In this document: positions 1 through 64,000 of the stretch, in pieces
Layout of the letters: every line of letters starts with the position of its first letter
Numbering within the stretch: position 1 is the stretch's first letter
Assembly: GCA_963727485.1 (NCBI GenBank)
Contig: CAVSGM010000002.1
Coordinates: forward strand, 198,854-262,853
Source of the DNA: an uncultured delta proteobacterium
Lineage (GTDB): Bacteria; Myxococcota; Myxococcia; SLRQ01
Direction of reading: 5' to 3'
Length of the DNA stretch: 64,000 nucleotides
The notes under the pieces: generated by a model
The model's input: the letters and a program-made list of their open reading frames with translations, nothing else
Databases searched by the model: none
What the model was told of the DNA's origin: nothing
Made by a program: the position numbers and the translations under genes

Positions 1-543
1 TTGATCTGGATGTTGATCGCCTGGCCGGCGCGGGTGACCGTGTACTCGGCGATCACCATGCCGTGGATGCCGGCCATCTGCGCCTGCTTCGGGTAGCGCG
101 GCTGGCAGGCGTCGGCATCGACCTCCTTGGGAGGCACCATGCCGGGCTTGAGGAACACCGGCGGGGGCTCCCCGGTGCCGGTGCCGCCGAGCTGGCCGCC
201 GAGCTGGCCGCCGAGGACGCCGCCCACGACGCCGCCGACCACACCGCCGGCCACGCCGCCCTCGACGCCCTGGTCCTCGTTGTCGTCGTTGGTGTCGTCG
301 GTCTTCGGCTGTTCCTTGGGGATCTGCTTGGGCACGACCAGCTTGTGGGTCTTGTGCACCACGTGGTGCTTCTTGTGGTGGGTCGTGTGGTGGCTCGCCG
401 GCGGGGGCGGCGGCGGGGGCGGCGGCGGAGGCGCGTGGAACACGACCTTCACCGGCCCGTTCTTCGGCTGCTCCGCGACCGCCGTGGCGGCCCGGTACAG
501 CCAGAAGATCAGTCCCAGGTGGAAGGCGATCGCCACGACCATG
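1..543 (-). CDS. tonB: TonB family protein (N-terminal part; C-terminal domain runs off the window edge)
   Basis: Reverse-strand translation: MVVAIAFHLGLIFWLYRAA (membrane anchor), Pro-rich spacer with PPPPPPPPPPP and HHKKHH, then PRYPKQAQMAGIHGMVIAEYTVTRAGQ (TonB C-terminal signature). Open to position 1. Start ATG about 543, alternative GTG about 599. Hand-derived, not in ORF track. Confidence 0.6.
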
Positions 544-859
544 AAGGCGCTGCGGCGAACCGCCGAGGGGTTGTTGCTGCTGCCGACTGACTCGAACACT
601 GGACGCTCCCTGCCATTACGAGCCGGGGGAGGATGCCGAACCACTTGTGGCCCTGTCAAGCGGGGGTGTCGGTCGCGTGGCCAACCACGTCACCGCGACC
701 CGCACCCTCTCCTTAGAGGTGTCCCTGTTTCTGTGACGCATGGGTGGCGTCCAGCCCCGGCAATGGGTATCCTCCCGCCCGATCCCGAGAGGGTCGGGAA
801 CGGGGCCCAAGCTAGGCTTTCATACACACGAGCGCCAGCGCGTGTTCCCCGGGCCATGC

Positions 860-888
860 TTGACACTCTCAGAACGGGTGGATATACG
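860..888 (+). promoter_or_regulatory. Candidate sigma-70-type promoter for the TonB-dependent receptor (TTGACA, 17-nt spacer, TATACG)
   Basis: Read from sequence in the tonB/receptor divergent intergenic region; -10 matches consensus 4/6 only; coordinates approximate. Confidence 0.25.
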
Positions 889-996
889 ACCCACGCTCTT
901 GGATCCTGAGATCCCCAAAGTATGCTGGAAGCTTTCCAAACAGCCGTGACTGAGGGAGCCCGTCGCCAAAAGGCCGTCGGGCGGAGGAGGGAAGTC

Positions 997-3900
997 ATGC
1001 GATTGACCCGTAACTTTGCGCGTCTTGCCCTGGTGGCACTGGCGGCGGGGGCCTTTACGGCCGCCCAGGCCCAGACCACCGGAACGATCGTTGGTACGAT
1101 CCAGGACGCCAGCAACGGCAACCCCATTAGTGGCGCCCTCGTGGTCGCCCAGTCCCCGTCGCTGCAGGGCGAGCAGACCGCCCTGACCAGTGACGAGGGC
1201 ACGTTCCGCATCACCCTGCTGCCTCCTGGGCAGTACACGGTGATCGTCCAGGCCGACGGCTACCGCCCCGGCCAGCGAGGCAACATCACCGTTGACCTCG
1301 ACAAGACCATCCGGGTCACCATCCAGCTCGTGCCGAAGGCCCTCAAGGCCAAGGACGTGGTGGTCAAGGCGACCGCCCCGGTCATCGACCAGGGTTCCAC
1401 CTCCTCCGGCGCGGTGGTCAACGCCGACACCTTCGCGAAGAACGTCCCCACGGGCCGTTCCTTCCAGTCGGTGCTCAACGTGGCCCCCTCCGCCAGCTCC
1501 GACGGGCTGGGCACCACCTTCCGTGGGTCGTCCTCCCCCGAGAACAACTGGATCATCGACGGGGTCACCACCACCGACGTCGCCTACGGCAACGGCGGCA
1601 CCTCGCTGCCGAGCTTCTTCGTGAAGCAGGTCGAGGTGAAGACCGGTGGCTACCAGGCCGAGTACGGTCGCGCGACCGGCGGCGTGGTCAACGTCGTGAC
1701 CCGCTCCGGCGGCAACGCCTTCCACGGCGACGCCTTCGTTCGGTTCTCGTCGGGGGCCCTGAACCTCCCGAGCGCGAACATCCAGACCGGGTCGTCGCCG
1801 ATCAAGCCGACCGCCCAGCAGAGCCTGAACGTCGACTTCGGCTTCGACCTCGGCGGCTACATCATCAAGGACAAGCTCTGGTTCTTCGTGGGCGTGGTGC
1901 CCCAGATGGTCACCGACACCTACACCCGGTACGTGGAGCCGAAGACCACTGACGCCAGTGGCAACGACTTCACCTCGGGCCTGTGGCAGCCGACCTTCAA
2001 GAGCCCCATCGACAGCCTGACCAAGACCTACAACTGGAGCGGCACCACCATCGGCCGCATGGCCAAGCTGACCTGGAACGTCAACGAGAACAACTCGGCC
2101 CAGCTCTCCTACTTCGGGAACCCGGGGACGGACAGCGGCGTCATCAACTCGAGCCTCAACGGCACCGTGGCGGCCCTGTCCGCCAAGGAGGCCGGTGGCA
2201 ACCAGGACCTTAGCGTCCGGTGGACGAGCAAGCTCCTCAACAAGAAGATGCTCGCCGAGGTGTGGTACGGCCTGCACTACGAGACCAGCTCCACGCTGCC
2301 GGACACCAGCCTCCTGCAGTCGGGTGAGGGCTCGAGCGTGGCCACCAACGTCAGCGGTCCCATCGCCACCCAGTACCAGTACGACTACCTCCCGCCCGAG
2401 TTCGCCAACACCCCGGGCTGCGAGCCGACCACCGCCGGTGACAACACCACCTCCCCGTGCGCCAGCCGCTACTACATGGAGGGTCCGTGGTGGTACCAGT
2501 CGGACAACACCATGACCCGTAACGCGGTCGACCTGAAGTTCACCAACTTCGTGAACGCCGCCGGTCACCACGAGATCAAGTACGGTGGCGACTACCAGGT
2601 CAACCGGTTCCTCAACAAGTACGGCTACTACAACAAGTACGCCCAGCGGATCTACAACGGGTATACCCGGACCCAGGCCCTCGGTGACCTGAACGCCGCT
2701 GGCGACTTCGTGCCCAAGGACTTCCGCCGTCCGAACGGCCACACCTACGACACCAGCCTCTTCCTCCAGGACAACTACTCTCCTGTGGACGGGCTCTCGG
2801 TGAACCTCGGCCTCCGTTGGGCCACCCAGCAGGTGTGGGGCACCGGCCAGAAGAAGGCCTCCATCGCCATCAACGACAACCTGTCGCCGCGCGTTGGCGT
2901 GACCTACGACTGGACGGGGACCGGGCGCTCGAAGGTGTCGGCCTACTACGGCCGCTTCTACGAGGCCATCCCGATGGACATCAACTCCCGCGCCTTCGGT
3001 GGCGAGGTCTTCGGCCTCCAGTGGTGGCTGCCTGACGGCACCAACATCACCAACGGCATCTGCTCGCCGGGCAGCTGTGACGCCAGCGGCAACTACTACG
3101 CCCTCGGCGGGTCGGGCACCTACGTGGCCCCGGGCCTCAAGGGCCAGTACATCGACGAGTACAGCGCCGGCGTGCAGTACGAGATCCTCCCGGACCTCGC
3201 CGTGGGCGCCAACCTGGTCCACCGCAACCTCGGCCGCATCATCGAGGACGTCTCGCCTGACAACGGGAACACCTACATCCTCGCCAACCCCGGCGATCAG
3301 GGTGCCCTCGACGCCGGCGTCGCCGACCTCACCAAGCAGCTCCAGGCGGCCGGTGGCACCATGGGCAGCGACGGGACCCCCGACTGCTCGGCGGCCAGCA
3401 ACGCGGCCAGCTGCAACGACATCGCCAACAACCTGGTGCTGGTCCGCGGCGTCAAGGCCTTCCCGGCCCCGACCCGCAACTACGACGCCATCGAGCTGAG
3501 CGTGAAGAAGAACTTCTCGCGCAACTGGTACATGGTGGCGTCCCTGACCTTCTCCAAGACCTACGGCAACTACCCTGGTCTGTTCACCCCGGAGAACGGT
3601 CAGCTCGACCCGAACGTCACCTCCCAGTACGACCTCATCAGCCTCCTGTACAACCGGACCGGGCCTCTGCGCTCCGACCACCCGGTGTACTTCAAGCTCG
3701 ACGGGTACTACCTGTGGAACTTCGGTCTGGTCACCGGCCTCTCGCTCCGCGGGCGCTCCGGCACCCCGATCGACGCCCTCGGTGCCCACCCGGTGTACGG
3801 GCCGAACGAGGCCTTCGTCCTCCCCCGTGGCTCCGGCGGCCGTACCCCTCCGGTCTACGACGTGGACGTGAACGTGGGCTACACGCTGAAGGTGACCGGT

Positions 3901-4167
3901 GACGTGAAGGTGGCGCTCAACGCCAACATCTTCAACCTGTTCAACTTCCAGCAGCTCGTCGGCGTGAGCAGCACCTACACCGACAACAGCGTGATGCCGG
4001 TCGTCGGCGGTTCGCTCTCCGACATCCAGGATTCCAGCGGGAACCCGACCCTCCTGGACGTCAACGGCGACCTCATCACCAAGAGCCCGACCTGGCGCAA
4101 GCCGACGTCGAGCGGCAGTGTGCAGTCGCCGCTCGGGGCCCGGATCGACCTCCGCGTCTCCTTCTAG
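997..4167 (+). CDS. Oar-like TonB-dependent outer-membrane receptor with N-terminal carboxypeptidase-regulatory-like domain
   Basis: ORF 922..4167; internal start MRLTRNFARLALVALAAGAFTAAQAQ (signal peptide) preceded by GGAGG; N-terminal GTIVGTIQD...GTFRI...GQYTV domain; about 1057 aa; terminal residue Phe typical of beta-barrel OMPs. Confidence 0.85.
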   Translation: MRLTRNFARLALVALAAGAFTAAQAQTTGTIVGTIQDASNGNPISGALVVAQSPSLQGEQTALTSDEGTFRITLLPPGQYTVIVQADGYRPGQRGNITVDLDKTIRVTIQLVPKALKAKDVVVKATAPVIDQGSTSSGAVVNADTFAKNVPTGRSFQSVLNVAPSASSDGLGTTFRGSSSPENNWIIDGVTTTDVAYGNGGTSLPSFFVKQVEVKTGGYQAEYGRATGGVVNVVTRSGGNAFHGDAFVRFSSGALNLPSANIQTGSSPIKPTAQQSLNVDFGFDLGGYIIKDKLWFFVGVVPQMVTDTYTRYVEPKTTDASGNDFTSGLWQPTFKSPIDSLTKTYNWSGTTIGRMAKLTWNVNENNSAQLSYFGNPGTDSGVINSSLNGTVAALSAKEAGGNQDLSVRWTSKLLNKKMLAEVWYGLHYETSSTLPDTSLLQSGEGSSVATNVSGPIATQYQYDYLPPEFANTPGCEPTTAGDNTTSPCASRYYMEGPWWYQSDNTMTRNAVDLKFTNFVNAAGHHEIKYGGDYQVNRFLNKYGYYNKYAQRIYNGYTRTQALGDLNAAGDFVPKDFRRPNGHTYDTSLFLQDNYSPVDGLSVNLGLRWATQQVWGTGQKKASIAINDNLSPRVGVTYDWTGTGRSKVSAYYGRFYEAIPMDINSRAFGGEVFGLQWWLPDGTNITNGICSPGSCDASGNYYALGGSGTYVAPGLKGQYIDEYSAGVQYEILPDLAVGANLVHRNLGRIIEDVSPDNGNTYILANPGDQGALDAGVADLTKQLQAAGGTMGSDGTPDCSAASNAASCNDIANNLVLVRGVKAFPAPTRNYDAIELSVKKNFSRNWYMVASLTFSKTYGNYPGLFTPENGQLDPNVTSQYDLISLLYNRTGPLRSDHPVYFKLDGYYLWNFGLVTGLSLRGRSGTPIDALGAHPVYGPNEAFVLPRGSGGRTPPVYDVDVNVGYTLKVTGDVKVALNANIFNLFNFQQLVGVSSTYTDNSVMPVVGGSLSDIQDSSGNPTLLDVNGDLITKSPTWRKPTSSGSVQSPLGARIDLRVSF

Positions 4168-4269
4168 GTAGACGCGGGTCGAGAAGACCCGAGCTGTAGA
4201 TGAGGGCGGCGGACCTTGATGGTCCCGCCGCCCTCGTCGTATGTATCGCCCGCGGATCGGAAATCCACC

Positions 4270-7555
<3,286 letters not shown>

Positions 7556-7559
<4 letters not shown>

Positions 7560-8035
7560 TCGACAGCATTCCCATGACCGCCGAGGGCCACGTACGCCTC
7601 CGGGACGAGCTCAAGCGCCTCAAGTCCGTCGACCGCCCCGAGGTCTCCAAGGAGATCGGCGTGGCCCGCGAGCACGGCGACCTCAAGGAGAACGCCGAGT
7701 ACCACGCGGCCAAGGAGAAGCAGGGGATGATCGAGGCGCGGATCGCCTACCTCGAAGATCACCTGGCCCGGGCCGAGATCATCGACGTCTCCAAGCTCTC
7801 GGGCGACCGGGTGGTCTTTGGCGCCAAGGTGGAGCTCCTCGACGTGGACAACGACACCGAGGTCACCTACCAGATCGTCGGCGAGGACGAGGCCGATCTG
7901 GACCAGGGGCGCATCTCGGTGCGCTCGCCCATCGCCCGGGCCCTCATCGGCAAGGAGGTCGGGGACACGGCGGTGATGCAGACCGGCCGGGGGCGGCGCG
8001 AGTACGAGATCCTCGAGGTCGAATTCGAGGCGTAG
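7556..8035 (+). CDS. greA: Transcription elongation factor GreA
   Basis: [23 protein letters not shown]...; start overlaps the carB stop (ATGA); ORF 7511..8035. Confidence 0.9.
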
Positions 8036-8038
8036 AGG

Positions 8039-10545
8039 GTGCCCGGATCGGAGCTCGCGGGCCTCATCGGCCCCCTCCGGTTCGCGAGCCGGAACGACTT
8101 CGCCGGGGTGGAGCGGCTCCGGGGCTTCGAGGCCCTGGTGCGGGCCCGGGTCGAGGCGGCCCGGCGTGCCGGCGAGGCCGACGCGGCCCTCCTCGAGGCG
8201 CTCACCGAGGGGGTGAGGGGCTTCGACGGCAAGGATGCCGCGGCCCGGGAGGCGGTGGTCCGGGAGGTGGTGGCGCTCCTGGGGCGACACCTGGCGCTGC
8301 CGGCGGAGCTGGGCGCGCTGGCAGGGCAGGGGGCCGCGGCGCCCGCGAAGGCGGCGGTGGGGCCGAGGCCAACAGCGCCCGCGAAGCTCGCACCGCCCGC
8401 GTCCGCGTCCCACGCCCCGCACCTGGCCCGGGACGCCAGCCACGCCGGCGACGCCGCCCTCGCCGCCGCCGTCTCCACCCTCCCGGGGGTGGGGCCGAGC
8501 CGGGCCCACGCCTTCGAGGCCCGGGGGGTGGCCACGGTCGCCGACGCCCTCTGGTTCCTCCCGGTCTCCTGGGAGCGCCGGGTCCACGCCGGCCGCATCG
8601 CCGACCTGACCCACGGCACCAAGGCCGTCGTCGCCGGCACCGTGGAGACCGCCGGCGAGCGCTTCCTCGGGGCGCGGCACCGGAAGGTCTTCGAGGCCCT
8701 GGTCACCGACGGCACCGGCCGGGTCCGGGTGCGCTACTACCATCGCGCCGGGTGGGTGGCCCGCCGGCTCACCTCGGGCGCCCAGGTGGTCCTCTCGGGG
8801 CCGGTGCGCAAGGGCTACGGAGGTCTCCTGGAGATGGCGCACCCGGAGCTCCTCGAGCCCGAGGCCGTGGACGGAGACGAGGCCGACGAGGTGATCCCCC
8901 GCTACCCCGAGGTCGAGGGCGTGCCGCCGCGGACGGTGCGCCGGGCGGTCGCCGCGGCGGTGGTCCACGCCGACGCCCTCCCCGATCCCCTGCCCCCGGA
9001 GGTGGTGGCGCACCGGGGCCTGATGACCCCCGGGGCCGCGCTCCGGGGTCTGCACCTGCCCCCGCCCGGGACCCCGGTGGCGGCGCTCAACGAGGGGCGC
9101 ACCGACGCCCACCATCGCCTGGTCTACGAGGAGTTCTTCTTCCTCCAGCTCGGCCTGGCCCTGAAGGCCCGGGGGGTGAAGCTCGCACGGGGCATCGCCT
9201 TCCCGGTGGGGCCCGCGGAGGTGGAGGCGGCCCTGGAGGCGCTGCCCTGGCCTCCGACCGGGGCCCAGGGTCGGGTGGTCGAGGAGATCGCCGCCGACAT
9301 GGCCCGGGCCCAGCCCATGAACCGCCTCCTCCAGGGCGACGTGGGCTCGGGGAAGACCGCCGTCGCCGCGGTGGCGCTCTCGCTCGCCGTGGGCGCCGGG
9401 TGGCAGGGGGCGGTGATGGCGCCCACCGAGCTCCTCGCCGAGCAGCACGCCGCCACCCTCACCGGGCTCCTGGCGCCTAGGGGATCCGGGTGGTCCGCCT
9501 CTCCGGGAGCCTCGGGGCCGCCGCGCGGCGCCAGGTCCTCGCCGCCATCGCCGCTGGGGAGGCCCAGGTCGTCGTCGGGACCCACGCCCTGATCCAGCAG
9601 GGCGTCGAGTTCCACCGCCTGGGCCTGGTGGTGGTCGACGAGCAGCACCGCTTCGGGGTGCGCCAGCGCATGGAGCTGATGGAGAAGGGGACCCGCCCGG
9701 ACGTCCTGGTGATGACCGCGACCCCCATCCCCCGGACCCTCGCCATGACCGCCTACGGCGACCTGGATCTCTCGGTCCTCGACGAGATGCCCCCCGGGAG
9801 GACGCCGGTCGCCACCAAGCTCTACCGGGCCCAGGCGCGAGAGAAGGTCTACGACGTCATCCGCCGGGAGGTCGGCAAGGGCCACCAAGCCTACGTGGTC
9901 TACCCCTTGGTGGAGGTGAGCGAGAACCTCGAGGACGTCCAGGCCGCCACCGAGGCGGTGGCCCACCTCCAGGCCGAGGTGTTCCCGGAGCTGACCCTCG
10001 GTCTCCTCCACGGGAAGATGCCGCCGGCGGAGAAGGACCAGGTCATGGGCGCGTTCGCCGCCGGGCGCGTCGACGTCCTGGTGGCCACCACGGTCATCGA
10101 GGTGGGGATCGACGTCCCCAACGCCTCGGTGATGGTCGTCGAGCACGCCGAGCGCTTCGGCCTCTCCCAGCTCCACCAGCTCCGGGGCCGGGTGGGGCGG
10201 GGCGCCGCCAGGAGCTACTGCCTCCTGGTCGCCGAGGAGGTGAAGGGTGAGCGGGTGCGGGAGCGCCTCCGGGTCATGGAGGCGACCACCGACGGCTTCC
10301 GCATCGCCGAGGAGGACCTGCGCATCCGGGGCCCCGGGGAGATCCTGGGGACGCGCCAGAGCGGGCACCCGGACCTCCTCTTCGGGAACCTGGCCCGGGA
10401 CCGGGCGCTCCTCGCCCAGGCCCGGGGCGACGCCTTCGCCCTCATCGAGGCCGACCCCCACCTCCAGGCCCCGGGACACCACCGGGCGCGGATCGAGGTG
10501 GTGGCGCGGTGGGGCGGGCGGATCTCGTTGGGGCAGGTGGGCTGA
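8039..10545 (+). CDS. recG: ATP-dependent DNA helicase RecG, split by a frame change near 9475-9495
   Basis: N-terminal part in ORF 8039..9592 (Walker A GDVGSGKT, ...LAEQHAATLTGLLAP); C-terminal part in ORF 9490..10545 (VVGTHALIQ...DEQHRFGV...TATPIPRTL...LHQLRGRVGRG). The downstream frame has an in-frame TAG at the junction. Confidence 0.85.
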
Positions 10546-10574
10546 AGGGCGCCGCCGCTGGTAGAGTGGGCGCC

Positions 10575-10961
10575 GTGATCACCTGTCCCGTCTGCGAGCA
10601 TCCCCAGGCCCAGGGCACCGAGTGCGACGTCTGCGGCCGTCGCTTCCCCTCGGACCTGGTCCAGTCCGCCGGCCACGTCGATCCGCCCGCCGAGGTGGTC
10701 CCCGGCCTCGAGCTCACGGCGGTGGTGGCCCCCTCGGCGCCGACCCCGGCCCTGGCCGCCAACGCCCCCTGCGTCTGGTGCGGCCACGTCCAGGCCGAGG
10801 GCCGGATTCTGCGACCGCTGCGGGATGCAGCGCCACCGGGGAGAGCGCCTCGAGACGTCCGCGGCGGCCCCTGGCGACGAGGCGCCCGTGTGCCCCGAGT
10901 GCGGCCACCCCGCCGAAGGGACGCGGTGCCGCAACTGCGGGGGCCGGCTCCCGGAGGGCGC

Positions 10962-10965
<4 letters not shown>
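10575..10965 (+). CDS. Small triple zinc-ribbon protein (three CxxC-N8-12-CxxCG units), frame change near 10803
   Basis: VITCPVCEHPQAQGTECDVCG / CVWCGHVQAEGR[shift]FCDRCG / CPECGHPAEGTRCRNCGG; third unit and the stop are in a second frame; stop overlaps the thrC start. Confidence 0.5.
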
Positions 10966-12281
<1,316 letters not shown>

Positions 12282-13118
12282 TCGGCGCCGGGTCGGGATT
12301 CCGCTTCGGGAACCTGGGGGTAGGGCGACAGCCTCGCGTGTCACGTGATGGGTGTTCGGTATGTCCGGTCGTCACCGGACGCCGGGTGTGGCGTGCGGCG
12401 ACGCCGGAGGACGCTGCGGGGGCACCGGCGCCGGCGCGGGCGATCATCGTGCCGGCGGACGCCCCTTCCCCGATCCCCGGCCGACGGGATCGCGGCCGAC
12501 GGACCGGACGCCGGGTCTCCGCCGTGGACCCCTTCGGGCACCACGTGAGCGACGCCGCACAAGCCACGATTTCGTCGTGGAAATCACCCTCGGGGCGAGG
12601 GGGTGTCGAGGGGGCCGCCACGCGCTGTCGGCGACGGGACGGGTGCCCCCCCTGTCGCAGCGGACGGGCGGCGCCACGGTGGCGTCACCCGTGGGGGCCC
12701 ACAACGCCGGGGTGCATCTCGACCCACATTTCAAAGCACGAGAACGTGCTCCTCGCCGTCGTGACGCGGCGCACCCGATCACTTCGCGTCACCGGTTCGA
12801 CACCGCCCGCACCGCGTCTGCGCGCTGTCGTGCCCATTTTTCGCGGGCTGAAATGCGGTCGCTTGACGGGTCGGATCCGAGCGTGCTTGTGTGGCCGACG
12901 CTTTGAGGTCACGAGGGGGCAATCGTCGGATGCAGGATGGGGCAACGTCGCCTTTGGCGGCGTCCGGCGGGGGCCACCGAAGGGCCGAGGGGCAGCGGTC
13001 GTGCGGGGGGCGTGCGACACGCTAGGGCTGTGCCGCAACGTGCAGGTGCGGTCCCCGTGATTCCTGATCCTGTTCCCGTTCCAGTTCCTGTTGCAGCGGA
13101 AGTTCCCGGAGGTCGGTC

Positions 13119-16100
13119 ATGCGCATCACCCGTCGGTTCACGGTCGAGGGGGGCTCGCCCTACGACGCGTTCGAGTTCGTCGCGCGTACCAGCGAGATCC
13201 GCGATCCAGGCGGCAAGGTCGTCTTCCGGGCCGAGGACGTCCTGGTCCCCGAGCACTGGTCGCAGGTGGCCACCGACATCCTGGCCCAGAAGTACCTGCG
13301 CAAGGCCGGCGTCCCCGCGGTGGTGAAGCCCGTCGCCGAGAAGGGCGTCCCCAGGTGGCTCCAGCGCCGGGCGCCCGATGCCAAGGCCCTCGAGGCCCTC
13401 CCCGAGGCCGAGCGCCTCGGCCCCGAGCGCGACGCCCGGCAGGCCTTCGACCGCCTCGCCGGCACCTGGACCTACTGGGGCCACAAGCACGGGTACTTCG
13501 ACGGCGAGGACGACGCCCAGGCCTTCTACGACGAGCTGCGGTGGATGCTGGCGCGGCAGATGTGCGCCCCCAACTCGCCCCAGTGGTTCAACACCGGCCT
13601 CCACTGGGCCTACGGCATCGACGGGCCGCCCCAGGGCCACTGGTACGCCGACCCCAAGACCGGCGAGCTCAAGCGCTCCGAGAGCGCCTACGAGCACCCC
13701 CAGCCCCACGCCTGCTTCATCCAGTCCGTCGGCGACGACCTGGTGAGCGAGGGGGGCATCATGGACCTGTGGACCCGGGAGGCGCGCCTGTTCAAGTACG
13801 GCTCCGGGACCGGGACCAACTTCTCGGCGCTCCGGGGCGAGGGCGAGCCGCTCTCCGGCGGCGGGCGCAGCAGCGGCCTGATGAGCTTCCTCAAGATCGG
13901 CGACCGCGCCGCCGGGGCCATCAAGAGCGGCGGCACCACCCGCCGGGCCGCCAAGATGGTCTGCCTCGACCTCGACCACCCGGACATCGAGCAGTTCGTG
14001 GACTGGAAGGTCAACGAGGAGCAGAAGGTCGCCGCCCTGGTGGCCGGCTCCAAGGCCTGCTCGGTGAACCTCACCGCGGTCATGGCCGCCTGCCACACCG
14101 ACACCGTCGCCGGCGACGACCGCTTCGATCCCGAGGCCAACGCGGTCCTCAAGGACGCCGTCCGCGCCGCCCGGAAGGCGTACGTCCCCGCCGCCTACAT
14201 CCAGCGCTGCATCCAGCTCGCCCGCCAGGGCTTCAGCGGGGTGGAGTTCCCGGTCTACGACACCGACTGGCAGTCCGAGGCCTACGTCACCGTCGCCGGC
14301 CAGAACTCCAACAACTCGGTGCGCATCCCCGACGCCTTCATGAAGGCGGTCCTCGAGGACGGCAAGTGGGTCCTCACCCGGCGCACCGACGGCAAGGCGG
14401 CCAAGACCCTCGAGGCGCGCGACCTCTGGGAGCGCATCGCCTCGGCGGCCTGGAGCTGCGCCGACCCGGGCCTCCAGTTCGACTCCACCATCAACGCCTG
14501 GCACACCTGCCGCCCCGACGGGCGGATCAAGGCGTCGAACCCCTGCTCCGAGTACATGTTCCTCGACGACACGGCCTGCAACCTGGCGTCGGTGAACCTC
14601 ATGACCCTGGTCGACGCCGAGGGCAACTTCGACGTCGAGGGGTTCCGCCACGCCATCGAGGTGTGGACGGTGGTCCTCGAGGTCAGCGTCCTCATGGCCC
14701 AGTACCCGAGCCGGGCCATCGCCGAGCGCTCCTACTGGTACCGGACCCTGGGGCTCGGCTACGCCAACCTCGGCGCGGTGCTCATGCGCCTCGGGCTCCC
14801 CTACGACAGCGACGCCGGCCGGGCCTTCTGCGGGGCGGTGAGCGCCGTCCTCACCGGCACCGCCTACGCCACCAGCGCCCGGATGGCCGCCGAGCTCGGG
14901 GCCTTCCCCCGCTACGACGACAACGCCGAGGCGATGCTCCGGGTCATCCGCAACCACCGGCGCGCCGCCTACGCCGCCGCCGACGCCGACTACGAGGACC
15001 TCGAGGTTCCGCCGGTGGGCCTCGACGCCCGCCGCGCCCCCAAGGCGCTCCTCTCCGCCGCGCGCAACGCCTGGGACGAGGCCCTCGAGCTCGGCGAGGC
15101 CCACGGCTTCCGCAACGCCCAGGCCACCGTGATCGCCCCCACCGGGACCATCGGCCTGGTGATGGACTGCGACACCACCGGCATCGAGCCCGACTTCGCC
15201 CTGGTGAAGTTCAAGAAGCTCGCCGGCGGCGGGTACTTCAAGATCATCAACCAGTCGGTGCCCCCGGCCCTCACGCGCCTCGGGTACTCCGACGCCCAGG
15301 TCGCCGACATCGTCGCCTACGTGAAGGGCACCGGCACCCTGAAGGGCGCCCCGGGGGTGAGCCAGGCCGCCCTCAAGGAGAAGGGCTTCACCGACGCCGA
15401 CCTCGCCCGGGTCGACCAGGCCCTGGCGTCGGCCTTCGACATCACCTTCGCCTTCAACCGCTGGACCCTCGGCGACGCGCTGGTCACCGGCCGCCTCGGC
15501 GTCCCCGAGGACGAGCTGGCCCGGCCCGACTTCGACCTCCTCGCCTGGCTCGGCTTCGAGGCCGAGGACGTCCGGGCCGCCTCGGACCACGCCTGTGGGA
15601 CCATGACCATCGAGGGGGCGCCGCACCTCGACGAGGCGCACCTGCCCATCTTCGACTGCGCCAACCGGTGCGGCCGCTACGGCAAGCGCTTCATCGCCGC
15701 CGACGCGCACATCAAGATGATGTCCGTGGCCCAGCCGTTCATCTCCGGCGCCATCAGCAAGACCATCAACATGCCCGCCGAGGCCAGCGTCGAGGACGTG
15801 AAGCACGGCTACCTGCTGTCCTGGCGCCTGGGGCTCAAGGCCATCGCCCTCTACCGCGACGGCTCCAAGCTCTCCCAGCCCCTCTCGGCCACCTGGGCCC
15901 TCGAGGACGTGGACGACGAGGCGCTCCCGGTGGCGGCCGTGGCCTCGCCCGAGGAGGCCGCCGAGCGCATCGTCCTACGCTACCTCGCCCGGCGCCACCG
16001 CCTCCCACACCGGCGCGGCGGCTACACCCAGAAGGCCATCGTGGGCGCCCACAAGGTCTACCTGCGCACCGGCGAGTACCAGGACGGGCAGCTCGGCGAG

Positions 16101-16739
16101 GTGTTCATCGACATGCACAAGGAGGGCGCCGCCTTCCGGAGCCTGATGAACTCCTTCGCCATCGCCGTGAGCCTCGGCCTCCAGTACGGCGTGCCCCTCG
16201 AGGAGTTCGTCGAGGCCTTCGTCTTCAGCCGCTTCGAGCCCAACGGCATCGTCGAGGGCAACGACCGGATCAAGATGGCCACCAGCGTCATCGACTACAT
16301 CTTCCGGGAGCTGGCGGTGACCTACCTCGGGCGCAACGACCTGGCCCACGTCCAGGAGGAGGACCTGCGCCACGACGCCATCCACCGCGCCGAGGCCGAG
16401 CCCGAATACGAGGAGGAGGTCGTCCTCGAGGCGGGCGGGGCCCCGATCCCCATCCGCCACGCCCGGGCCTCCGAGGTCGTCGCCAGCGCGGTGGCCGGCG
16501 GGGCCACCCAGGTGGCGGCCGCGGGGAGCCAGGTGGCGGCCGGGGGGAGCCAGGTCCGGGCCGTCTCCGGGGGCCGGCGCGTGGCACCTCGGGGCGGCCA
16601 GCGCCTGGACGCCATCGCCGTGGCCCGGGCCCAGGGCTACGAAGGCGAGCCCTGCTCCGAGTGTGGCCAGATGACCATGGTCCGCAACGGCACCTGCCTC
16701 AAGTGCGTGAGCTGCGGCTCGACCTCGGGCTGCAGCTGA
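13119..16739 (+). CDS. nrdJ: Vitamin B12-dependent (class II) ribonucleotide reductase
   Basis: 1206-aa ORF; [21 protein letters not shown]...[21 protein letters not shown]...; C-terminal CSECGQ...CLKCVSCG zinc-finger tail; RBS GGAGG. Confidence 0.9.
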
Positions 16740-16813
16740 CGCGCGCCGGTCGTCTCCACCGGTCGCCGGGCGCCGTTGCGACCTGGCGACCGGTGCACTA
16801 GCATCCGCCGCCC

Positions 16814-17612
16814 ATGGCCGACGACAGACCCCGGATCCGCGTGGAGCGCCGCCACCAGGGCAAGGTCGCCCTGGTGGTCGTCGATTGCCCCGAGGTCCAC
16901 AACGCCCTGGACCTGGCGGCCATGGACCAGCTCGCCGCCGCGGTCGCCGGGCTCGGCCGGGACGGCGACCTGTTGGCGGTGGTGGTCACCGGCGCCGGCG
17001 AGAAGGCCTTCGTCTCCGGGGGTGATTCTCAAGGACCTCCACGGGGTCCGGGAGCACGCCGCCGCCCTGCGCATGGCCGAGACCATGGGCGGGGCGCTCG
17101 CGGGCCTCTCGGCCCTCCCGGTGCCGGTCATCGCCGCGGTCAACGGCCACGCCTTCGGCGGCGGGTGCGAGCTCGCCGTGGCCTGCGACTACCGGATCGC
17201 CGGCGACCACGTGCGCTTCGGGTTCCGGGCGGTGAAGTTCGGGGTCATGGGCGGGTGGGGCGGCACCACCCGGCTCCTGCGGATCATCGGCCGCTCCCGG
17301 GCGCTGAAGCTCCTGGTCACCGGCGAGGACCTCGACGCCGCCACCGCCCTGGACATCGGCCTCGTCGACGAGGTGGTCCCCCAGGGCGCGGTCCTCGAGC
17401 GGGCGCTGGCCTTCGCCTCGGAGATTGCCGCCGGCTCGCCGCTGGCGGTCAGGGCCACCAAGGAGGCCCTCCACGCCGCCGAGGACCTCGACTTCGACGA
17501 CGCCCGGGCCCTGGAGGCCGAGCGCTTCGCCGAGACCTGGGTGAGCGAGGACCACGCCGAGGCCCTGGCCGCCTTCCGCGCCGGAAGGCCCCCGAAGTGG
17601 CGGGGGCGGTGA
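16814..17612 (+). CDS. Enoyl-CoA hydratase/isomerase (crotonase) family protein, frame change near 17025-17040
   Basis: N-term KVALVVVDCPEVHNALD...VVTGAGEKAFVSGGD in ORF 16814 frame; continuation LKDLHGV...AAVNGHAFGGGCELAVACDYRIA... in ORF 16776..17612 frame; sequence reads ggtgattctc where ggtgatctc is expected. Confidence 0.8.
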
Positions 17613-18241
17613 TGGCGAGGCGGGGACGCTTCATCGCCCTCGAGGGCCTCGACGGGGCCGGGACCACCACCCAGGCCGCCCTCCTCGTCGAGCGGCTCCG
17701 GGCCGCGGGCCGGGAGGCCCACCTCACCCGGGAGCCCTCCGACGGCCCCCTGGGGGTGCTCATCCGCCAGATCCTCAAGGGGCGCCTGGTCGCCGCCGGG
17801 GCCCAGCCGGTGGACGCCGCGGCGGTGGCGCTCCTCTTCGCCGCCGACCGCCTGGAGCACCTCCAGAGCGAGATTGTCCCCCGCCTCGCCGCCGGGGTGG
17901 ACGTGGTCTCGGACCGGTACCTGGCAAGCTCGCTGGCCTACCAGGGCGCCGAGCTCGACCTCGCCTGGGTCGCCGGGATCAACGCCCGGGCCCGGGCCCC
18001 GGACGTCACCGTCTTCCTCGAGGTCACGCCCAGGGTGGCCGCCGCCCGGCGCACCGCCCGGGGCCAGGACGCCGAGCGCTTCGAGGCCACGGCCCTCCAG
18101 CGGAAGATCCACCGCACCTACGAGAAGGTGCTGGCGGCCGGCGAGGGGGTGGGGCGCCTGGTGCGGATCGACGGCGCCCTCGACGTCGACGCCGTCGCCG
18201 AGGCGGTGTGGGCGGGGGTGAAGCCCGGCAGGGGTCGGTGA
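17612..18241 (+). CDS. tmk: Thymidylate kinase
   Basis: MARRGRFIALEGLDGAGTTTQAALLVERL...DRYLASSLAYQG; start overlaps the crotonase stop. Confidence 0.85.
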   Translation: MARRGRFIALEGLDGAGTTTQAALLVERLRAAGREAHLTREPSDGPLGVLIRQILKGRLVAAGAQPVDAAAVALLFAADRLEHLQSEIVPRLAAGVDVVSDRYLASSLAYQGAELDLAWVAGINARARAPDVTVFLEVTPRVAAARRTARGQDAERFEATALQRKIHRTYEKVLAAGEGVGRLVRIDGALDVDAVAEAVWAGVKPGRGR

Positions 18242-18258
18242 TCCGCGCCGGTTGCGCT

Positions 18259-19666
18259 ATGCTCCCGCGGATGCGCCGATTCGCACTGCTGGCTGTCGCC
18301 CCGATCCTCGTCCTCGCTGCCTGCGGCCCCGTGCCGCCCGGGGGCGGTACCGACGGAGGCACGCCCGCCGCCCAGGTCGATCCCCGAATCCAGGCGCTGT
18401 GGGATCACCCGGCGGCCTGCGGGATGGCCGACTACCACTGGCTCCACGATCCCCGCATCGGCACGGTGGTGGGCTACCAGCCGGCGAACCCCGACCACAT
18501 CAGCACCAGTGACCTGGAGTCGGTGCTCGGGCAGGTCGGCTTCAAGGTCGGCCGGCCCTTCGACTACGACGTGAAGATCTACCGCTACCGGTACTGGACC
18601 CAGGACCGCGGGCAGATGGTCCAGGCCACCGGGCTCTTCGCCGTGCCCCAGGTGGGCGGGAACGCCGACCAGGCGTTCCCCATGGTCCTCTACCTCCACG
18701 GGACCTCGGGCTTCAACGACGACTGCGCCCCCTCCCGGGATCTCCTCGGGGGCGTTGCAGGTCGCGGCCCTGGCGTCCTTCGGGTACGTCGTCAGCGCCC
18801 CCGACTACCTGGGGATGGACGGCTGGGGCGCCCCCTCGACCCAGATGCACCCCTACCTGGTCGCCGAGCCCACGGCCATCGCCAGCCTCGACGCCCTCCG
18901 GGCGGGCCGGCGGATGCTCCAGATGGGCCTCGGGGGCAAGGCCACCGCCGTGCCCCACAAGTACATGATCCTCGGCGGCTCCCAGGGGGGCCACGCGGCG
19001 CTGTTCACCTCCCGGTACTCGCCCTACTACGCGCCGGAGGAGAAGCTCGTCGCCGTCGCCGCCTCGGTGCCCCCCGCCGACCTCGTCGACGAGGCGGCGC
19101 GCGCGGCCCAGCAGCTGGTGTCCGCCTCGGGCAACACCGCGGCGGCCATCGTGGGCTACTCGGACTGGTACGGCCTGGACATCTCCAGCGCCCTGATGCC
19201 CCCCTACGACACCGAGCTGCCCCCGGCGATGTCCCACGGCTGCCAGCTCTCGGGCATCGATCCCGTCCCCACCTCGGTGGACCAGGTCTTCACCCAGGGC
19301 TTCCGCGACGCCGCCGCCGCGGGCTTCCCCGACACCCCCGACGACACCTGGGGCTGCCTGCTCCGGCAGAACAGCCTCACCTCCACGCCCATCGCCCGCC
19401 TCCAGACCGTCCCCACCTTCTGGGAGCTCTCCGAGGACGACACCCTGGTGAACACGCCCATCGAGCAGAAGAGCTTCGACACCCTCTGCGCCCAGGGCAT
19501 GAAGATCCAGTACCTGGAGTGCGCCGGGGTGGGGCACACCGGCGGCGCCATCGGCTCCATCGCCGAGCAGACCCACTTCCTCGACGACCGGTGGGCCGGC
19601 AAGCCCTGGCCCGCGGCCGACATCTGCCACCGGACCGCCCCGGTGGTCTGCTCCGGGAACAAGTAG
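18259..19666 (+). CDS. Secreted lipoprotein, alpha/beta-hydrolase (lipase/esterase-like), frame change near 18735-18757
   Basis: Lipoprotein signal MRRFALLAVAPILVLAACG; N-term in ORF 18208 frame, remainder in ORF 18755..19666 with GGSQGGHAA nucleophile-elbow-like motif. Confidence 0.6.
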
Positions 19667-19692
19667 GGCGCGGGGCCGGGGGCGACCGGGCC

Positions 19693-20214
19693 TCAGGGCC
19701 CGGCGCGGAGGGCGGGCAGCGCCGCCGCGCCGGCGTGCGCGAACCGGGCGCAGGCGGACTGCCTCGGCGCCAGGCGCACCAGGAGCAGGAGGCACCCGGC
19801 GGCGATGGCCAGGTTTGGCCAGTGCCCCTGCACCGCGTAGACCACCGCGTCGAAGGCCCCCGCGGCGAAGATCAGGCCCCAGGGGATCGAGAGCCGCGCC
19901 CCGTAGGCGAGGACCAGCCGCGCGCCATCGCCGAGCTCCGGGGCGCCGGCGGGCCAGGTGCCATGGGCGATCTTGTAGAGGAGCCCGCGGCGGTAGGGCC
20001 CCCACACCAGGGCGGCGGTGAACAGGAAGGTCGCCGCCACCACCACGCCCGCGGGGACGATGAGGCCGATCTTGGGGTTGGCGGCCGGGGGCGCGAGGGC
20101 CTGGAGGGCGCCGGCGGCGGCGACCCCGACCCCGAGGAGGCCGGTGAGGATGCCATGGCGCCACCGCTGGCGCGGCGGGACCCGGACGGTCGGCAGTGGG
20201 GTGGGATCGGCCAT
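19693..20214 (-). CDS. Small integral membrane protein (hypothetical)
   Basis: Internal Met (codon 198) of ORF 19693..20805: MADPTPLPTV...GLLGVGVAAAGALQALA...IVPAGVVVAATFLFTAALVWG...; hydrophobic segments. The upstream part of the ORF is GC-frame read-through. Confidence 0.5.
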   Translation of the reverse strand: MADPTPLPTVRVPPRQRWRHGILTGLLGVGVAAAGALQALAPPAANPKIGLIVPAGVVVAATFLFTAALVWGPYRRGLLYKIAHGTWPAGAPELGDGARLVLAYGARLSIPWGLIFAAGAFDAVVYAVQGHWPNLAIAAGCLLLLVRLAPRQSACARFAHAGAAALPALRAGP

Positions 20215-20326
20215 GAAGCTCGCGGCGCGGCAGGGTAGCACTTCCGACCGGGCGGCACCCGATGGTTTCGAGGCGGGCTGCCTGCTACCATCAGATTTTG
20301 CCCGGGGCGACCCCGCGTCGAATCGC

Positions 20327-21898
20327 ATGATCGATTTCGCACGGTTCGAAGACCTCCACATCGTCCGGAAGATTCGCGAGAAGATCCGGGGGTGGTGGAA
20401 CATCGAGCTCTCGTATGCCGACGAGAGCGGGTACGTCCTCGACCACGCCCAGGGGAAGATCGTTCCGCCCCACAACGACCTCTGCCAGGGATCCCTGGGG
20501 CACCGCGAGGGCTTCCAGCGGTGCAACACCTCGGTGGAGCGGGCCATCGCCCAGATCCGCGGCGAGACCGAGATCCGGGCCCGGGTGGTCCAGACCTGCC
20601 ACCTGGCCTTCCCCCTGGTCCTGGTGCCGGTGGTCGATGACCTGGGGGTGTTCCACGGCGCCATCTTCGCCGGGGGCTTCCTCATCGACGACGAGGTCGA
20701 CGACCGGCGCCGGCGCATCCTCGACGAGACCGCCCGCCAGGGGCTCCCGGTGGCCGATCCCGACCAGGCCTTCGCCGGGATCCCGGTGATCCGGCGCCGC
20801 GACATGGACTACTTCTGCGACCTCCTCGAGACCACCGTCGAGGAGATCGTCGAGTTCAACAAGGCCCTGCGCGAGCGCGAGACCCGCATCGAGGCCCTCA
20901 CCGGCGAGCTCGAGGGGCGCTACCGGTTCGGCAACATCGTGGGCAAGTCCCCGGCGATGCGCCGGCTCTTCTCGCTGCTGGAGAAGGTGGTGCAGTCGGA
21001 CAGCACCATCCTGGTCACCGGGGCGAACGGCACCGGCAAGGAGCTCATCGCCCGGGCGCTCCACTACAACGGGCCGCGGGCCCGGGGCCCCTTCGTGGTC
21101 CAGAACTGCTCGGCGCTCAACGACAACCTCCTGGAGAGCGAGCTCTTCGGCCACGTGAAGGGCGCGTTCACCGGCGCCACCCGGGACAAGCAGGGCCTGT
21201 TCAAGGTGGCCGACGGGGGCACCTTCTTCCTCGACGAGGTCGGGGACATGTCCATGGCCATGCAGGTCAAGCTCCTCCGGGTCCTCCAGGAGGGCACCTT
21301 CATCCCCGTGGGCGGGACCGGCGCGGTGAAGGTCGACGTCCGCATCATCACCGCCACCAACCGCGACCTGAAGCAGATGGTCGAGCGCCGGGAGTTCCGC
21401 GAGGACCTCTACTACCGCCTCAACGTCATCAACGTGGAGGTGCCCCCCCTCCGGGACCGCAAGGAGGACCTGCCGCTCCTGGTGGCCCACTTCCTGGAGC
21501 AGCACGTCGACGGCCGGGGGCCCAAGCGCCTGGCCTCCGAGATCATGGCCCGGTTCTACGCCTACGACTGGCCCGGGAACGTCCGGGAGCTGGAGAACGA
21601 GATTGAGCGGCTGGTGGTCCTCTCCGGCGAGGGCGAGCTCATCGACGAGGGGGTCCTCGACGTGGCCACGCGCCCCTACCCGGAGGCGGCGAACCCGGCG
21701 CGCCTCGCCGGGAAGGGAGACCTCGCCAGCGCGGTTGCGGCCCTGGAGCGCGAGATGATCCGCGAGGGGCTGGTCGCCACCCACTGGAACAAGACGCGAC
21801 TGGCCGAGCGCCTCGGGGTCTCGCGCACTACGCTCATCAAGAAGATCAAGGAGTACGGCCTCGAGGAGCGGGGGAACCCGCTGGCCGAGGGGCACTGA
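20327..21898 (+). CDS. Sigma-54-dependent transcriptional activator with a non-receiver N-terminal Cys/His-containing sensory domain
   Basis: MIDFARFEDL...; AAA+ core GKSPAM...TGANGTGKEL...GAFTGA...GTFFLDEVGDM...ESELFGH...; C-terminal HTH; N-terminal about 190 aa has no receiver Asp motif. Confidence 0.85.
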   Translation: MIDFARFEDLHIVRKIREKIRGWWNIELSYADESGYVLDHAQGKIVPPHNDLCQGSLGHREGFQRCNTSVERAIAQIRGETEIRARVVQTCHLAFPLVLVPVVDDLGVFHGAIFAGGFLIDDEVDDRRRRILDETARQGLPVADPDQAFAGIPVIRRRDMDYFCDLLETTVEEIVEFNKALRERETRIEALTGELEGRYRFGNIVGKSPAMRRLFSLLEKVVQSDSTILVTGANGTGKELIARALHYNGPRARGPFVVQNCSALNDNLLESELFGHVKGAFTGATRDKQGLFKVADGGTFFLDEVGDMSMAMQVKLLRVLQEGTFIPVGGTGAVKVDVRIITATNRDLKQMVERREFREDLYYRLNVINVEVPPLRDRKEDLPLLVAHFLEQHVDGRGPKRLASEIMARFYAYDWPGNVRELENEIERLVVLSGEGELIDEGVLDVATRPYPEAANPARLAGKGDLASAVAALEREMIREGLVATHWNKTRLAERLGVSRTTLIKKIKEYGLEERGNPLAEGH

Positions 21899-21902
21899 CG
21901 CC

Positions 21903-22679
21903 ATGGCTGGCCACGATCCCCGCACCCCCACCGCCGGCGCGGTCATCATCGGCAACGAGGTCCTCTCGGGGAAGGTCCGCGACGCCAACACCCCGTTCCT
22001 CGTCGACACCCTCCGGAGCCTGGGGGTGGCGCTCAAGCGGGTGAGCATCGTCCCCGACGAGTGCGACGCGGTGGTCGAGGCGGTGGCCAGCGCCCACGAC
22101 GCCTTCGACCACGTGTTCACCTCCGGCGGCGTCGGCCCCACCCACGACGACATCACCATCGCCTGCGTCGCCTCGGCCCTCGGCCGTCCGGTGATCCGCG
22201 ACCGCGGCCTCGAGGCCCAGCTCCGCCGCCTCTTCGGCGAGCGCCTCAAGGAGGCGCACCTGCGCATGGCCGACGTCCCCGAGGGCACCGAGCTCATCAC
22301 CGGCCCGGGGGTGACCGTCCCGGTGATGAAGGTGGAGAACATCTTCATCCTCCCCGGGGTCCCGGACCTCTTCCAGGAGAAGGTCCTGGCCATCGCCGAC
22401 CGCCTCGCCGGGACGCCCTACCACGTGCGCTACGTCTACGTGACCCTGGGCGAGGGGACCCTGGCGCCGATCCTCGACGCGCTGGTCTCGCGCTTCCCCG
22501 ACGTGGACGTGGGCAGCTACCCGCGCTTCGACGCCGCCGACTACCGGGTGCGCGTCACCCTCGAGTCCAAGGACCCGGCGCGGACCACCGCCGCCACCGA
22601 GGCGCTCCTGGGGCGCCTGCCCTCCGAGCGGGTGGTGCGGGTCGAGGACCCCCAGGCGACCGCCGCCGACGTCGCCTGA
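21903..22679 (+). CDS. Molybdopterin-binding (MoCF-biosynthesis/CinA N-terminal-like) domain protein
   Basis: AGAVIIGNEVLSGKVRDANTPFL...FTSGGVGPTHDDIT motif typical of MogA/MoaB/CinA-type domains. Confidence 0.75.
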   Translation: MAGHDPRTPTAGAVIIGNEVLSGKVRDANTPFLVDTLRSLGVALKRVSIVPDECDAVVEAVASAHDAFDHVFTSGGVGPTHDDITIACVASALGRPVIRDRGLEAQLRRLFGERLKEAHLRMADVPEGTELITGPGVTVPVMKVENIFILPGVPDLFQEKVLAIADRLAGTPYHVRYVYVTLGEGTLAPILDALVSRFPDVDVGSYPRFDAADYRVRVTLESKDPARTTAATEALLGRLPSERVVRVEDPQATAADVA

Positions 22680-25600
22680 TCAGGCGATGGTCAGCGCCAG
22701 CTTCTGCCGGAGCCGGAAGAACTCCTCGCTGACGGCGAAGCGCACCAGGGCGCCGATTCTCGGGCACCGCCGCCAGGGCCTCCGCCGGCCGCTCGGGCTG
22801 CCGATGGCCATGCTCGGCGGCCACCAGCCGCAGCGAGGCGTCGAGGTCGCCGGAGAGGAGCAGGCCCGCCCGGTCGAGGCTCCGGCGCACCCCGGTGACG
22901 AAGGCCTCCAGGTGGTCGGGGGTGGCGCCGGCGACCTGGCCGGCGATCCCCTCCAGGGCCTTGCGCGCCTTCCGGGACATGGACTTGGCGCAGCGCTTGG
23001 AGAGCTCGGCGTCCGGCGGCGCCAGCTTCGCGGTCCCCGGCGCCGCGGCGTCGAGGCACCCCTGGAGGGTCGAGGCGAGGACCGGCGGGTCGAGGGCGAG
23101 GCAGAGGGCGGTGCCGGTGCGGACCTGGGCCATGAGCCGGGTGAAGAGGAAGCGCTGCTCCTTCATCGGGTGGCGGCGCACCACGTCGCTGCTCACCACC
23201 ACCGCCGGCGGGTCCCCGGCCATGACCTCCAGGGCGGTGGCGGCGCGCTCGGCCCGGTAGAGGTCGAAGCTGCCCCCACCGAGGGCGGCGAGGAGCCCGT
23301 CGCAGACCCGGCGCAGGGGGGAGTTGTCCTTGGGCGAGAGGCGGTCCCCCTTGCCCAGCCCGTAGCGGTCGAGGTCTTGGGGGTGGACCTTGCCGAGCTG
23401 GTCACCGACGACGGCCATGACCTCGGCGAAGGGGCCCCGGGCGGCGGGGTCGAGGAGCATCGCCTGGTCGCTCTCTTCGAGGGCGCCGGTGGTGTCCTGG
23501 GGCGCGTGCCCGCGGTTCTCGCTGAAGAAGAAGGCCTCGTCCTGGTCGCAGGCCCCGAGGAAGTGGAGCACCGCCGCCACGCAGAACGCCTTGTCGAAGG
23601 CCTTCTGGCTCTCGAAGAGGCGGTAGAGGGCGTGGTGGCTCTCCACCCGGAGCGGCTGCCGGGCGAGGATCTCCCGGTGCTCGTCGATGGCCAGCGCCAC
23701 GGTCTCGCCGTTGCCGGCGTAGAGGTCGGCGAGGGCGATGCGGGGGCCGAGCTCGTCGGGGCGGAGCTGGAGGGCCGCCCGGTAGGCCTGCATCGCCTTG
23801 GGGACGTCCTGGTTCACCCGGAGCTGGATCTCGGCGCTGCGGACGTGGAGGGGGTAGGCCCGGCCGCGCTCGGCCTCGGGGAGGAGCCCGATGAACGCGG
23901 CGTAGGTCTCCACCACCTTGTCCCAGGCCTGGGCCTGCTCGTAGAGGCGGCCGAGGCGCTCCACCGCCGGGACGTTGTGGGGGTCGAGGCGCCGGACCGC
24001 CTCGAGGGCCTGCATCGCCGCCTGGGGATCCTGGCGCCGGTCCGCGTGGAGGCCGGCGAGCTCGAGGAGGAGGGCGACCTGGGCCTCGGGCTCGGGGGTG
24101 ACCTGGGCCAGCCGGGTGAGGCTGGTGACCGCCCCCGCCCAGTTCTCCGCCGCGGTCTGGAGATCGGCGAGGCGCCGGAGGGCCTCCGGCTGGTCCGGGT
24201 GGGTGGCGAGGACGTCCTGGAGGAAGGCGGTGGCCCGCTGGGGGTCGCCGAGGGGCCCCTGGAAGAGGATGGCCAGGCGCAGGCGGGGGTGGGCCAGATC
24301 GTCGGGCTGGCCTCCGAGCTCGAGGCGGCGCTGGTACCACCCGGCGGCCCGCGAGGCGTCCTCGAGGCCGTAGGCGAGGTCCGCGGCCCGGGCCACCGCG
24401 GCCGGGGCGTTGGGGGCGGCGTCGATGGCCGCCTCCACCGCGGCGAGGGCTCGGGCGGGGTCCTGGAGGCGCTGCTCGTAGAGGTCGGCGGCGGCGAGGC
24501 AGGCGGCGGCGCGGTCGGCGGGATCGCGGAGGTGGCCCGCCCGGTCGAGCCAGGCCCCGGCGACCTCTGCGTGGCGGTCGGCGGCGGTGAGGAGGCGGCA
24601 GAGCCCCTCGAACGCCCGCGGCTCCACCGGGTCGCGCGCCAGGACCTTGCGGTAGCTCTCCAGGGCGCCCTCGGTGTCGCCGAGGTGCTGCTCCCGGAGG
24701 ACCCCGGACTCGTAGAGGAGGCCCACGGATCGGGCCGGGTCCCTGGCGGCCTCGCCCTCGCGGACCAGGAGCGACTGGACCTCGTCCCAGCGGCCGGCGG
24801 TCATCAGCACCGACTTGAGGCCCCGGAGGGCCGGGAGGAAGCCGCCGTCGGCCTCGAGGGCGGCGCGGTAGGCGGCCTCGGCGGCGGCGAGGTCCCCGAG
24901 GAGGGCCGCGGTCTCGGCGACCCCCATCGCCGCCGCGAGCCGTGAGCCCGGGTCGGCGGCGGCCTCGAGCTGGGCGCGGTAGAGGGTGAGGAGCGAGGCG
25001 AGGTCGCCGGCCTTCCGCCGGGCGAGCTCGGTGCGCCGGGCGGCGGCGTCGTTGTCCGGGGTCAGCGCCAGGAGCTTCGCCCAGTCGGAGTCCGCGGGAT
25101 CCGGCGGGTCCTGGAGGTGCTCCCGGGCCAGGGCCGCGGTCTCCACCAGGCCCGCGGCGGTGGCCCCGCCCGCGGCGTCGGCGAGGGCCTCCACGTCGGC
25201 GGCGGCCGCCCCGTGGGCGCCGGTGGCGGCGTGGAGCCGGGCCAGGGCCAGGCGGCTCACGGTGTCGGCGGGGTCGGCGGCGATGACCGCCTCGAGGCAC
25301 TGGATGGCCCGGGGCGGGTCGTCGAGGCGGTCGAGATAGAGGTGGGCCAGGGACCGGTAGACCGACGGGCGGGTGGCCGGTGGCGCCGCGGCGAGGGTGC
25401 GCTCGTAGACCTTGGCGAGCTCCCGCCAGGCGCCGGCCCGGGCGTAGAGCCGGGCGAGGCCCTCGAGGGCCCCGGCGTCCGCGGGCTGGGCGTCGAGGGC
25501 CTCGACGTAGAGCTCGGCGGCCTGGTCCGGCCGCCCCGAGCGGCCCGCCCGGACCTCGGCGGCGCGGGAGAGGATCCGTGCGCGCTCGGCGGGCTCGCTG

Positions 25601-27849
25601 ACCACCTCGGCCTCCCGGCGGAGCACGTCGACCACCGGGTCCCACTCCCCACGCCGGGCGTGGAGGCGCTGGAGGGCCCGGAGGGCGGGGAGGGCGTCGG
25701 GGCGCTCGTCGAGGACGGCGCGGTAGGTGCGGATGGCCTCGCCCTCGTCGAGGAGCTGCCCCTCGAAGAGGCCGCCCATCTTGAGGAGGAGGGCCACGCG
25801 GTGGGAGGTGTTCTCGGTGACCTCGAGCTCCCGCCGGTACATCTCCACCAGCTCCCCCCACCGGCCCTTCTGGAAGTAGAGCTTCCCCAGGGCCTTGAGG
25901 GCCGGGAGGTAGGCGGGCTGGAGCACCAGGACCTTGCGCCAGGCCTCGATGGCCGCGTCCCGGTCGCCGATGCGGCGCTCCAGGAGCTCGGCGACCTCGT
26001 GGAGCAGGGCCACCACCCGGCGCTGGTCGTCGACCAGCTCGGACTCGCGCTCGGTGAGGCGGACCAGCTCGTCCCAGCGCTCGAGGCCCCGGTTGAGGCG
26101 CTGGAGCTGGCGTACCGCCGGCAGGTGCTCCGGGCGCACCTCGAGGACCCGCTGGTAGGTGGCGATGGCCGCCTCCCGGTCGCCCTGGCGCTCCTCCTGG
26201 AGGCGCGCGATCTGGTCGAGGAGGTGGATTTGCTGGTCGACGTCCTCCCCGGCCTCGGTGAGCTCGAGCTCGTGGAGGGCGATGAGGTCGGCGAAGCGCC
26301 CGGTGGCCTCGTAGAGGCGGTTGAGGCTCTGGAGCGCCGGGAGGTAGCCGGCGCGGATCTCGAGGATGCGCCGGAGGGTCTCGATGGCCGCCTCGGGCTG
26401 CGCCAGCTGCGCCTCCTGGACCTCGGCGATCTTGAACAGGCGCATGGCCTGCTGCTTGGGATCGGTGGCCGCCGCCAGCTCCTGCTCGAAGGTCCAGATG
26501 AGGTCGTCCCAGCGCTCGGCGCGGAAGTAGAGCTTGCCCAGGGCCGAGAGGGCGTCGGGGGAGCCCGGGCGGGCCTGGAGCATCTGGCGGTAGGCGGCGG
26601 CGGCGTCGTCGGCGCGGTGGAGGCGCTCGTCGAGGAGCTGGCCGAGCTGGTGCCACACCTCGCCGAGGGTGTGGGGATCGATGACCCGCCCGGAGAGGTC
26701 CTGGAGGATGCCGACCAGGTCGTCCCAGCGCTCGTAGGCCTCGTAGGCCGGGGCGAGCTCCTGGAGGACGGCGACGGCGTCGGGGGCGAGCTGGCGGGCC
26801 TTCTCCAGGAGCGCCACGGCGTGCTCGGGGCTCCCCAGGCGTTCCCGGGCCACCTGGGCGGCGTGTCGCAGGGTCGCCGCGGCCTTGCCGGCGTTCTCGG
26901 TGGCCTCGGCCTCCGCCTCGAGGATCCCCACCAGGGCCTTGGCGTCGCCGGCGGCGTCGTGGAGGCGCTCGAGGGCCAGGAGCGGCACCGGGTGGGCGGG
27001 GTCGACCTGGTGCGCCTGCTCGTAGAGGGCCCGGGCCTCGTCGGCCTGGCCGAGGCGGTCGGCGTGGAGGCCGGCGGCGGCGCAGAGGAGGGCGAGCTTC
27101 AGGGCCGGGGCGCCCTCCGCGGCGTTGGCCAGCGCCTGGTAGCGCGCGGCGAGGGCGGCGTGGTCGCCCTCGCGGGCGGCGACCTGGGCCAGGTAGACCG
27201 AGGCGGCGCGCCCCTCGGGATCGAGGCGCTCGACCTCGGCGAGGATGGGGAGGGCGTCGACGGGCTTGCCCAGGCGGTCGTGGAGGAGCACCGCGCGCTC
27301 GAAGAGGAGCTGGGCCCGCTTCCTTGGGGCCGGGTCGGCGTCGGCCTCGGCCTGGAGGAGCTGGGCGACCATGGCCCAGTTGCCCACGCCGGTGAACAGG
27401 CGCCTGGCGGCGCGGAGGTTCGGGCGGTAGGTGGCGTCGGCCTTGAACGCCGACTGGTAGCAGACCGCGGCCTCCCGGGGCTTGTCGAGCCAGGCCTCGA
27501 AGACCTGGCCGGCGGCGTGCCACAGCCGCGCGGCCGCCGGGTCCCCGGCCCGGGCCTGGGCCTCACGGCGGTAGCTCTCGGCGAGGTCCTCCCAGCTCCC
27601 GCCCTCGAGGAGGATCGAGGCGTCGGGGCCCGGGTCAGCGGCGTCGGTGGGGCCGTCGGCGCCGTCGGGCGCGGGGGGGGGCGCCGCCTCGGTGGGCCCA
27701 TCCCCGGCCGCGGCCACGGGGGGCACGCCATCGGCCGCCGCCCCGGGCTGGGGCGGTGACTGGGGACCGTTGTCGAAGAACGACGCCTCGAGGGGGTTGT
27801 CGGCCGGGCTCCCGCCCTCGCCCGGAGCCTTGGGCTCACCTGCCATGTG
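22680..27849 (-). CDS. Very large TPR-repeat protein (about 1720 aa), C-terminal frame change near 22750
   Basis: ORF 22555..27897; start at second Met [11 protein letters not shown] after GGGGAGG; dozens of TPR-like units (...ALYEQA...DPAH..., ...AYRRVLE..RP....AL..L..LY...). True C-terminus ...[26 protein letters not shown] is in an adjacent frame ending about 22680. Confidence 0.75.
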
Positions 27850-27954
27850 GCCTCCCCAGGTGGCCGCGGGGCCACCCATCACAGGCCACGGTAGCATCCC
27901 CCCCGGGGCCGGTACAACGTCCCGTCCCGACGGAGGAAAGCGGTCCCCGGGGGA

Positions 27955-29500
27955 TCAGCCCAGGGGGCCGGCGGCGTGCTCGGCCGCGCCGAGGATCACG
28001 CCCTCGTCGATCAGGGCGCACAGGGCCTCGATGTCCTTGTGGAGGGTCCGGTCCCCGTCGAGGGGGGGAACCTTCCGGCGGATGGCCGCGTGGACGGGCA
28101 CCACACCCTTCCCGGGCTTCACCGGGAGCCGGTACTCCAGGGCCTGGGCGGCGCAGAGCATCTCGATGGCCGAGGATGGTCCGCACGTTCTCCACCACCG
28201 TGCGCAGCTTCACCGCCGCGGTCATGCCCATGGACACGTGGTCCTCGCGGCCGGCGCTCGAGGGGATGGAGTCGACCGACGCCGGGTGGCAGAGGATCTT
28301 GTTCTCGGCGACCAGGGCCGCGGCGGTGACCTGGGCGATCATGAAGCCCGAGTCGAGGCCCGGCTCGTGGGCGAGGAACGGCGGGAGCCCCGAGAGGCTC
28401 GGGTTGACCAGCTGCTCGATGCGCCGCTCGCTGATGCTCCCGAGCTCGGCGACGGCGATGGCGAGGAAGTCGAGGGCGAGGGCCACCGGCTGGCCGTGGA
28501 AGTTCCCGCCGCTGACGATCTCGCCGGTGTCGGGGAAGACCAGGGGGTTGTCGGTGGCGGAGTTCACCTCGCGCTCCAGGACCTGCCGGGCGTAGGCGAT
28601 GGCGTCGCGGGACGCGCCGTGGACCTGGGGCATGCAGCGCAGGGAGTAGGGGTCCTGGACCTTGCCGCAGCTCCGGTGGCTCTCGACGATGCCGCTCTCG
28701 TCGAGGAGGGCGCGGAGGTTGGCCGCCACGGTGGCCTGGCCCGGGTGGCCGCGCACCGCGTGGAGGGGCGCGTCGAAGGGCTTCACGCTGCCCATCAGGC
28801 CCTCGAGGGTCAGGGCCCCGGCGACGTCGGCGGTGCGGGCCACCGACTCGGCGCGCAGCAGCGCCAGGGTGCCCACGGCGGTCATGGCCTGGGTGCCGTT
28901 GATGAGGGCGAGGCCCTCCTTGGCCCGGAGGGTCACCGGCGCCAGGCCCGCGCGCGCCAGGGCCTCGCCGCCGGGGAGGCGCTCGCCGTCGTGCCAGGCC
29001 TCGCCCTCGCCCACGAGGACCAGCGCCAGGTGGGCCAGCGGCGCCAGGTCGCCGGAGGCGCCGAGCGACCCCTTCTCGGGGACCACCGGCACCACGTCCC
29101 GGTTGAGCATCTCGACCAGGAGGTCGACGATCTCGGGCCTGGCCCCGGAGTGGCCCTTGGCCAGCACGTTGGCCCGCAGCACCATCAGGGCGCGGGCCTC
29201 GTCCTCGGAGAGGGGCTCGCCGACGCCGCAGGCGTGGGAGCGCACCAGGTTGAGCTGGAGGCGGGCGAGGTCGTGGGGATCGATCCGGACCTCGGCGAGC
29301 TTCCCGAAGCCGGTGTTGATCCCGTAGACGAGCCGGTCCGAGGCGAGGATGTCCTCGACGACGGCGCGGGCGCGGCCCACGGCGGCGCGGGCCTCGGGGG
29401 CGACCTCCACCGAGGCGCCGTCGCCGGCGACGAGGGCCACCTCTTCGAGGCGGAGGGTGTCGCCGTCGAGGGCCACGTGACGGGGATGGGACGCGGGCAT
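27955..29500 (-). CDS. hutH: Histidine ammonia-lyase, frame change near 28160-28175
   Basis: [16 protein letters not shown]...[15 protein letters not shown] (Ala-Ser-Gly MIO triad)...; C-terminal segment [14 protein letters not shown]... in ORF 27955..28161 frame. Confidence 0.85.
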
Positions 29501-29618
29501 GTCCGGCGCTCTAGCACCGGCGGCAGGCTCCGTAAAGCGCCGCCCCCCGCCGCCGCGCCGGCCGCCCGCGGCGCGCCGTTGACCCGCCGCAGCGCGTCAA
29601 ATACCCTCCGTCCCGCCC

Positions 29619-30856
29619 ATGGCGCTCCTGGTCCAGAAGTACGGCGGCACCTCGGTCGGGTCCGTCGACCGCATCCTCAACGTCGCCCGCCGGTGCCTCG
29701 CCGCCCGGGCGCGTGGCGACGACGTCGTGGTGGTGGTGAGCGCCATGGCCGGGGAGACCAACCGGCTGCTGGGCCTGGTCTCGGAGATCACCCCCCGGCC
29801 CGCGGAGCGCGAGCAGGACGTGGTGGTCTCCAGCGGCGAGCAGGTGAGCGTGGGGCTCCTGGCCCTGGCCATCCACAGCCTCGGGGGCAAGGCCCGCAGC
29901 TTCCTCGGCCACCAGATCCGCATCCTCACCGACTCGGCCTTCTCCCGGGCGCGGATCCAGGCCATCCAGGCGGACAAGCTCTACGAGGCCCTGGAGCGGG
30001 GCGAGATCGCCGTGGTCGCCGGCTTCCAGGGCGTCGACGACGCCGGGAACATCACCACCCTGGGCCGCGGGGGCTCGGACACCTCGGCGGTCGCGCTCGC
30101 GGCCGCGGTGGGCGCCGACGCCTGCGAGATCTACACCGACGTCGACGGGGTGTTCACCACCGACCCGGGCATCTGCCCGGCGGCGCGGAAGCTCGAGCGG
30201 ATCTCCTACGAGGAGATGCTCGAGCTGGCGAGCCTGGGGGCCAAGGTCCTCCAGATCCGCTCGGTCGCCGCCGCCATGATTCACAACGTGCCGCTCTGGG
30301 TCCGGTCGTCGTTCAACGACGACCCGGGGACCCTGGTGGCCGCGGAGGACAGCGCCGTGGAGCAGCTCGTCGTTTCCGGCATCGCCTACGATCGCCACCA
30401 GGCCAAGATCGCCGTCCGCCGGGTGCCCGACACCCCGGGCGTCGCCGCGGCCCTCTTCGACGCCCTCGCCGAGGAGGGGGTGGTGGTCGACATGATCGTC
30501 CAGAACGCCTCGCGTGGAGGGGCACACCGACGTCACCTTCACCGTGCGCGAGGACCGACCTCGATCGGGCCAAGGAGATCGTCGACCGGGTCGCCGCCGA
30601 GCTCGGCGCCGGCTCGGTGGAGACCGACGACCGGATGGCGAAGGTCTCGGTGGTCGGGGTGGGGATGCGGACCCACGCCGGCGTGGCCGCGCGGATGTTC
30701 CACACGCTCTCGCAGGAGAACATCAACGTCCAGATGATCTCCACCTCGGAGATCAAGGTCTCGGCGGTCATCGACGAGAAGTACGTCGAGCTCGCCGTCC
30801 GCTCCCTCCACACGGCCTTTGGCCTCGACGCCGCGCCGGCGACCCCGGCGGCCTAG
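29619..30856 (+). CDS. lysC: Aspartate kinase, two frame changes about 35 nt apart near 30515-30560
   Basis: [15 protein letters not shown]...[12 protein letters not shown]...; ACT-domain tail [13 protein letters not shown] / [12 protein letters not shown]...[23 protein letters not shown]...ISTSEIKVS spread over three frames. Confidence 0.85.
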
Positions 30857-30864
30857 GAGACGCC

Positions 30865-31408
30865 ATGCGCCGGGGGCCGGTCATCATCGCCGGGATCCTG
30901 CTGGTGGTCCTCACCGGCCTCGGGATCTGGCGCTACGTCGCCCGCCCGGGGGAGGGCGCCCAGGTGCCCCTGCCGGGTCGGCCGAGCTGCCCCGAGGTCA
31001 TCTCCCTCGAGCGCCCGGAGCACCGCGCCGAGCTCGTCTGCCTCGCCAACGGCCCGGGCCCGGGCGACGCAGGTGGCCGCCCGGCTCGGTTGCACCCTCG
31101 AGAAGCTGCCCCACCTGGTCGCCGGAGATCGCCTGGTCGTGGAGCCGGGCACCCCCGACTGCAAGACCACCGTGGCCCGGATGAGCGGGTCGAGCCTCCT
31201 CGCCCTGGGCCTGCCCGTGGACCTCAACCGGGCCACCGTCGACGACCTCGAGGCGCTGCCGGGGATCGGGCCCACCAAGGCCGAGGCCATCGTCGACGAC
31301 CGCCTGGCCCACGGGCGCTTCCACTCGATCGCCGACCTCGCCCGGGTGAAGGGCATCGGGCCGGCGACGGTGAGGCGCCTCGCCGGGAAGATTTCCGTCG
31401 AGCCCTGA
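30865..31408 (+). CDS. comEA: ComEA-like competence protein (membrane anchor plus helix-hairpin-helix DNA-binding domain), frame change near 31065-31075
   Basis: MRRGPVIIAGILLVVLTGLGIW (TM) then ...LNRATVDDLEALPGIGPTKAEAIV...RFHSIADLARVKGIGPATV (HhH) in ORF 31073..31408 frame. Confidence 0.75.
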
Positions 31409-31423
31409 GGCGGCGCCTCGAGG

Positions 31424-32240
31424 TCAGCGCACCACGGTCCCGAAGCCGGCGAAGAGCTCGGCGGCCAGCCGACTGGCCGTGGCGGCCCCGGCGCAGGTAG
31501 CTGTTGACCACCCGGTGGGTCTTCGGGTCCCGGTGGCGGTGGGGGTGGGCCAGGTCCAGGTAGGCCCGGTCGACGCCCCGGCTGCCGTACTGCACCAGGA
31601 CCACGGTTCCGTCGGCGCGGATGCGCTCGACCAGGGCCACGTGGGTCAGCGGGTCGTCCCGGCGCCCGTCCCGGTTCCGGTCGAGGGTGTCGTGGAAGAA
31701 GACCAGGTCGCCGGGGTGGGGGCCGTCCCGGTGGAGGCCGCCGCGGCGCCGGACGTAGCCGTAGATGATGGCGACGCCGTTCTCCCGGCGGTGGGAGGCG
31801 CCGTCGGCGAAGAGGTCGATGCCCTCGCTGCGGTAGACCGCCTGGGCGAGGCCCGAGCAGTCGGCGCGGTAGCGGTGCCCGTGGAGCCGGAGGCGCCGGC
31901 GGCCCACCAGGCGTCCGGCGAGGTCGGCGAGGGCGTCCTGGCGGGCGAGGATCCGGGCCCGGGCGTGGGCGACCTCCCCGGGGGCCTCGGGGGAGAGGCT
32001 GGCGAGGGCCGGGGTGGGGCGGGGGGCCCGGGCGGTGGCCGCGGCGGGGGCCGGCGCCGGGGCGGGCACCGCCGGGGGCGGCGCGGGGTAGTGGGTCGGC
32101 GGGGGCGGGGGCACCGCGTCCTGGAACCGGCTGGCGAGGGCGGCGGCGTCCAGGGGGGTGCGCACCGGGGCCACGGCGCAGCCGCCGGCGAGGAGGGCGG
32201 CGGCGGCGAGGAGGACCAGGCTCGAGGTGCTGCGTGACAT
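31424..32240 (-). CDS. NlpC/P60 (C40) family peptidase lipoprotein, C-terminal frame change near 31440-31500
   Basis: Lipoprotein signal MSRSTSSLVLLAAAALLAGGC; catalytic-Cys motif YRADCSGLAQAVY; ...HVALVER...DGTVVLVQYGS; plausible true C-terminus ...SRLAAELFAGFGTVVR* in adjacent frame (end approximate). Confidence 0.65.
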
Positions 32241-32389
32241 CTTCCGCCGCCTTCCAGGGTACCGGGGCGGACGATCCGGTCAACTTCGGGGCCGGGAGTG
32301 TGGCCTCCGTCCCCGGGCCCGTGGTATCCCCTCCGGACCCGCCCCTTCGGGCCCTCGGGGAGACGGCGATCCTGGAAAATGCTTCAAGG

Positions 32390-34269
32390 ATGACGCGCAA
32401 GTACCTGATCTGGAGCGCCTTTCTCCTTCTGCTCCTCGGCGGCGGCGGCTGCGCCAGCGCCTTCCAGGAGGCGGCGCGGGCGGACACGCCGGCGGCCTAC
32501 CGGGCCTTCCTCGCCAGCGGCCAGGGGACCGACGCCGAGCGCCAGTCCGCCAGGAGCCGCCTCGACGCCATCAGCTTCGACCGGGCGCGGAAGGCCGGGA
32601 CCCTCGCCGGGTACAAGCGCTACCTCGAGGCCTTCCCCCACGGCGACCACGCCGAGTCCGCCGCCGCCGCCCTCGAGGCCCTGCGCTTCAAGGCGGCGAT
32701 GGGCACCCAGGGGCCCTGGGCCCTGGAAGACTTCCTCGCCCGCTACCCCAGCGGGCCCCACTCGGCGGCGGCGCGCGACGCCCTGTCGGTCCGGACCCGC
32801 AAGGCGGCGCTGGCGAGCAAGGACCCGGCGCGGTACCGGGCGTGGCTCGACCGCTACCCCGACGCCCCGGGGGCGGCCGCAGGTCCGCCGGGCCCTCGCC
32901 CAGCGCGCCTGGGCCCGGGCGTCGAAGGCGGGCACCTTCGCGGCCCTGTCCCACTTCGTCCACGCCTTCCCCGGCGATCCCCACCAGGCGGGAGGCGGCG
33001 CTCCGGATCCGGGCCCTGGAGGTCCGGGCCGGCGTCGCCGCCGGGAAGCTCGACGCGGCACGCAAGGTGGTCGCCGGCACCGGCAACCCCGAGGGCCCAC
33101 GCCCGCCTCCAGGCGGCCTTCGACCGGGCGCTCCTCCACCGGGCCCTCGTGGACCTCGACCCGGCGGCCCTCGGGGCCCTCGCCGCCGAGCCCGGGGTGG
33201 GGCCCCGAGGCCGCCGCGGCCCTGAAGGCCCTCCGGGCCCGGCCCCGGCATGGGCGCCGGCTCACCGCCGCCGCCGAGGTCCTGGCCACCCCCGCCGCCG
33301 GGCCTCACCGAGGTGGAGATCACCGCGGGCCTCGCCAGCACCGACCCCCGGCGCCGCCGGGTCTCCGTCCGGGCGCTCGGCTACACCCGGGATCCGGACC
33401 GCCTCCGGCGCCTGGTCGACGCCCTCGGGGACCCGGACCTCCTGGTCCGCCTCGAGGCCCAGGGGGCGATCCGGCGCCTGGCCGCCAGCCTCGATCCCCT
33501 GGTCCGGGACGTGGCCTTCGCCGCCAACCTCCAGCGCCTCCACGCCCGGGCCGCCGGGAGCAGGCTGCTCACCGCCGAGGGCATCGTCCTCGAGGCCGCC
33601 GGCCGCCCGGGGGCCCGGGACGCCCTCCGCCGCGCCGCCGCGAACCCGGGGCGGATCCTGGCGCCGCTCCACCTCGTCGACCTCGAGACCGACCCCGAGC
33701 GCCGGTGGGTGGCCCTGACCCAGGCGGCCCACCGGATCATGGCCGCCGTCCACGACCGCCTCGGTGCCCTGGACCGGGCCCGGACCAAGGGGCCGGTGGA
33801 CGTGGCCCTCCTGCGCCAGTGCGCCGGCTTCGACCAGGTCCTCGGGCAGGTCCTCGCCCACACCGCCGGCGTCGCGAAGGCCCGGGCCCAGGCCACCGGC
33901 CTCCCCAAGGTCGAGCCGCTCCCCTGGGCCGCCGACGCCCGCACCCTCGAGGCGCGCCTCCACCGGATGCGGGCCGACGCCGAGGCCCGGGCCCGGGTCG
34001 TCGACCGGAGCTACCTGTCCTTCGACGTGGACGAGGGCGCCGGTCGGCGGGCCGCGGCGGCGAAGAAGAAGCTCGCGGCGGTGAAGGTCCTCGCCCGGGC
34101 GCCCGGGGTGCCTGGGGTCCACGCCGCCCTGGCGCGCGCCGCCCGGAGCCCCCTCGCCGCAGTGGCCGCCGCGGCCCGGGGGGTGCTCGCCGCCGAGGCG
34201 AAGCCGGCGCCGGAGACCGCGGCGAAGACCGCGAACCCGGCGCCGAAGACCGCGGAGGGCGCCCGATGA
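32390..34269 (+). CDS. Lipoprotein with repeated ARYRAWLDRYPDAP-type motifs and C-terminal HEAT-like repeats; several frame changes
   Basis: MTRKYLIWSAFLLLLLGGGGC lipobox after AAGGA; protein-like segments alternate between three frames across 32880-33320; C-terminal part (ORF 33250..34269) has HEAT-like LGYTRDPDRLRRLVDALGDPDLLVRLEAQGAIRRL. Could be two genes. Confidence 0.45.
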
Positions 34270-34688
34270 AGCTCCCGGACGCCCTCTGCCGGGACGTCGC
34301 CGGCCTCCTCCAGGGCCGGCACCAGGACCGCCTCGGCCCCGGTGAGCTGTTCACCGTCGCAGGCGAGATGGACGCCGACGGGGTCGAGGTCACCCTCGTC
34401 CTCGACGCCCCGGGCGGCCACGACCGGGCCGAGGCCGTGTGCCGGGTCGCGGTGCCCAAGGGCGCCCCCGACGCCGACGCCGCCCTCGACCGTGCCCTCG
34501 ACGCCGCCGACGCCTTCCTCGGGAGCTGGCTCGAGGGGGACCGGGCCGAGCACTTCCCGGTGGACTTCGAGGAGTACGAGTACGGGGGCGCGCCGGTGAG
34601 CCTCCGGTTCCGGCGGTCCCGGCCCACGGTCGAGACCGAGGCCGACCGGCTCCTCCGGGAAGCCGGCCACGATCCCGACGACGTCTGA
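34266..34688 (+). CDS. Hypothetical protein (140 aa)
   Basis: MKLPDALCRDVAGLLQGRHQDRLGPGELFTVAGEMDADGVEVTLVLDAPGG...; start overlaps upstream stop (ATGA). Confidence 0.5.
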   Translation: MKLPDALCRDVAGLLQGRHQDRLGPGELFTVAGEMDADGVEVTLVLDAPGGHDRAEAVCRVAVPKGAPDADAALDRALDAADAFLGSWLEGDRAEHFPVDFEEYEYGGAPVSLRFRRSRPTVETEADRLLREAGHDPDDV

Positions 34689-34725
34689 TCCGGCCGTCGG
34701 CCCGGCGCCGCCGCCGGCGCGGCGG

Positions 34726-35025
34726 TCACGCCTCGCCGGACCCCTCGGGCCCGCCCTCGCCGTAGCCGTAGGGGGCCTCGGGGAGCGCCTCGCCCTCGGC
34801 GAGACCGAGGAAGACCTTCATCTGGACGTCGAGCTTCTCCGCGTCGGCGGCGCTCGCCAGGTTGAGCCGGAACTCGTTGATCACCTTGGTCTGCATCACC
34901 TGCCAGGCCCGCCAGCAGGAAAGGCACACGTGGTCCTGGATCTCCTGACCCGAGGGCCCGGGCCAGGGGGGCGCCGGCAGGGCCTCCCGCGCCTCGCCAC
35001 ATCTCGCACACTTCACCGTCGCCAT
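34726..35025 (-). CDS. YggX-like Fe(2+)-trafficking/oxidative-damage protection protein
   Basis: MATVKCARCGEAREALP...HVCLSCWRAWQVMQTKVINEFRLNLASAADAEKLDVQMKVFL, resembling the YggX W..W...QT.LINE..LN...FL pattern; GGAGG RBS. Confidence 0.6.
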   Translation of the reverse strand: MATVKCARCGEAREALPAPPWPGPSGQEIQDHVCLSCWRAWQVMQTKVINEFRLNLASAADAEKLDVQMKVFLGLAEGEALPEAPYGYGEGGPEGSGEA

Positions 35026-35040
35026 GGGTTCCTCCGAGGA

Positions 35041-35057
35041 CTGCACTGACATTCAGG
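35041..35057. promoter_or_regulatory. Candidate LexA box (CTGCACTGACATTCAGG) in the divergent yggX-like/uvrD-like promoter region
   Basis: Matches the delta-proteobacterial LexA motif CTRHAMRYBYGTTCAGS at 13/17 and shares CTG-N9-TTCAGG with the site upstream of lexA in this window. Confidence 0.35.
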
Positions 35058-35084
35058 GGTGCGTGCTATATCACTGTGTTGCTC

Positions 35085-37196
35085 ATGGCCAGCCGTCGCT
35101 ACACCCTGAAGTCGCACGTCCCCGCCGTCAACTGGCGCATCGACTACGCCCAGGATCTCAACGCCGAGCAGCTCCGGGTCGTCGAGGCCGGCAACGGCCC
35201 GCTCCTGGTCATCGCCGGGGCGGGCTCGGGGAAGACCCGGACCCTCACCTACCGGGTGGCAAGGCTCCTCGAGTCGGGGGTCCGGCCCGAGGAGGTCCTT
35301 CTCCTCACGTTCACCAACCGCGCCGCCCGGGAGATGATCGGCCGGGTGAACGAGCTCGGGGGCGAGGCCCTCGGCAACGACCTGCGCCGCCTCTGGGGCG
35401 GAACCTTCCACCACGTGGCGGCGCTCACCCTCCGGGAGCACGCCTCGGTGCTCGGCTACGGCGAGCGCTTCGGCATCCTCGACCGCGAGGACTCGAGCGA
35501 GCTGATGAAGGCCTGCATCGCCGAGCTGGGCCTGGCGAGCCTCCCCCGGCGCTTCCCCAAGCCCGACGTGGTGGTCAGCCTGGTCTCCAGCGCGGTGAAC
35601 ACCCAGACCCCCATCGCCGACGTGGTCGCCGACCGGACGCCCCAGTTCGTGGTCCTCACCGAGGAGATCCTCCAGGCCGCCGCCCGGTACATGGAGCGCA
35701 AGGTCGCCCTCAACGTCATGGACTTCGACGACCTCCTCCTCAACTGGAAGGTGCTCCTCGCCGAGCACCCGGCGGTCCGCGCCGCCCAGGCCGGCCGCTT
35801 CCGCCACGTCCTGGTCGACGAGTACCAGGACACCAACCAGCTCCAGGGCGACCTCGTCGACCTGGTGAGCTCGGTCCACGGCAACCTCATGGTCGTCGGC
35901 GACGACGCCCAGAGCATCTACTCGTTCCGGGGGGCGCACTTCGCCAACATCTTCGAGTTCCCCGAGCGCCATGCCGGGGCCCAGGTCTTCCACCTCACCG
36001 CCAACTACCGGTCGACCCCCCAGATCCTCGAGCTCGCCAACGCCTCCATCGCCAACAACGACAAGCAGTTCGAGAAGACCCTCACCGCGGTCCGCGACGC
36101 CGGGGTGCTCCCGGCGCTGGTGCCCACCCGGGACGTGTTCCAGCAGGCCGAGTTCGTCTGCCAGCGCATCCTCGAGGTCCGCGACGAGGGCATCCCCCTC
36201 AAGGACGTGGCGGTCCTCTACCGGGCCCACCACCACTCCATGGAGCTGCAGGTCGAGCTCTCGCGCCGGGGCATCCCCTTCGTGGTGCGCTCGGGGCTGC
36301 GGTTCTTCGAGCAGGCCCACATCAAGGACGTGCTGGCCCACCTGCGCCTCACGGCCAACCCCCGCGACGAGCTGGCCTTCAAGCGCACCATCCGCCTGGT
36401 GCGGGGCATCGGCAGCGCCATCGCCGAGCGCCTCTGGACCTGGATGCGCGCCCGGTCCGAGGGCGCCGGCGACCCGGTGTCGGCGATCCTTCGCCGCGAG
36501 GCGCTCGAGGAGGTCCCGCCGCGGGCCCGGGCCAGCGTGGGGCGGTACCAGGGGCTCCTCCGCGAGCTGGGCAAGCCGTCCCTCCGGGACACCCCCGGCG
36601 AGATGATCCGCCTGGTGCTCGAGAGCGGCTACGACGACTACCTGAAGGACACCTTCCTCAACGGTGAGTCGCGCCTCGAGGACCTGGAGCAGCTCGCCAC
36701 CTTCGCCGACTCGTACACCGACCTCGACACCTTCCTCGGCGAGGTCAGCCTCCTCACCGAGCTCGAGGGCGAGGAGGTCGTCGACGGTGTCGAGCCCGAC
36801 GAGCACGTGACCCTCTCCACCATCCACAAGGCCAAGGGCCTCGAGTGGCGGGCGGTGTTCCTGGTGTGGCTCGCCGACGGGCGCTTCCCGGTCCCGGCGG
36901 CCTACCGCACCGCCGACGGCCTCGAGGAGGAGCGGCGCCTCTTCTACGTCGCCTGCACCCGGGCCAAGGACGAGCTCTACCTCTGCCACCCGATCATGCA
37001 CACCCAGCGGGACAGCGAGCGCATCGTGATGAAGGCCTCGCCCTTCGTCGAGGAGCTCCCCGAGGGGGACGACGCCCCGTATGAGCGGTGGAGCCTGGAG
37101 GTCGAGGCGGTGGATCCCGGGCCGGCGCTGGGGCCCGGGGCGGGGATCGCCGGCGCCCTCGGCGAGGGGGGCGAGGGCCCGGATTCCGCTGATTGA
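35085..37196 (+). CDS. UvrD/PcrA/Rep-family ATP-dependent DNA helicase
   Basis: MASRRYTLKSHVPAVNW...LNAEQLRVVEAGNGPLLVIAGAGSGKTRTLTYRVA...VLVDEYQDTN...YSFRGA... Confidence 0.85.
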   Translation: MASRRYTLKSHVPAVNWRIDYAQDLNAEQLRVVEAGNGPLLVIAGAGSGKTRTLTYRVARLLESGVRPEEVLLLTFTNRAAREMIGRVNELGGEALGNDLRRLWGGTFHHVAALTLREHASVLGYGERFGILDREDSSELMKACIAELGLASLPRRFPKPDVVVSLVSSAVNTQTPIADVVADRTPQFVVLTEEILQAAARYMERKVALNVMDFDDLLLNWKVLLAEHPAVRAAQAGRFRHVLVDEYQDTNQLQGDLVDLVSSVHGNLMVVGDDAQSIYSFRGAHFANIFEFPERHAGAQVFHLTANYRSTPQILELANASIANNDKQFEKTLTAVRDAGVLPALVPTRDVFQQAEFVCQRILEVRDEGIPLKDVAVLYRAHHHSMELQVELSRRGIPFVVRSGLRFFEQAHIKDVLAHLRLTANPRDELAFKRTIRLVRGIGSAIAERLWTWMRARSEGAGDPVSAILRREALEEVPPRARASVGRYQGLLRELGKPSLRDTPGEMIRLVLESGYDDYLKDTFLNGESRLEDLEQLATFADSYTDLDTFLGEVSLLTELEGEEVVDGVEPDEHVTLSTIHKAKGLEWRAVFLVWLADGRFPVPAAYRTADGLEEERRLFYVACTRAKDELYLCHPIMHTQRDSERIVMKASPFVEELPEGDDAPYERWSLEVEAVDPGPALGPGAGIAGALGEGGEGPDSAD

Positions 37197-37219
37197 CCGG
37201 GCCCTTGGGCGCCGATACG

Positions 37220-37967
37220 ATGCGGCCCACAGTGCCGGGCCGCGAAGCATCAGGGGGGGGCGTCGGGTCCCCCACGGGGGGTGGAAACGTCGTGCCGCCG
37301 CGGTGGCGCGGGGCCTGGCCACGGCCCTGGCGTGCCTGTCCCTCGGCGCCTGCGCCACGCCCACCTCGGGCCTCGCCGCCCCCGGCGCCGACACCGCCGG
37401 GAGCGTGACGCCCCCGGGGCGCGCCTTCCCCACCGAGGTCACCTTTCCCGACGGCTACGGCCGCGCCTGGGACGCCACGGTGGCGGTCCTCGCCTCCCGG
37501 GGCTTCCCCCTGCGCTCGGTGGCCCGGGCGTCGGGGATCGTCCAGACCGGGTGGCGGGTCACCGCCGGGCGCTACGAGACCCGGGTCGGCGGGGTCCTCT
37601 ACTACGGCCGGAAGGTCGAGCGGCTCACGGTCCTGGTCCGGCCCCTCTCCCACGGGACCGCGGTCTCGGTGCAGGCCCAGGCGGCCCTGGTGAGCCCCGA
37701 GTGGAGCGCCGCCGGCACCCCGGCGCCGGGGCAGGCCGCCGACGTCCCCGACGACACCATCACCGACTACGGGATCCTCCATGACCTGGGGCGGGTGCTC
37801 CGCCGGCCCCTGGCCCGGGCGCCCGACGCCGGCTACCCGGGGCCCCTGGCCGGCGGCGGGGTGTTCACGGCGCCGGTGAGGGCCGCGGCGCCGGTGAAGG
37901 CCGCGCCGCCGCCCCAGGCCCCCACCTCGCCGCCGCCCCCGCCGCCCGCCACCGCCGGAGGGACCCC

Positions 37968-37971
<4 letters not shown>
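37220..37971 (+). CDS. Lipoprotein (hypothetical), probable frame change in a poly-G run near 37250-37290
   Basis: Met in ORF 37193 frame (MRPTVPG...) followed by lipoprotein signal ...KRRAAAVARGLATALACLSLGAC and mature domain in ORF 37081..37971 frame; start uncertain. Confidence 0.45.
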
Positions 37972-39569
<1,598 letters not shown>

Positions 39570-39572
39570 GCG

Positions 39573-39845
39573 ATGGGTATGAAGGACAAGGCCACCAACC
39601 TCGGGATGAAGGTCATGAACGACATCATGACCGACCCCGAGAAGGCCCAGAAGCTGGCGAAGGCCATGGGGGCCTACCAGAAGGGGCGTGACTCGGTGCG
39701 CGAGAGCCAGGAGAAGCTCCTGCACTCGGTGGGGCTGCCCACCACCGGTGACGTCGAGGGCCTCACCAAGCGGATCTCGAAGGTCCGCCGACGCATCAAG
39801 GACGTGTCCAAGCGTCTGGGAAAGGTGCAGGGACGACTGGCTTGA
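39573..39845 (+). CDS. Small coiled-coil protein, possibly phasin-like (hypothetical)
   Basis: MGMKDKATNLGMKVMNDIMTDPEKAQKLAKAMGAYQKGRDSVRESQEKLLHSVGLPTTGDVEGLTKRISKVRRRIKDVSKRL; 4 nt downstream of the Hsp70 gene; functional call is weak. Confidence 0.4.
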   Translation: MGMKDKATNLGMKVMNDIMTDPEKAQKLAKAMGAYQKGRDSVRESQEKLLHSVGLPTTGDVEGLTKRISKVRRRIKDVSKRLGKVQGRLA

Positions 39846-39890
39846 CAGGCGGCCGAGCCAACACCATACTCCGCCGCCGTTTCACGGTTT

Positions 39891-39965
39891 GCGCGCGTAA
39901 CTCAGCGGTAGAGTGCCACCTTCACACGGTGGAAGTCGCTGGTTCGAACCCAGCCGCGCGTACCA
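39891..39965 (+). tRNA. tRNA-Val (anticodon CAC)
   Basis: GCGCGCGTAACTCAGCGGTAGAGTGCCACCTTCACACGGTGGAAGTCGCTGGTTCGAACCCAGCCGCGCGTACCA: 7-bp acceptor stem, D-stem ACTC/GAGT, anticodon stem CCACC/GGTGG with loop TTCACAC, T-arm GCTGG-TTCGAAC-CCAGC, encoded CCA. Confidence 0.9.
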
Positions 39966-40029
39966 TCTTCCCGCGCCCGCTCCCCCAGGTTGGGGGGCGG
40001 GCGCGGGCTTCTCGACGCCGCGCCTACTG

Positions 40030-41568
40030 ATGGCTGCTTCCGAGCGCAGGCCCCGGGCCCTGGTCGTCGACGACGACGACGGGATGCGTGGGAACATGGC
40101 CCACATCCTCGAGGCCGACGGCTTCGAGACGGTGGGCGCGGTCGACGGGATGGACGCCCTGGGGCGGCTCGAGCGCGCCAGCTTCGACATCGCCCTCCTC
40201 GACATCCAGATGCCGGGCATCGACGGCCTGGAGACGCTGAAGCGGATCCGGGAGAAGGCGCCGGAGGTCGAGGTGGTGATGGTCACGGTGCTCAAGGAGA
40301 TCCCCAAGGTCGTCGAGGCGATGAAGCTCGGGGCCTTCGACTTCCTCACCAAGGACTTCCGGGCCAGCGAGCTGCAGCTCAAGGCCCAGCAGGCCCTGAC
40401 CCACAGGCGCACCGCCCGGCAGATGGCCTACCTCCGCGACGAGGTGGAGCGACAGGCCCCCGGCGAGATGATCATGGGCGACGGGCCGGCGATGCGCGAG
40501 GTGTCGACCCTGGTCGACAAGGTGGCGCCGCTCCCCGCCACGGTGCTGGTCCTCGGCGAGAGCGGGACGGGCAAGGAGCTGCTGGCCAGGCGTCTCCACC
40601 GCATCTGGTCCGGGGGCGACAAGAAGAAGCCCTTCGTCACGGTGAACCTGGCGGCGATGCCCGCCAGCCTCATCGAGTCCCAGCTCTTCGGGCACGAGAA
40701 GGGGGCGTTCACCGGGGCCACCGAGCAGCGCCTGGGGAAGTTCGAGCTCGCCGACGGAGGCACGCTCTTCCTCGACGAGATTGGCGAGCTGCGCCTCGAT
40801 CTCCAGGCGAAGCTCCTGCGCGCCATCCAGGAGCGCGAGGTGGAGCGCCTCGGGGGCAAGCGTCCGGTGCCGGTGGATGTCCGGCTCATCACCGCCACCA
40901 ACGTCGACCTCAAGGAGGCGGTCCACGCCGGTCGCTTCCGTGAAGACCTCTACTACCGCATCAACGTCATCCCCATCCGGCTGCCGCCCCTGCGCGAGCG
41001 CATCGAGGACGTGCCGGTGCTGGCGCGGCACTTCGCCCGGAAGGCGGGGCAGCGGTTCAACCGGCCAGTGCCCGAGCTCACCGACACGGCGCTCGAGGTG
41101 CTGATGCGCTACCCCTGGCCCGGGAACGTCCGGGAGCTGGAGAACCGCATCGCCGGGCTGGTGGCGGTGCAGGACCGGCCGGTCATCGACGACGTGGACC
41201 TGCCCATCGAGTTCAGCTACCCGCGCTTCTACGACGAGGCCCGGCGCAAGAAGGCGGACGGGCTGGCGGTGGCGCTCACGGCCTTCGAGCGGTCGTTCAT
41301 CGCCATGACCCTGGAGAAGACGGGGTGGCACCGGAAGCAGGCGGCGGCGGAGCTGGGCATCGGCTACTCGACGCTGAAGAAGAAGCTCAAGAAGCTGGGT
41401 GCTCGCGCCGCCCGGGGGGCGCCACGCCGACGGGGACCCGGACGGCGACGACGACGAGGGGTGAGCCCTCACCGGCGCCGGAGGGACGTGGCGCGCGTGG
41501 CCGGCGTCGTCAGGCGGCGTCGGGGGACGACTCGGCCACCGGGGGACTGGCGCGCCGGGGCAGGGTGA
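40030..41568 (+). CDS. NtrC-family sigma-54-dependent response regulator (receiver, AAA+, HTH) with Arg-rich C-terminal extension
   Basis: MAASERRPRALVVDDDDG...DIALLDIQMPGIDG (receiver) ...GESGTGKELLA...GAFTGA...ELADGGTLFLDEIGEL...AAELGIGYSTLKKKLKKLG (HTH); the last about 55 aa are low-complexity and overlap the convergent kinase gene, so the true stop may be earlier. Confidence 0.85.
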   Translation: MAASERRPRALVVDDDDGMRGNMAHILEADGFETVGAVDGMDALGRLERASFDIALLDIQMPGIDGLETLKRIREKAPEVEVVMVTVLKEIPKVVEAMKLGAFDFLTKDFRASELQLKAQQALTHRRTARQMAYLRDEVERQAPGEMIMGDGPAMREVSTLVDKVAPLPATVLVLGESGTGKELLARRLHRIWSGGDKKKPFVTVNLAAMPASLIESQLFGHEKGAFTGATEQRLGKFELADGGTLFLDEIGELRLDLQAKLLRAIQEREVERLGGKRPVPVDVRLITATNVDLKEAVHAGRFREDLYYRINVIPIRLPPLRERIEDVPVLARHFARKAGQRFNRPVPELTDTALEVLMRYPWPGNVRELENRIAGLVAVQDRPVIDDVDLPIEFSYPRFYDEARRKKADGLAVALTAFERSFIAMTLEKTGWHRKQAAAELGIGYSTLKKKLKKLGARAARGAPRRRGPGRRRRRGVSPHRRRRDVARVAGVVRRRRGTTRPPGDWRAGAG

Positions 41569-43288
41569 CCACGAAGACGGCGCCGCCGCTGGGGCGGTTC
41601 CCGGCGGAGACGGTGCCCCCCTGCTCCTCGACGATGCGACGGACCACGGCGAGGCCGAGGCCGAGGCCGTTGCCCGAGCCCTTGGTGGTGCGGAAGGCGT
41701 CGAAGAGGTCGTGGAGGAGCGCCGGGGGGATGCCCGGGCCGTCGTCCTCGACCACCACGGTGACCCGGCTCGCCTCGAGGCCGACGCGGAGGGTGACGTG
41801 TCCCCCGTGGTCGCGGAGGGCGTCGAGGGCGTTCTCCACGAGGTTGCGCACGGCGCGCTCGAGGGCCAGGGCGTCGACCTCGACCATGGGGTCCCCGTCG
41901 CCCTCGACGACCAGGGCGAGGGAGATGCCGCGGGTGCGGGCGGTGGCGGTGAGGCTGCCCTCGAGGCGACGGAGGAGGTCGGGGAGGAGCACCGGCGCGG
42001 CCTCGGCCTCCCGGGGGTTGGCGAACTCCGAGAGGTCGGCGAAGAGCCGGTCGATGTAGGCCTGCTCCCGGTCGAGGTTCGCCTCGAGGTCTTGGCGGGT
42101 GGCCTCGGTCTCGGGGATGTCGAGGAAGGTCCGGACGTGGGTGATGAGGTGCTGGAACGGGCGCTTGAGATCGTGGGCCAGCCCGCCGGCGATGCGGCCG
42201 AAGAACGCCAGGCGCTCCTGGCGGCGAATCTCCTGGGTGAGGGTGCCGAGGTCCTCGGCCATGTGGTTGAAGCCCCGGGCCAGGTCGCCGAGCTCGTCGG
42301 GGCGGTCGTGGTGGACGCGGACGGTGAAGTCGCCCTCGCCGATGCGCCGGGCGCCGGCGGCGAGGCGCTCCACGGGGTTGACGATGGTCCGGGCGCCGAT
42401 GAAGGTCACGGTGCCCACGGCGAGGAGCGCCGCGAAGAGCACGATGAGCAGGCCGAGGCCGAGCGCCCGCGCCTGGGCGAAGGCGTCCCGCGCAGGTGTC
42501 TCCACCACGGCGACCCAGTCGGTGCCCGGGACGGAGGCGGCGGCGCCGACCACCTGCAGCCCGTCGCGGCGGTCATAGGTCGCCGACACGGCGCCGCCGT
42601 CCTTCTCCACCTCGTTCACGATCTTCGGGGTGGGGTAGGGGCGGCGCTGGATGGCGTAGACGAGCTCCTTGGCGATGCCGTGGGCGAAGAGGTGCCCGTG
42701 GCGGTCGACGAGGTAGGTGTAGCCGGTGCGACCGAGGCGCAGGTCGCGGACCATGGACCACAGCTCCAGGGTGTCGACCTCGGCGGCGAGCGCCCCCACG
42801 GTCCGCCCGAGGCGGTGGACCGGCACGGCCACGGCCATCACCGGCAGCAGGTCGTCGCCGATGACCACCTGGGTCACCTGGGGCTTGCCGGTGGCCAGGG
42901 TCTTGTCCGCGGCGCCGCGCACCAGCTTGGAGGGCCCCTTGTCCGGCAGCAAGGTGCTGAAGGTCCGTTTGCCCCCGTGGTCGAAGTCGACCAGGTAGCG
43001 CAGGGTGCGGTCCTCGAGGAGCGCCCGCGCCAGCACCCGGTCGGTCTCGGTGGCGTCGAGCCCGTTGCCCGGGCTCACCGCCGCCCCCACCGCCCGCACC
43101 ACGTCCACGCGCCCGCGGACGAAGGCCCCGACCCGCTTGGCCACCTCCGACGCCGCCGCCCGGGTCCCGGCGGTCACGCCCTCCTGCGCCCCGCGGATTC
43201 CGGACCAGGTGGCGTAGACCCCGTAGGCGCCGAGGGGAAAGAGCGTGGTGAGCGCCAGGAAGAGCAGGAGCTTGGCGCGCAGGCGCAT
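41510..43288 (-). CDS. Sensor histidine kinase (two TM segments, periplasmic sensor domain, HAMP, HisKA, HATPase)
   Basis: MRLRAKLLLFLALTTLFPLGAYGVY (TM1), about 270-aa extracytoplasmic region, LGLGLLIVLFAALLAVGTVTFIGA (TM2), ...FFGRIAGGLAHDLKRPFQ (H-box)...ENALDA...GNGLGLGLAVVRRIVE... Confidence 0.85.
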   Translation of the reverse strand: MRLRAKLLLFLALTTLFPLGAYGVYATWSGIRGAQEGVTAGTRAAASEVAKRVGAFVRGRVDVVRAVGAAVSPGNGLDATETDRVLARALLEDRTLRYLVDFDHGGKRTFSTLLPDKGPSKLVRGAADKTLATGKPQVTQVVIGDDLLPVMAVAVPVHRLGRTVGALAAEVDTLELWSMVRDLRLGRTGYTYLVDRHGHLFAHGIAKELVYAIQRRPYPTPKIVNEVEKDGGAVSATYDRRDGLQVVGAAASVPGTDWVAVVETPARDAFAQARALGLGLLIVLFAALLAVGTVTFIGARTIVNPVERLAAGARRIGEGDFTVRVHHDRPDELGDLARGFNHMAEDLGTLTQEIRRQERLAFFGRIAGGLAHDLKRPFQHLITHVRTFLDIPETEATRQDLEANLDREQAYIDRLFADLSEFANPREAEAAPVLLPDLLRRLEGSLTATARTRGISLALVVEGDGDPMVEVDALALERAVRNLVENALDALRDHGGHVTLRVGLEASRVTVVVEDDGPGIPPALLHDLFDAFRTTKGSGNGLGLGLAVVRRIVEEQGGTVSAGNRPSGGAVFVVTLPRRASPPVAESSPDAA

Positions 43289-44616
43289 CTAGTGGGCCTT
43301 GGCCGGGCGGATGGAGAGGGCCAGCGAGTAGGGCTCGGTCGAGTCGGGCTTGGGATGGACGAAGCGGAAGCGCTTGGAGGTGACGGCGACGCGGGGGAGC
43401 ACGCCCAGCGGCACGAAGGGCGGGTTCTCCGCGAGGCGCTTGCGGATGTCCTTCCAGGTCGCGCCCTTGGCGAGCATGGCGTCGAGGACCGGGTCGTGGT
43501 GGTGGCCGACGTTCAGGCGGGCGCTCGATGGCGACATACAACGTTGGGGCCCGAGCGGGTGGCGCAAGTTGATGAAGCTAGGCGGAGGTCGAGCTTCCAT
43601 GGGCTGGCCAAGTCGCTGCTTGGGCCACATGCTGTCACATGAGCCTGGACTCCTGCATCCGCTAGGCTCACGAAGAGGTCTTCGGTCGCCATGCGCGATC
43701 TCCTCGAGGTTGACGATCTCGAGGTCTAGCGGCTTGGTGATGGTCTTCAGCATCCTCTTGCACCCAGCGCGGAGGGGCGTGTCAGAACCGACTTGCCGAT
43801 GGACCCGTGCGGGCGTCGGGGCCAGCCCATAGGCGACCTGCCAACGCCCGGAAGGCAGGAGTGATGGCTCTGGCAATGCACCGCCGGACCGCCGTGACTT
43901 TGGAGTAGGGGCTCATCTTCGTTGAAGACGAGCACAGCCTCGGTGTTCCTCTGCAGTACGGAGTCACCAGTCCTACCCGAGGCAGCGAGCAGGCGATCGT
44001 GCTGTAGGGGGAGCCCGCCGGCCACGTCGGCGTCGCCGGCTAGCAGGTGGGCGAAGACGGCCACGCGGCCCCGAGACGTGTCGGACGACCATCAGCCGAG
44101 GGTCGTGCATGGGCTGCACGGCGCGCGAGACAGATCCGGCTGGGCGCTCTGGGAGCGACCCGGTACGGGCCTGCGCCAATCCACGCCCCGTCCCGACCTC
44201 TTCGGGCAACGGGTGCCCACGGGACCGCGTGCATGTCCGGTGTCGGCAGGTGCAGGATACAGCCTGCCGTTGCGCTGCCAGTGCCAGCTCTCGCTCTGGG
44301 ACCCCAGATGCAGCTCACGGCGGATCGCGCTGACGAGGTCGCGCGGCCGGATCGGGGAGCCGTCCTGGAAGTACCAGGTCGGCTTGAGGTTCGACCGCAC
44401 AAGGATTCTCGCTGGGGCAGTGCAGGGCAGCCGGATAAGACGTGATCCGAGTGGAGGCGCAATTAGGTCGAGCAGGGTGGCCGAGTCGCCGTTGTGGGGC
44501 ATGCCGGGAACGAGCGGCTCGAGAGGGCGGGGTGAGACCCACACGAGCGGTCGCTCCTGGCGCTGGCGGGCGTGGCCTGACACAGGCCGACAGGAGAAGC
44601 CCAAGCGCAAGCGCAA
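43289..44616 (-). other. Gene remnant/degraded region: intact-looking C-terminal about 80 codons (43289-43540) followed upstream by about 1.1 kb of lower-GC sequence with stops in all frames
   Basis: Reverse strand ...HHHDPVLDAMLAKGATWKDIRKRLAENPPFVPLGVLPRVAVTSKRFRFVHPKPDSTEPYSLALSIRPAKAH* is protein-like with high-GC codon use; upstream only short discontinuous ORFs (e.g. ...TWYFQDGSPIRPRDLVSAIRRELHLGSQSESWHWQRNG...); local GC about 58-62%. Confidence 0.35.
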
Positions 44617-44735
44617 GCGGTACAGTCCTTCGGTGCCTCACCGAGACAGCCTAGTCGTAGTCGCGCAGTCCGACGGAAGACAAAGGCCCCCGTCGCTGAC
44701 GAGGGCCTCTCGAATCTCAGAACGGTGACCGCGGG

Positions 44736-44804
44736 TTAGAAGCCGGCGAGGGCGTCGCAGGGGATGCGCTTCCGATTCCGCTTGTTGAGGGGCTTCTTGA
44801 CCAT
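44736..44804 (-). CDS. 22-codon cationic small ORF (MVKKPLNKRNRKRIPCDALAGF) immediately downstream of the radical SAM gene; candidate peptide
   Basis: ATG preceded by AAGGAAGG at about 7 nt; 69 nt to TAA; single Cys; about 120 nt after the radical SAM stop on the same strand. No homology could be checked. Confidence 0.3.
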   Translation of the reverse strand: MVKKPLNKRNRKRIPCDALAGF

Positions 44805-44925
44805 GGCGAACCTTCCTTTCGGGAAGTGGGGGGACTTCGTTGGGGGGGACTTCAGGGGGCAGAGGTCGGGCTTGCAGGTCCCCACACGTGGGGAGCCTCC
44901 CGGCCCCGGCGTCGGACAAAGGCGG

Positions 44926-46254
44926 CTAGGCCGCCACTTCCTCCGAGGGCATCCGGCCCTCGTAGAACTCGTCGAGGTAGCGCCGCTTCAGGGTCTCGCG
45001 GCCCACCGTGTCGAAGTAGTCGTGCTCACAGCTCACGCCGAGGGTGCCGTTGCGGCGGTAGGTCGTCGCCCGGCAACCGCCGGCGCACACGGGCAGGTAC
45101 TCGCACTGGCCGCAGTCCTTCACCGGGTCGAGGCTCTCGAGGAGCTCGACGCGGGGCAGCCAGCGGTCGTCGGTGATCCGGCCGACGGCCATCTTCGGAT
45201 CGCCCACCAGGACGTCGCACTTGTAGAGGTAGCCGCCGGCGTCGACGAGCAGGTACTGGTCCATGTGGAGGCCACAGGGGCCGAGGCCGAACTCGGGCTC
45301 GGGGCTGAGGCCCGAGCTCACCGCCTTCATCTGGAGGTGGACCAGGCCGTCGGGGTCGGCGTCGGAGATGCGGGTGGCGCAGTCGCCGTCGCCGCGTCCG
45401 TCGAGGACCGGCTTGAACTTCAGCTCGCTGATGGCGTCGGCGAGCCCCTCGCGGCGCAGCACGTCGGCGAGCTCGCCGTACGCGTGCTCGAGGCCCGCGG
45501 GCACGTTGCTGCCGATGTGGATGCGCACCCGCCCGGCGACCGCCTTGAGGTTCGCGAGGATCTGGTCCCAGGAGCCCGTCCCGTCCTTGCGAACCCGGCT
45601 CTGGTCGTGGTGGTGCTTGGGCCCGTCGAGGGTGACCTTGACCGACTCGAGCCCCAAGGGCGCCATGGCGTCGACGAAGGGCCGGTCGAGGAGGGCGCCG
45701 TTGGTGATGATCCGGCAGCTGAAGGCGCGACCGTCCTCGGCGAGCTCGCGCTGGAAACGCTCGGCGGTGCGGAGGATGAGGGGCTTCTTGAGGAGCGGCT
45801 CGCCGCCGAAGTAGGTGAGCTCCAGGGTGTGGAGGTCGTAGCGGGCCATCCGGCGCCGGACCCAGCCGTGGAGCGCCTGCTCCACCGTCTTGCCCATCCC
45901 CGGCCCGCTGGGGCCACCCTCGGCCTCGTAGCAGTAGGGGCACCCGAAGTTGCAGTTCTCGGTGACCAGCACCCGCAGGCGCAGCACTCCGTCGCCCTGC
46001 TTCATCCCCAGCATGAAGTCGCGGAGGGCGGCGTCGTCGGCGACCTCGTCCTCGACGAGGAAGCCCTCGGCCGAAAGGTAGTCGACCTCCTCCTGCTCGA
46101 GGGCGCTCGCCGGCGGCCCGCCCGACAGGGACCCGACCCAGCCGAGGGCCCGGTCGTCGAGGCCGACCAGGTTGTCGGTCAGGGTGTTGTAGAGGACGTG
46201 CTCCCCGGGGAGTGGGAAGTCTCGGATGAGGACGTGGAACCGGGTGAGCTGCAT
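44926..46254 (-). CDS. Radical SAM/SPASM-domain protein (peptide-maturase-like), 442 aa
   Basis: MQLTRFHVLIRDFPLPGEHVLYNTLTD... about 95-aa N-terminal domain, then VTENCNFGCPYCYE (CxxxCxxC), GGEPLL; C-terminal auxiliary-cluster motifs C-x18-C and CGQCEYLPVCAGGC (Cx2Cx5Cx3C) plus terminal VSC; GGGAG RBS. Confidence 0.85.
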   Translation of the reverse strand: MQLTRFHVLIRDFPLPGEHVLYNTLTDNLVGLDDRALGWVGSLSGGPPASALEQEEVDYLSAEGFLVEDEVADDAALRDFMLGMKQGDGVLRLRVLVTENCNFGCPYCYEAEGGPSGPGMGKTVEQALHGWVRRRMARYDLHTLELTYFGGEPLLKKPLILRTAERFQRELAEDGRAFSCRIITNGALLDRPFVDAMAPLGLESVKVTLDGPKHHHDQSRVRKDGTGSWDQILANLKAVAGRVRIHIGSNVPAGLEHAYGELADVLRREGLADAISELKFKPVLDGRGDGDCATRISDADPDGLVHLQMKAVSSGLSPEPEFGLGPCGLHMDQYLLVDAGGYLYKCDVLVGDPKMAVGRITDDRWLPRVELLESLDPVKDCGQCEYLPVCAGGCRATTYRRNGTLGVSCEHDYFDTVGRETLKRRYLDEFYEGRMPSEEVAA

Positions 46255-46299
46255 GGGGTGTCTCCCTGAATCGCCCCCCGAGAGAGCAGGGAGCGTGCC

Positions 46300-46660
46300 A
46301 CCCGCCAGGGGGCTCCAAATCGAGCCCTCCCGACTCGGCTCAGCGGTCCAAGCTGGAAATCTCAATTGATTTCAACCACCTGTCACCAAGGCTCAAAATA
46401 GAGCCCCACGTGGCTACCCTCGCCCGAAGCGACACAAGCCACCGGAATCACTGTGAATCGCCTGGACCAGGCCCCGAATGGGGCTTATCCCGACCCCAGG
46501 GGACTCTTCCAAAAAACACCTGTGATCACAAGGCGTTGGAAAGAGGGTGGCGACCCCGCCGGGGCACGTCGCCCAGCTTCGGGAAAGGGCTCCATTTGGA
46601 GCCCTTTCGTCCCGGGGCGGGGCCAGATCACGGGGAAATACCAATAAAAACCGTGATTTG
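46300..46660. promoter_or_regulatory. AT-richer intergenic control region with multiple palindromes between the radical SAM gene and the divergent small-protein/kinase operon
   Basis: GGGCTC-caaatc-GAGCCC (about 46310-46327), GGCTC-aaaata-GAGCC (about 46390-46405), GAAAGGGCTCCA-tt-TGGAGCCCTTTC (about 46583-46608), TGTGATCACA (about 46521-46530), TCAATTGA, ATCACGG-N18-CCGTGAT; codon usage in short ORFs here is atypical. Confidence 0.3.
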
Positions 46661-46741
46661 GGCGCAGCCGCTCCTAGGCGAGCCCTCAGGTCTCACCCTA
46701 GAGCCAGTGGTGGCACGCCGCTGGCAAAAGAGACCAGTGCA

Positions 46742-46990
46742 ATGTCCAGGCTCGCCAAGGTCAAGGTCGTCGAGCTCGACGGGAAAAAGGTGTTCCTCCA
46801 CTTCTACGAGGACGTCTCGACCCTCGGGACGCCCCGCTACTCGGTGGAGATCCGCTTCGGCCCCGAGGACCGCGTCGTCTTCGACGGCCCCAGCATCTCG
46901 GACCTCGAGGCGACCACCCAGGCCTGCCTCCCTGCCACCTGGGCCAGCCGGCGGATGCTCGCCGGCGCGGCCTACGGCGCCCCCCACTGA
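46742..46990 (+). CDS. Small protein (82 aa, hypothetical) translationally coupled to the downstream histidine kinase
   Basis: MSRLAKVKVVELDGKKVFLHFYEDVSTLGTPRYSVEIRFGPEDRVVFDGPSISDLEATTQACLPATWASRRMLAGAAYGAPH; stop overlaps the kinase ATG (TGATG). Confidence 0.5.
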   Translation: MSRLAKVKVVELDGKKVFLHFYEDVSTLGTPRYSVEIRFGPEDRVVFDGPSISDLEATTQACLPATWASRRMLAGAAYGAPH

Positions 46991-47865
46991 TGCAACCCCT
47001 CGCCTCCCAGCCGACGCCCTCGCGTCCCTACCGCGCCGATCCCATGCCCCGCGACCCCGAGCTTCACGCCGCCCGCCTCGTCGAGCTGGGCAGCCTGGTA
47101 CCGGGGCTGGTGCACGAGCTCTCGAACCCGGCCGCGGTCCTCCGGGGCAACCTCGGCGCCGTCGTCGACCACGCCGACACCCTGGGCCGACTGGTCAACG
47201 GCCTCGACCAGGGGCAGGACGCCTCGGCCCTGCGCCGGGACCTCGAGCTCGATGACACCGCCATCGACCTCGCCGAGCTGGTGGGCGAGTCCGCCGGCGC
47301 CCTCGACGAGCTGGTCTCCCTCCTCGGCGACATCCGTCACTACGCCGCCGGCGCCGAGGCCGAGGCCGAGGCCGATCTCGCCTCGGCCGTCGCCGCCGCC
47401 CTGCGCCTCGCCACCTACGAGACCAAGTACCGGGCCGCCGTGAGCGTCGGCGTCGGCGACCTCCCTCGGATCGCCCTGTGCCCCGTCCACCTGGTGCAGC
47501 TGGTGCTGGCCCTCATCCTCAACGCCGCCCAGGCCCTCGCCGACCACCGGCAGCTCCACGGCGACCTGGGCCACGTGTCCCTCTCGGCCAGGGCCGAGGG
47601 CGACGACCTCGTCGTCCTCGAGGTCCGCGACGACGGCCCCGGCGTGTCCCCCGACCTCGCCGACCGCGTCTTCGAGCCCGGGGTCACCTCGCGGCCCGGG
47701 GCCAGGGGCATGGGCCTGTACCACGCCCGGAACCTCCTCGAGCGCGCCGGTGGCGCCCTCGTCCTCCAACCGCCCCGTGGCGGGGGCGCCGTCTTCGTCG
47801 CGCGCCTGCCCGCCCTCTCCGACGACATTCACAGTGAGGCCATCGGTCCTGTCCACAAGACATAG
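46990..47865 (+). CDS. Soluble histidine kinase core (HisKA plus HATPase, no TM or recognisable sensor domain)
   Basis: ...ARLVELGSLVPGLVHELSNPAAVLRGNLG (H-box near N-terminus)...ILNAAQAL...LEVRDDGPGVSPDLADRVFEPGVTSRPGARGMGLYHARNLLERAGGAL. Confidence 0.75.
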   Translation: MQPLASQPTPSRPYRADPMPRDPELHAARLVELGSLVPGLVHELSNPAAVLRGNLGAVVDHADTLGRLVNGLDQGQDASALRRDLELDDTAIDLAELVGESAGALDELVSLLGDIRHYAAGAEAEAEADLASAVAAALRLATYETKYRAAVSVGVGDLPRIALCPVHLVQLVLALILNAAQALADHRQLHGDLGHVSLSARAEGDDLVVLEVRDDGPGVSPDLADRVFEPGVTSRPGARGMGLYHARNLLERAGGALVLQPPRGGGAVFVARLPALSDDIHSEAIGPVHKT

Positions 47866-47989
47866 GGTCTTGTGACCATGCCCCCCCGCAGAGGTCGATG
47901 GCCGGGAACCCCGCCGTGAATACGGCGGGGTTCTCTTTTTCCGTCCCCCGCGCCCGTCGGACGAGGGGAGCGCAAGGCGCGGCCTGCGC

Positions 47990-48379
47990 CTACGCCTCGG
48001 GCGTCTCGGTCTCCCGCTTGCGCAGCATGTACTTCACCTTGCGCATCAGCCCGTCGAGGTCGAAGGGTTTCTCGATGAAGTCCTCGGCCCCGAGCTCCAG
48101 GCCGAGCTGGCGGCTGAAGGGGTCGCCCCGGGCCGAGAGGAAGAGGACCGGGATCGCCCGGGTCTGGTCGTCGGCCTTCAGCGCCCGGCACACGTCCCGG
48201 CCGTCCATCCGCGGCATGTTCACGTCGAGGACCACCAGGTCGGGTTGGTCGCTCTGGGCGAGGGCGAGGCCCTCGACGCCATCGGCCGCGGTGATCACCG
48301 TGAAGCCGTGGCGCTCGGCGGTGCGACGGAAGATCGTGCGCAGCTCGGCGTCGTCGTCGACGAAGAGGAGGCGAGCCAT
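47990..48379 (-). CDS. Single-domain (CheY-like) response regulator
   Basis: MARLLFVDDDAELRTIFRRTAERHGFTVITAADGVEGLALAQSDQPDLVVLDVNMPRMDGRDVCRALK...IPVLFLSARGD...; 129 aa; convergent with the kinase core. Confidence 0.8.
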   Translation of the reverse strand: MARLLFVDDDAELRTIFRRTAERHGFTVITAADGVEGLALAQSDQPDLVVLDVNMPRMDGRDVCRALKADDQTRAIPVLFLSARGDPFSRQLGLELGAEDFIEKPFDLDGLMRKVKYMLRKRETETPEA

Positions 48380-48451
48380 GGCGGGCATTATAGGGATCGA
48401 TCGCGTCCGCGTCTCTCCATCGGTCGCGCTCCGGTGATACGCTCCCGGGCC

Positions 48452-49693
48452 ATGCACCGCCACCTCGCCTGGCTCTGCGCCGCCACCGTCGTCTTCGCCG
48501 CCTGCAGCAAGGGGAACAGCGTCGTCCCCACGCCGGCCCTCAAGGCCCAGGCCGCCTACCACCAGGGCAACGCCAAGCTCGTCGCCGGCGACTTCAAGGC
48601 GGCGCTGGTGCTCCTGCGCCGATCGGTGCGCCTCGATCCGGGGCTGGTCCAGGCGCACCAGGCCCTGGGCGAGACCTACCTCGGCCTGCTCCGGGGCCCG
48701 GAGGCCGAGGAGCAGTTCCGCCTCGCTCTCAAGATCCAGCCCAAGAAGTACCTGGCGTGGGAGGGCCTCGGCGACGCGCTCCGCCTCGAGCACCAGCTCG
48801 ACAAGGCCCTCGACGCCTACGCCCACGCCGCCACCCTCGACCAGACCCTCCCCGATCCCTGGACCTCCCAGGGCGAGGTGCTCCGGGACCAGGACGCCTA
48901 CGCCGACGCCGCCGCCGCCTTCGAGAAGGCCGCGGCCCGCGCCTCGGGAAAGGACGTCGCCACCCAGTGGACCAGCGCCGGCGGGGCCTGGGGCAAGGCC
49001 GGCAAGTGGGACCGCGCCGCCGCCAATCTGGCCAAGGCCGCCGCCGCGACCCCCAAGGCCGCCAGCGCCTGGGACCGCCTCGGTCAGGCCCGGGCCCACG
49101 CCGGGGACATGAAGGGCGTGGCCACCGCCTACGCCCGGGCCGTCGCCGTCTCGCCCGAGGACCCGGTCCTCTGGGAGCTCCTCGGCGCCGCCCGCCGGGC
49201 CCTCGGTGACGCCGCCGGGGCCCGCAAGGCCTACGAGCGGGCTCGAGACCTGGCGCCGCACCGCGCCTCGGTCTGGGAGGGGCTCGGGCGCCTCGACCTC
49301 GACGCCAAGGACCTCCCCGCCGCCACCCGGGACGCCCACCGCGCCCTCGACGCCCTGGGGAGCACTGGCCCGTCCCAGGGCAAGAAGGGCGCCGCCGTCG
49401 CCGCCGAGGTCGAGGACGACAACGTGGTCGCCAACGTCGCCAATCTCCTCGCCAAGGTCGGCGACCACGACCGCGCCGCGGGCCTCTACCGGATGCTCCT
49501 CGGAGGCAAGGGCGACCACGATCCCCAGCTCTGGATCGCCCTGGCCCACGAGGACACCGCCCTCGGCGACAAGGCGGCCGTGGCCCTCGACTGCGCGACC
49601 GCCCGGAAGGACGCCGGAACGCAGGCGCTCACCGGCCTCGAGGTCTGCCCCAAGGCGCCCAAGCCGTCGCCGGGCAAGTCCCCGGGCAAGTAG
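48452..49693 (+). CDS. TPR-repeat lipoprotein
   Basis: MHRHLAWLCAATVVFAACSKGN (lipobox), then TPR-like units ...YHQGNAKLVAGDFKAALVLLRRSVRLDPGLVQAHQALGETYLGL... Confidence 0.75.
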   Translation: MHRHLAWLCAATVVFAACSKGNSVVPTPALKAQAAYHQGNAKLVAGDFKAALVLLRRSVRLDPGLVQAHQALGETYLGLLRGPEAEEQFRLALKIQPKKYLAWEGLGDALRLEHQLDKALDAYAHAATLDQTLPDPWTSQGEVLRDQDAYADAAAAFEKAAARASGKDVATQWTSAGGAWGKAGKWDRAAANLAKAAAATPKAASAWDRLGQARAHAGDMKGVATAYARAVAVSPEDPVLWELLGAARRALGDAAGARKAYERARDLAPHRASVWEGLGRLDLDAKDLPAATRDAHRALDALGSTGPSQGKKGAAVAAEVEDDNVVANVANLLAKVGDHDRAAGLYRMLLGGKGDHDPQLWIALAHEDTALGDKAAVALDCATARKDAGTQALTGLEVCPKAPKPSPGKSPGK

Positions 49694-49702
49694 ACGCCGG
49701 AC

Positions 49703-50389
49703 CTAGTGGACCCGGCGGTAGACGCCGACCACCACGCCCAGGATCTGGGTGTCCCGGAAGTCCTGCTGGTGGACGTAGATGGGCTGCATCGCCGCGTTCG
49801 CCGGCTGGAAGCGGATGCGGTCGCCCTCGGGGAAGTAGCGCTTCACCGTGGCGTCGCCGTCGATCATGGCGACCACGATGTCGCCGGCGTCGGCGGTGAG
49901 CTGCTTCTTCACGAAGATGTAGTCGCCGTCGAGGATGCCGTCGTCGATCATGGACTCACCGCTGACCCGGAGGCCGAAGACCTTCTTGGTGGTCCCCCCG
50001 AGGAAGAAGCTGTCCACGTGCACCGTGTCGGTGACGTTCTCCTCGGCGAGGATCGGGCTCCCGGCGGCGACCCGCCCGAGGACCGGGATCGCGACCAGGT
50101 CGCCCTCGGGGAAGATCGCCGGCACCGCCACGTCGACCGCGGTGGGGTGGGGCGCCTCGCCGAGGGCGCGCAGGGCCGGGGCGGTGAGGGCGAGAGCCCG
50201 GGACTTCTTGTCGCCACGCTCGATGTACCCCTTGCGCTCGAGGGCCTTGAGGTGGTCGTTGACGCCGTTGGTGGACCTGATGCCGAAGGCGGTGCCAATC
50301 TCGCGGATGGTCGGGGGGTAGCCGCTCCCGTTGATGCTCTGGTGGATGAAGCCGAGGATGTCCCGCTGCCGCTGGGTGAGCTCCTGCAT
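49703..50389 (-). CDS. lexA: LexA repressor
   Basis: [58 protein letters not shown]...[24 protein letters not shown]...[17 protein letters not shown] (S24 peptidase Ser/Lys region). Confidence 0.9.
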
Positions 50390-50400
50390 GTCCGCCCTCT

Positions 50401-50433
50401 CCTGAAAACAGGTTCAGGCACAAGATACTGAAC
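50401..50433. promoter_or_regulatory. Candidate LexA operator(s) upstream of lexA (CCTGAACCTGTTTTCAGG on the lexA strand, plus GTTCAG-N10-CTGAAC)
   Basis: CTGAACCTGTTTTCAGG matches the delta-type LexA motif CTRHAMRYBYGTTCAGS at 15/17; within 30 nt of the lexA start codon. Confidence 0.45.
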
Positions 50434-50502
50434 GGGCGCCCAGCGCGTCAAGAAATCCGGCGCCGCCTTCCGCCCCGGACGCCCCTGGGGTACACAGGGC
50501 CC

Positions 50503-51582
50503 ATGCGACCGGCGACCCGCCACCTGGGCCACGGGGTCAGGGCCACTCTCCGCCACCTGCCCCTGGTGGCCCTCCAGGCCTCCGTGGACCTCACCGCGAG
50601 CCTGGCGGCCCTGCTCCCGGCGGTGGTCGCCGCGGTCCTGGTGGTGCGCCACGCCGTCACGCTGGTCTCGGCCCTGCCCCCGACCCGCAACCCCCTGGCC
50701 CTCGCCGCGGCGGAGCTGCTGGGCTACCTCCTCTCGGCGCGCTTCCTGATGCCGGTGGTGGGCCTCGCCGCGGCCGGGGCGCTGCTGGTGGCGATGATGC
50801 GGGTCCTCTATCTCACCGGCGCCCTGGGCCTCCTCGCCGGCGACCTCCGCGCGGGTGGCCGGGCGCCGGCCGGCGGCTTCATGGACGCGGTGGTCGCCCG
50901 GTTCCCGGCGGCCCTCGCCGTGGTCGCCCTCATGGGGGTCGCGGGCCTCGCGGTGGCGGGCCTGGTCGCGGGCCTGGTGGGCGCCGCCGGCGCCGTGTTC
51001 GCCGCCGGGCCCTCGGTGGCGAGCGCCGCGGGCCTCGCCCTCGCCGGGAGCCTGACGGTGGTCCTGCTCGCGATCTTCGAGGCCGTCCGGCACCTCGCCC
51101 TGGTCCGCACCGTGGCCCTCGGCGAGGGCCCGGGTGTGGCCACCTACGAGGCCGGGGCCCTGGTCCTCCGGCGTCCCGGGACCCTCCTCGCCCTGGGGGT
51201 CCTGCTCCTTGGCGTCGAGCTGGCCGTGGCGGTGATCTTCGCCAGCGCCACCGGGATGCAGGGCCTCCTCCCCGCCGCCGCCGCGGCCACCGGATGGGCC
51301 GTCGGCGCCCGGGTCGTAGGCGAGGTCACGGCCACCGTGGCCCTCGCCGTGGTCGGCGTGGTCGCCTGGGGCGCCCTGGTGTCCCTGGCCCTCGATGACG
51401 CCGGGGCGCTCCCGCCGGACCCCGAGCCCGCGCCCCGGTCGACCCCGCCCGCACCCGCGCCGGCGGTCCCGGCGCGGCGGGTGTCCCTCGCCCGGCCCGT
51501 GTCGGAGGTGTGGCCGCCGGCGCCGGCGCCTCAGGCCGACGCCCCGGGCGACGACGCCTCAGACGACGACCCCTCGGCGTAG
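50503..51582 (+). CDS. Polytopic membrane protein (hypothetical), Ala/Leu/Val-rich
   Basis: Multiple hydrophobic segments (LVAGLVGAAGAVFAAG, LTVVLLAIFEAV, VALAVVGVVAWGALVSLAL); low-complexity, so the exact frame/start is uncertain. Confidence 0.45.
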   Translation: MRPATRHLGHGVRATLRHLPLVALQASVDLTASLAALLPAVVAAVLVVRHAVTLVSALPPTRNPLALAAAELLGYLLSARFLMPVVGLAAAGALLVAMMRVLYLTGALGLLAGDLRAGGRAPAGGFMDAVVARFPAALAVVALMGVAGLAVAGLVAGLVGAAGAVFAAGPSVASAAGLALAGSLTVVLLAIFEAVRHLALVRTVALGEGPGVATYEAGALVLRRPGTLLALGVLLLGVELAVAVIFASATGMQGLLPAAAAATGWAVGARVVGEVTATVALAVVGVVAWGALVSLALDDAGALPPDPEPAPRSTPPAPAPAVPARRVSLARPVSEVWPPAPAPQADAPGDDASDDDPSA

Positions 51583-52463
51583 CACCCGAGCCGGTCCCGG
51601 AAGAACTTCTCGAGGCGCAGGTTGAGCAGCTCCGGCTGCTCGATGGGCGCCGCGTGGCTCCCCTTGGGGATCACCAGCAGCTCGGCGTCGGGGATGAGGT
51701 CGGCCATCTCCTCGGAGAGCCACATGGGCGTGAAGGTGTCGAGCTCGGCGCCGACCACCAGGGTGGGCACGTCGACGTGCCCCAGGTGGTCCCGGGTGCT
51801 GTGGGCCGCGGCGTGGGAGAGGAGCCGCACGAAGACCTCCGGGTCCATCTTCCCCAGGTGGTCGAAGTAGGGCTGCATGTCCTCCCAGCGGATGAGCGAG
51901 CGGTTCACCTCCCCGGCGAGGAAGGCGAGGAGCCAGGCCATCCGCGAGGGGAGCAGCGCCCGCCACAGCCCCACCACCGCCCCGGGGAAGCCTTCGAGGA
52001 TCCGGTTGATGTAGGGCAGGCCCTCCTTGAGGGCGGCGGTGCCGTGGAAGGTGTCCAGGGGCCGGCCGTAGCTGCCGCAGACCAGCACCAGGGCGGCGAC
52101 GCGCCCGGGCATGCGCCGGTGGGCCTCGAGGACCACCTGCACCCCCACCGAGTGCCCGGCGAGGATGGCGCGCTCGCTGCCGGCGGCGTCGAGGACGGCG
52201 CCGAGGTCGCCCACCAGGTCCTCGATGGCCATGCGGTCGAGGTCCCGGGGCGTCGCCGAGCGTCCGTGGCCCCGGTAGTGCCAGCGGATCACCCGGTGCC
52301 GGTCGGCGAAGGCGGGCACCACGTACTTCCACACGAAGCCGTCGCAGCCGATGCCGTCGCAGAGCACCAGGTCCGGTGCCGTGGGGCGGTCGGGCCCGGC
52401 GATGGTGTAGTAGATCGACGTCCCGTCGGACGCCTGGCAGAACCCCTCGGTGTAGCGCTCCAT
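51531..52463 (-). CDS. Alpha/beta-fold hydrolase
   Basis: MERYTEGFCQASDGTSIYYTIAGPDRPTAPDLVLCDGIGCDGFVWKY...AILAGHSVGVQVVLEA (GHSxG nucleophile elbow). Confidence 0.8.
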   Translation of the reverse strand: MERYTEGFCQASDGTSIYYTIAGPDRPTAPDLVLCDGIGCDGFVWKYVVPAFADRHRVIRWHYRGHGRSATPRDLDRMAIEDLVGDLGAVLDAAGSERAILAGHSVGVQVVLEAHRRMPGRVAALVLVCGSYGRPLDTFHGTAALKEGLPYINRILEGFPGAVVGLWRALLPSRMAWLLAFLAGEVNRSLIRWEDMQPYFDHLGKMDPEVFVRLLSHAAAHSTRDHLGHVDVPTLVVGAELDTFTPMWLSEEMADLIPDAELLVIPKGSHAAPIEQPELLNLRLEKFFRDRLGCYAEGSSSEASSPGASA

Positions 52464-52480
52464 GACCCCTTCCCGCGCCG

Positions 52481-54047
52481 TCAGCGTGCGGCCTGGCGCG
52501 GCTCCTCGAGGCCGTACTTCTCACACTTCGCGATGAGGTTCGAGCGGCTCACGCCCAGCTCGCGCGCGAGGCGCGACTTGTTCCAGTGGGTGCGGATGAG
52601 CCCCTGGTGGATCATCTCCCGCTCCAGGGCCTCGACGGCGTGCTTGAGCTTGCCGGTGGTCTTGATGGGGCTGACCCCCTTGGGCGTCCCCACCGCGTCG
52701 CGGATCCGGGGGCTGACCAGGTCGACCCCGAGCTCGCCGTCGTCGGCGCCGAGGACCAGGAGCCGCTCGAATCTCGTTCTCGAGCTCGCGGATGTTCCCG
52801 GGCCAGTCGTAGGTGCCCAGCAGCTCGAGGCACTCGCGCGCGAGGGTCCGGGCGTCGCCGTTGCCGTGCTTGCGCAGGAAGTGCTCCACCAGCAGGGGGA
52901 TGTCGTCGCGGCGCTCGCGCAGGGCCGGGACGTCGATCTTGATGACGTTGATCCGGTAGTAGAGGTCCTCGCGGAACTCGCCGGCCTCGACCATCTTGGC
53001 CAGGTCCTTGTGGGTGGCGGCGATGACCCGGACGTCGACCTCCCTGGCGGAGGTCCCGCCCACCGGCGTGAAGGTGCCCTCCTGGAGCACCCGGAGGAGC
53101 TTGACCTGGAGGGTGGGGGACATGTCCCCGACCTCGTCGAGGAAGAAGGTCCCGCCGTCGGCGACCTCGAAGAGGCCCTTCTTGTCCTTGATGGCGCCGG
53201 TGAACGCGCCCTTCACGTGACCGAAGAGGGCGCTCTCCAGGAGGTTGTCGTTGAACGCCGAGCAGTTCTGGACCACGAACGCCTTGTCCTTGCGCGGCCC
53301 GTTGTAGTGGATGGCCCGGGCGACCAGCTCCTTGCCGGTGCCGCTCTCCCCGTGGACCAGGACCGTGGAGTCGGAGTTGCACACCTTCTCCAGGACCCGG
53401 TAGACGTCCTGCATCGCCTGGCTGGAGCCGATGATGGACTCGAAGCGGTAGCGCTCGGAGAGCTCGTCGGAGAGGTGCTGGATCTCCCGGTCGCGCTTGC
53501 CCATCTCCAGCTCGAAGGCGGCAATCTCGTCGGCGCCGAACTCGAGGAGGTCGCAGAGCTTCTCCACGCCCTCCGGGGGGATCACCGGGAGCCGCTGGAC
53601 GGCCCGGTCGAGGTCGGTGGCCCCGGGGTTGAGCACCCGGATCCGCGAGCTGGCCTGCTCGACCTGCCGCTCGGTGAGATCCTCCCGGAGGAAGCCACCG
53701 ACGAACATGAAGCCCTTGTACTCGGAGGCCACCACGATGGGGCAGCCGACGATGGTGAACCCCAGGTGGCAGTCGTGGAAGAGGCAGCGCCTGGGCTTCT
53801 TGCTGGCGCGGAACTTGTCGCCGACGAACTTCACCGACTCGTTGCAGCGCCGAAAGCCCTCCTTGGAGAAGAGCGAGAGGCGGCAGAAGTCGTTGTTCGG
53901 GGGGATGATCTGGCCGTTGGCGTGCTCGAGGACGTAGCCGGTCTTGTCGGCGAAGGCGAGCTCGAGGCCCCACCACTTGCGGATCACGTCCCGCAGCATG
54001 ATGATGGTGTGCAGGTTCTGGTAGCGCTCGTACTCCTGCAACGCCAT
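52481..54047 (-). CDS. Sigma-54-dependent transcriptional activator, paralogue of the 20327-21898 gene (same N-terminal Cys/His domain), frame change near 52765-52775
   Basis: MALQEYERYQNLHTIIMLRDVIRKWWGLELAFADKTGYVLEHANGQIIPPNNDFCRLSL...KEGFRRCNESV...; AAA+ core GESGTGKELVA...GAFTGA...GTFFLDEVGDM; HTH tail ...HWNKSRLARELGVSRSNLIAKCEKYG in ORF 52481..52693 frame; [11 protein letters not shown]. Confidence 0.8.
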
Positions 54048-54134
54048 GCTCTTTCTCCTCCCGGGACGGCCAGCGGTAAGGCGCCCCTTGGTGACTTGAC
54101 CTGACCGGCGACACCCCACCGCCGGCTGCACAGA

Positions 54135-54190
54135 ATCAGGACAATCCTACCGGCCCGATGTAGACAATCGCAAGGCACGATTGTCCTGAT
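54135..54190. promoter_or_regulatory. Nested inverted/direct repeats of GACAATC in the promoter region between the second sigma-54 activator and the divergent downstream gene
   Basis: ATCAGGACAATC ...16 nt... GACAATCG ...7 nt... CGATTGTCCTGAT: the right arm is complementary to both left copies; coordinates approximate. Confidence 0.3.
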
Positions 54191-54228
54191 CCAGGGCAGA
54201 CGCCGCCACCGAGGAGCGTTCCAAGACC

Positions 54229-55212
54229 ATGTCCGCCGTCGATCCGATCCACCGCCACGTCCCGGCCCCGGTGGCCCACCGGCTCGGGGATCGCCCGGGG
54301 GTGACCATCCTCGGCCTCCGGGACGTCCTCCGGGGGCTCGAGGGCTCCGGGCGGGTGCTCCTGGTGGCGGTGTGCGAGTCGCCCCTGGCGGTGGCACCCA
54401 TCCTCCGGGCCGCCCGGGAGCTCGACGCGGTGGTGGGGCTGGCCCCGGCGCTGCCCGAGACCGGACCCCGGGATCGCCACGCCTTCTTCGAGACCGTGTG
54501 CCGCGCCGCCGAGGAGACCGGGCACCGGCGGGCGGTGGTCACCGTGTCGCCGCCGGTGGCCCTCGGGCGCCCCGAGGACGCCGAGACCGTCGCCGAGCAA
54601 ATCTACGGCCGGGTCGACGCCGGGTTCTCGCACGTGCCCCTGGACGTGTCGGCCCTCAATCCCGCGCGCGCCGCGCCCACCATCCGCCGGGCCGCCGAGG
54701 CCCTCCTCGACCTGGAGCTGGGCCTGGATCTGCGCCTGGCCCCGGGGCAGGAGGACGCCGCCGGGGAGCTCGCCGCGGGCCTCAAGCTCCTGGGGGTCGA
54801 GGTCGACCTGGTGGGCGTCGCCGGCGAGGAGGGCGTGGGCCTCGCGGTGGTCGCCAGCGAGGTGGACCCGGTGGGGGTGAGCTGGGCCGAGGGGGACGAC
54901 GACGCCGACTTCCGGGGCGGGCTGCGCAACGCCGTGGGCGCCGGGGTGCGCCTGGTGAGCCTGCGCTCGCCGTTCACCCGCCAGGTCCTCGCGGGCCTGC
55001 CGCCGGCCCTCGCCCGGTCCCTCGAGGCCGGCGCCGGGACCCGGGGCAGCATCGCCGCCGCGCTCCAGGACCGGGGCGACGAGCTTGCGGCCCTCGACGC
55101 CGAGGCCGTGGACCGGGTCGAGGCCCGGGTCCACGCCGAGGCCGAGGAGCTCCTCCGCCTCCTGCGCCTCGACGGGGCCCACCGCCTGCTCCGGGACCGC
55201 CTGCTGGGCTGA
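54229..55212 (+). CDS. Hypothetical protein (327 aa)
   Basis: ORF 54229..55212, MSAVDPIHRHVPAPVAHRLGDRPGVTILGLRDVLRGLEGSGRVLLVAVCESPL...; no recognisable motif. Confidence 0.45.
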   Translation: MSAVDPIHRHVPAPVAHRLGDRPGVTILGLRDVLRGLEGSGRVLLVAVCESPLAVAPILRAARELDAVVGLAPALPETGPRDRHAFFETVCRAAEETGHRRAVVTVSPPVALGRPEDAETVAEQIYGRVDAGFSHVPLDVSALNPARAAPTIRRAAEALLDLELGLDLRLAPGQEDAAGELAAGLKLLGVEVDLVGVAGEEGVGLAVVASEVDPVGVSWAEGDDDADFRGGLRNAVGAGVRLVSLRSPFTRQVLAGLPPALARSLEAGAGTRGSIAAALQDRGDELAALDAEAVDRVEARVHAEAEELLRLLRLDGAHRLLRDRLLG

Positions 55213-55216
55213 CGCC

Positions 55217-55777
55217 ATGCGCATCATCGGCGGCAGCGCCCGGGGGCGGCCGCTTCGCGCCCCCAAGGGAACCGGGACCCGGCCCACCCTCGACCGGGTG
55301 CGCCAGAGCCTCTTCGACGTCCTGGGGCAGCGCTGCGACGGCCTGGCGGTCCTGGACCTCTTCGCCGGGACCGGGGCCCTGGGCCTCGAGGCCGTCAGCC
55401 GGGGGGCGGCGCGGGCGGTGCTGGTGGAGCAGGGGCGGCCGGCGCTCGCGGCCCTGGCGCACAACCTCGAGACCCTGGGCTTCGGGGACCGGGCGACGGT
55501 GGTCCCGGGCGACGCCCTGAACCTCGCCGGCCTCGCCGGGGCCCTGGGCCCCTTCGACCTGGTCCTCGCCGACCCGCCCTACGTCCTGGGGGTGGCGAAG
55601 GTCCTGGAGGCCCTCGCCGCGGCCCCCGGCCTCCTCGTCGAAGACGCCCGCGTCGTGGTAGAACACGCCCGGCGCGACCCCGCCCCCGAGCGGGTGGGGA
55701 CGCTCCTCCACCGCGACACCCGCCGGTACGGCGACACCATGGTGAGCTTCTACACAGCGCAGGGAGCGACGACATGA
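55217..55777 (+). CDS. rsmD: 16S rRNA (guanine966-N2)-methyltransferase RsmD
   Basis: [37 protein letters not shown]...[20 protein letters not shown]...LVLADPPY. Confidence 0.8.
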
Positions 55778-56250
55778 AGGTGGCCATCTACCCCGGGTCC
55801 TTCGATCCCCTGACCAACGGCCACGTGAACATCGTCGAGCGTGGGCTGGCGGTCTTCGACAAGCTCATCGTCGCCGTCGCCAGCAACCCCCGCAAGAGCC
55901 CGATGTTCTCCGTGGCCGAGCGCCGCGCCATCCTCGAGGAGGCGCTGACCGCCGATGGCCGCGTCGAGGTCGACGACTTCGAGGGGCTCCTGGTCGACTA
56001 CTGCAAGCAGCGCGGCGTCCCCCTCGTCCTCCGGGGCCTCCGCGCCGTCTCCGACTTCGAGTACGAGCTGCAGATGGCCAACATGAACCGCAAGCTGGCC
56101 CCGGACATCGAGACCGTCTTCATGATGACCGGCGAGGAGCACTTCTACATCTCCAGCCAGTTCGTCCGCGAGGTCATCAAGTTCGGCGGTGACGTGAGCG
56201 CGCTCGTCCCCGAGTGCGTCACCCGCCGCCTCAAGGAGCGTGAGTCGTGA
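55774..56250 (+). CDS. coaD: Phosphopantetheine adenylyltransferase
   Basis: [24 protein letters not shown]...; overlaps rsmD stop, conserved rsmD-coaD pair. Confidence 0.9.
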
Positions 56251-57446
56251 TCCGCCTCTCCCGGCGCGCCGCCGCCGTCAAGCCGTCCGCCACCCTCGCC
56301 ACCGCCGCCAAGGCCCGGGCCCTCAAGGCCAAGGGCGTCGACGTGGTCCTCTTCGGGACCGGTGAGCCCGACTTCGACACCCCGGACCACATCAAGATCG
56401 CCGCGGTGAAGGGCCTGCGCGAGGGTCGCACCCACTACCCGCCGCTCTCGGGGATCCCCGAGCTGAAGAGCGCCATCCAGGACCGCCTCCAGGTCGACCA
56501 CGGGCTGTCCTTCGGGCTCTCGGAGATCCTGGTCACCATCGGCGCCAAGCAGGCCCTCTACAACCTCTGCCAGGCCGTCCTCGACGAGGGCGACCAGGCG
56601 GTGATCCCCGGGCCCTACTGGGTGAGCTACCCGGACATGGTGACGCTGGCCGGCGCCGAGCCGGTCCACGTCCCCTCGGATCCCGCCGCGGGCTTCGTCC
56701 CCCGGGCCGAGGACCTCGAGGCGGCGATCACCGGCCACACCCGCCTGCTCTTCCTCAACTCGCCCTCGAACCCCACGGGCATCCTCTACCCGCACGGGGC
56801 CCTCGAGGCCATCGCCGAGGTGGTCCGCCGGCACCCGCAGATCGTCGTCGTCTCCGACGACATCTACGAGAAGCTCATCTACGACGGGCAGAAGTTCGAG
56901 AACCTGCTCATGGTCGCCCCGGATCTACGCGACCGCATCGTGCTGGTGAACGGCGTCTCCAAGAGCTACGCCATGACCGGCTGGCGCCTGGGCTGGGCCG
57001 CGGGGCCCCCGGACGTCATCGCGGCGATGCAGCGGATCCAGGGCCAGAGCACCAGCGGCGCCACCAGCTTCGCCCAGCTCGGCGCGGTGGCGGCGCTCAC
57101 CGGCGACCAGAAGGTGGTCGCCGACTTCCTCGCCGAGTTCGACACGCGCCGCAAGCACATGGTGGCGCGCCTCAACGAGATCGAGGGCATCTCCTGCGCC
57201 ATGCCCGGCGGGGCCTTCTACGCCTTCCCCGACGTGCGCGGGGTGCTGGCGCGGCGCCTCAAGGGCGAGGTCATCGGTGACACGGCGCGCCTGTGCGAGC
57301 TCCTCCTCGACGAGGTGGCGGTGGCGGCGGTGCCCGGGGCGCCGTTCGGCGCCGAGGGGTTCCTGCGGATGAGCTTCGCCACGTCGATGGCGGAGATCGA
57401 CCGGGGGCTCGACCGCCTCGCCGACTTCGTGTCGCGGCTCGACTGA
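56247..57446 (+). CDS. Class I PLP-dependent aminotransferase (aspartate aminotransferase-like)
   Basis: ...[16 protein letters not shown]...[11 protein letters not shown]...[21 protein letters not shown] (PLP-Lys region). Confidence 0.85.
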
Positions 57447-57469
57447 CGGCGCGCGGAGGAGGGCGGCGG

Positions 57470-58902
57470 TCAGGGCGCGGCGGTGCACCTTGGGTCGCCG
57501 TCGTCGGCGACCTCCACGCCGGGGAGCATGTGGCACTTGGCCTTTCCCCGCTGGTCGTGGCGGACCTCGACCGTGATGGTCGGATCGGCCTCGTTGCCGG
57601 AGGCGTCCCGGGCCATGAGGTACACCTTATAGACCCTCGGGGTAGAGCTGCTGCCCTGGCGCTCGGCCCGAAGGCACACGTGGTCCGGCCGCACGAAGAC
57701 GTCGGGGCTCGTGTTGCCGGAGCCGCGGCCGGTCGCCGGCTGGTTGCTCTCGGCGCCGACGATCTCGAGCTTCGGCGACGGGTCGCAGGTGTCCTTGACC
57801 GTTGCCGACAGGTCGCGGTTGGTACGGACCACGACCCACTTGTGGTTGGGCGGCCATAGGCAGAGCGGTCCGGTGTAGGCGAAGTCCGTGAGGTGCGGCG
57901 GCGTGGTGTCGCGCACGGTCACGGGGATTGTCGTTTCCCCGCTGCCGAGGACGTGGTCGTAGACGTGGAGCGTGTAGTCTGTCGTGCCCAGGGGCGCCTG
58001 AACGGTGACGGTCTCGGAGTTCCCGTCCCGGGCAAGGGCGCCGTCGTCGCCGGTGCCGAGCGGGTGGAACCACTGGTAGTGTGTGACGTGGTCATTCGGG
58101 TCGGGGTCGGTGGAGCCGCTTGCGGACAGGGTGACCTTGGCGCCCTCCGGGGAGGTGCACTCGGTAGGCTTTGCCGGCCCGCTGGCGGCAGCCGTGGGCG
58201 GGTGGTTCACGATGTGGCCGCGCAAGTGGAGCTCGATGGCATTGCCCGATGAGTCCTGCCCGGAGGCGGTGAGGGAGAAGGTGTTGTTGCCCAGATCGAG
58301 GGTTCCGGTCACCGGCGCCTGTGTGACGATCTCGGCTCCCTCCCACGCGCCGTTGTCCTTGGCGCGGACGACAATGAGCATCCGACCCGCGGGGATGGTG
58401 AACTTGGTGGCGGAGGTCAACCTTCCGTCCGTGGACGGGCTCGGGGCAGCCGCTCGCCCTTCCATTGGCAGTAGCGCACGGCCGCCTTGGCCGAGACGCC
58501 GTAGATCGGATACTTGCGGTGGGTCGGGTCGGCCATCTCCGCCTTGAGGTCTGGGACGAGGCTCGTCATCTCCCACGGCGTCGTGCAGAAGCCGGCGTCC
58601 ATGCACTTCTTGTAGTCGCCGAAGGTCACCTCGTAGGTGTCGATGAAGTACGGGCTGAGAGTCACCTGGTGGACCGGCGCGAAGTCGCTGCACAGCACGT
58701 TGCCACCCTGCTGGTTGTCACAGGCTGGCGCGCCGGGCATCGGTGCGTGTCCCATCTCGAAGGTCCCGCCGGGGATGAACACCTCGCCCGGCGGAACCTT
58801 CGGTACCACGGGCTGGCACTCGCATCCGCCGACCGTCAACGCGACCACCAGCATCGGGAGCCGTCCACCCCGTCCTCTTGCAGGTCGCCCCAGCGTCGGC
58901 AT
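57470..58902 (-). CDS. Lipoprotein with N-terminal FGE-sulfatase (SUMF1-like) domain fragment and C-terminal Ig/PKD-like region; frame change near 58410-58440
   Basis: N-term (ORF 58417..58902): signal ...LVVALTVGGCEC, FIPGGTFEMG...YFIDTYEVTFGDYKKCMDAGFC...YGVSAKAAVRYCQWKGERLP; the rest continues in ORF 57470..58693 frame. Confidence 0.55.
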
Positions 58903-59088
58903 GGGCTATCTCCTAGGTGATCACGCTACCTGCCTGGAGTGGCCGCGGTCAAAGCGGCCTCTTGACGGACGCCACCGCTGACTTCCTTGGGTGACGGTCG
59001 CCGAGGCAGCTCCCGAGCCGACCGCCGTAGCTCGGTACAGCGCTCCACCGCCGGTGTCACGAGCCGCGAGGGAGTAGCCTGCCCCCGG

Positions 59089-59925
59089 TCAGTCGGTGTA
59101 CGCCACCGCGACCCAGCGGCCGTACTTCTTCTTGAACACCGCGACGTAGCCGTGGCCGCCGAGGTCGGCGATGGCCACCCAGGCGCCCTCGAGGTCCAGC
59201 TTGCCGAGACGCGCGGGCGGGGCGCCGTACTGCTTCACCATCGCGTCCGCCGGGAGTGTCTTCATCCCGTAGAGGGGCAGGCGGGAGAAGTCCTTGCCCT
59301 GGAAGAGCACCGTGAGCCGGCTGACCAAGTTCGACTTGGAGCGGAGGGTCTCGCCGTCGAGATCGAAGGGGAAGCCCGAGAGCTCGGCCATCGCCGCCGG
59401 GACCTGGCTGGTGAGACCCTGGAAGAAGAGCCGGGCGGTGGCGACGAGCTCGGGATTGGCGGCCGGAATCGGGGCCACCGGCGTCTTGGCCGCCGGGGCA
59501 GGCGTCGCCGCCCTCCGAGTCACCTGGGCCTTCGGCGCGGTCTTCTTCTTCGCCGGCGCGGGCGCCGGTGCCACCTTGGCCGTGGCGTTCTTCGCCGGGG
59601 TGGGGGACTTCGCCGCGCCGGCGTGTGCCTTCTCGGCGGCATGCCGCTTGGTCACCCCAAGCTGTTTGCCCGCCACGGCCTTCTTCGCCGGCTTCGCCTT
59701 CTTCTTGGCGACGGCCGGTTTCTTCTTCGCCGTTGCCGCCGTCTTCTTCGCCGGCGCGGGCGCCGGCGCCGCCATGGCCGCGGCCTTCTTCGCCGGCGCC
59801 GCGGCCTTCTTCGCCGGCGCCGCCCTGGCAGCCGGCGCGCTCGCTGCCCCGCCCCCATCCTGGGCGAAGGCCACGAGAGGGATCGACCCGGCGGCGACGA
59901 GGGCAGCGATCAGGCGCGTACGCAT
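59089..59925 (-). CDS. Secreted protein with Lys/Ala/Pro-rich AKKA-type repeats and a C-terminal globular domain
   Basis: MRTRLIAALVAAGSIPLVAFAQ (signal), PAKKAAAPAKKAAAMAAPAPAPAKKTAATAKKKPAVAKKKAKPAKK..., then ...LFFQGLTSQVPAAMAELSGFPFDLDGETL...GRWVAVAYTD; reads in frame with pyk in the ORF track. Confidence 0.5.
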   Translation of the reverse strand: MRTRLIAALVAAGSIPLVAFAQDGGGAASAPAARAAPAKKAAAPAKKAAAMAAPAPAPAKKTAATAKKKPAVAKKKAKPAKKAVAGKQLGVTKRHAAEKAHAGAAKSPTPAKNATAKVAPAPAPAKKKTAPKAQVTRRAATPAPAAKTPVAPIPAANPELVATARLFFQGLTSQVPAAMAELSGFPFDLDGETLRSKSNLVSRLTVLFQGKDFSRLPLYGMKTLPADAMVKQYGAPPARLGKLDLEGAWVAIADLGGHGYVAVFKKKYGRWVAVAYTD

Positions 59926-59984
59926 CGCCCGCGAGGATGCCGAGGCCCGGGATGCCGGTCGACCATCCCGTGCCCCCGGCCCGC

Positions 59985-61404
59985 CTACTCGAATCCGGTG
60001 CAGCTTCAAGAGGTTCGTCGACTGCCGCTGGTTCGGCGGCACCCCGGCCACCAGCGCGATCGCCTCGCCCTTGCCGCAGATCCGCCGCTCCACCAGGTAC
60101 CGCTCCACCGCGTCGAACATCTCGTCGGTGGACCCGAAGCGCTTGATGGGCTGGGGCATCACCCCCCAGGTCAGGGCCATGCGCCGGAGGGTCGCCGGTA
60201 CCGGGGTGAAGGCGACGATCCGCGCTTCGGGCCGGTACTCGGAGATGAGCACGGCGCTGCGCCCGGTCTCGGTGAAGGCCACGATGGTGTCGATCCCCAG
60301 GTCCGAGGCGGCGCTCACCGCGGCCCGGGCGGTGGCGTTCTGGAAGGTGGGCAGGTCCTTGAGGAACGCCCGGTTGGACTGGGCCCGGTACCGGGGGCTC
60401 GCCTCGACCTCCATGACGATGGAGGCCATCATCTCGACCGACGCCACCGGGTGATCGCCGGCCGCCGTCTCCCCGGAGAGCATCACCGCGTCGCTCCCGT
60501 CGAACACGGCGTTGGCCACGTCCGAGACCTCGGCCCGGGTGGGCCGGGGGTTCTTGGTCATGGACTCGAGCATCTGGGTGGCGGTGATCACCAGCTTGCC
60601 GAAGGCGTTCCCCCGCTCGATGGCCGTCTTCTGGATCACCGGGACCTTCTCCGGGGGCAGCTCCACCCCCAGGTCCCCGCGGGCGACCATGATCCCGTCG
60701 GCGGCGGCGATGATGGCGTCGAGGCGGTCCACCGCGTTGGGCCGCTCGATCTTGGCGATGATCGGGGTCCCGCCGCTCATGGGATCCCCCAGGATCTCCC
60801 GGAGCGCGCGCACGTCCTCGGGCCCCTGGACGAACGACAGGGCCACGTAGTCCATCCCCAGCTGCTTGCCGAACTCGGCGTCGGCGATGTCCTTCTCGGT
60901 GAGCGCCGGCTGGCTCACCGCGCTCCCCGGGAGGTTCATGCCCTTCCGGTCCTTGAGGACCCCGCCGTTGACCACCCGGCACTTCACCTCGTCCTTCTTG
61001 ACCTTGAGGACCTCGAGCTTGATCAGCCCGTCGTCGAGGAGGATGGGTTCGCCGCGCTGCACGTCCCGGGGCAGGGCCTCGTACTCGGTGGGGATCCGGG
61101 CGGCGGTGCCGATCACCTTCTTGGTGGTGATCGTCACCTCGGCGCCCTCCTCCAGGGTCACCTTCCCGCCCTTCATCTTCCCCACGCGGATCTTGGGGCC
61201 GCAGAGGTCCTGGAGGATCGCCACCGGCCGGCCGAGGCGCTCGGAGGCCTGGCGGACCCGGCGGAAGACCTCGGCGTGATCGTCGTGGGTGCCGTGGGAG
61301 AAGTTCAGGCGGGCACAGTCCATCCCTGCCTGGATGAGGGCTTCGATGCGCTCCGGGGTGTGGGACGCCGGCCCCAGGGTGCAGATGATCTTGGTCTTGC
61401 GCAT
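59985..61404 (-). CDS. pyk: Pyruvate kinase (stop codon apparently lost; 3' end approximate)
   Basis: MRKTKIICTLGPAS...LNFSHG...MVARGDLGVE...NLLKLHRI; no in-frame stop before the downstream repeat-protein start; a TAG lies in the adjacent frame about 59985-59987. Confidence 0.85.
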
Positions 61405-61537
61405 GGGGTCCCTGCATAGGACGACCCGTGGGTGACGGCAATCACTTGACCGTGACGGGGGGGAAAACCTAGGCTGCGCCGCAGAGTTGGGTCCGAGCCG
61501 GGGGGACCGGCCGGACGTCGACCGGAGGACTCTTGAG

Positions 61538-61930
61538 ATGACCAATCCGACCCAGCAGACCAATGGCACCGAGCCCGCGGCCACGCCCGGGGGGCCGCTC
61601 GCCACCCAGAAGCGCGACCAGGACGGCGCGATGATCTTCCTGTCCTACTTCGGGATCTTCTCGCTGATCCCGTTCCTCACCGTGAAGGACAGCGACTACA
61701 TCCGCTGGCACGCCAAGCAGGGCCTCACCTTCACCGCGGTGTGGTTCGCGGCGTACATCGCCCTGTTGATCGTCAACGTCATCCCGGTGATCGGGACGAT
61801 CATCGGCCTGATCGGCTGGGCGGTGATGGGCGTCGGCGGGTTCGTCCTCTGGATCATGGCCATGGTGAAGGCCTTCGGCGGGGAGCGCTGGAAGATCCCC
61901 GTCATCGGCGACCTCGCCGAGAAGTGGTAG
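61538..61930 (+). CDS. Small membrane protein (hypothetical, two TM segments)
   Basis: MTNPTQQTNG...MIFLSYFGIFSLIPFLTVKDSDYIRWHAKQGLTFTAVWFAAYIALLIVNVIPVIGTIIGLIGWAVMGV...; GGAGG RBS. Confidence 0.6.
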   Translation: MTNPTQQTNGTEPAATPGGPLATQKRDQDGAMIFLSYFGIFSLIPFLTVKDSDYIRWHAKQGLTFTAVWFAAYIALLIVNVIPVIGTIIGLIGWAVMGVGGFVLWIMAMVKAFGGERWKIPVIGDLAEKW

Positions 61931-61976
61931 CGGCGGCGCCCGCCCGGGCGCCCCACCGTCCGGCGGGGACGACCTC

Positions 61977-62261
61977 CTAGAGGTCGTCCTCGTCCTCGTC
62001 GTCGTCGATCGCCACGCCGACGATGCCGTCGGCCGCGGGCAGGTCCTCCTCGCCGTTGACCTCCACGGAGATCACGAAGGCGCGGGAGAGGCGCGCGGCG
62101 GACGCCAGGAACTCCTCGAGGGTGGCGGCCACGTCGCCGACCTGAGTGGGGTCGGCCTCCACGCCGCACCCCTCGCACACGAGGACCGGGTCATCGGTGA
62201 GATCCGCGAGGTCGGCCTCGGTCTCCGCACCGCACTTCCTGCAGGTGAATTGGAGTTCCAT
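61977..62261 (-). CDS. Small acidic zinc-ribbon protein (hypothetical)
   Basis: MELQFTCRKCGAETEADLADLTDDPVLVCEGCGVEADPT...; two CxxC pairs; C-terminal DDDEDEDDL. Confidence 0.5.
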   Translation of the reverse strand: MELQFTCRKCGAETEADLADLTDDPVLVCEGCGVEADPTQVGDVAATLEEFLASAARLSRAFVISVEVNGEEDLPAADGIVGVAIDDDEDEDDL

Positions 62262-62363
62262 GGACCGCCGGATAAGGCACGTCCCCGTCGGTGTCAAGCG
62301 CCGGAGCCGGGGGCCCACGGGGCGCCCGCGGCGGCCGGATCCGCGCGCGTCGGCCCGCCTTGA

Positions 62364-63566
<1,203 letters not shown>

Positions 63567-63572
63567 CCCAAC

Positions 63573-64000
63573 ATGAAGATCCACGAGTACCAGGCCAAGG
63601 AGATCCTCCGGCGCTTCGGGGTTCCGACCCTCGAGGGGCAGGTGGCCGATGAACCCGCCGATGCCGAGCGCATCGCCAAGGAGCTGGGGACCCCCGTGGT
63701 GGTGGTCAAGGCCCAGATCCACGCCGGTGGTCGCGGCAAGGGTGGCGGGGTGAAGCTCGCCAGGAGCCCCGCCGAGGCCAAGGCCGCACGCCGCGGCGAT
63801 GCTGGGCAAGCCCCTGGTGACCCACCAGACCGGCCCCGAGGGCAAGGTGGTGCACCGGGTGCTGGTGGAGGCCGGGTGCGACATCGCCCGGGAGCTCTAC
63901 CTCGCCGTCACCCTCGACCGCGACCGCGCCCAGGACGCCATCATGGCCTCCAGCGAGGGCGGGGTGGAGATCGAGGAGGTGGCGACCCACCACCCGGAGA
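63573..64000 (+). CDS. sucC: Succinyl-CoA synthetase beta subunit (5' part; frame change near 63785-63795; runs off window)
   Basis: [63 protein letters not shown]...; continuation ...[43 protein letters not shown] is in an adjacent frame. Confidence 0.85.

What the first reader, a model, noticed from the sequence alone, without database searches (positions are those of the whole stretch)
54135..54190. Nested GACAATC repeat array upstream of the second sigma-54 activator
One CGATTGTCCTGAT arm can pair with either of two upstream GACAATC-containing copies, giving alternative 12-bp and 8-bp inverted repeats. This could be a multi-site operator for autoregulation or a switchable RNA structure in the 5' leader of either divergent gene.
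Basis: seen in the sequence. Interest (0 to 1): 0.4.

Follow-up and report, generated by a model that had tools for sequence, protein, structure and literature searches.

The report
Operator half-sites at activator gene promoter
The repeats are real and are most likely three to four binding half-sites (core GGACA) for a regulatory protein, probably the neighbouring sigma-54 activator controlling its own promoter; this is an ordinary kind of control element, although this motif seems not to have been described.

Summary
ATCAGGACAATC (54135-54146), GACAATCG (54163-54170) and CGATTGTCCTGAT (54178-54190) give the 12-bp and 8-bp inverted repeats. Three of the six GACAATC copies in 64 kb lie here. 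The exact 7-mer is not conserved, but its core is. In 19 orthologous loci of this PocR-type sigma-54 activator (Myxococcia), a dyad GGACA-N13-16-TGTCC begins 2 nt after a -10-like hexamer. In 15 to 18 of them that hexamer fits TAnnnT or TAnnnA. All 16 perfect dyads in 239 kb of genome loci lie 49-68 nt before the activator's coding match. The window's inner pair (AGACA-N15-TGTCC, 54162-54186) is the local version. The 12-bp outer arm belongs to a 32-nt inverted duplication. A fourth copy (54096-54104) is perfect in a 97.5%-identical sister genome, where the array is otherwise unchanged while the adjacent leader differs at 9%. I found no covariation, no Rfam match and no fold signal in orthologs, so an RNA switch is not supported. 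There is no sigma-54 promoter nearby. Best reading: a multi-half-site operator over a sigma-70-type promoter, probably bound by the activator itself with CbrB-like subsite geometry. The binder and the transcription start sites are inferred, not shown. This is a new member of a known kind, of modest interest.

The parts
54178..54190 (-). Half-site S1. It reads ATCAGGACAATCG on the activator-sense strand (core GGACA = 54186..54182). It is the outer arm of the 12-bp repeat and also an arm of the 8-bp repeat.
   Evidence: It aligns with the upstream GGACA arm of the ortholog dyad.
54160..54170 (+). Half-site S2, GTAGACAATCG (degenerate core AGACA, 54162-54166). It is the inner copy.
   Evidence: With S1 it forms AGACA-N15-TGTCC, the only dyad of this kind in the intergenic region with at most one mismatch.
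54135..54146 (+). Half-site S3, ATCAGGACAATC (core GGACA, 54139-54143). It is the other arm of the 12-bp repeat.
   Evidence: It is part of a 32-nt inverted duplicate of the S1 region.
54096..54104 (-). Half-site S4, TCAGGTCAA (one mismatch). It is a perfect TCAGGACAA in the sister genome L057.
54162..54186 (.). The window's version of the conserved dyad: AGACA-N15-TGTCC, which reads GGACA-N15-TGTCT on the activator-sense strand.
   Evidence: The spacer of 15 nt is the modal spacing in orthologs (13-16 nt). It is the top hit of the ortholog profile in the whole window.
54120..54151 (.). Left arm of the extended 32-nt inverted repeat (25/32 identity). It contains the -10-like hexamer CAGAAT (54131-54136) followed by CA-GGACA.
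54174..54205 (.). Right arm of the extended 32-nt inverted repeat.
54144..54173 (-). Candidate sigma-70-type promoter for the activator gene: -35 TTGCGA (54173-54168), 18-nt spacer, -10 TAGGAT (54149-54144). S2 overlaps the -35 and S3 follows the -10. It is a weak match (8/12) and is unmapped.
   Evidence: The stricter scan found nothing.
54108..54136 (+). Candidate sigma-70-type promoter for the divergent operon: -35 GCGACA (54108-54113), 17-nt spacer, -10 CAGAAT (54131-54136), then CA-GGACA. This is the same layout as the orthologs' TAGAAT-TC-GGACA. It is a weak match (8/12) and is unmapped.
52481..54047 (-). The sigma-54 activator gene (PocR sensor, AAA+ and HTH_8 domains). In this window the HTH_8 part is in another frame because of one extra base at 52770.
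54229..55212 (+). Divergent gene for a 327-aa protein with no family match. It is the first gene of a run with rsmD, coaD and an aspartate aminotransferase gene.

Best explanation

The inner pair, AGACA-N15-TGTCC at 54162-54186, is the local version of a dyad that orthologs carry directly after the -10 box of a sigma-70-type promoter. The outer copy at 54135-54146 arose with a roughly 32-nt inverted duplication. A further copy lies at 54096-54104. Core centres are 20, 23 and 41 bp apart, so neighbouring sites lie roughly on one face of the helix.

The protein that binds is most likely the activator itself, through its C-terminal HTH_8 domain. Binding would occlude the promoter and so give negative autoregulation. 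Because the array is nearly symmetrical and lies 42 nt from the divergent gene's start codon, it may also affect the divergent 327-aa/rsmD/coaD operon.

Shown here: the repeats, their conservation, and their fixed position next to a -10-like hexamer in orthologs.
Inferred: the identity of the binder, the sign of regulation, and the transcription starts.
For: - The perfect dyad GGACA-N12-17-TGTCC occurs 16 times in 238.6 kb of 36 orthologous genome loci. All 16 start 49-68 nt before the activator's coding match. Three more occur at -53 to -59 in metagenome loci.
- The 5-mer GGACA/TGTCC occurs 73 times against 9.7 expected in the 150 nt upstream of 45 distinct orthologs, and is present in 36 of 45.
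- Dyads with at most one mismatch lie upstream in 21 of 49 loci. The background rate is 0.021 per 170 nt.
- In the alignment of 19 sequences only GGACA and TGTC are invariant. The spacer varies in sequence and in length (13-16 nt), and the window's spacer of 15 nt is the mode.
- In all 18 aligned orthologs a -10-like hexamer ends 2 nt before GGACA. Depending on register, 15 to 18 of these fit TAnnnT or TAnnnA; L018 reads TGGTTT. The promoter scan recovers TTGAGT-17-TAGAAT in L003 and TTGAGC-18-TAAAAT in L021, each ending 2 nt before GGACA.
- Polyangia orthologs keep (G/C)GACA 2 nt after the -10 box. They carry further GGACA/CGACA/TGTCC copies about 20 bp apart, upstream of the -10 box and so presumably not transcribed.
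- A profile built from the ortholog modules places its two best hits in the whole window in this spacer.
- In the sister genome (97.5% identity) the array plus its extension shows 1 difference in 86 nt, against 8 in 87 nt in the adjacent leader (Fisher p 0.039). A single substitution there creates a fourth perfect TCAGGACAA.
- The HTH_8 recognition helix SRSNLIxK is invariant in all orthologs. The activator gene is the only gene linked to the motif across both classes.
- There is a precedent. The NtrC-family activator CbrB binds one forward and two reverse subsites with 12-16 nt spacers and centres 20-25 bp apart on one DNA face (PMC6296734). Nla28 of Myxococcus xanthus is involved in autoregulation, and the promoter fragments it binds carry 2-5 short repeated sequences (PMC9765219).
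Against: - No binding data and no transcription start data exist for this locus.
- In the window the promoter matches are weak (8/12), and the stricter scan finds none.
- The exact GACAATC extension is not shared by orthologs.
- About half of the orthologous loci lack the clean dyad. L002, L024/L025/L040/L047 and L027/L043 have the same recognition helix but no clear GGACA site.
- A 13-16 nt spacer range is wide for a rigid dimer.
- No sigma-54 promoter and no second GGACA array were found that would link the motif to the activator's target genes.
- The profile scores higher on the strand that points to the divergent gene than on the activator strand. Which gene is controlled in this genome is therefore open.
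- In this window the activator's HTH_8 domain is out of frame.
Confidence: 0.55

Rival explanations
1. The array is an operator, but it is bound by another DNA-binding protein encoded elsewhere rather than by the activator. That protein would control transcription of the activator gene, and perhaps of the divergent operon.
For: All the conservation evidence shows a protein-type site but does not identify the protein. Several orthologs with the same HTH_8 recognition helix lack the GGACA dyad. No GGACA array was found next to a sigma-54 promoter.
Against: The motif follows the activator gene across Myxococcia and Polyangia while its neighbours change (rsmD, the 327-aa gene, a His-rich gene, others). 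No other regulator gene is conserved beside it. The geometry of the sites matches that described for an NtrC-family activator.
Confidence: 0.2
2. The repeats act in RNA. They would form a 5'-leader hairpin, or two alternative hairpins (12 bp against 8 bp), in the activator mRNA or in the divergent mRNA, and so control stability or translation.
For: In the window the activator-sense leader (54210 to 54048) folds at -82.6 kcal/mol with z -3.84, against z -1.80 for the opposite strand. In many orthologs the dyad begins about where transcription would start, so a 5'-terminal hairpin is conceivable.
Against: - There is no Rfam match.
- There is no covariation: the score is 0.096 against 0.125 in shuffles, the core pairs never vary, and the flanking pairs are unpaired in 10 of 19 and 14 of 19 sequences.
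- Ortholog leaders have mean z -0.49 on the sense strand and -0.21 on the antisense strand, and the minimum-energy fold often omits the dyad.
- Polyangia orthologs carry the copies as direct repeats upstream of the -10 box.
- The second hairpin, which supplies much of the window's stability, is not kept in the 97.5%-identical sister genome.
- A -10 hexamer 2 nt before the arm would place the transcription start inside the 5' arm.
- The 12-14 bp stem would far outcompete the 8-bp one, so no balanced switch is evident.
Confidence: 0.12
3. Only the inner dyad is functional. The 12-bp outer repeat is a neutral by-product of a recent 32-nt inverted duplication, so the nested look has no function of its own.
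For: The arms match at 25/32, including flanks with no known role. A run of 12 perfect positions given 7 mismatches in 32 is not unusual (P 0.18). No ortholog outside the sister genome has this third copy in this position. Perfect 12-bp inverted repeats occur about twice per 64 kb by chance.
Against: The whole array is unchanged in the sister genome while the neighbouring leader differs at 9%. The sister genome has gained or kept a further perfect copy. Other lineages also carry three or four half-sites.
Confidence: 0.1
4. The repeat is a small mobile or invertible element: a miniature transposon with 12-bp terminal inverted repeats, or a recombinase-flipped promoter segment.
For: It has perfect terminal inverted repeats, and the ortholog profile scores best on the strand opposite to the activator gene.
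Against: No other copy exists in the window or in any fetched locus. There is no target-site duplication (CAGA on the left, CCAG on the right). The 32-nt segment between the arms is much shorter than I recall for known invertible segments, though I did not check that. The orientation is the same in the sister genome.
Confidence: 0.03

Closest known systems
CbrB binding sites of Pseudomonas (subsites F1, R1 and R2 upstream of crcZ, crcY and PP2810)
   Same: CbrB is an NtrC-family activator with a C-terminal HTH. It has one forward and two reverse short subsites, with 12-16 nt spacers and centres 20-25 bp apart on one DNA face, and the spacing varies (PMC6296734). On the activator strand the window has one forward and two reverse copies with centres 20 and 23 bp apart. 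Orthologs have 13-16 nt spacers.
   Different: CbrB subsites are TGTTAC/GTAACA, and they lie upstream of sigma-54 promoters, which they activate. Here the core is GGACA. No -24/-12 promoter is present. The sites lie on a sigma-70-like promoter. Binding is untested.
Negative autoregulation of enhancer-binding proteins through sites over their own sigma-70 promoter (PspF at pspF, NtrC at glnAp1/glnLp, XylR at Pr; from my own knowledge of the literature)
   Same: The activator's binding sites overlap the promoter of its own gene, in a divergent intergenic region. The expected outcome is autorepression.
   Different: In those systems the same sites also serve as the enhancer of a neighbouring sigma-54 promoter. 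No such promoter is detectable here or within 4 kb in any ortholog.
NorR enhancer sites in the norR-norVW intergenic region of E. coli
   Same: Three sites are associated with one promoter, and all three are needed (PMC2831303, abstract). That they lie in the intergenic region next to the activator's own gene is from my own knowledge.
   Different: From my own knowledge, NorR sites are compact GT-N7-AC palindromes and feed a sigma-54 promoter. Here the half-sites are about two helical turns apart and no sigma-54 promoter is present.
Nla28 of Myxococcus xanthus
   Same: It is from the same phylum. Nla28 is involved in autoregulation, and the promoter fragments it binds contain two to five short repeated sequences taken to be half-sites (PMC9765219).
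   Different: Its sequence motif and sensory domain (a response-regulator receiver) are different, and its targets are sigma-54 promoters.
MrpC (CRP family) sites of Myxococcus, GTGTC-N8-GACAC (from my own knowledge; I could not verify the consensus in the papers I read)
   Same: It shares the letters GTGTC and GACAC with many ortholog arms (GGACAC ... GTGTCC).
   Different: The arm order is opposite (GACAC first here) and the spacer is 11-14 nt rather than 8. The window's arms read GACAAT, not GACAC.

Membership tests
Enhancer (upstream activating sequence) of a sigma-54 promoter | A -24/-12 promoter (GG-N10-GC within TGGCAC-N5-TTGCW) roughly 70-200 bp downstream of the sites | tested here: not met
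   There is no match of 9/11 or better in 54048-54228. There is no match of 10/11 or better within about 4 kb in any of 49 orthologous loci. In orthologs the dyad ends about 30 nt before the start codon.
Enhancer (upstream activating sequence) of a sigma-54 promoter | Repeated short sites phased on one face of the DNA | tested here: met
   Core centres are at 54184, 54164, 54141 and 54100, giving spacings of 20, 23 and 41 bp. Orthologs have 13-16 nt spacers, and Polyangia direct repeats are 20-21 bp apart.
Enhancer (upstream activating sequence) of a sigma-54 promoter | Bound by the activator's DNA-binding domain | not testable with these tools
   There is only indirect support: an invariant HTH_8 recognition helix, and the motif travels with the activator gene.
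Autoregulatory operator over the regulator's own promoter | The site is conserved upstream of the regulator's own gene in orthologs | tested here: met
   and the sister genome.
Autoregulatory operator over the regulator's own promoter | The site overlaps the core promoter or the transcription start | tested here: inconclusive
   In orthologs a -10-like hexamer ends 2 nt before GGACA, and two of these promoters were confirmed by the scan. In the window only 8/12 matches exist, and the strict scan finds none. No transcription starts are mapped.
Autoregulatory operator over the regulator's own promoter | The regulator binds the site and changes its own expression | not testable with these tools
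   This needs gel-shift or footprinting experiments and reporter assays.
Cis-regulatory RNA (leader hairpin or riboswitch-like switch) | Match to a described RNA family | tested here: not met
   In the Rfam search of 53500-54800 at E-value up to 10, the only hits were two eukaryotic snoRNA models far below their thresholds.
Cis-regulatory RNA (leader hairpin or riboswitch-like switch) | Base pairs maintained by compensatory changes | tested here: not met
   one pair has changes on both sides, the covariation score is below the shuffle mean, and the core is invariant.
Cis-regulatory RNA (leader hairpin or riboswitch-like switch) | A fold more stable than shuffled sequence, on the sense strand, across relatives | tested here: not met
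   The window gives z -3.84, but 17 ortholog leaders have mean z -0.49. The second hairpin is lost in the sister genome.
Miniature transposon or invertible segment | Several copies in the genome, a target-site duplication, or both orientations observed | tested here: not met
   No other copy was found, there is no duplication at the ends, and the orientation is the same in the sister genome. Only 64 kb plus the fetched loci could be searched.
MrpC/CRP-type site | GTGTC-N8-GACAC arm order and spacing (the consensus is from my own knowledge) | tested here: not met
   The arms are ordered GGACA...TGTCC with 13-16 nt between them.

The most novel reading that the evidence does not exclude
A PocR-type enhancer-binding protein would use a CbrB-like array of separately recognised half-sites as a repressor operator on sigma-70-type promoters, not as an enhancer. 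In this lineage a 32-nt inverted duplication of the promoter-plus-half-site module would have made the control region bidirectional. One bound oligomer, centred on 54135-54146 between two back-to-back -10 boxes, would then shut off both its own gene and the divergent 327-aa/rsmD/coaD housekeeping operon.
Probability: 0.12. Interest if true: 0.45.

Novelty: new member of a known kind. Interest (0 to 1): 0.3.

Why it matters
If correct, this gives a testable DNA motif for a widespread but uncharacterised family of PocR-domain sigma-54 activators in Myxococcota: GGACA-N13-16-TGTCC, extended here to TCAGGACAA. The motif could be used to find the family's target genes by genome scanning or DAP-seq. 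It would also add an example of an enhancer-binding protein recognising half-sites two helical turns apart, as CbrB does. The finding does not change any general concept. Operators over a regulator's own promoter are commonplace.

Tried and rejected
- Exact GACAATC in orthologous upstream regions is essentially absent. That search led to the shorter conserved core.
- No relative closer than about 74% identity turned up in the genome and metagenome scans or in the protein search. A sister genome was found only through an identical CoaD protein.
- I tried a co-variation test between the HTH_8 recognition helix and the operator. The helix is invariant in all orthologs, so the test cannot discriminate.
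- I tried a paralog test. The window's other PocR-type activator (ATG 20327, helix SRTTLIKK) has only two retrievable relatives. One, L054, has a palindrome GCGTCCA-N5-TGGACGC after a -10 box, while L055 and the window copy have no clear equivalent. The test is inconclusive.
- I searched for the activator's targets. There is no other GGACA array in the window. The two three-site clusters are coding coincidences inside the AAA+ genes. There is nothing next to the sigma-54-like promoters near 46300 and 46711.
- The dispersed-repeat or transposon reading is rejected.
- The invertible-segment reading is rejected: the segment is short and the orientation is the same in the sister genome.
- The MrpC-site reading is rejected on arm order and spacing.
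- Literature searches for PocR-type activators in myxobacteria found nothing.

Full report
**1. The observation**

The + strand of 54120-54199 reads cgccggctgcacagaATCAGGACAATCctaccggcccgatgtaGACAATCGcaaggcaCGATTGTCCTGATccagggcag. The repeat finder reports GACAATC at 54140 and 54163 as a direct repeat. It also reports the 8-bp inverted repeat GACAATCG/CGATTGTC (54163-54170 with 54178-54185). A longer inverted repeat contains the perfect 12-bp core ATCAGGACAATC/GATTGTCCTGAT (54135-54146 with 54179-54190) and extends to 32-nt arms at 78% identity (54120-54151 with 54174-54205).

Three of the six GACAATC copies in 64 kb lie in this spot, against 3.3 expected for the whole window. A perfect 12-bp inverted repeat arises in only 10 of 20,000 shuffles of the 181-bp spacer. 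The window as a whole has five such repeats against about two by chance, so the 12-bp repeat alone would not be remarkable. The flanks outside the core match at 13/20 (P 3e-4 binomial, 0.0024 empirical).

**2. Context**

On the minus strand, ATG 54047 opens a gene with a PocR sensor domain, a sigma-54 interaction AAA+ domain and, in another frame, an HTH_8 domain. It is followed at once by an alpha/beta-hydrolase gene.

On the plus strand, ATG 54229 opens a 327-aa gene with no family or PDB match. It is followed by rsmD, coaD and an aspartate aminotransferase gene.

The organism is a member of Myxococcota. Thirty-six orthologous genome loci and 17 metagenome loci were fetched. The gene order aminotransferase-coaD-rsmD-(327-aa gene)-<>-activator-hydrolase is kept in Myxococcia. 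The closest of these shares about 74% protein identity.

**3. What is conserved**

The 7-mer GACAATC is not conserved, but its core is.

- Upstream of the activator in 18 aligned orthologs the sequence reads cGGCTAnnnT-TC-GGACA-N13-16-TGTCC-TGA. It is recognisable in about two thirds of the Myxococcia loci.
- The perfect pattern GGACA-N12-17-TGTCC occurs 16 times in 238.6 kb of genome loci. Every occurrence starts 49-68 nt before the activator's coding match. Three metagenome loci add three more at -53 to -59.
- The 5-mer GGACA/TGTCC occurs 73 times against 9.7 expected in the 150 nt upstream of 45 distinct orthologs.
- In the alignment of 19 sequences only GGACA and TGTC are invariant. The spacer differs in sequence and in length: 13 nt once, 14 nt six times, 15 nt ten times, 16 nt twice.
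- The window's inner pair reads GGACA-N15-TGTCT on the activator strand. It has the modal spacing and is the only dyad of this kind with at most one mismatch in the spacer.

**4. Position relative to the promoter**

In the orthologs a -10-like hexamer ends 2 nt before GGACA. Depending on register, 15 to 18 of the 18 fit TAnnnT or TAnnnA; L018 reads TGGTTT. A TTGAGN box lies 17-18 nt further upstream in several. The promoter scan recovers TTGAGT-17-TAGAAT in L003 and TTGAGC-18-TAAAAT in L021, each ending 2 nt before GGACA.

Polyangia orthologs keep the rule '-10 box, 2 nt, (G/C)GACA'. They add a GGACA in the promoter spacer, a CGACA and a TGTCC further upstream, about 20 bp apart, with no downstream TGTCC.

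No sigma-54 -24/-12 match exists in the window's spacer, nor within about 4 kb in any locus. The element therefore belongs to a sigma-70-type promoter and is not a classical enhancer.

**5. DNA site or RNA structure**

The window's activator-sense leader folds well (-82.6 kcal/mol, z -3.84, against z -1.80 for the other strand). That signal is local.

- Ortholog leaders have mean z -0.49 (sense) and -0.21 (antisense).
- The second hairpin (54066-54129) is not kept in a 97.5%-identical genome.
- Rfam finds nothing.
- On the 19-sequence alignment the proposed helix shows no covariation. The score is 0.096 against 0.125 in shuffles, the core pairs never vary, and the pairs next to the core are unpaired in 10 of 19 and 14 of 19 sequences.

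Identical sequence in both arms, a free spacer, copies in positions presumably not transcribed in Polyangia, and a -10 box so close that transcription would start inside the first arm together indicate recognition of DNA by a protein.

**6. The sister genome**

The window's CoaD protein is also encoded on ENA contig ERZ25039500:contig_8292 (L056/L057). That contig is 97.2-97.8% identical to window 45842-57451.

The array is identical from 54137 to 54208. The only change in 54135-54190 is an extra T at 54136. The leader 54048-54134 has 8 differences in 87 nt (9.2%). This compares with 1 in 86 nt for the array plus its extension, 2.6% for the activator coding sequence and 1.6% for the hydrolase (Fisher p 0.039).

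One of the leader differences (window A54099 to T) makes a fourth perfect TCAGGACAA in the sister genome. The window has TCAGGTCAA at 54096-54104. In the window three of the four matches to TCAGGACAA with at most one mismatch lie within 54096-54189. In L057 all three perfect copies lie in this spacer.

**7. Geometry and precedent**

On the activator strand the copies are forward (S1, core centre 54184), reverse (S2, 54164), reverse (S3, 54141) and forward (S4, 54100). The centres are 20, 23 and 41 bp apart.

CbrB, an NtrC-family activator, is described as binding one forward and two reverse subsites with 12-16 nt spacers, with centres 20-25 bp apart on one face of the helix and variable spacing (PMC6296734). 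That matches both the window and the 13-16 nt range in orthologs. It also removes the objection that such spacing is too loose for a dimer.

In Myxococcus, Nla28 is involved in autoregulation, and the fragments it binds carry 2-5 short repeats (PMC9765219). The HTH_8 recognition helix SRSNLIxK is invariant in all orthologs. The activator gene is the only gene that accompanies the motif in both classes.

I therefore consider the activator itself the most likely binder, and promoter occlusion (negative autoregulation) the most likely effect. I know this mechanism from PspF, NtrC and XylR. This step is inference.

**8. What remains unclear in the window**

- The array is nearly symmetrical about 54162.5.
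- A profile built from the ortholog modules puts its two best window-wide hits here, but on the + strand (54164-54199, E 0.1; 54132-54161, E 0.34). The activator-strand hit is weaker (E 4.8).
- The + strand has CAGAAT-CA-GGACA (54131-54143), the same layout as the orthologs' TAGAAT-TC-GGACA. The minus strand has TTGCGA-18-TAGGAT directly followed by TGTCC. Both are only 8/12 matches, and the strict scan finds none.
- The dyad starts 67 nt from the divergent gene's ATG and 139 nt from the activator's ATG. Orthologs have 37-56 nt to the activator's ATG.
- The 32-nt inverted duplication may have produced a bidirectional control region. Only transcription start mapping can decide.
- About half of the orthologous loci lack the clean dyad, some with the same recognition helix. 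No target promoter carrying the motif was found.

**9. Verdict**

The repeats are real and non-random, and they are the local form of a conserved protein-binding dyad at the promoter of a PocR-type sigma-54 activator gene. The RNA-switch reading is not. The kind of element is well known. The motif and its link to this activator family appear to be undescribed, since three literature searches found nothing. My confidence is about 0.75 that this is a protein-binding operator of some kind, and 0.55 that the activator itself binds it. Interest is modest (0.3).

Noticed in passing
window 52763-52775 (minus strand; extra base at 52770): The sigma-54 activator gene is frameshifted. It reads GAGATTCGAGCGG where the ortholog L001 has GAGATCGAACGG, which puts the HTH_8 domain (ORF 52481-52693) in another frame. 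The sister contig L057 lacks this extra base but has its own 1-nt indel at window position 53674. There are 17 indels in 2.7 kb between the two, so these are probably assembly errors rather than a pseudogene.
   Followed up: partly
window 54066-54129 (minus strand): A second strong hairpin lies in the activator leader (-39.9 kcal/mol, z -2.15). It relies on G-U pairs and so is strand-specific. The region carries 8 differences in 87 nt relative to the sister genome, and the hairpin is not kept in that genome's fold.
   Followed up: yes
window 20327-21898 (+), upstream 20234-20289: A paralogous PocR-type sigma-54 activator with HTH recognition helix SRTTLIKK. It has no GACAATC or GGACA array upstream. 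A 7-bp inverted repeat, GGTAGCA (20234) with TGCTACC (20283), brackets its likely promoter. One relative (L054) has GCGTCCA-N5-TGGACGC right after a TAGAGT box.
   Followed up: partly
window 46285-46300 (-) and 46711-46726 (+): These are the two best sigma-54 promoter-like matches in the window: TGGCACGCTCCCTGCT and TGGCACGCCGCTGGCA. They face outward from a roughly 620-bp spacer between a radical-SAM gene (44926-46365, minus strand) and a small ORF/histidine-kinase region. There are no GGACA arrays near them.
   Followed up: partly
window 54229-55212 (+): A 327-aa protein with no Pfam, NCBIfam or PDB sequence match. Its N-terminal 145 residues or so are conserved upstream of rsmD in several Myxococcia loci (L001, L003, L011, L013, L016, L029).
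   Followed up: partly
loci L014-L023, L036 (TGACCCAAGG) and L006, L017, L021, L029, L033 (TTGGGTCA); window about 54083-54093 (minus strand, TCACCAAGGGG): A second conserved short motif lies directly 3' of the dyad. It appears as reverse complements in two ortholog groups, and its role is unknown.
   Followed up: no
L002, about 3840-3900: This is the second-closest ortholog by its N-terminal domain. It lacks the GGACA dyad and has instead a perfect 9-bp inverted repeat, CTTGCAATG ... CATTGCAAG, about 38 nt apart upstream of the activator gene. Its HTH recognition helix is the same.
   Followed up: no
window 59089-61605 (-): An 838-aa ORF joins a pyruvate-kinase part to an Ala/Lys/Pro-rich segment and a further C-terminal part. 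In the sister contig L057 two separate genes are called there (481 aa with the PK domain, and 273 aa). This may be another indel or stop-codon difference.
   Followed up: no
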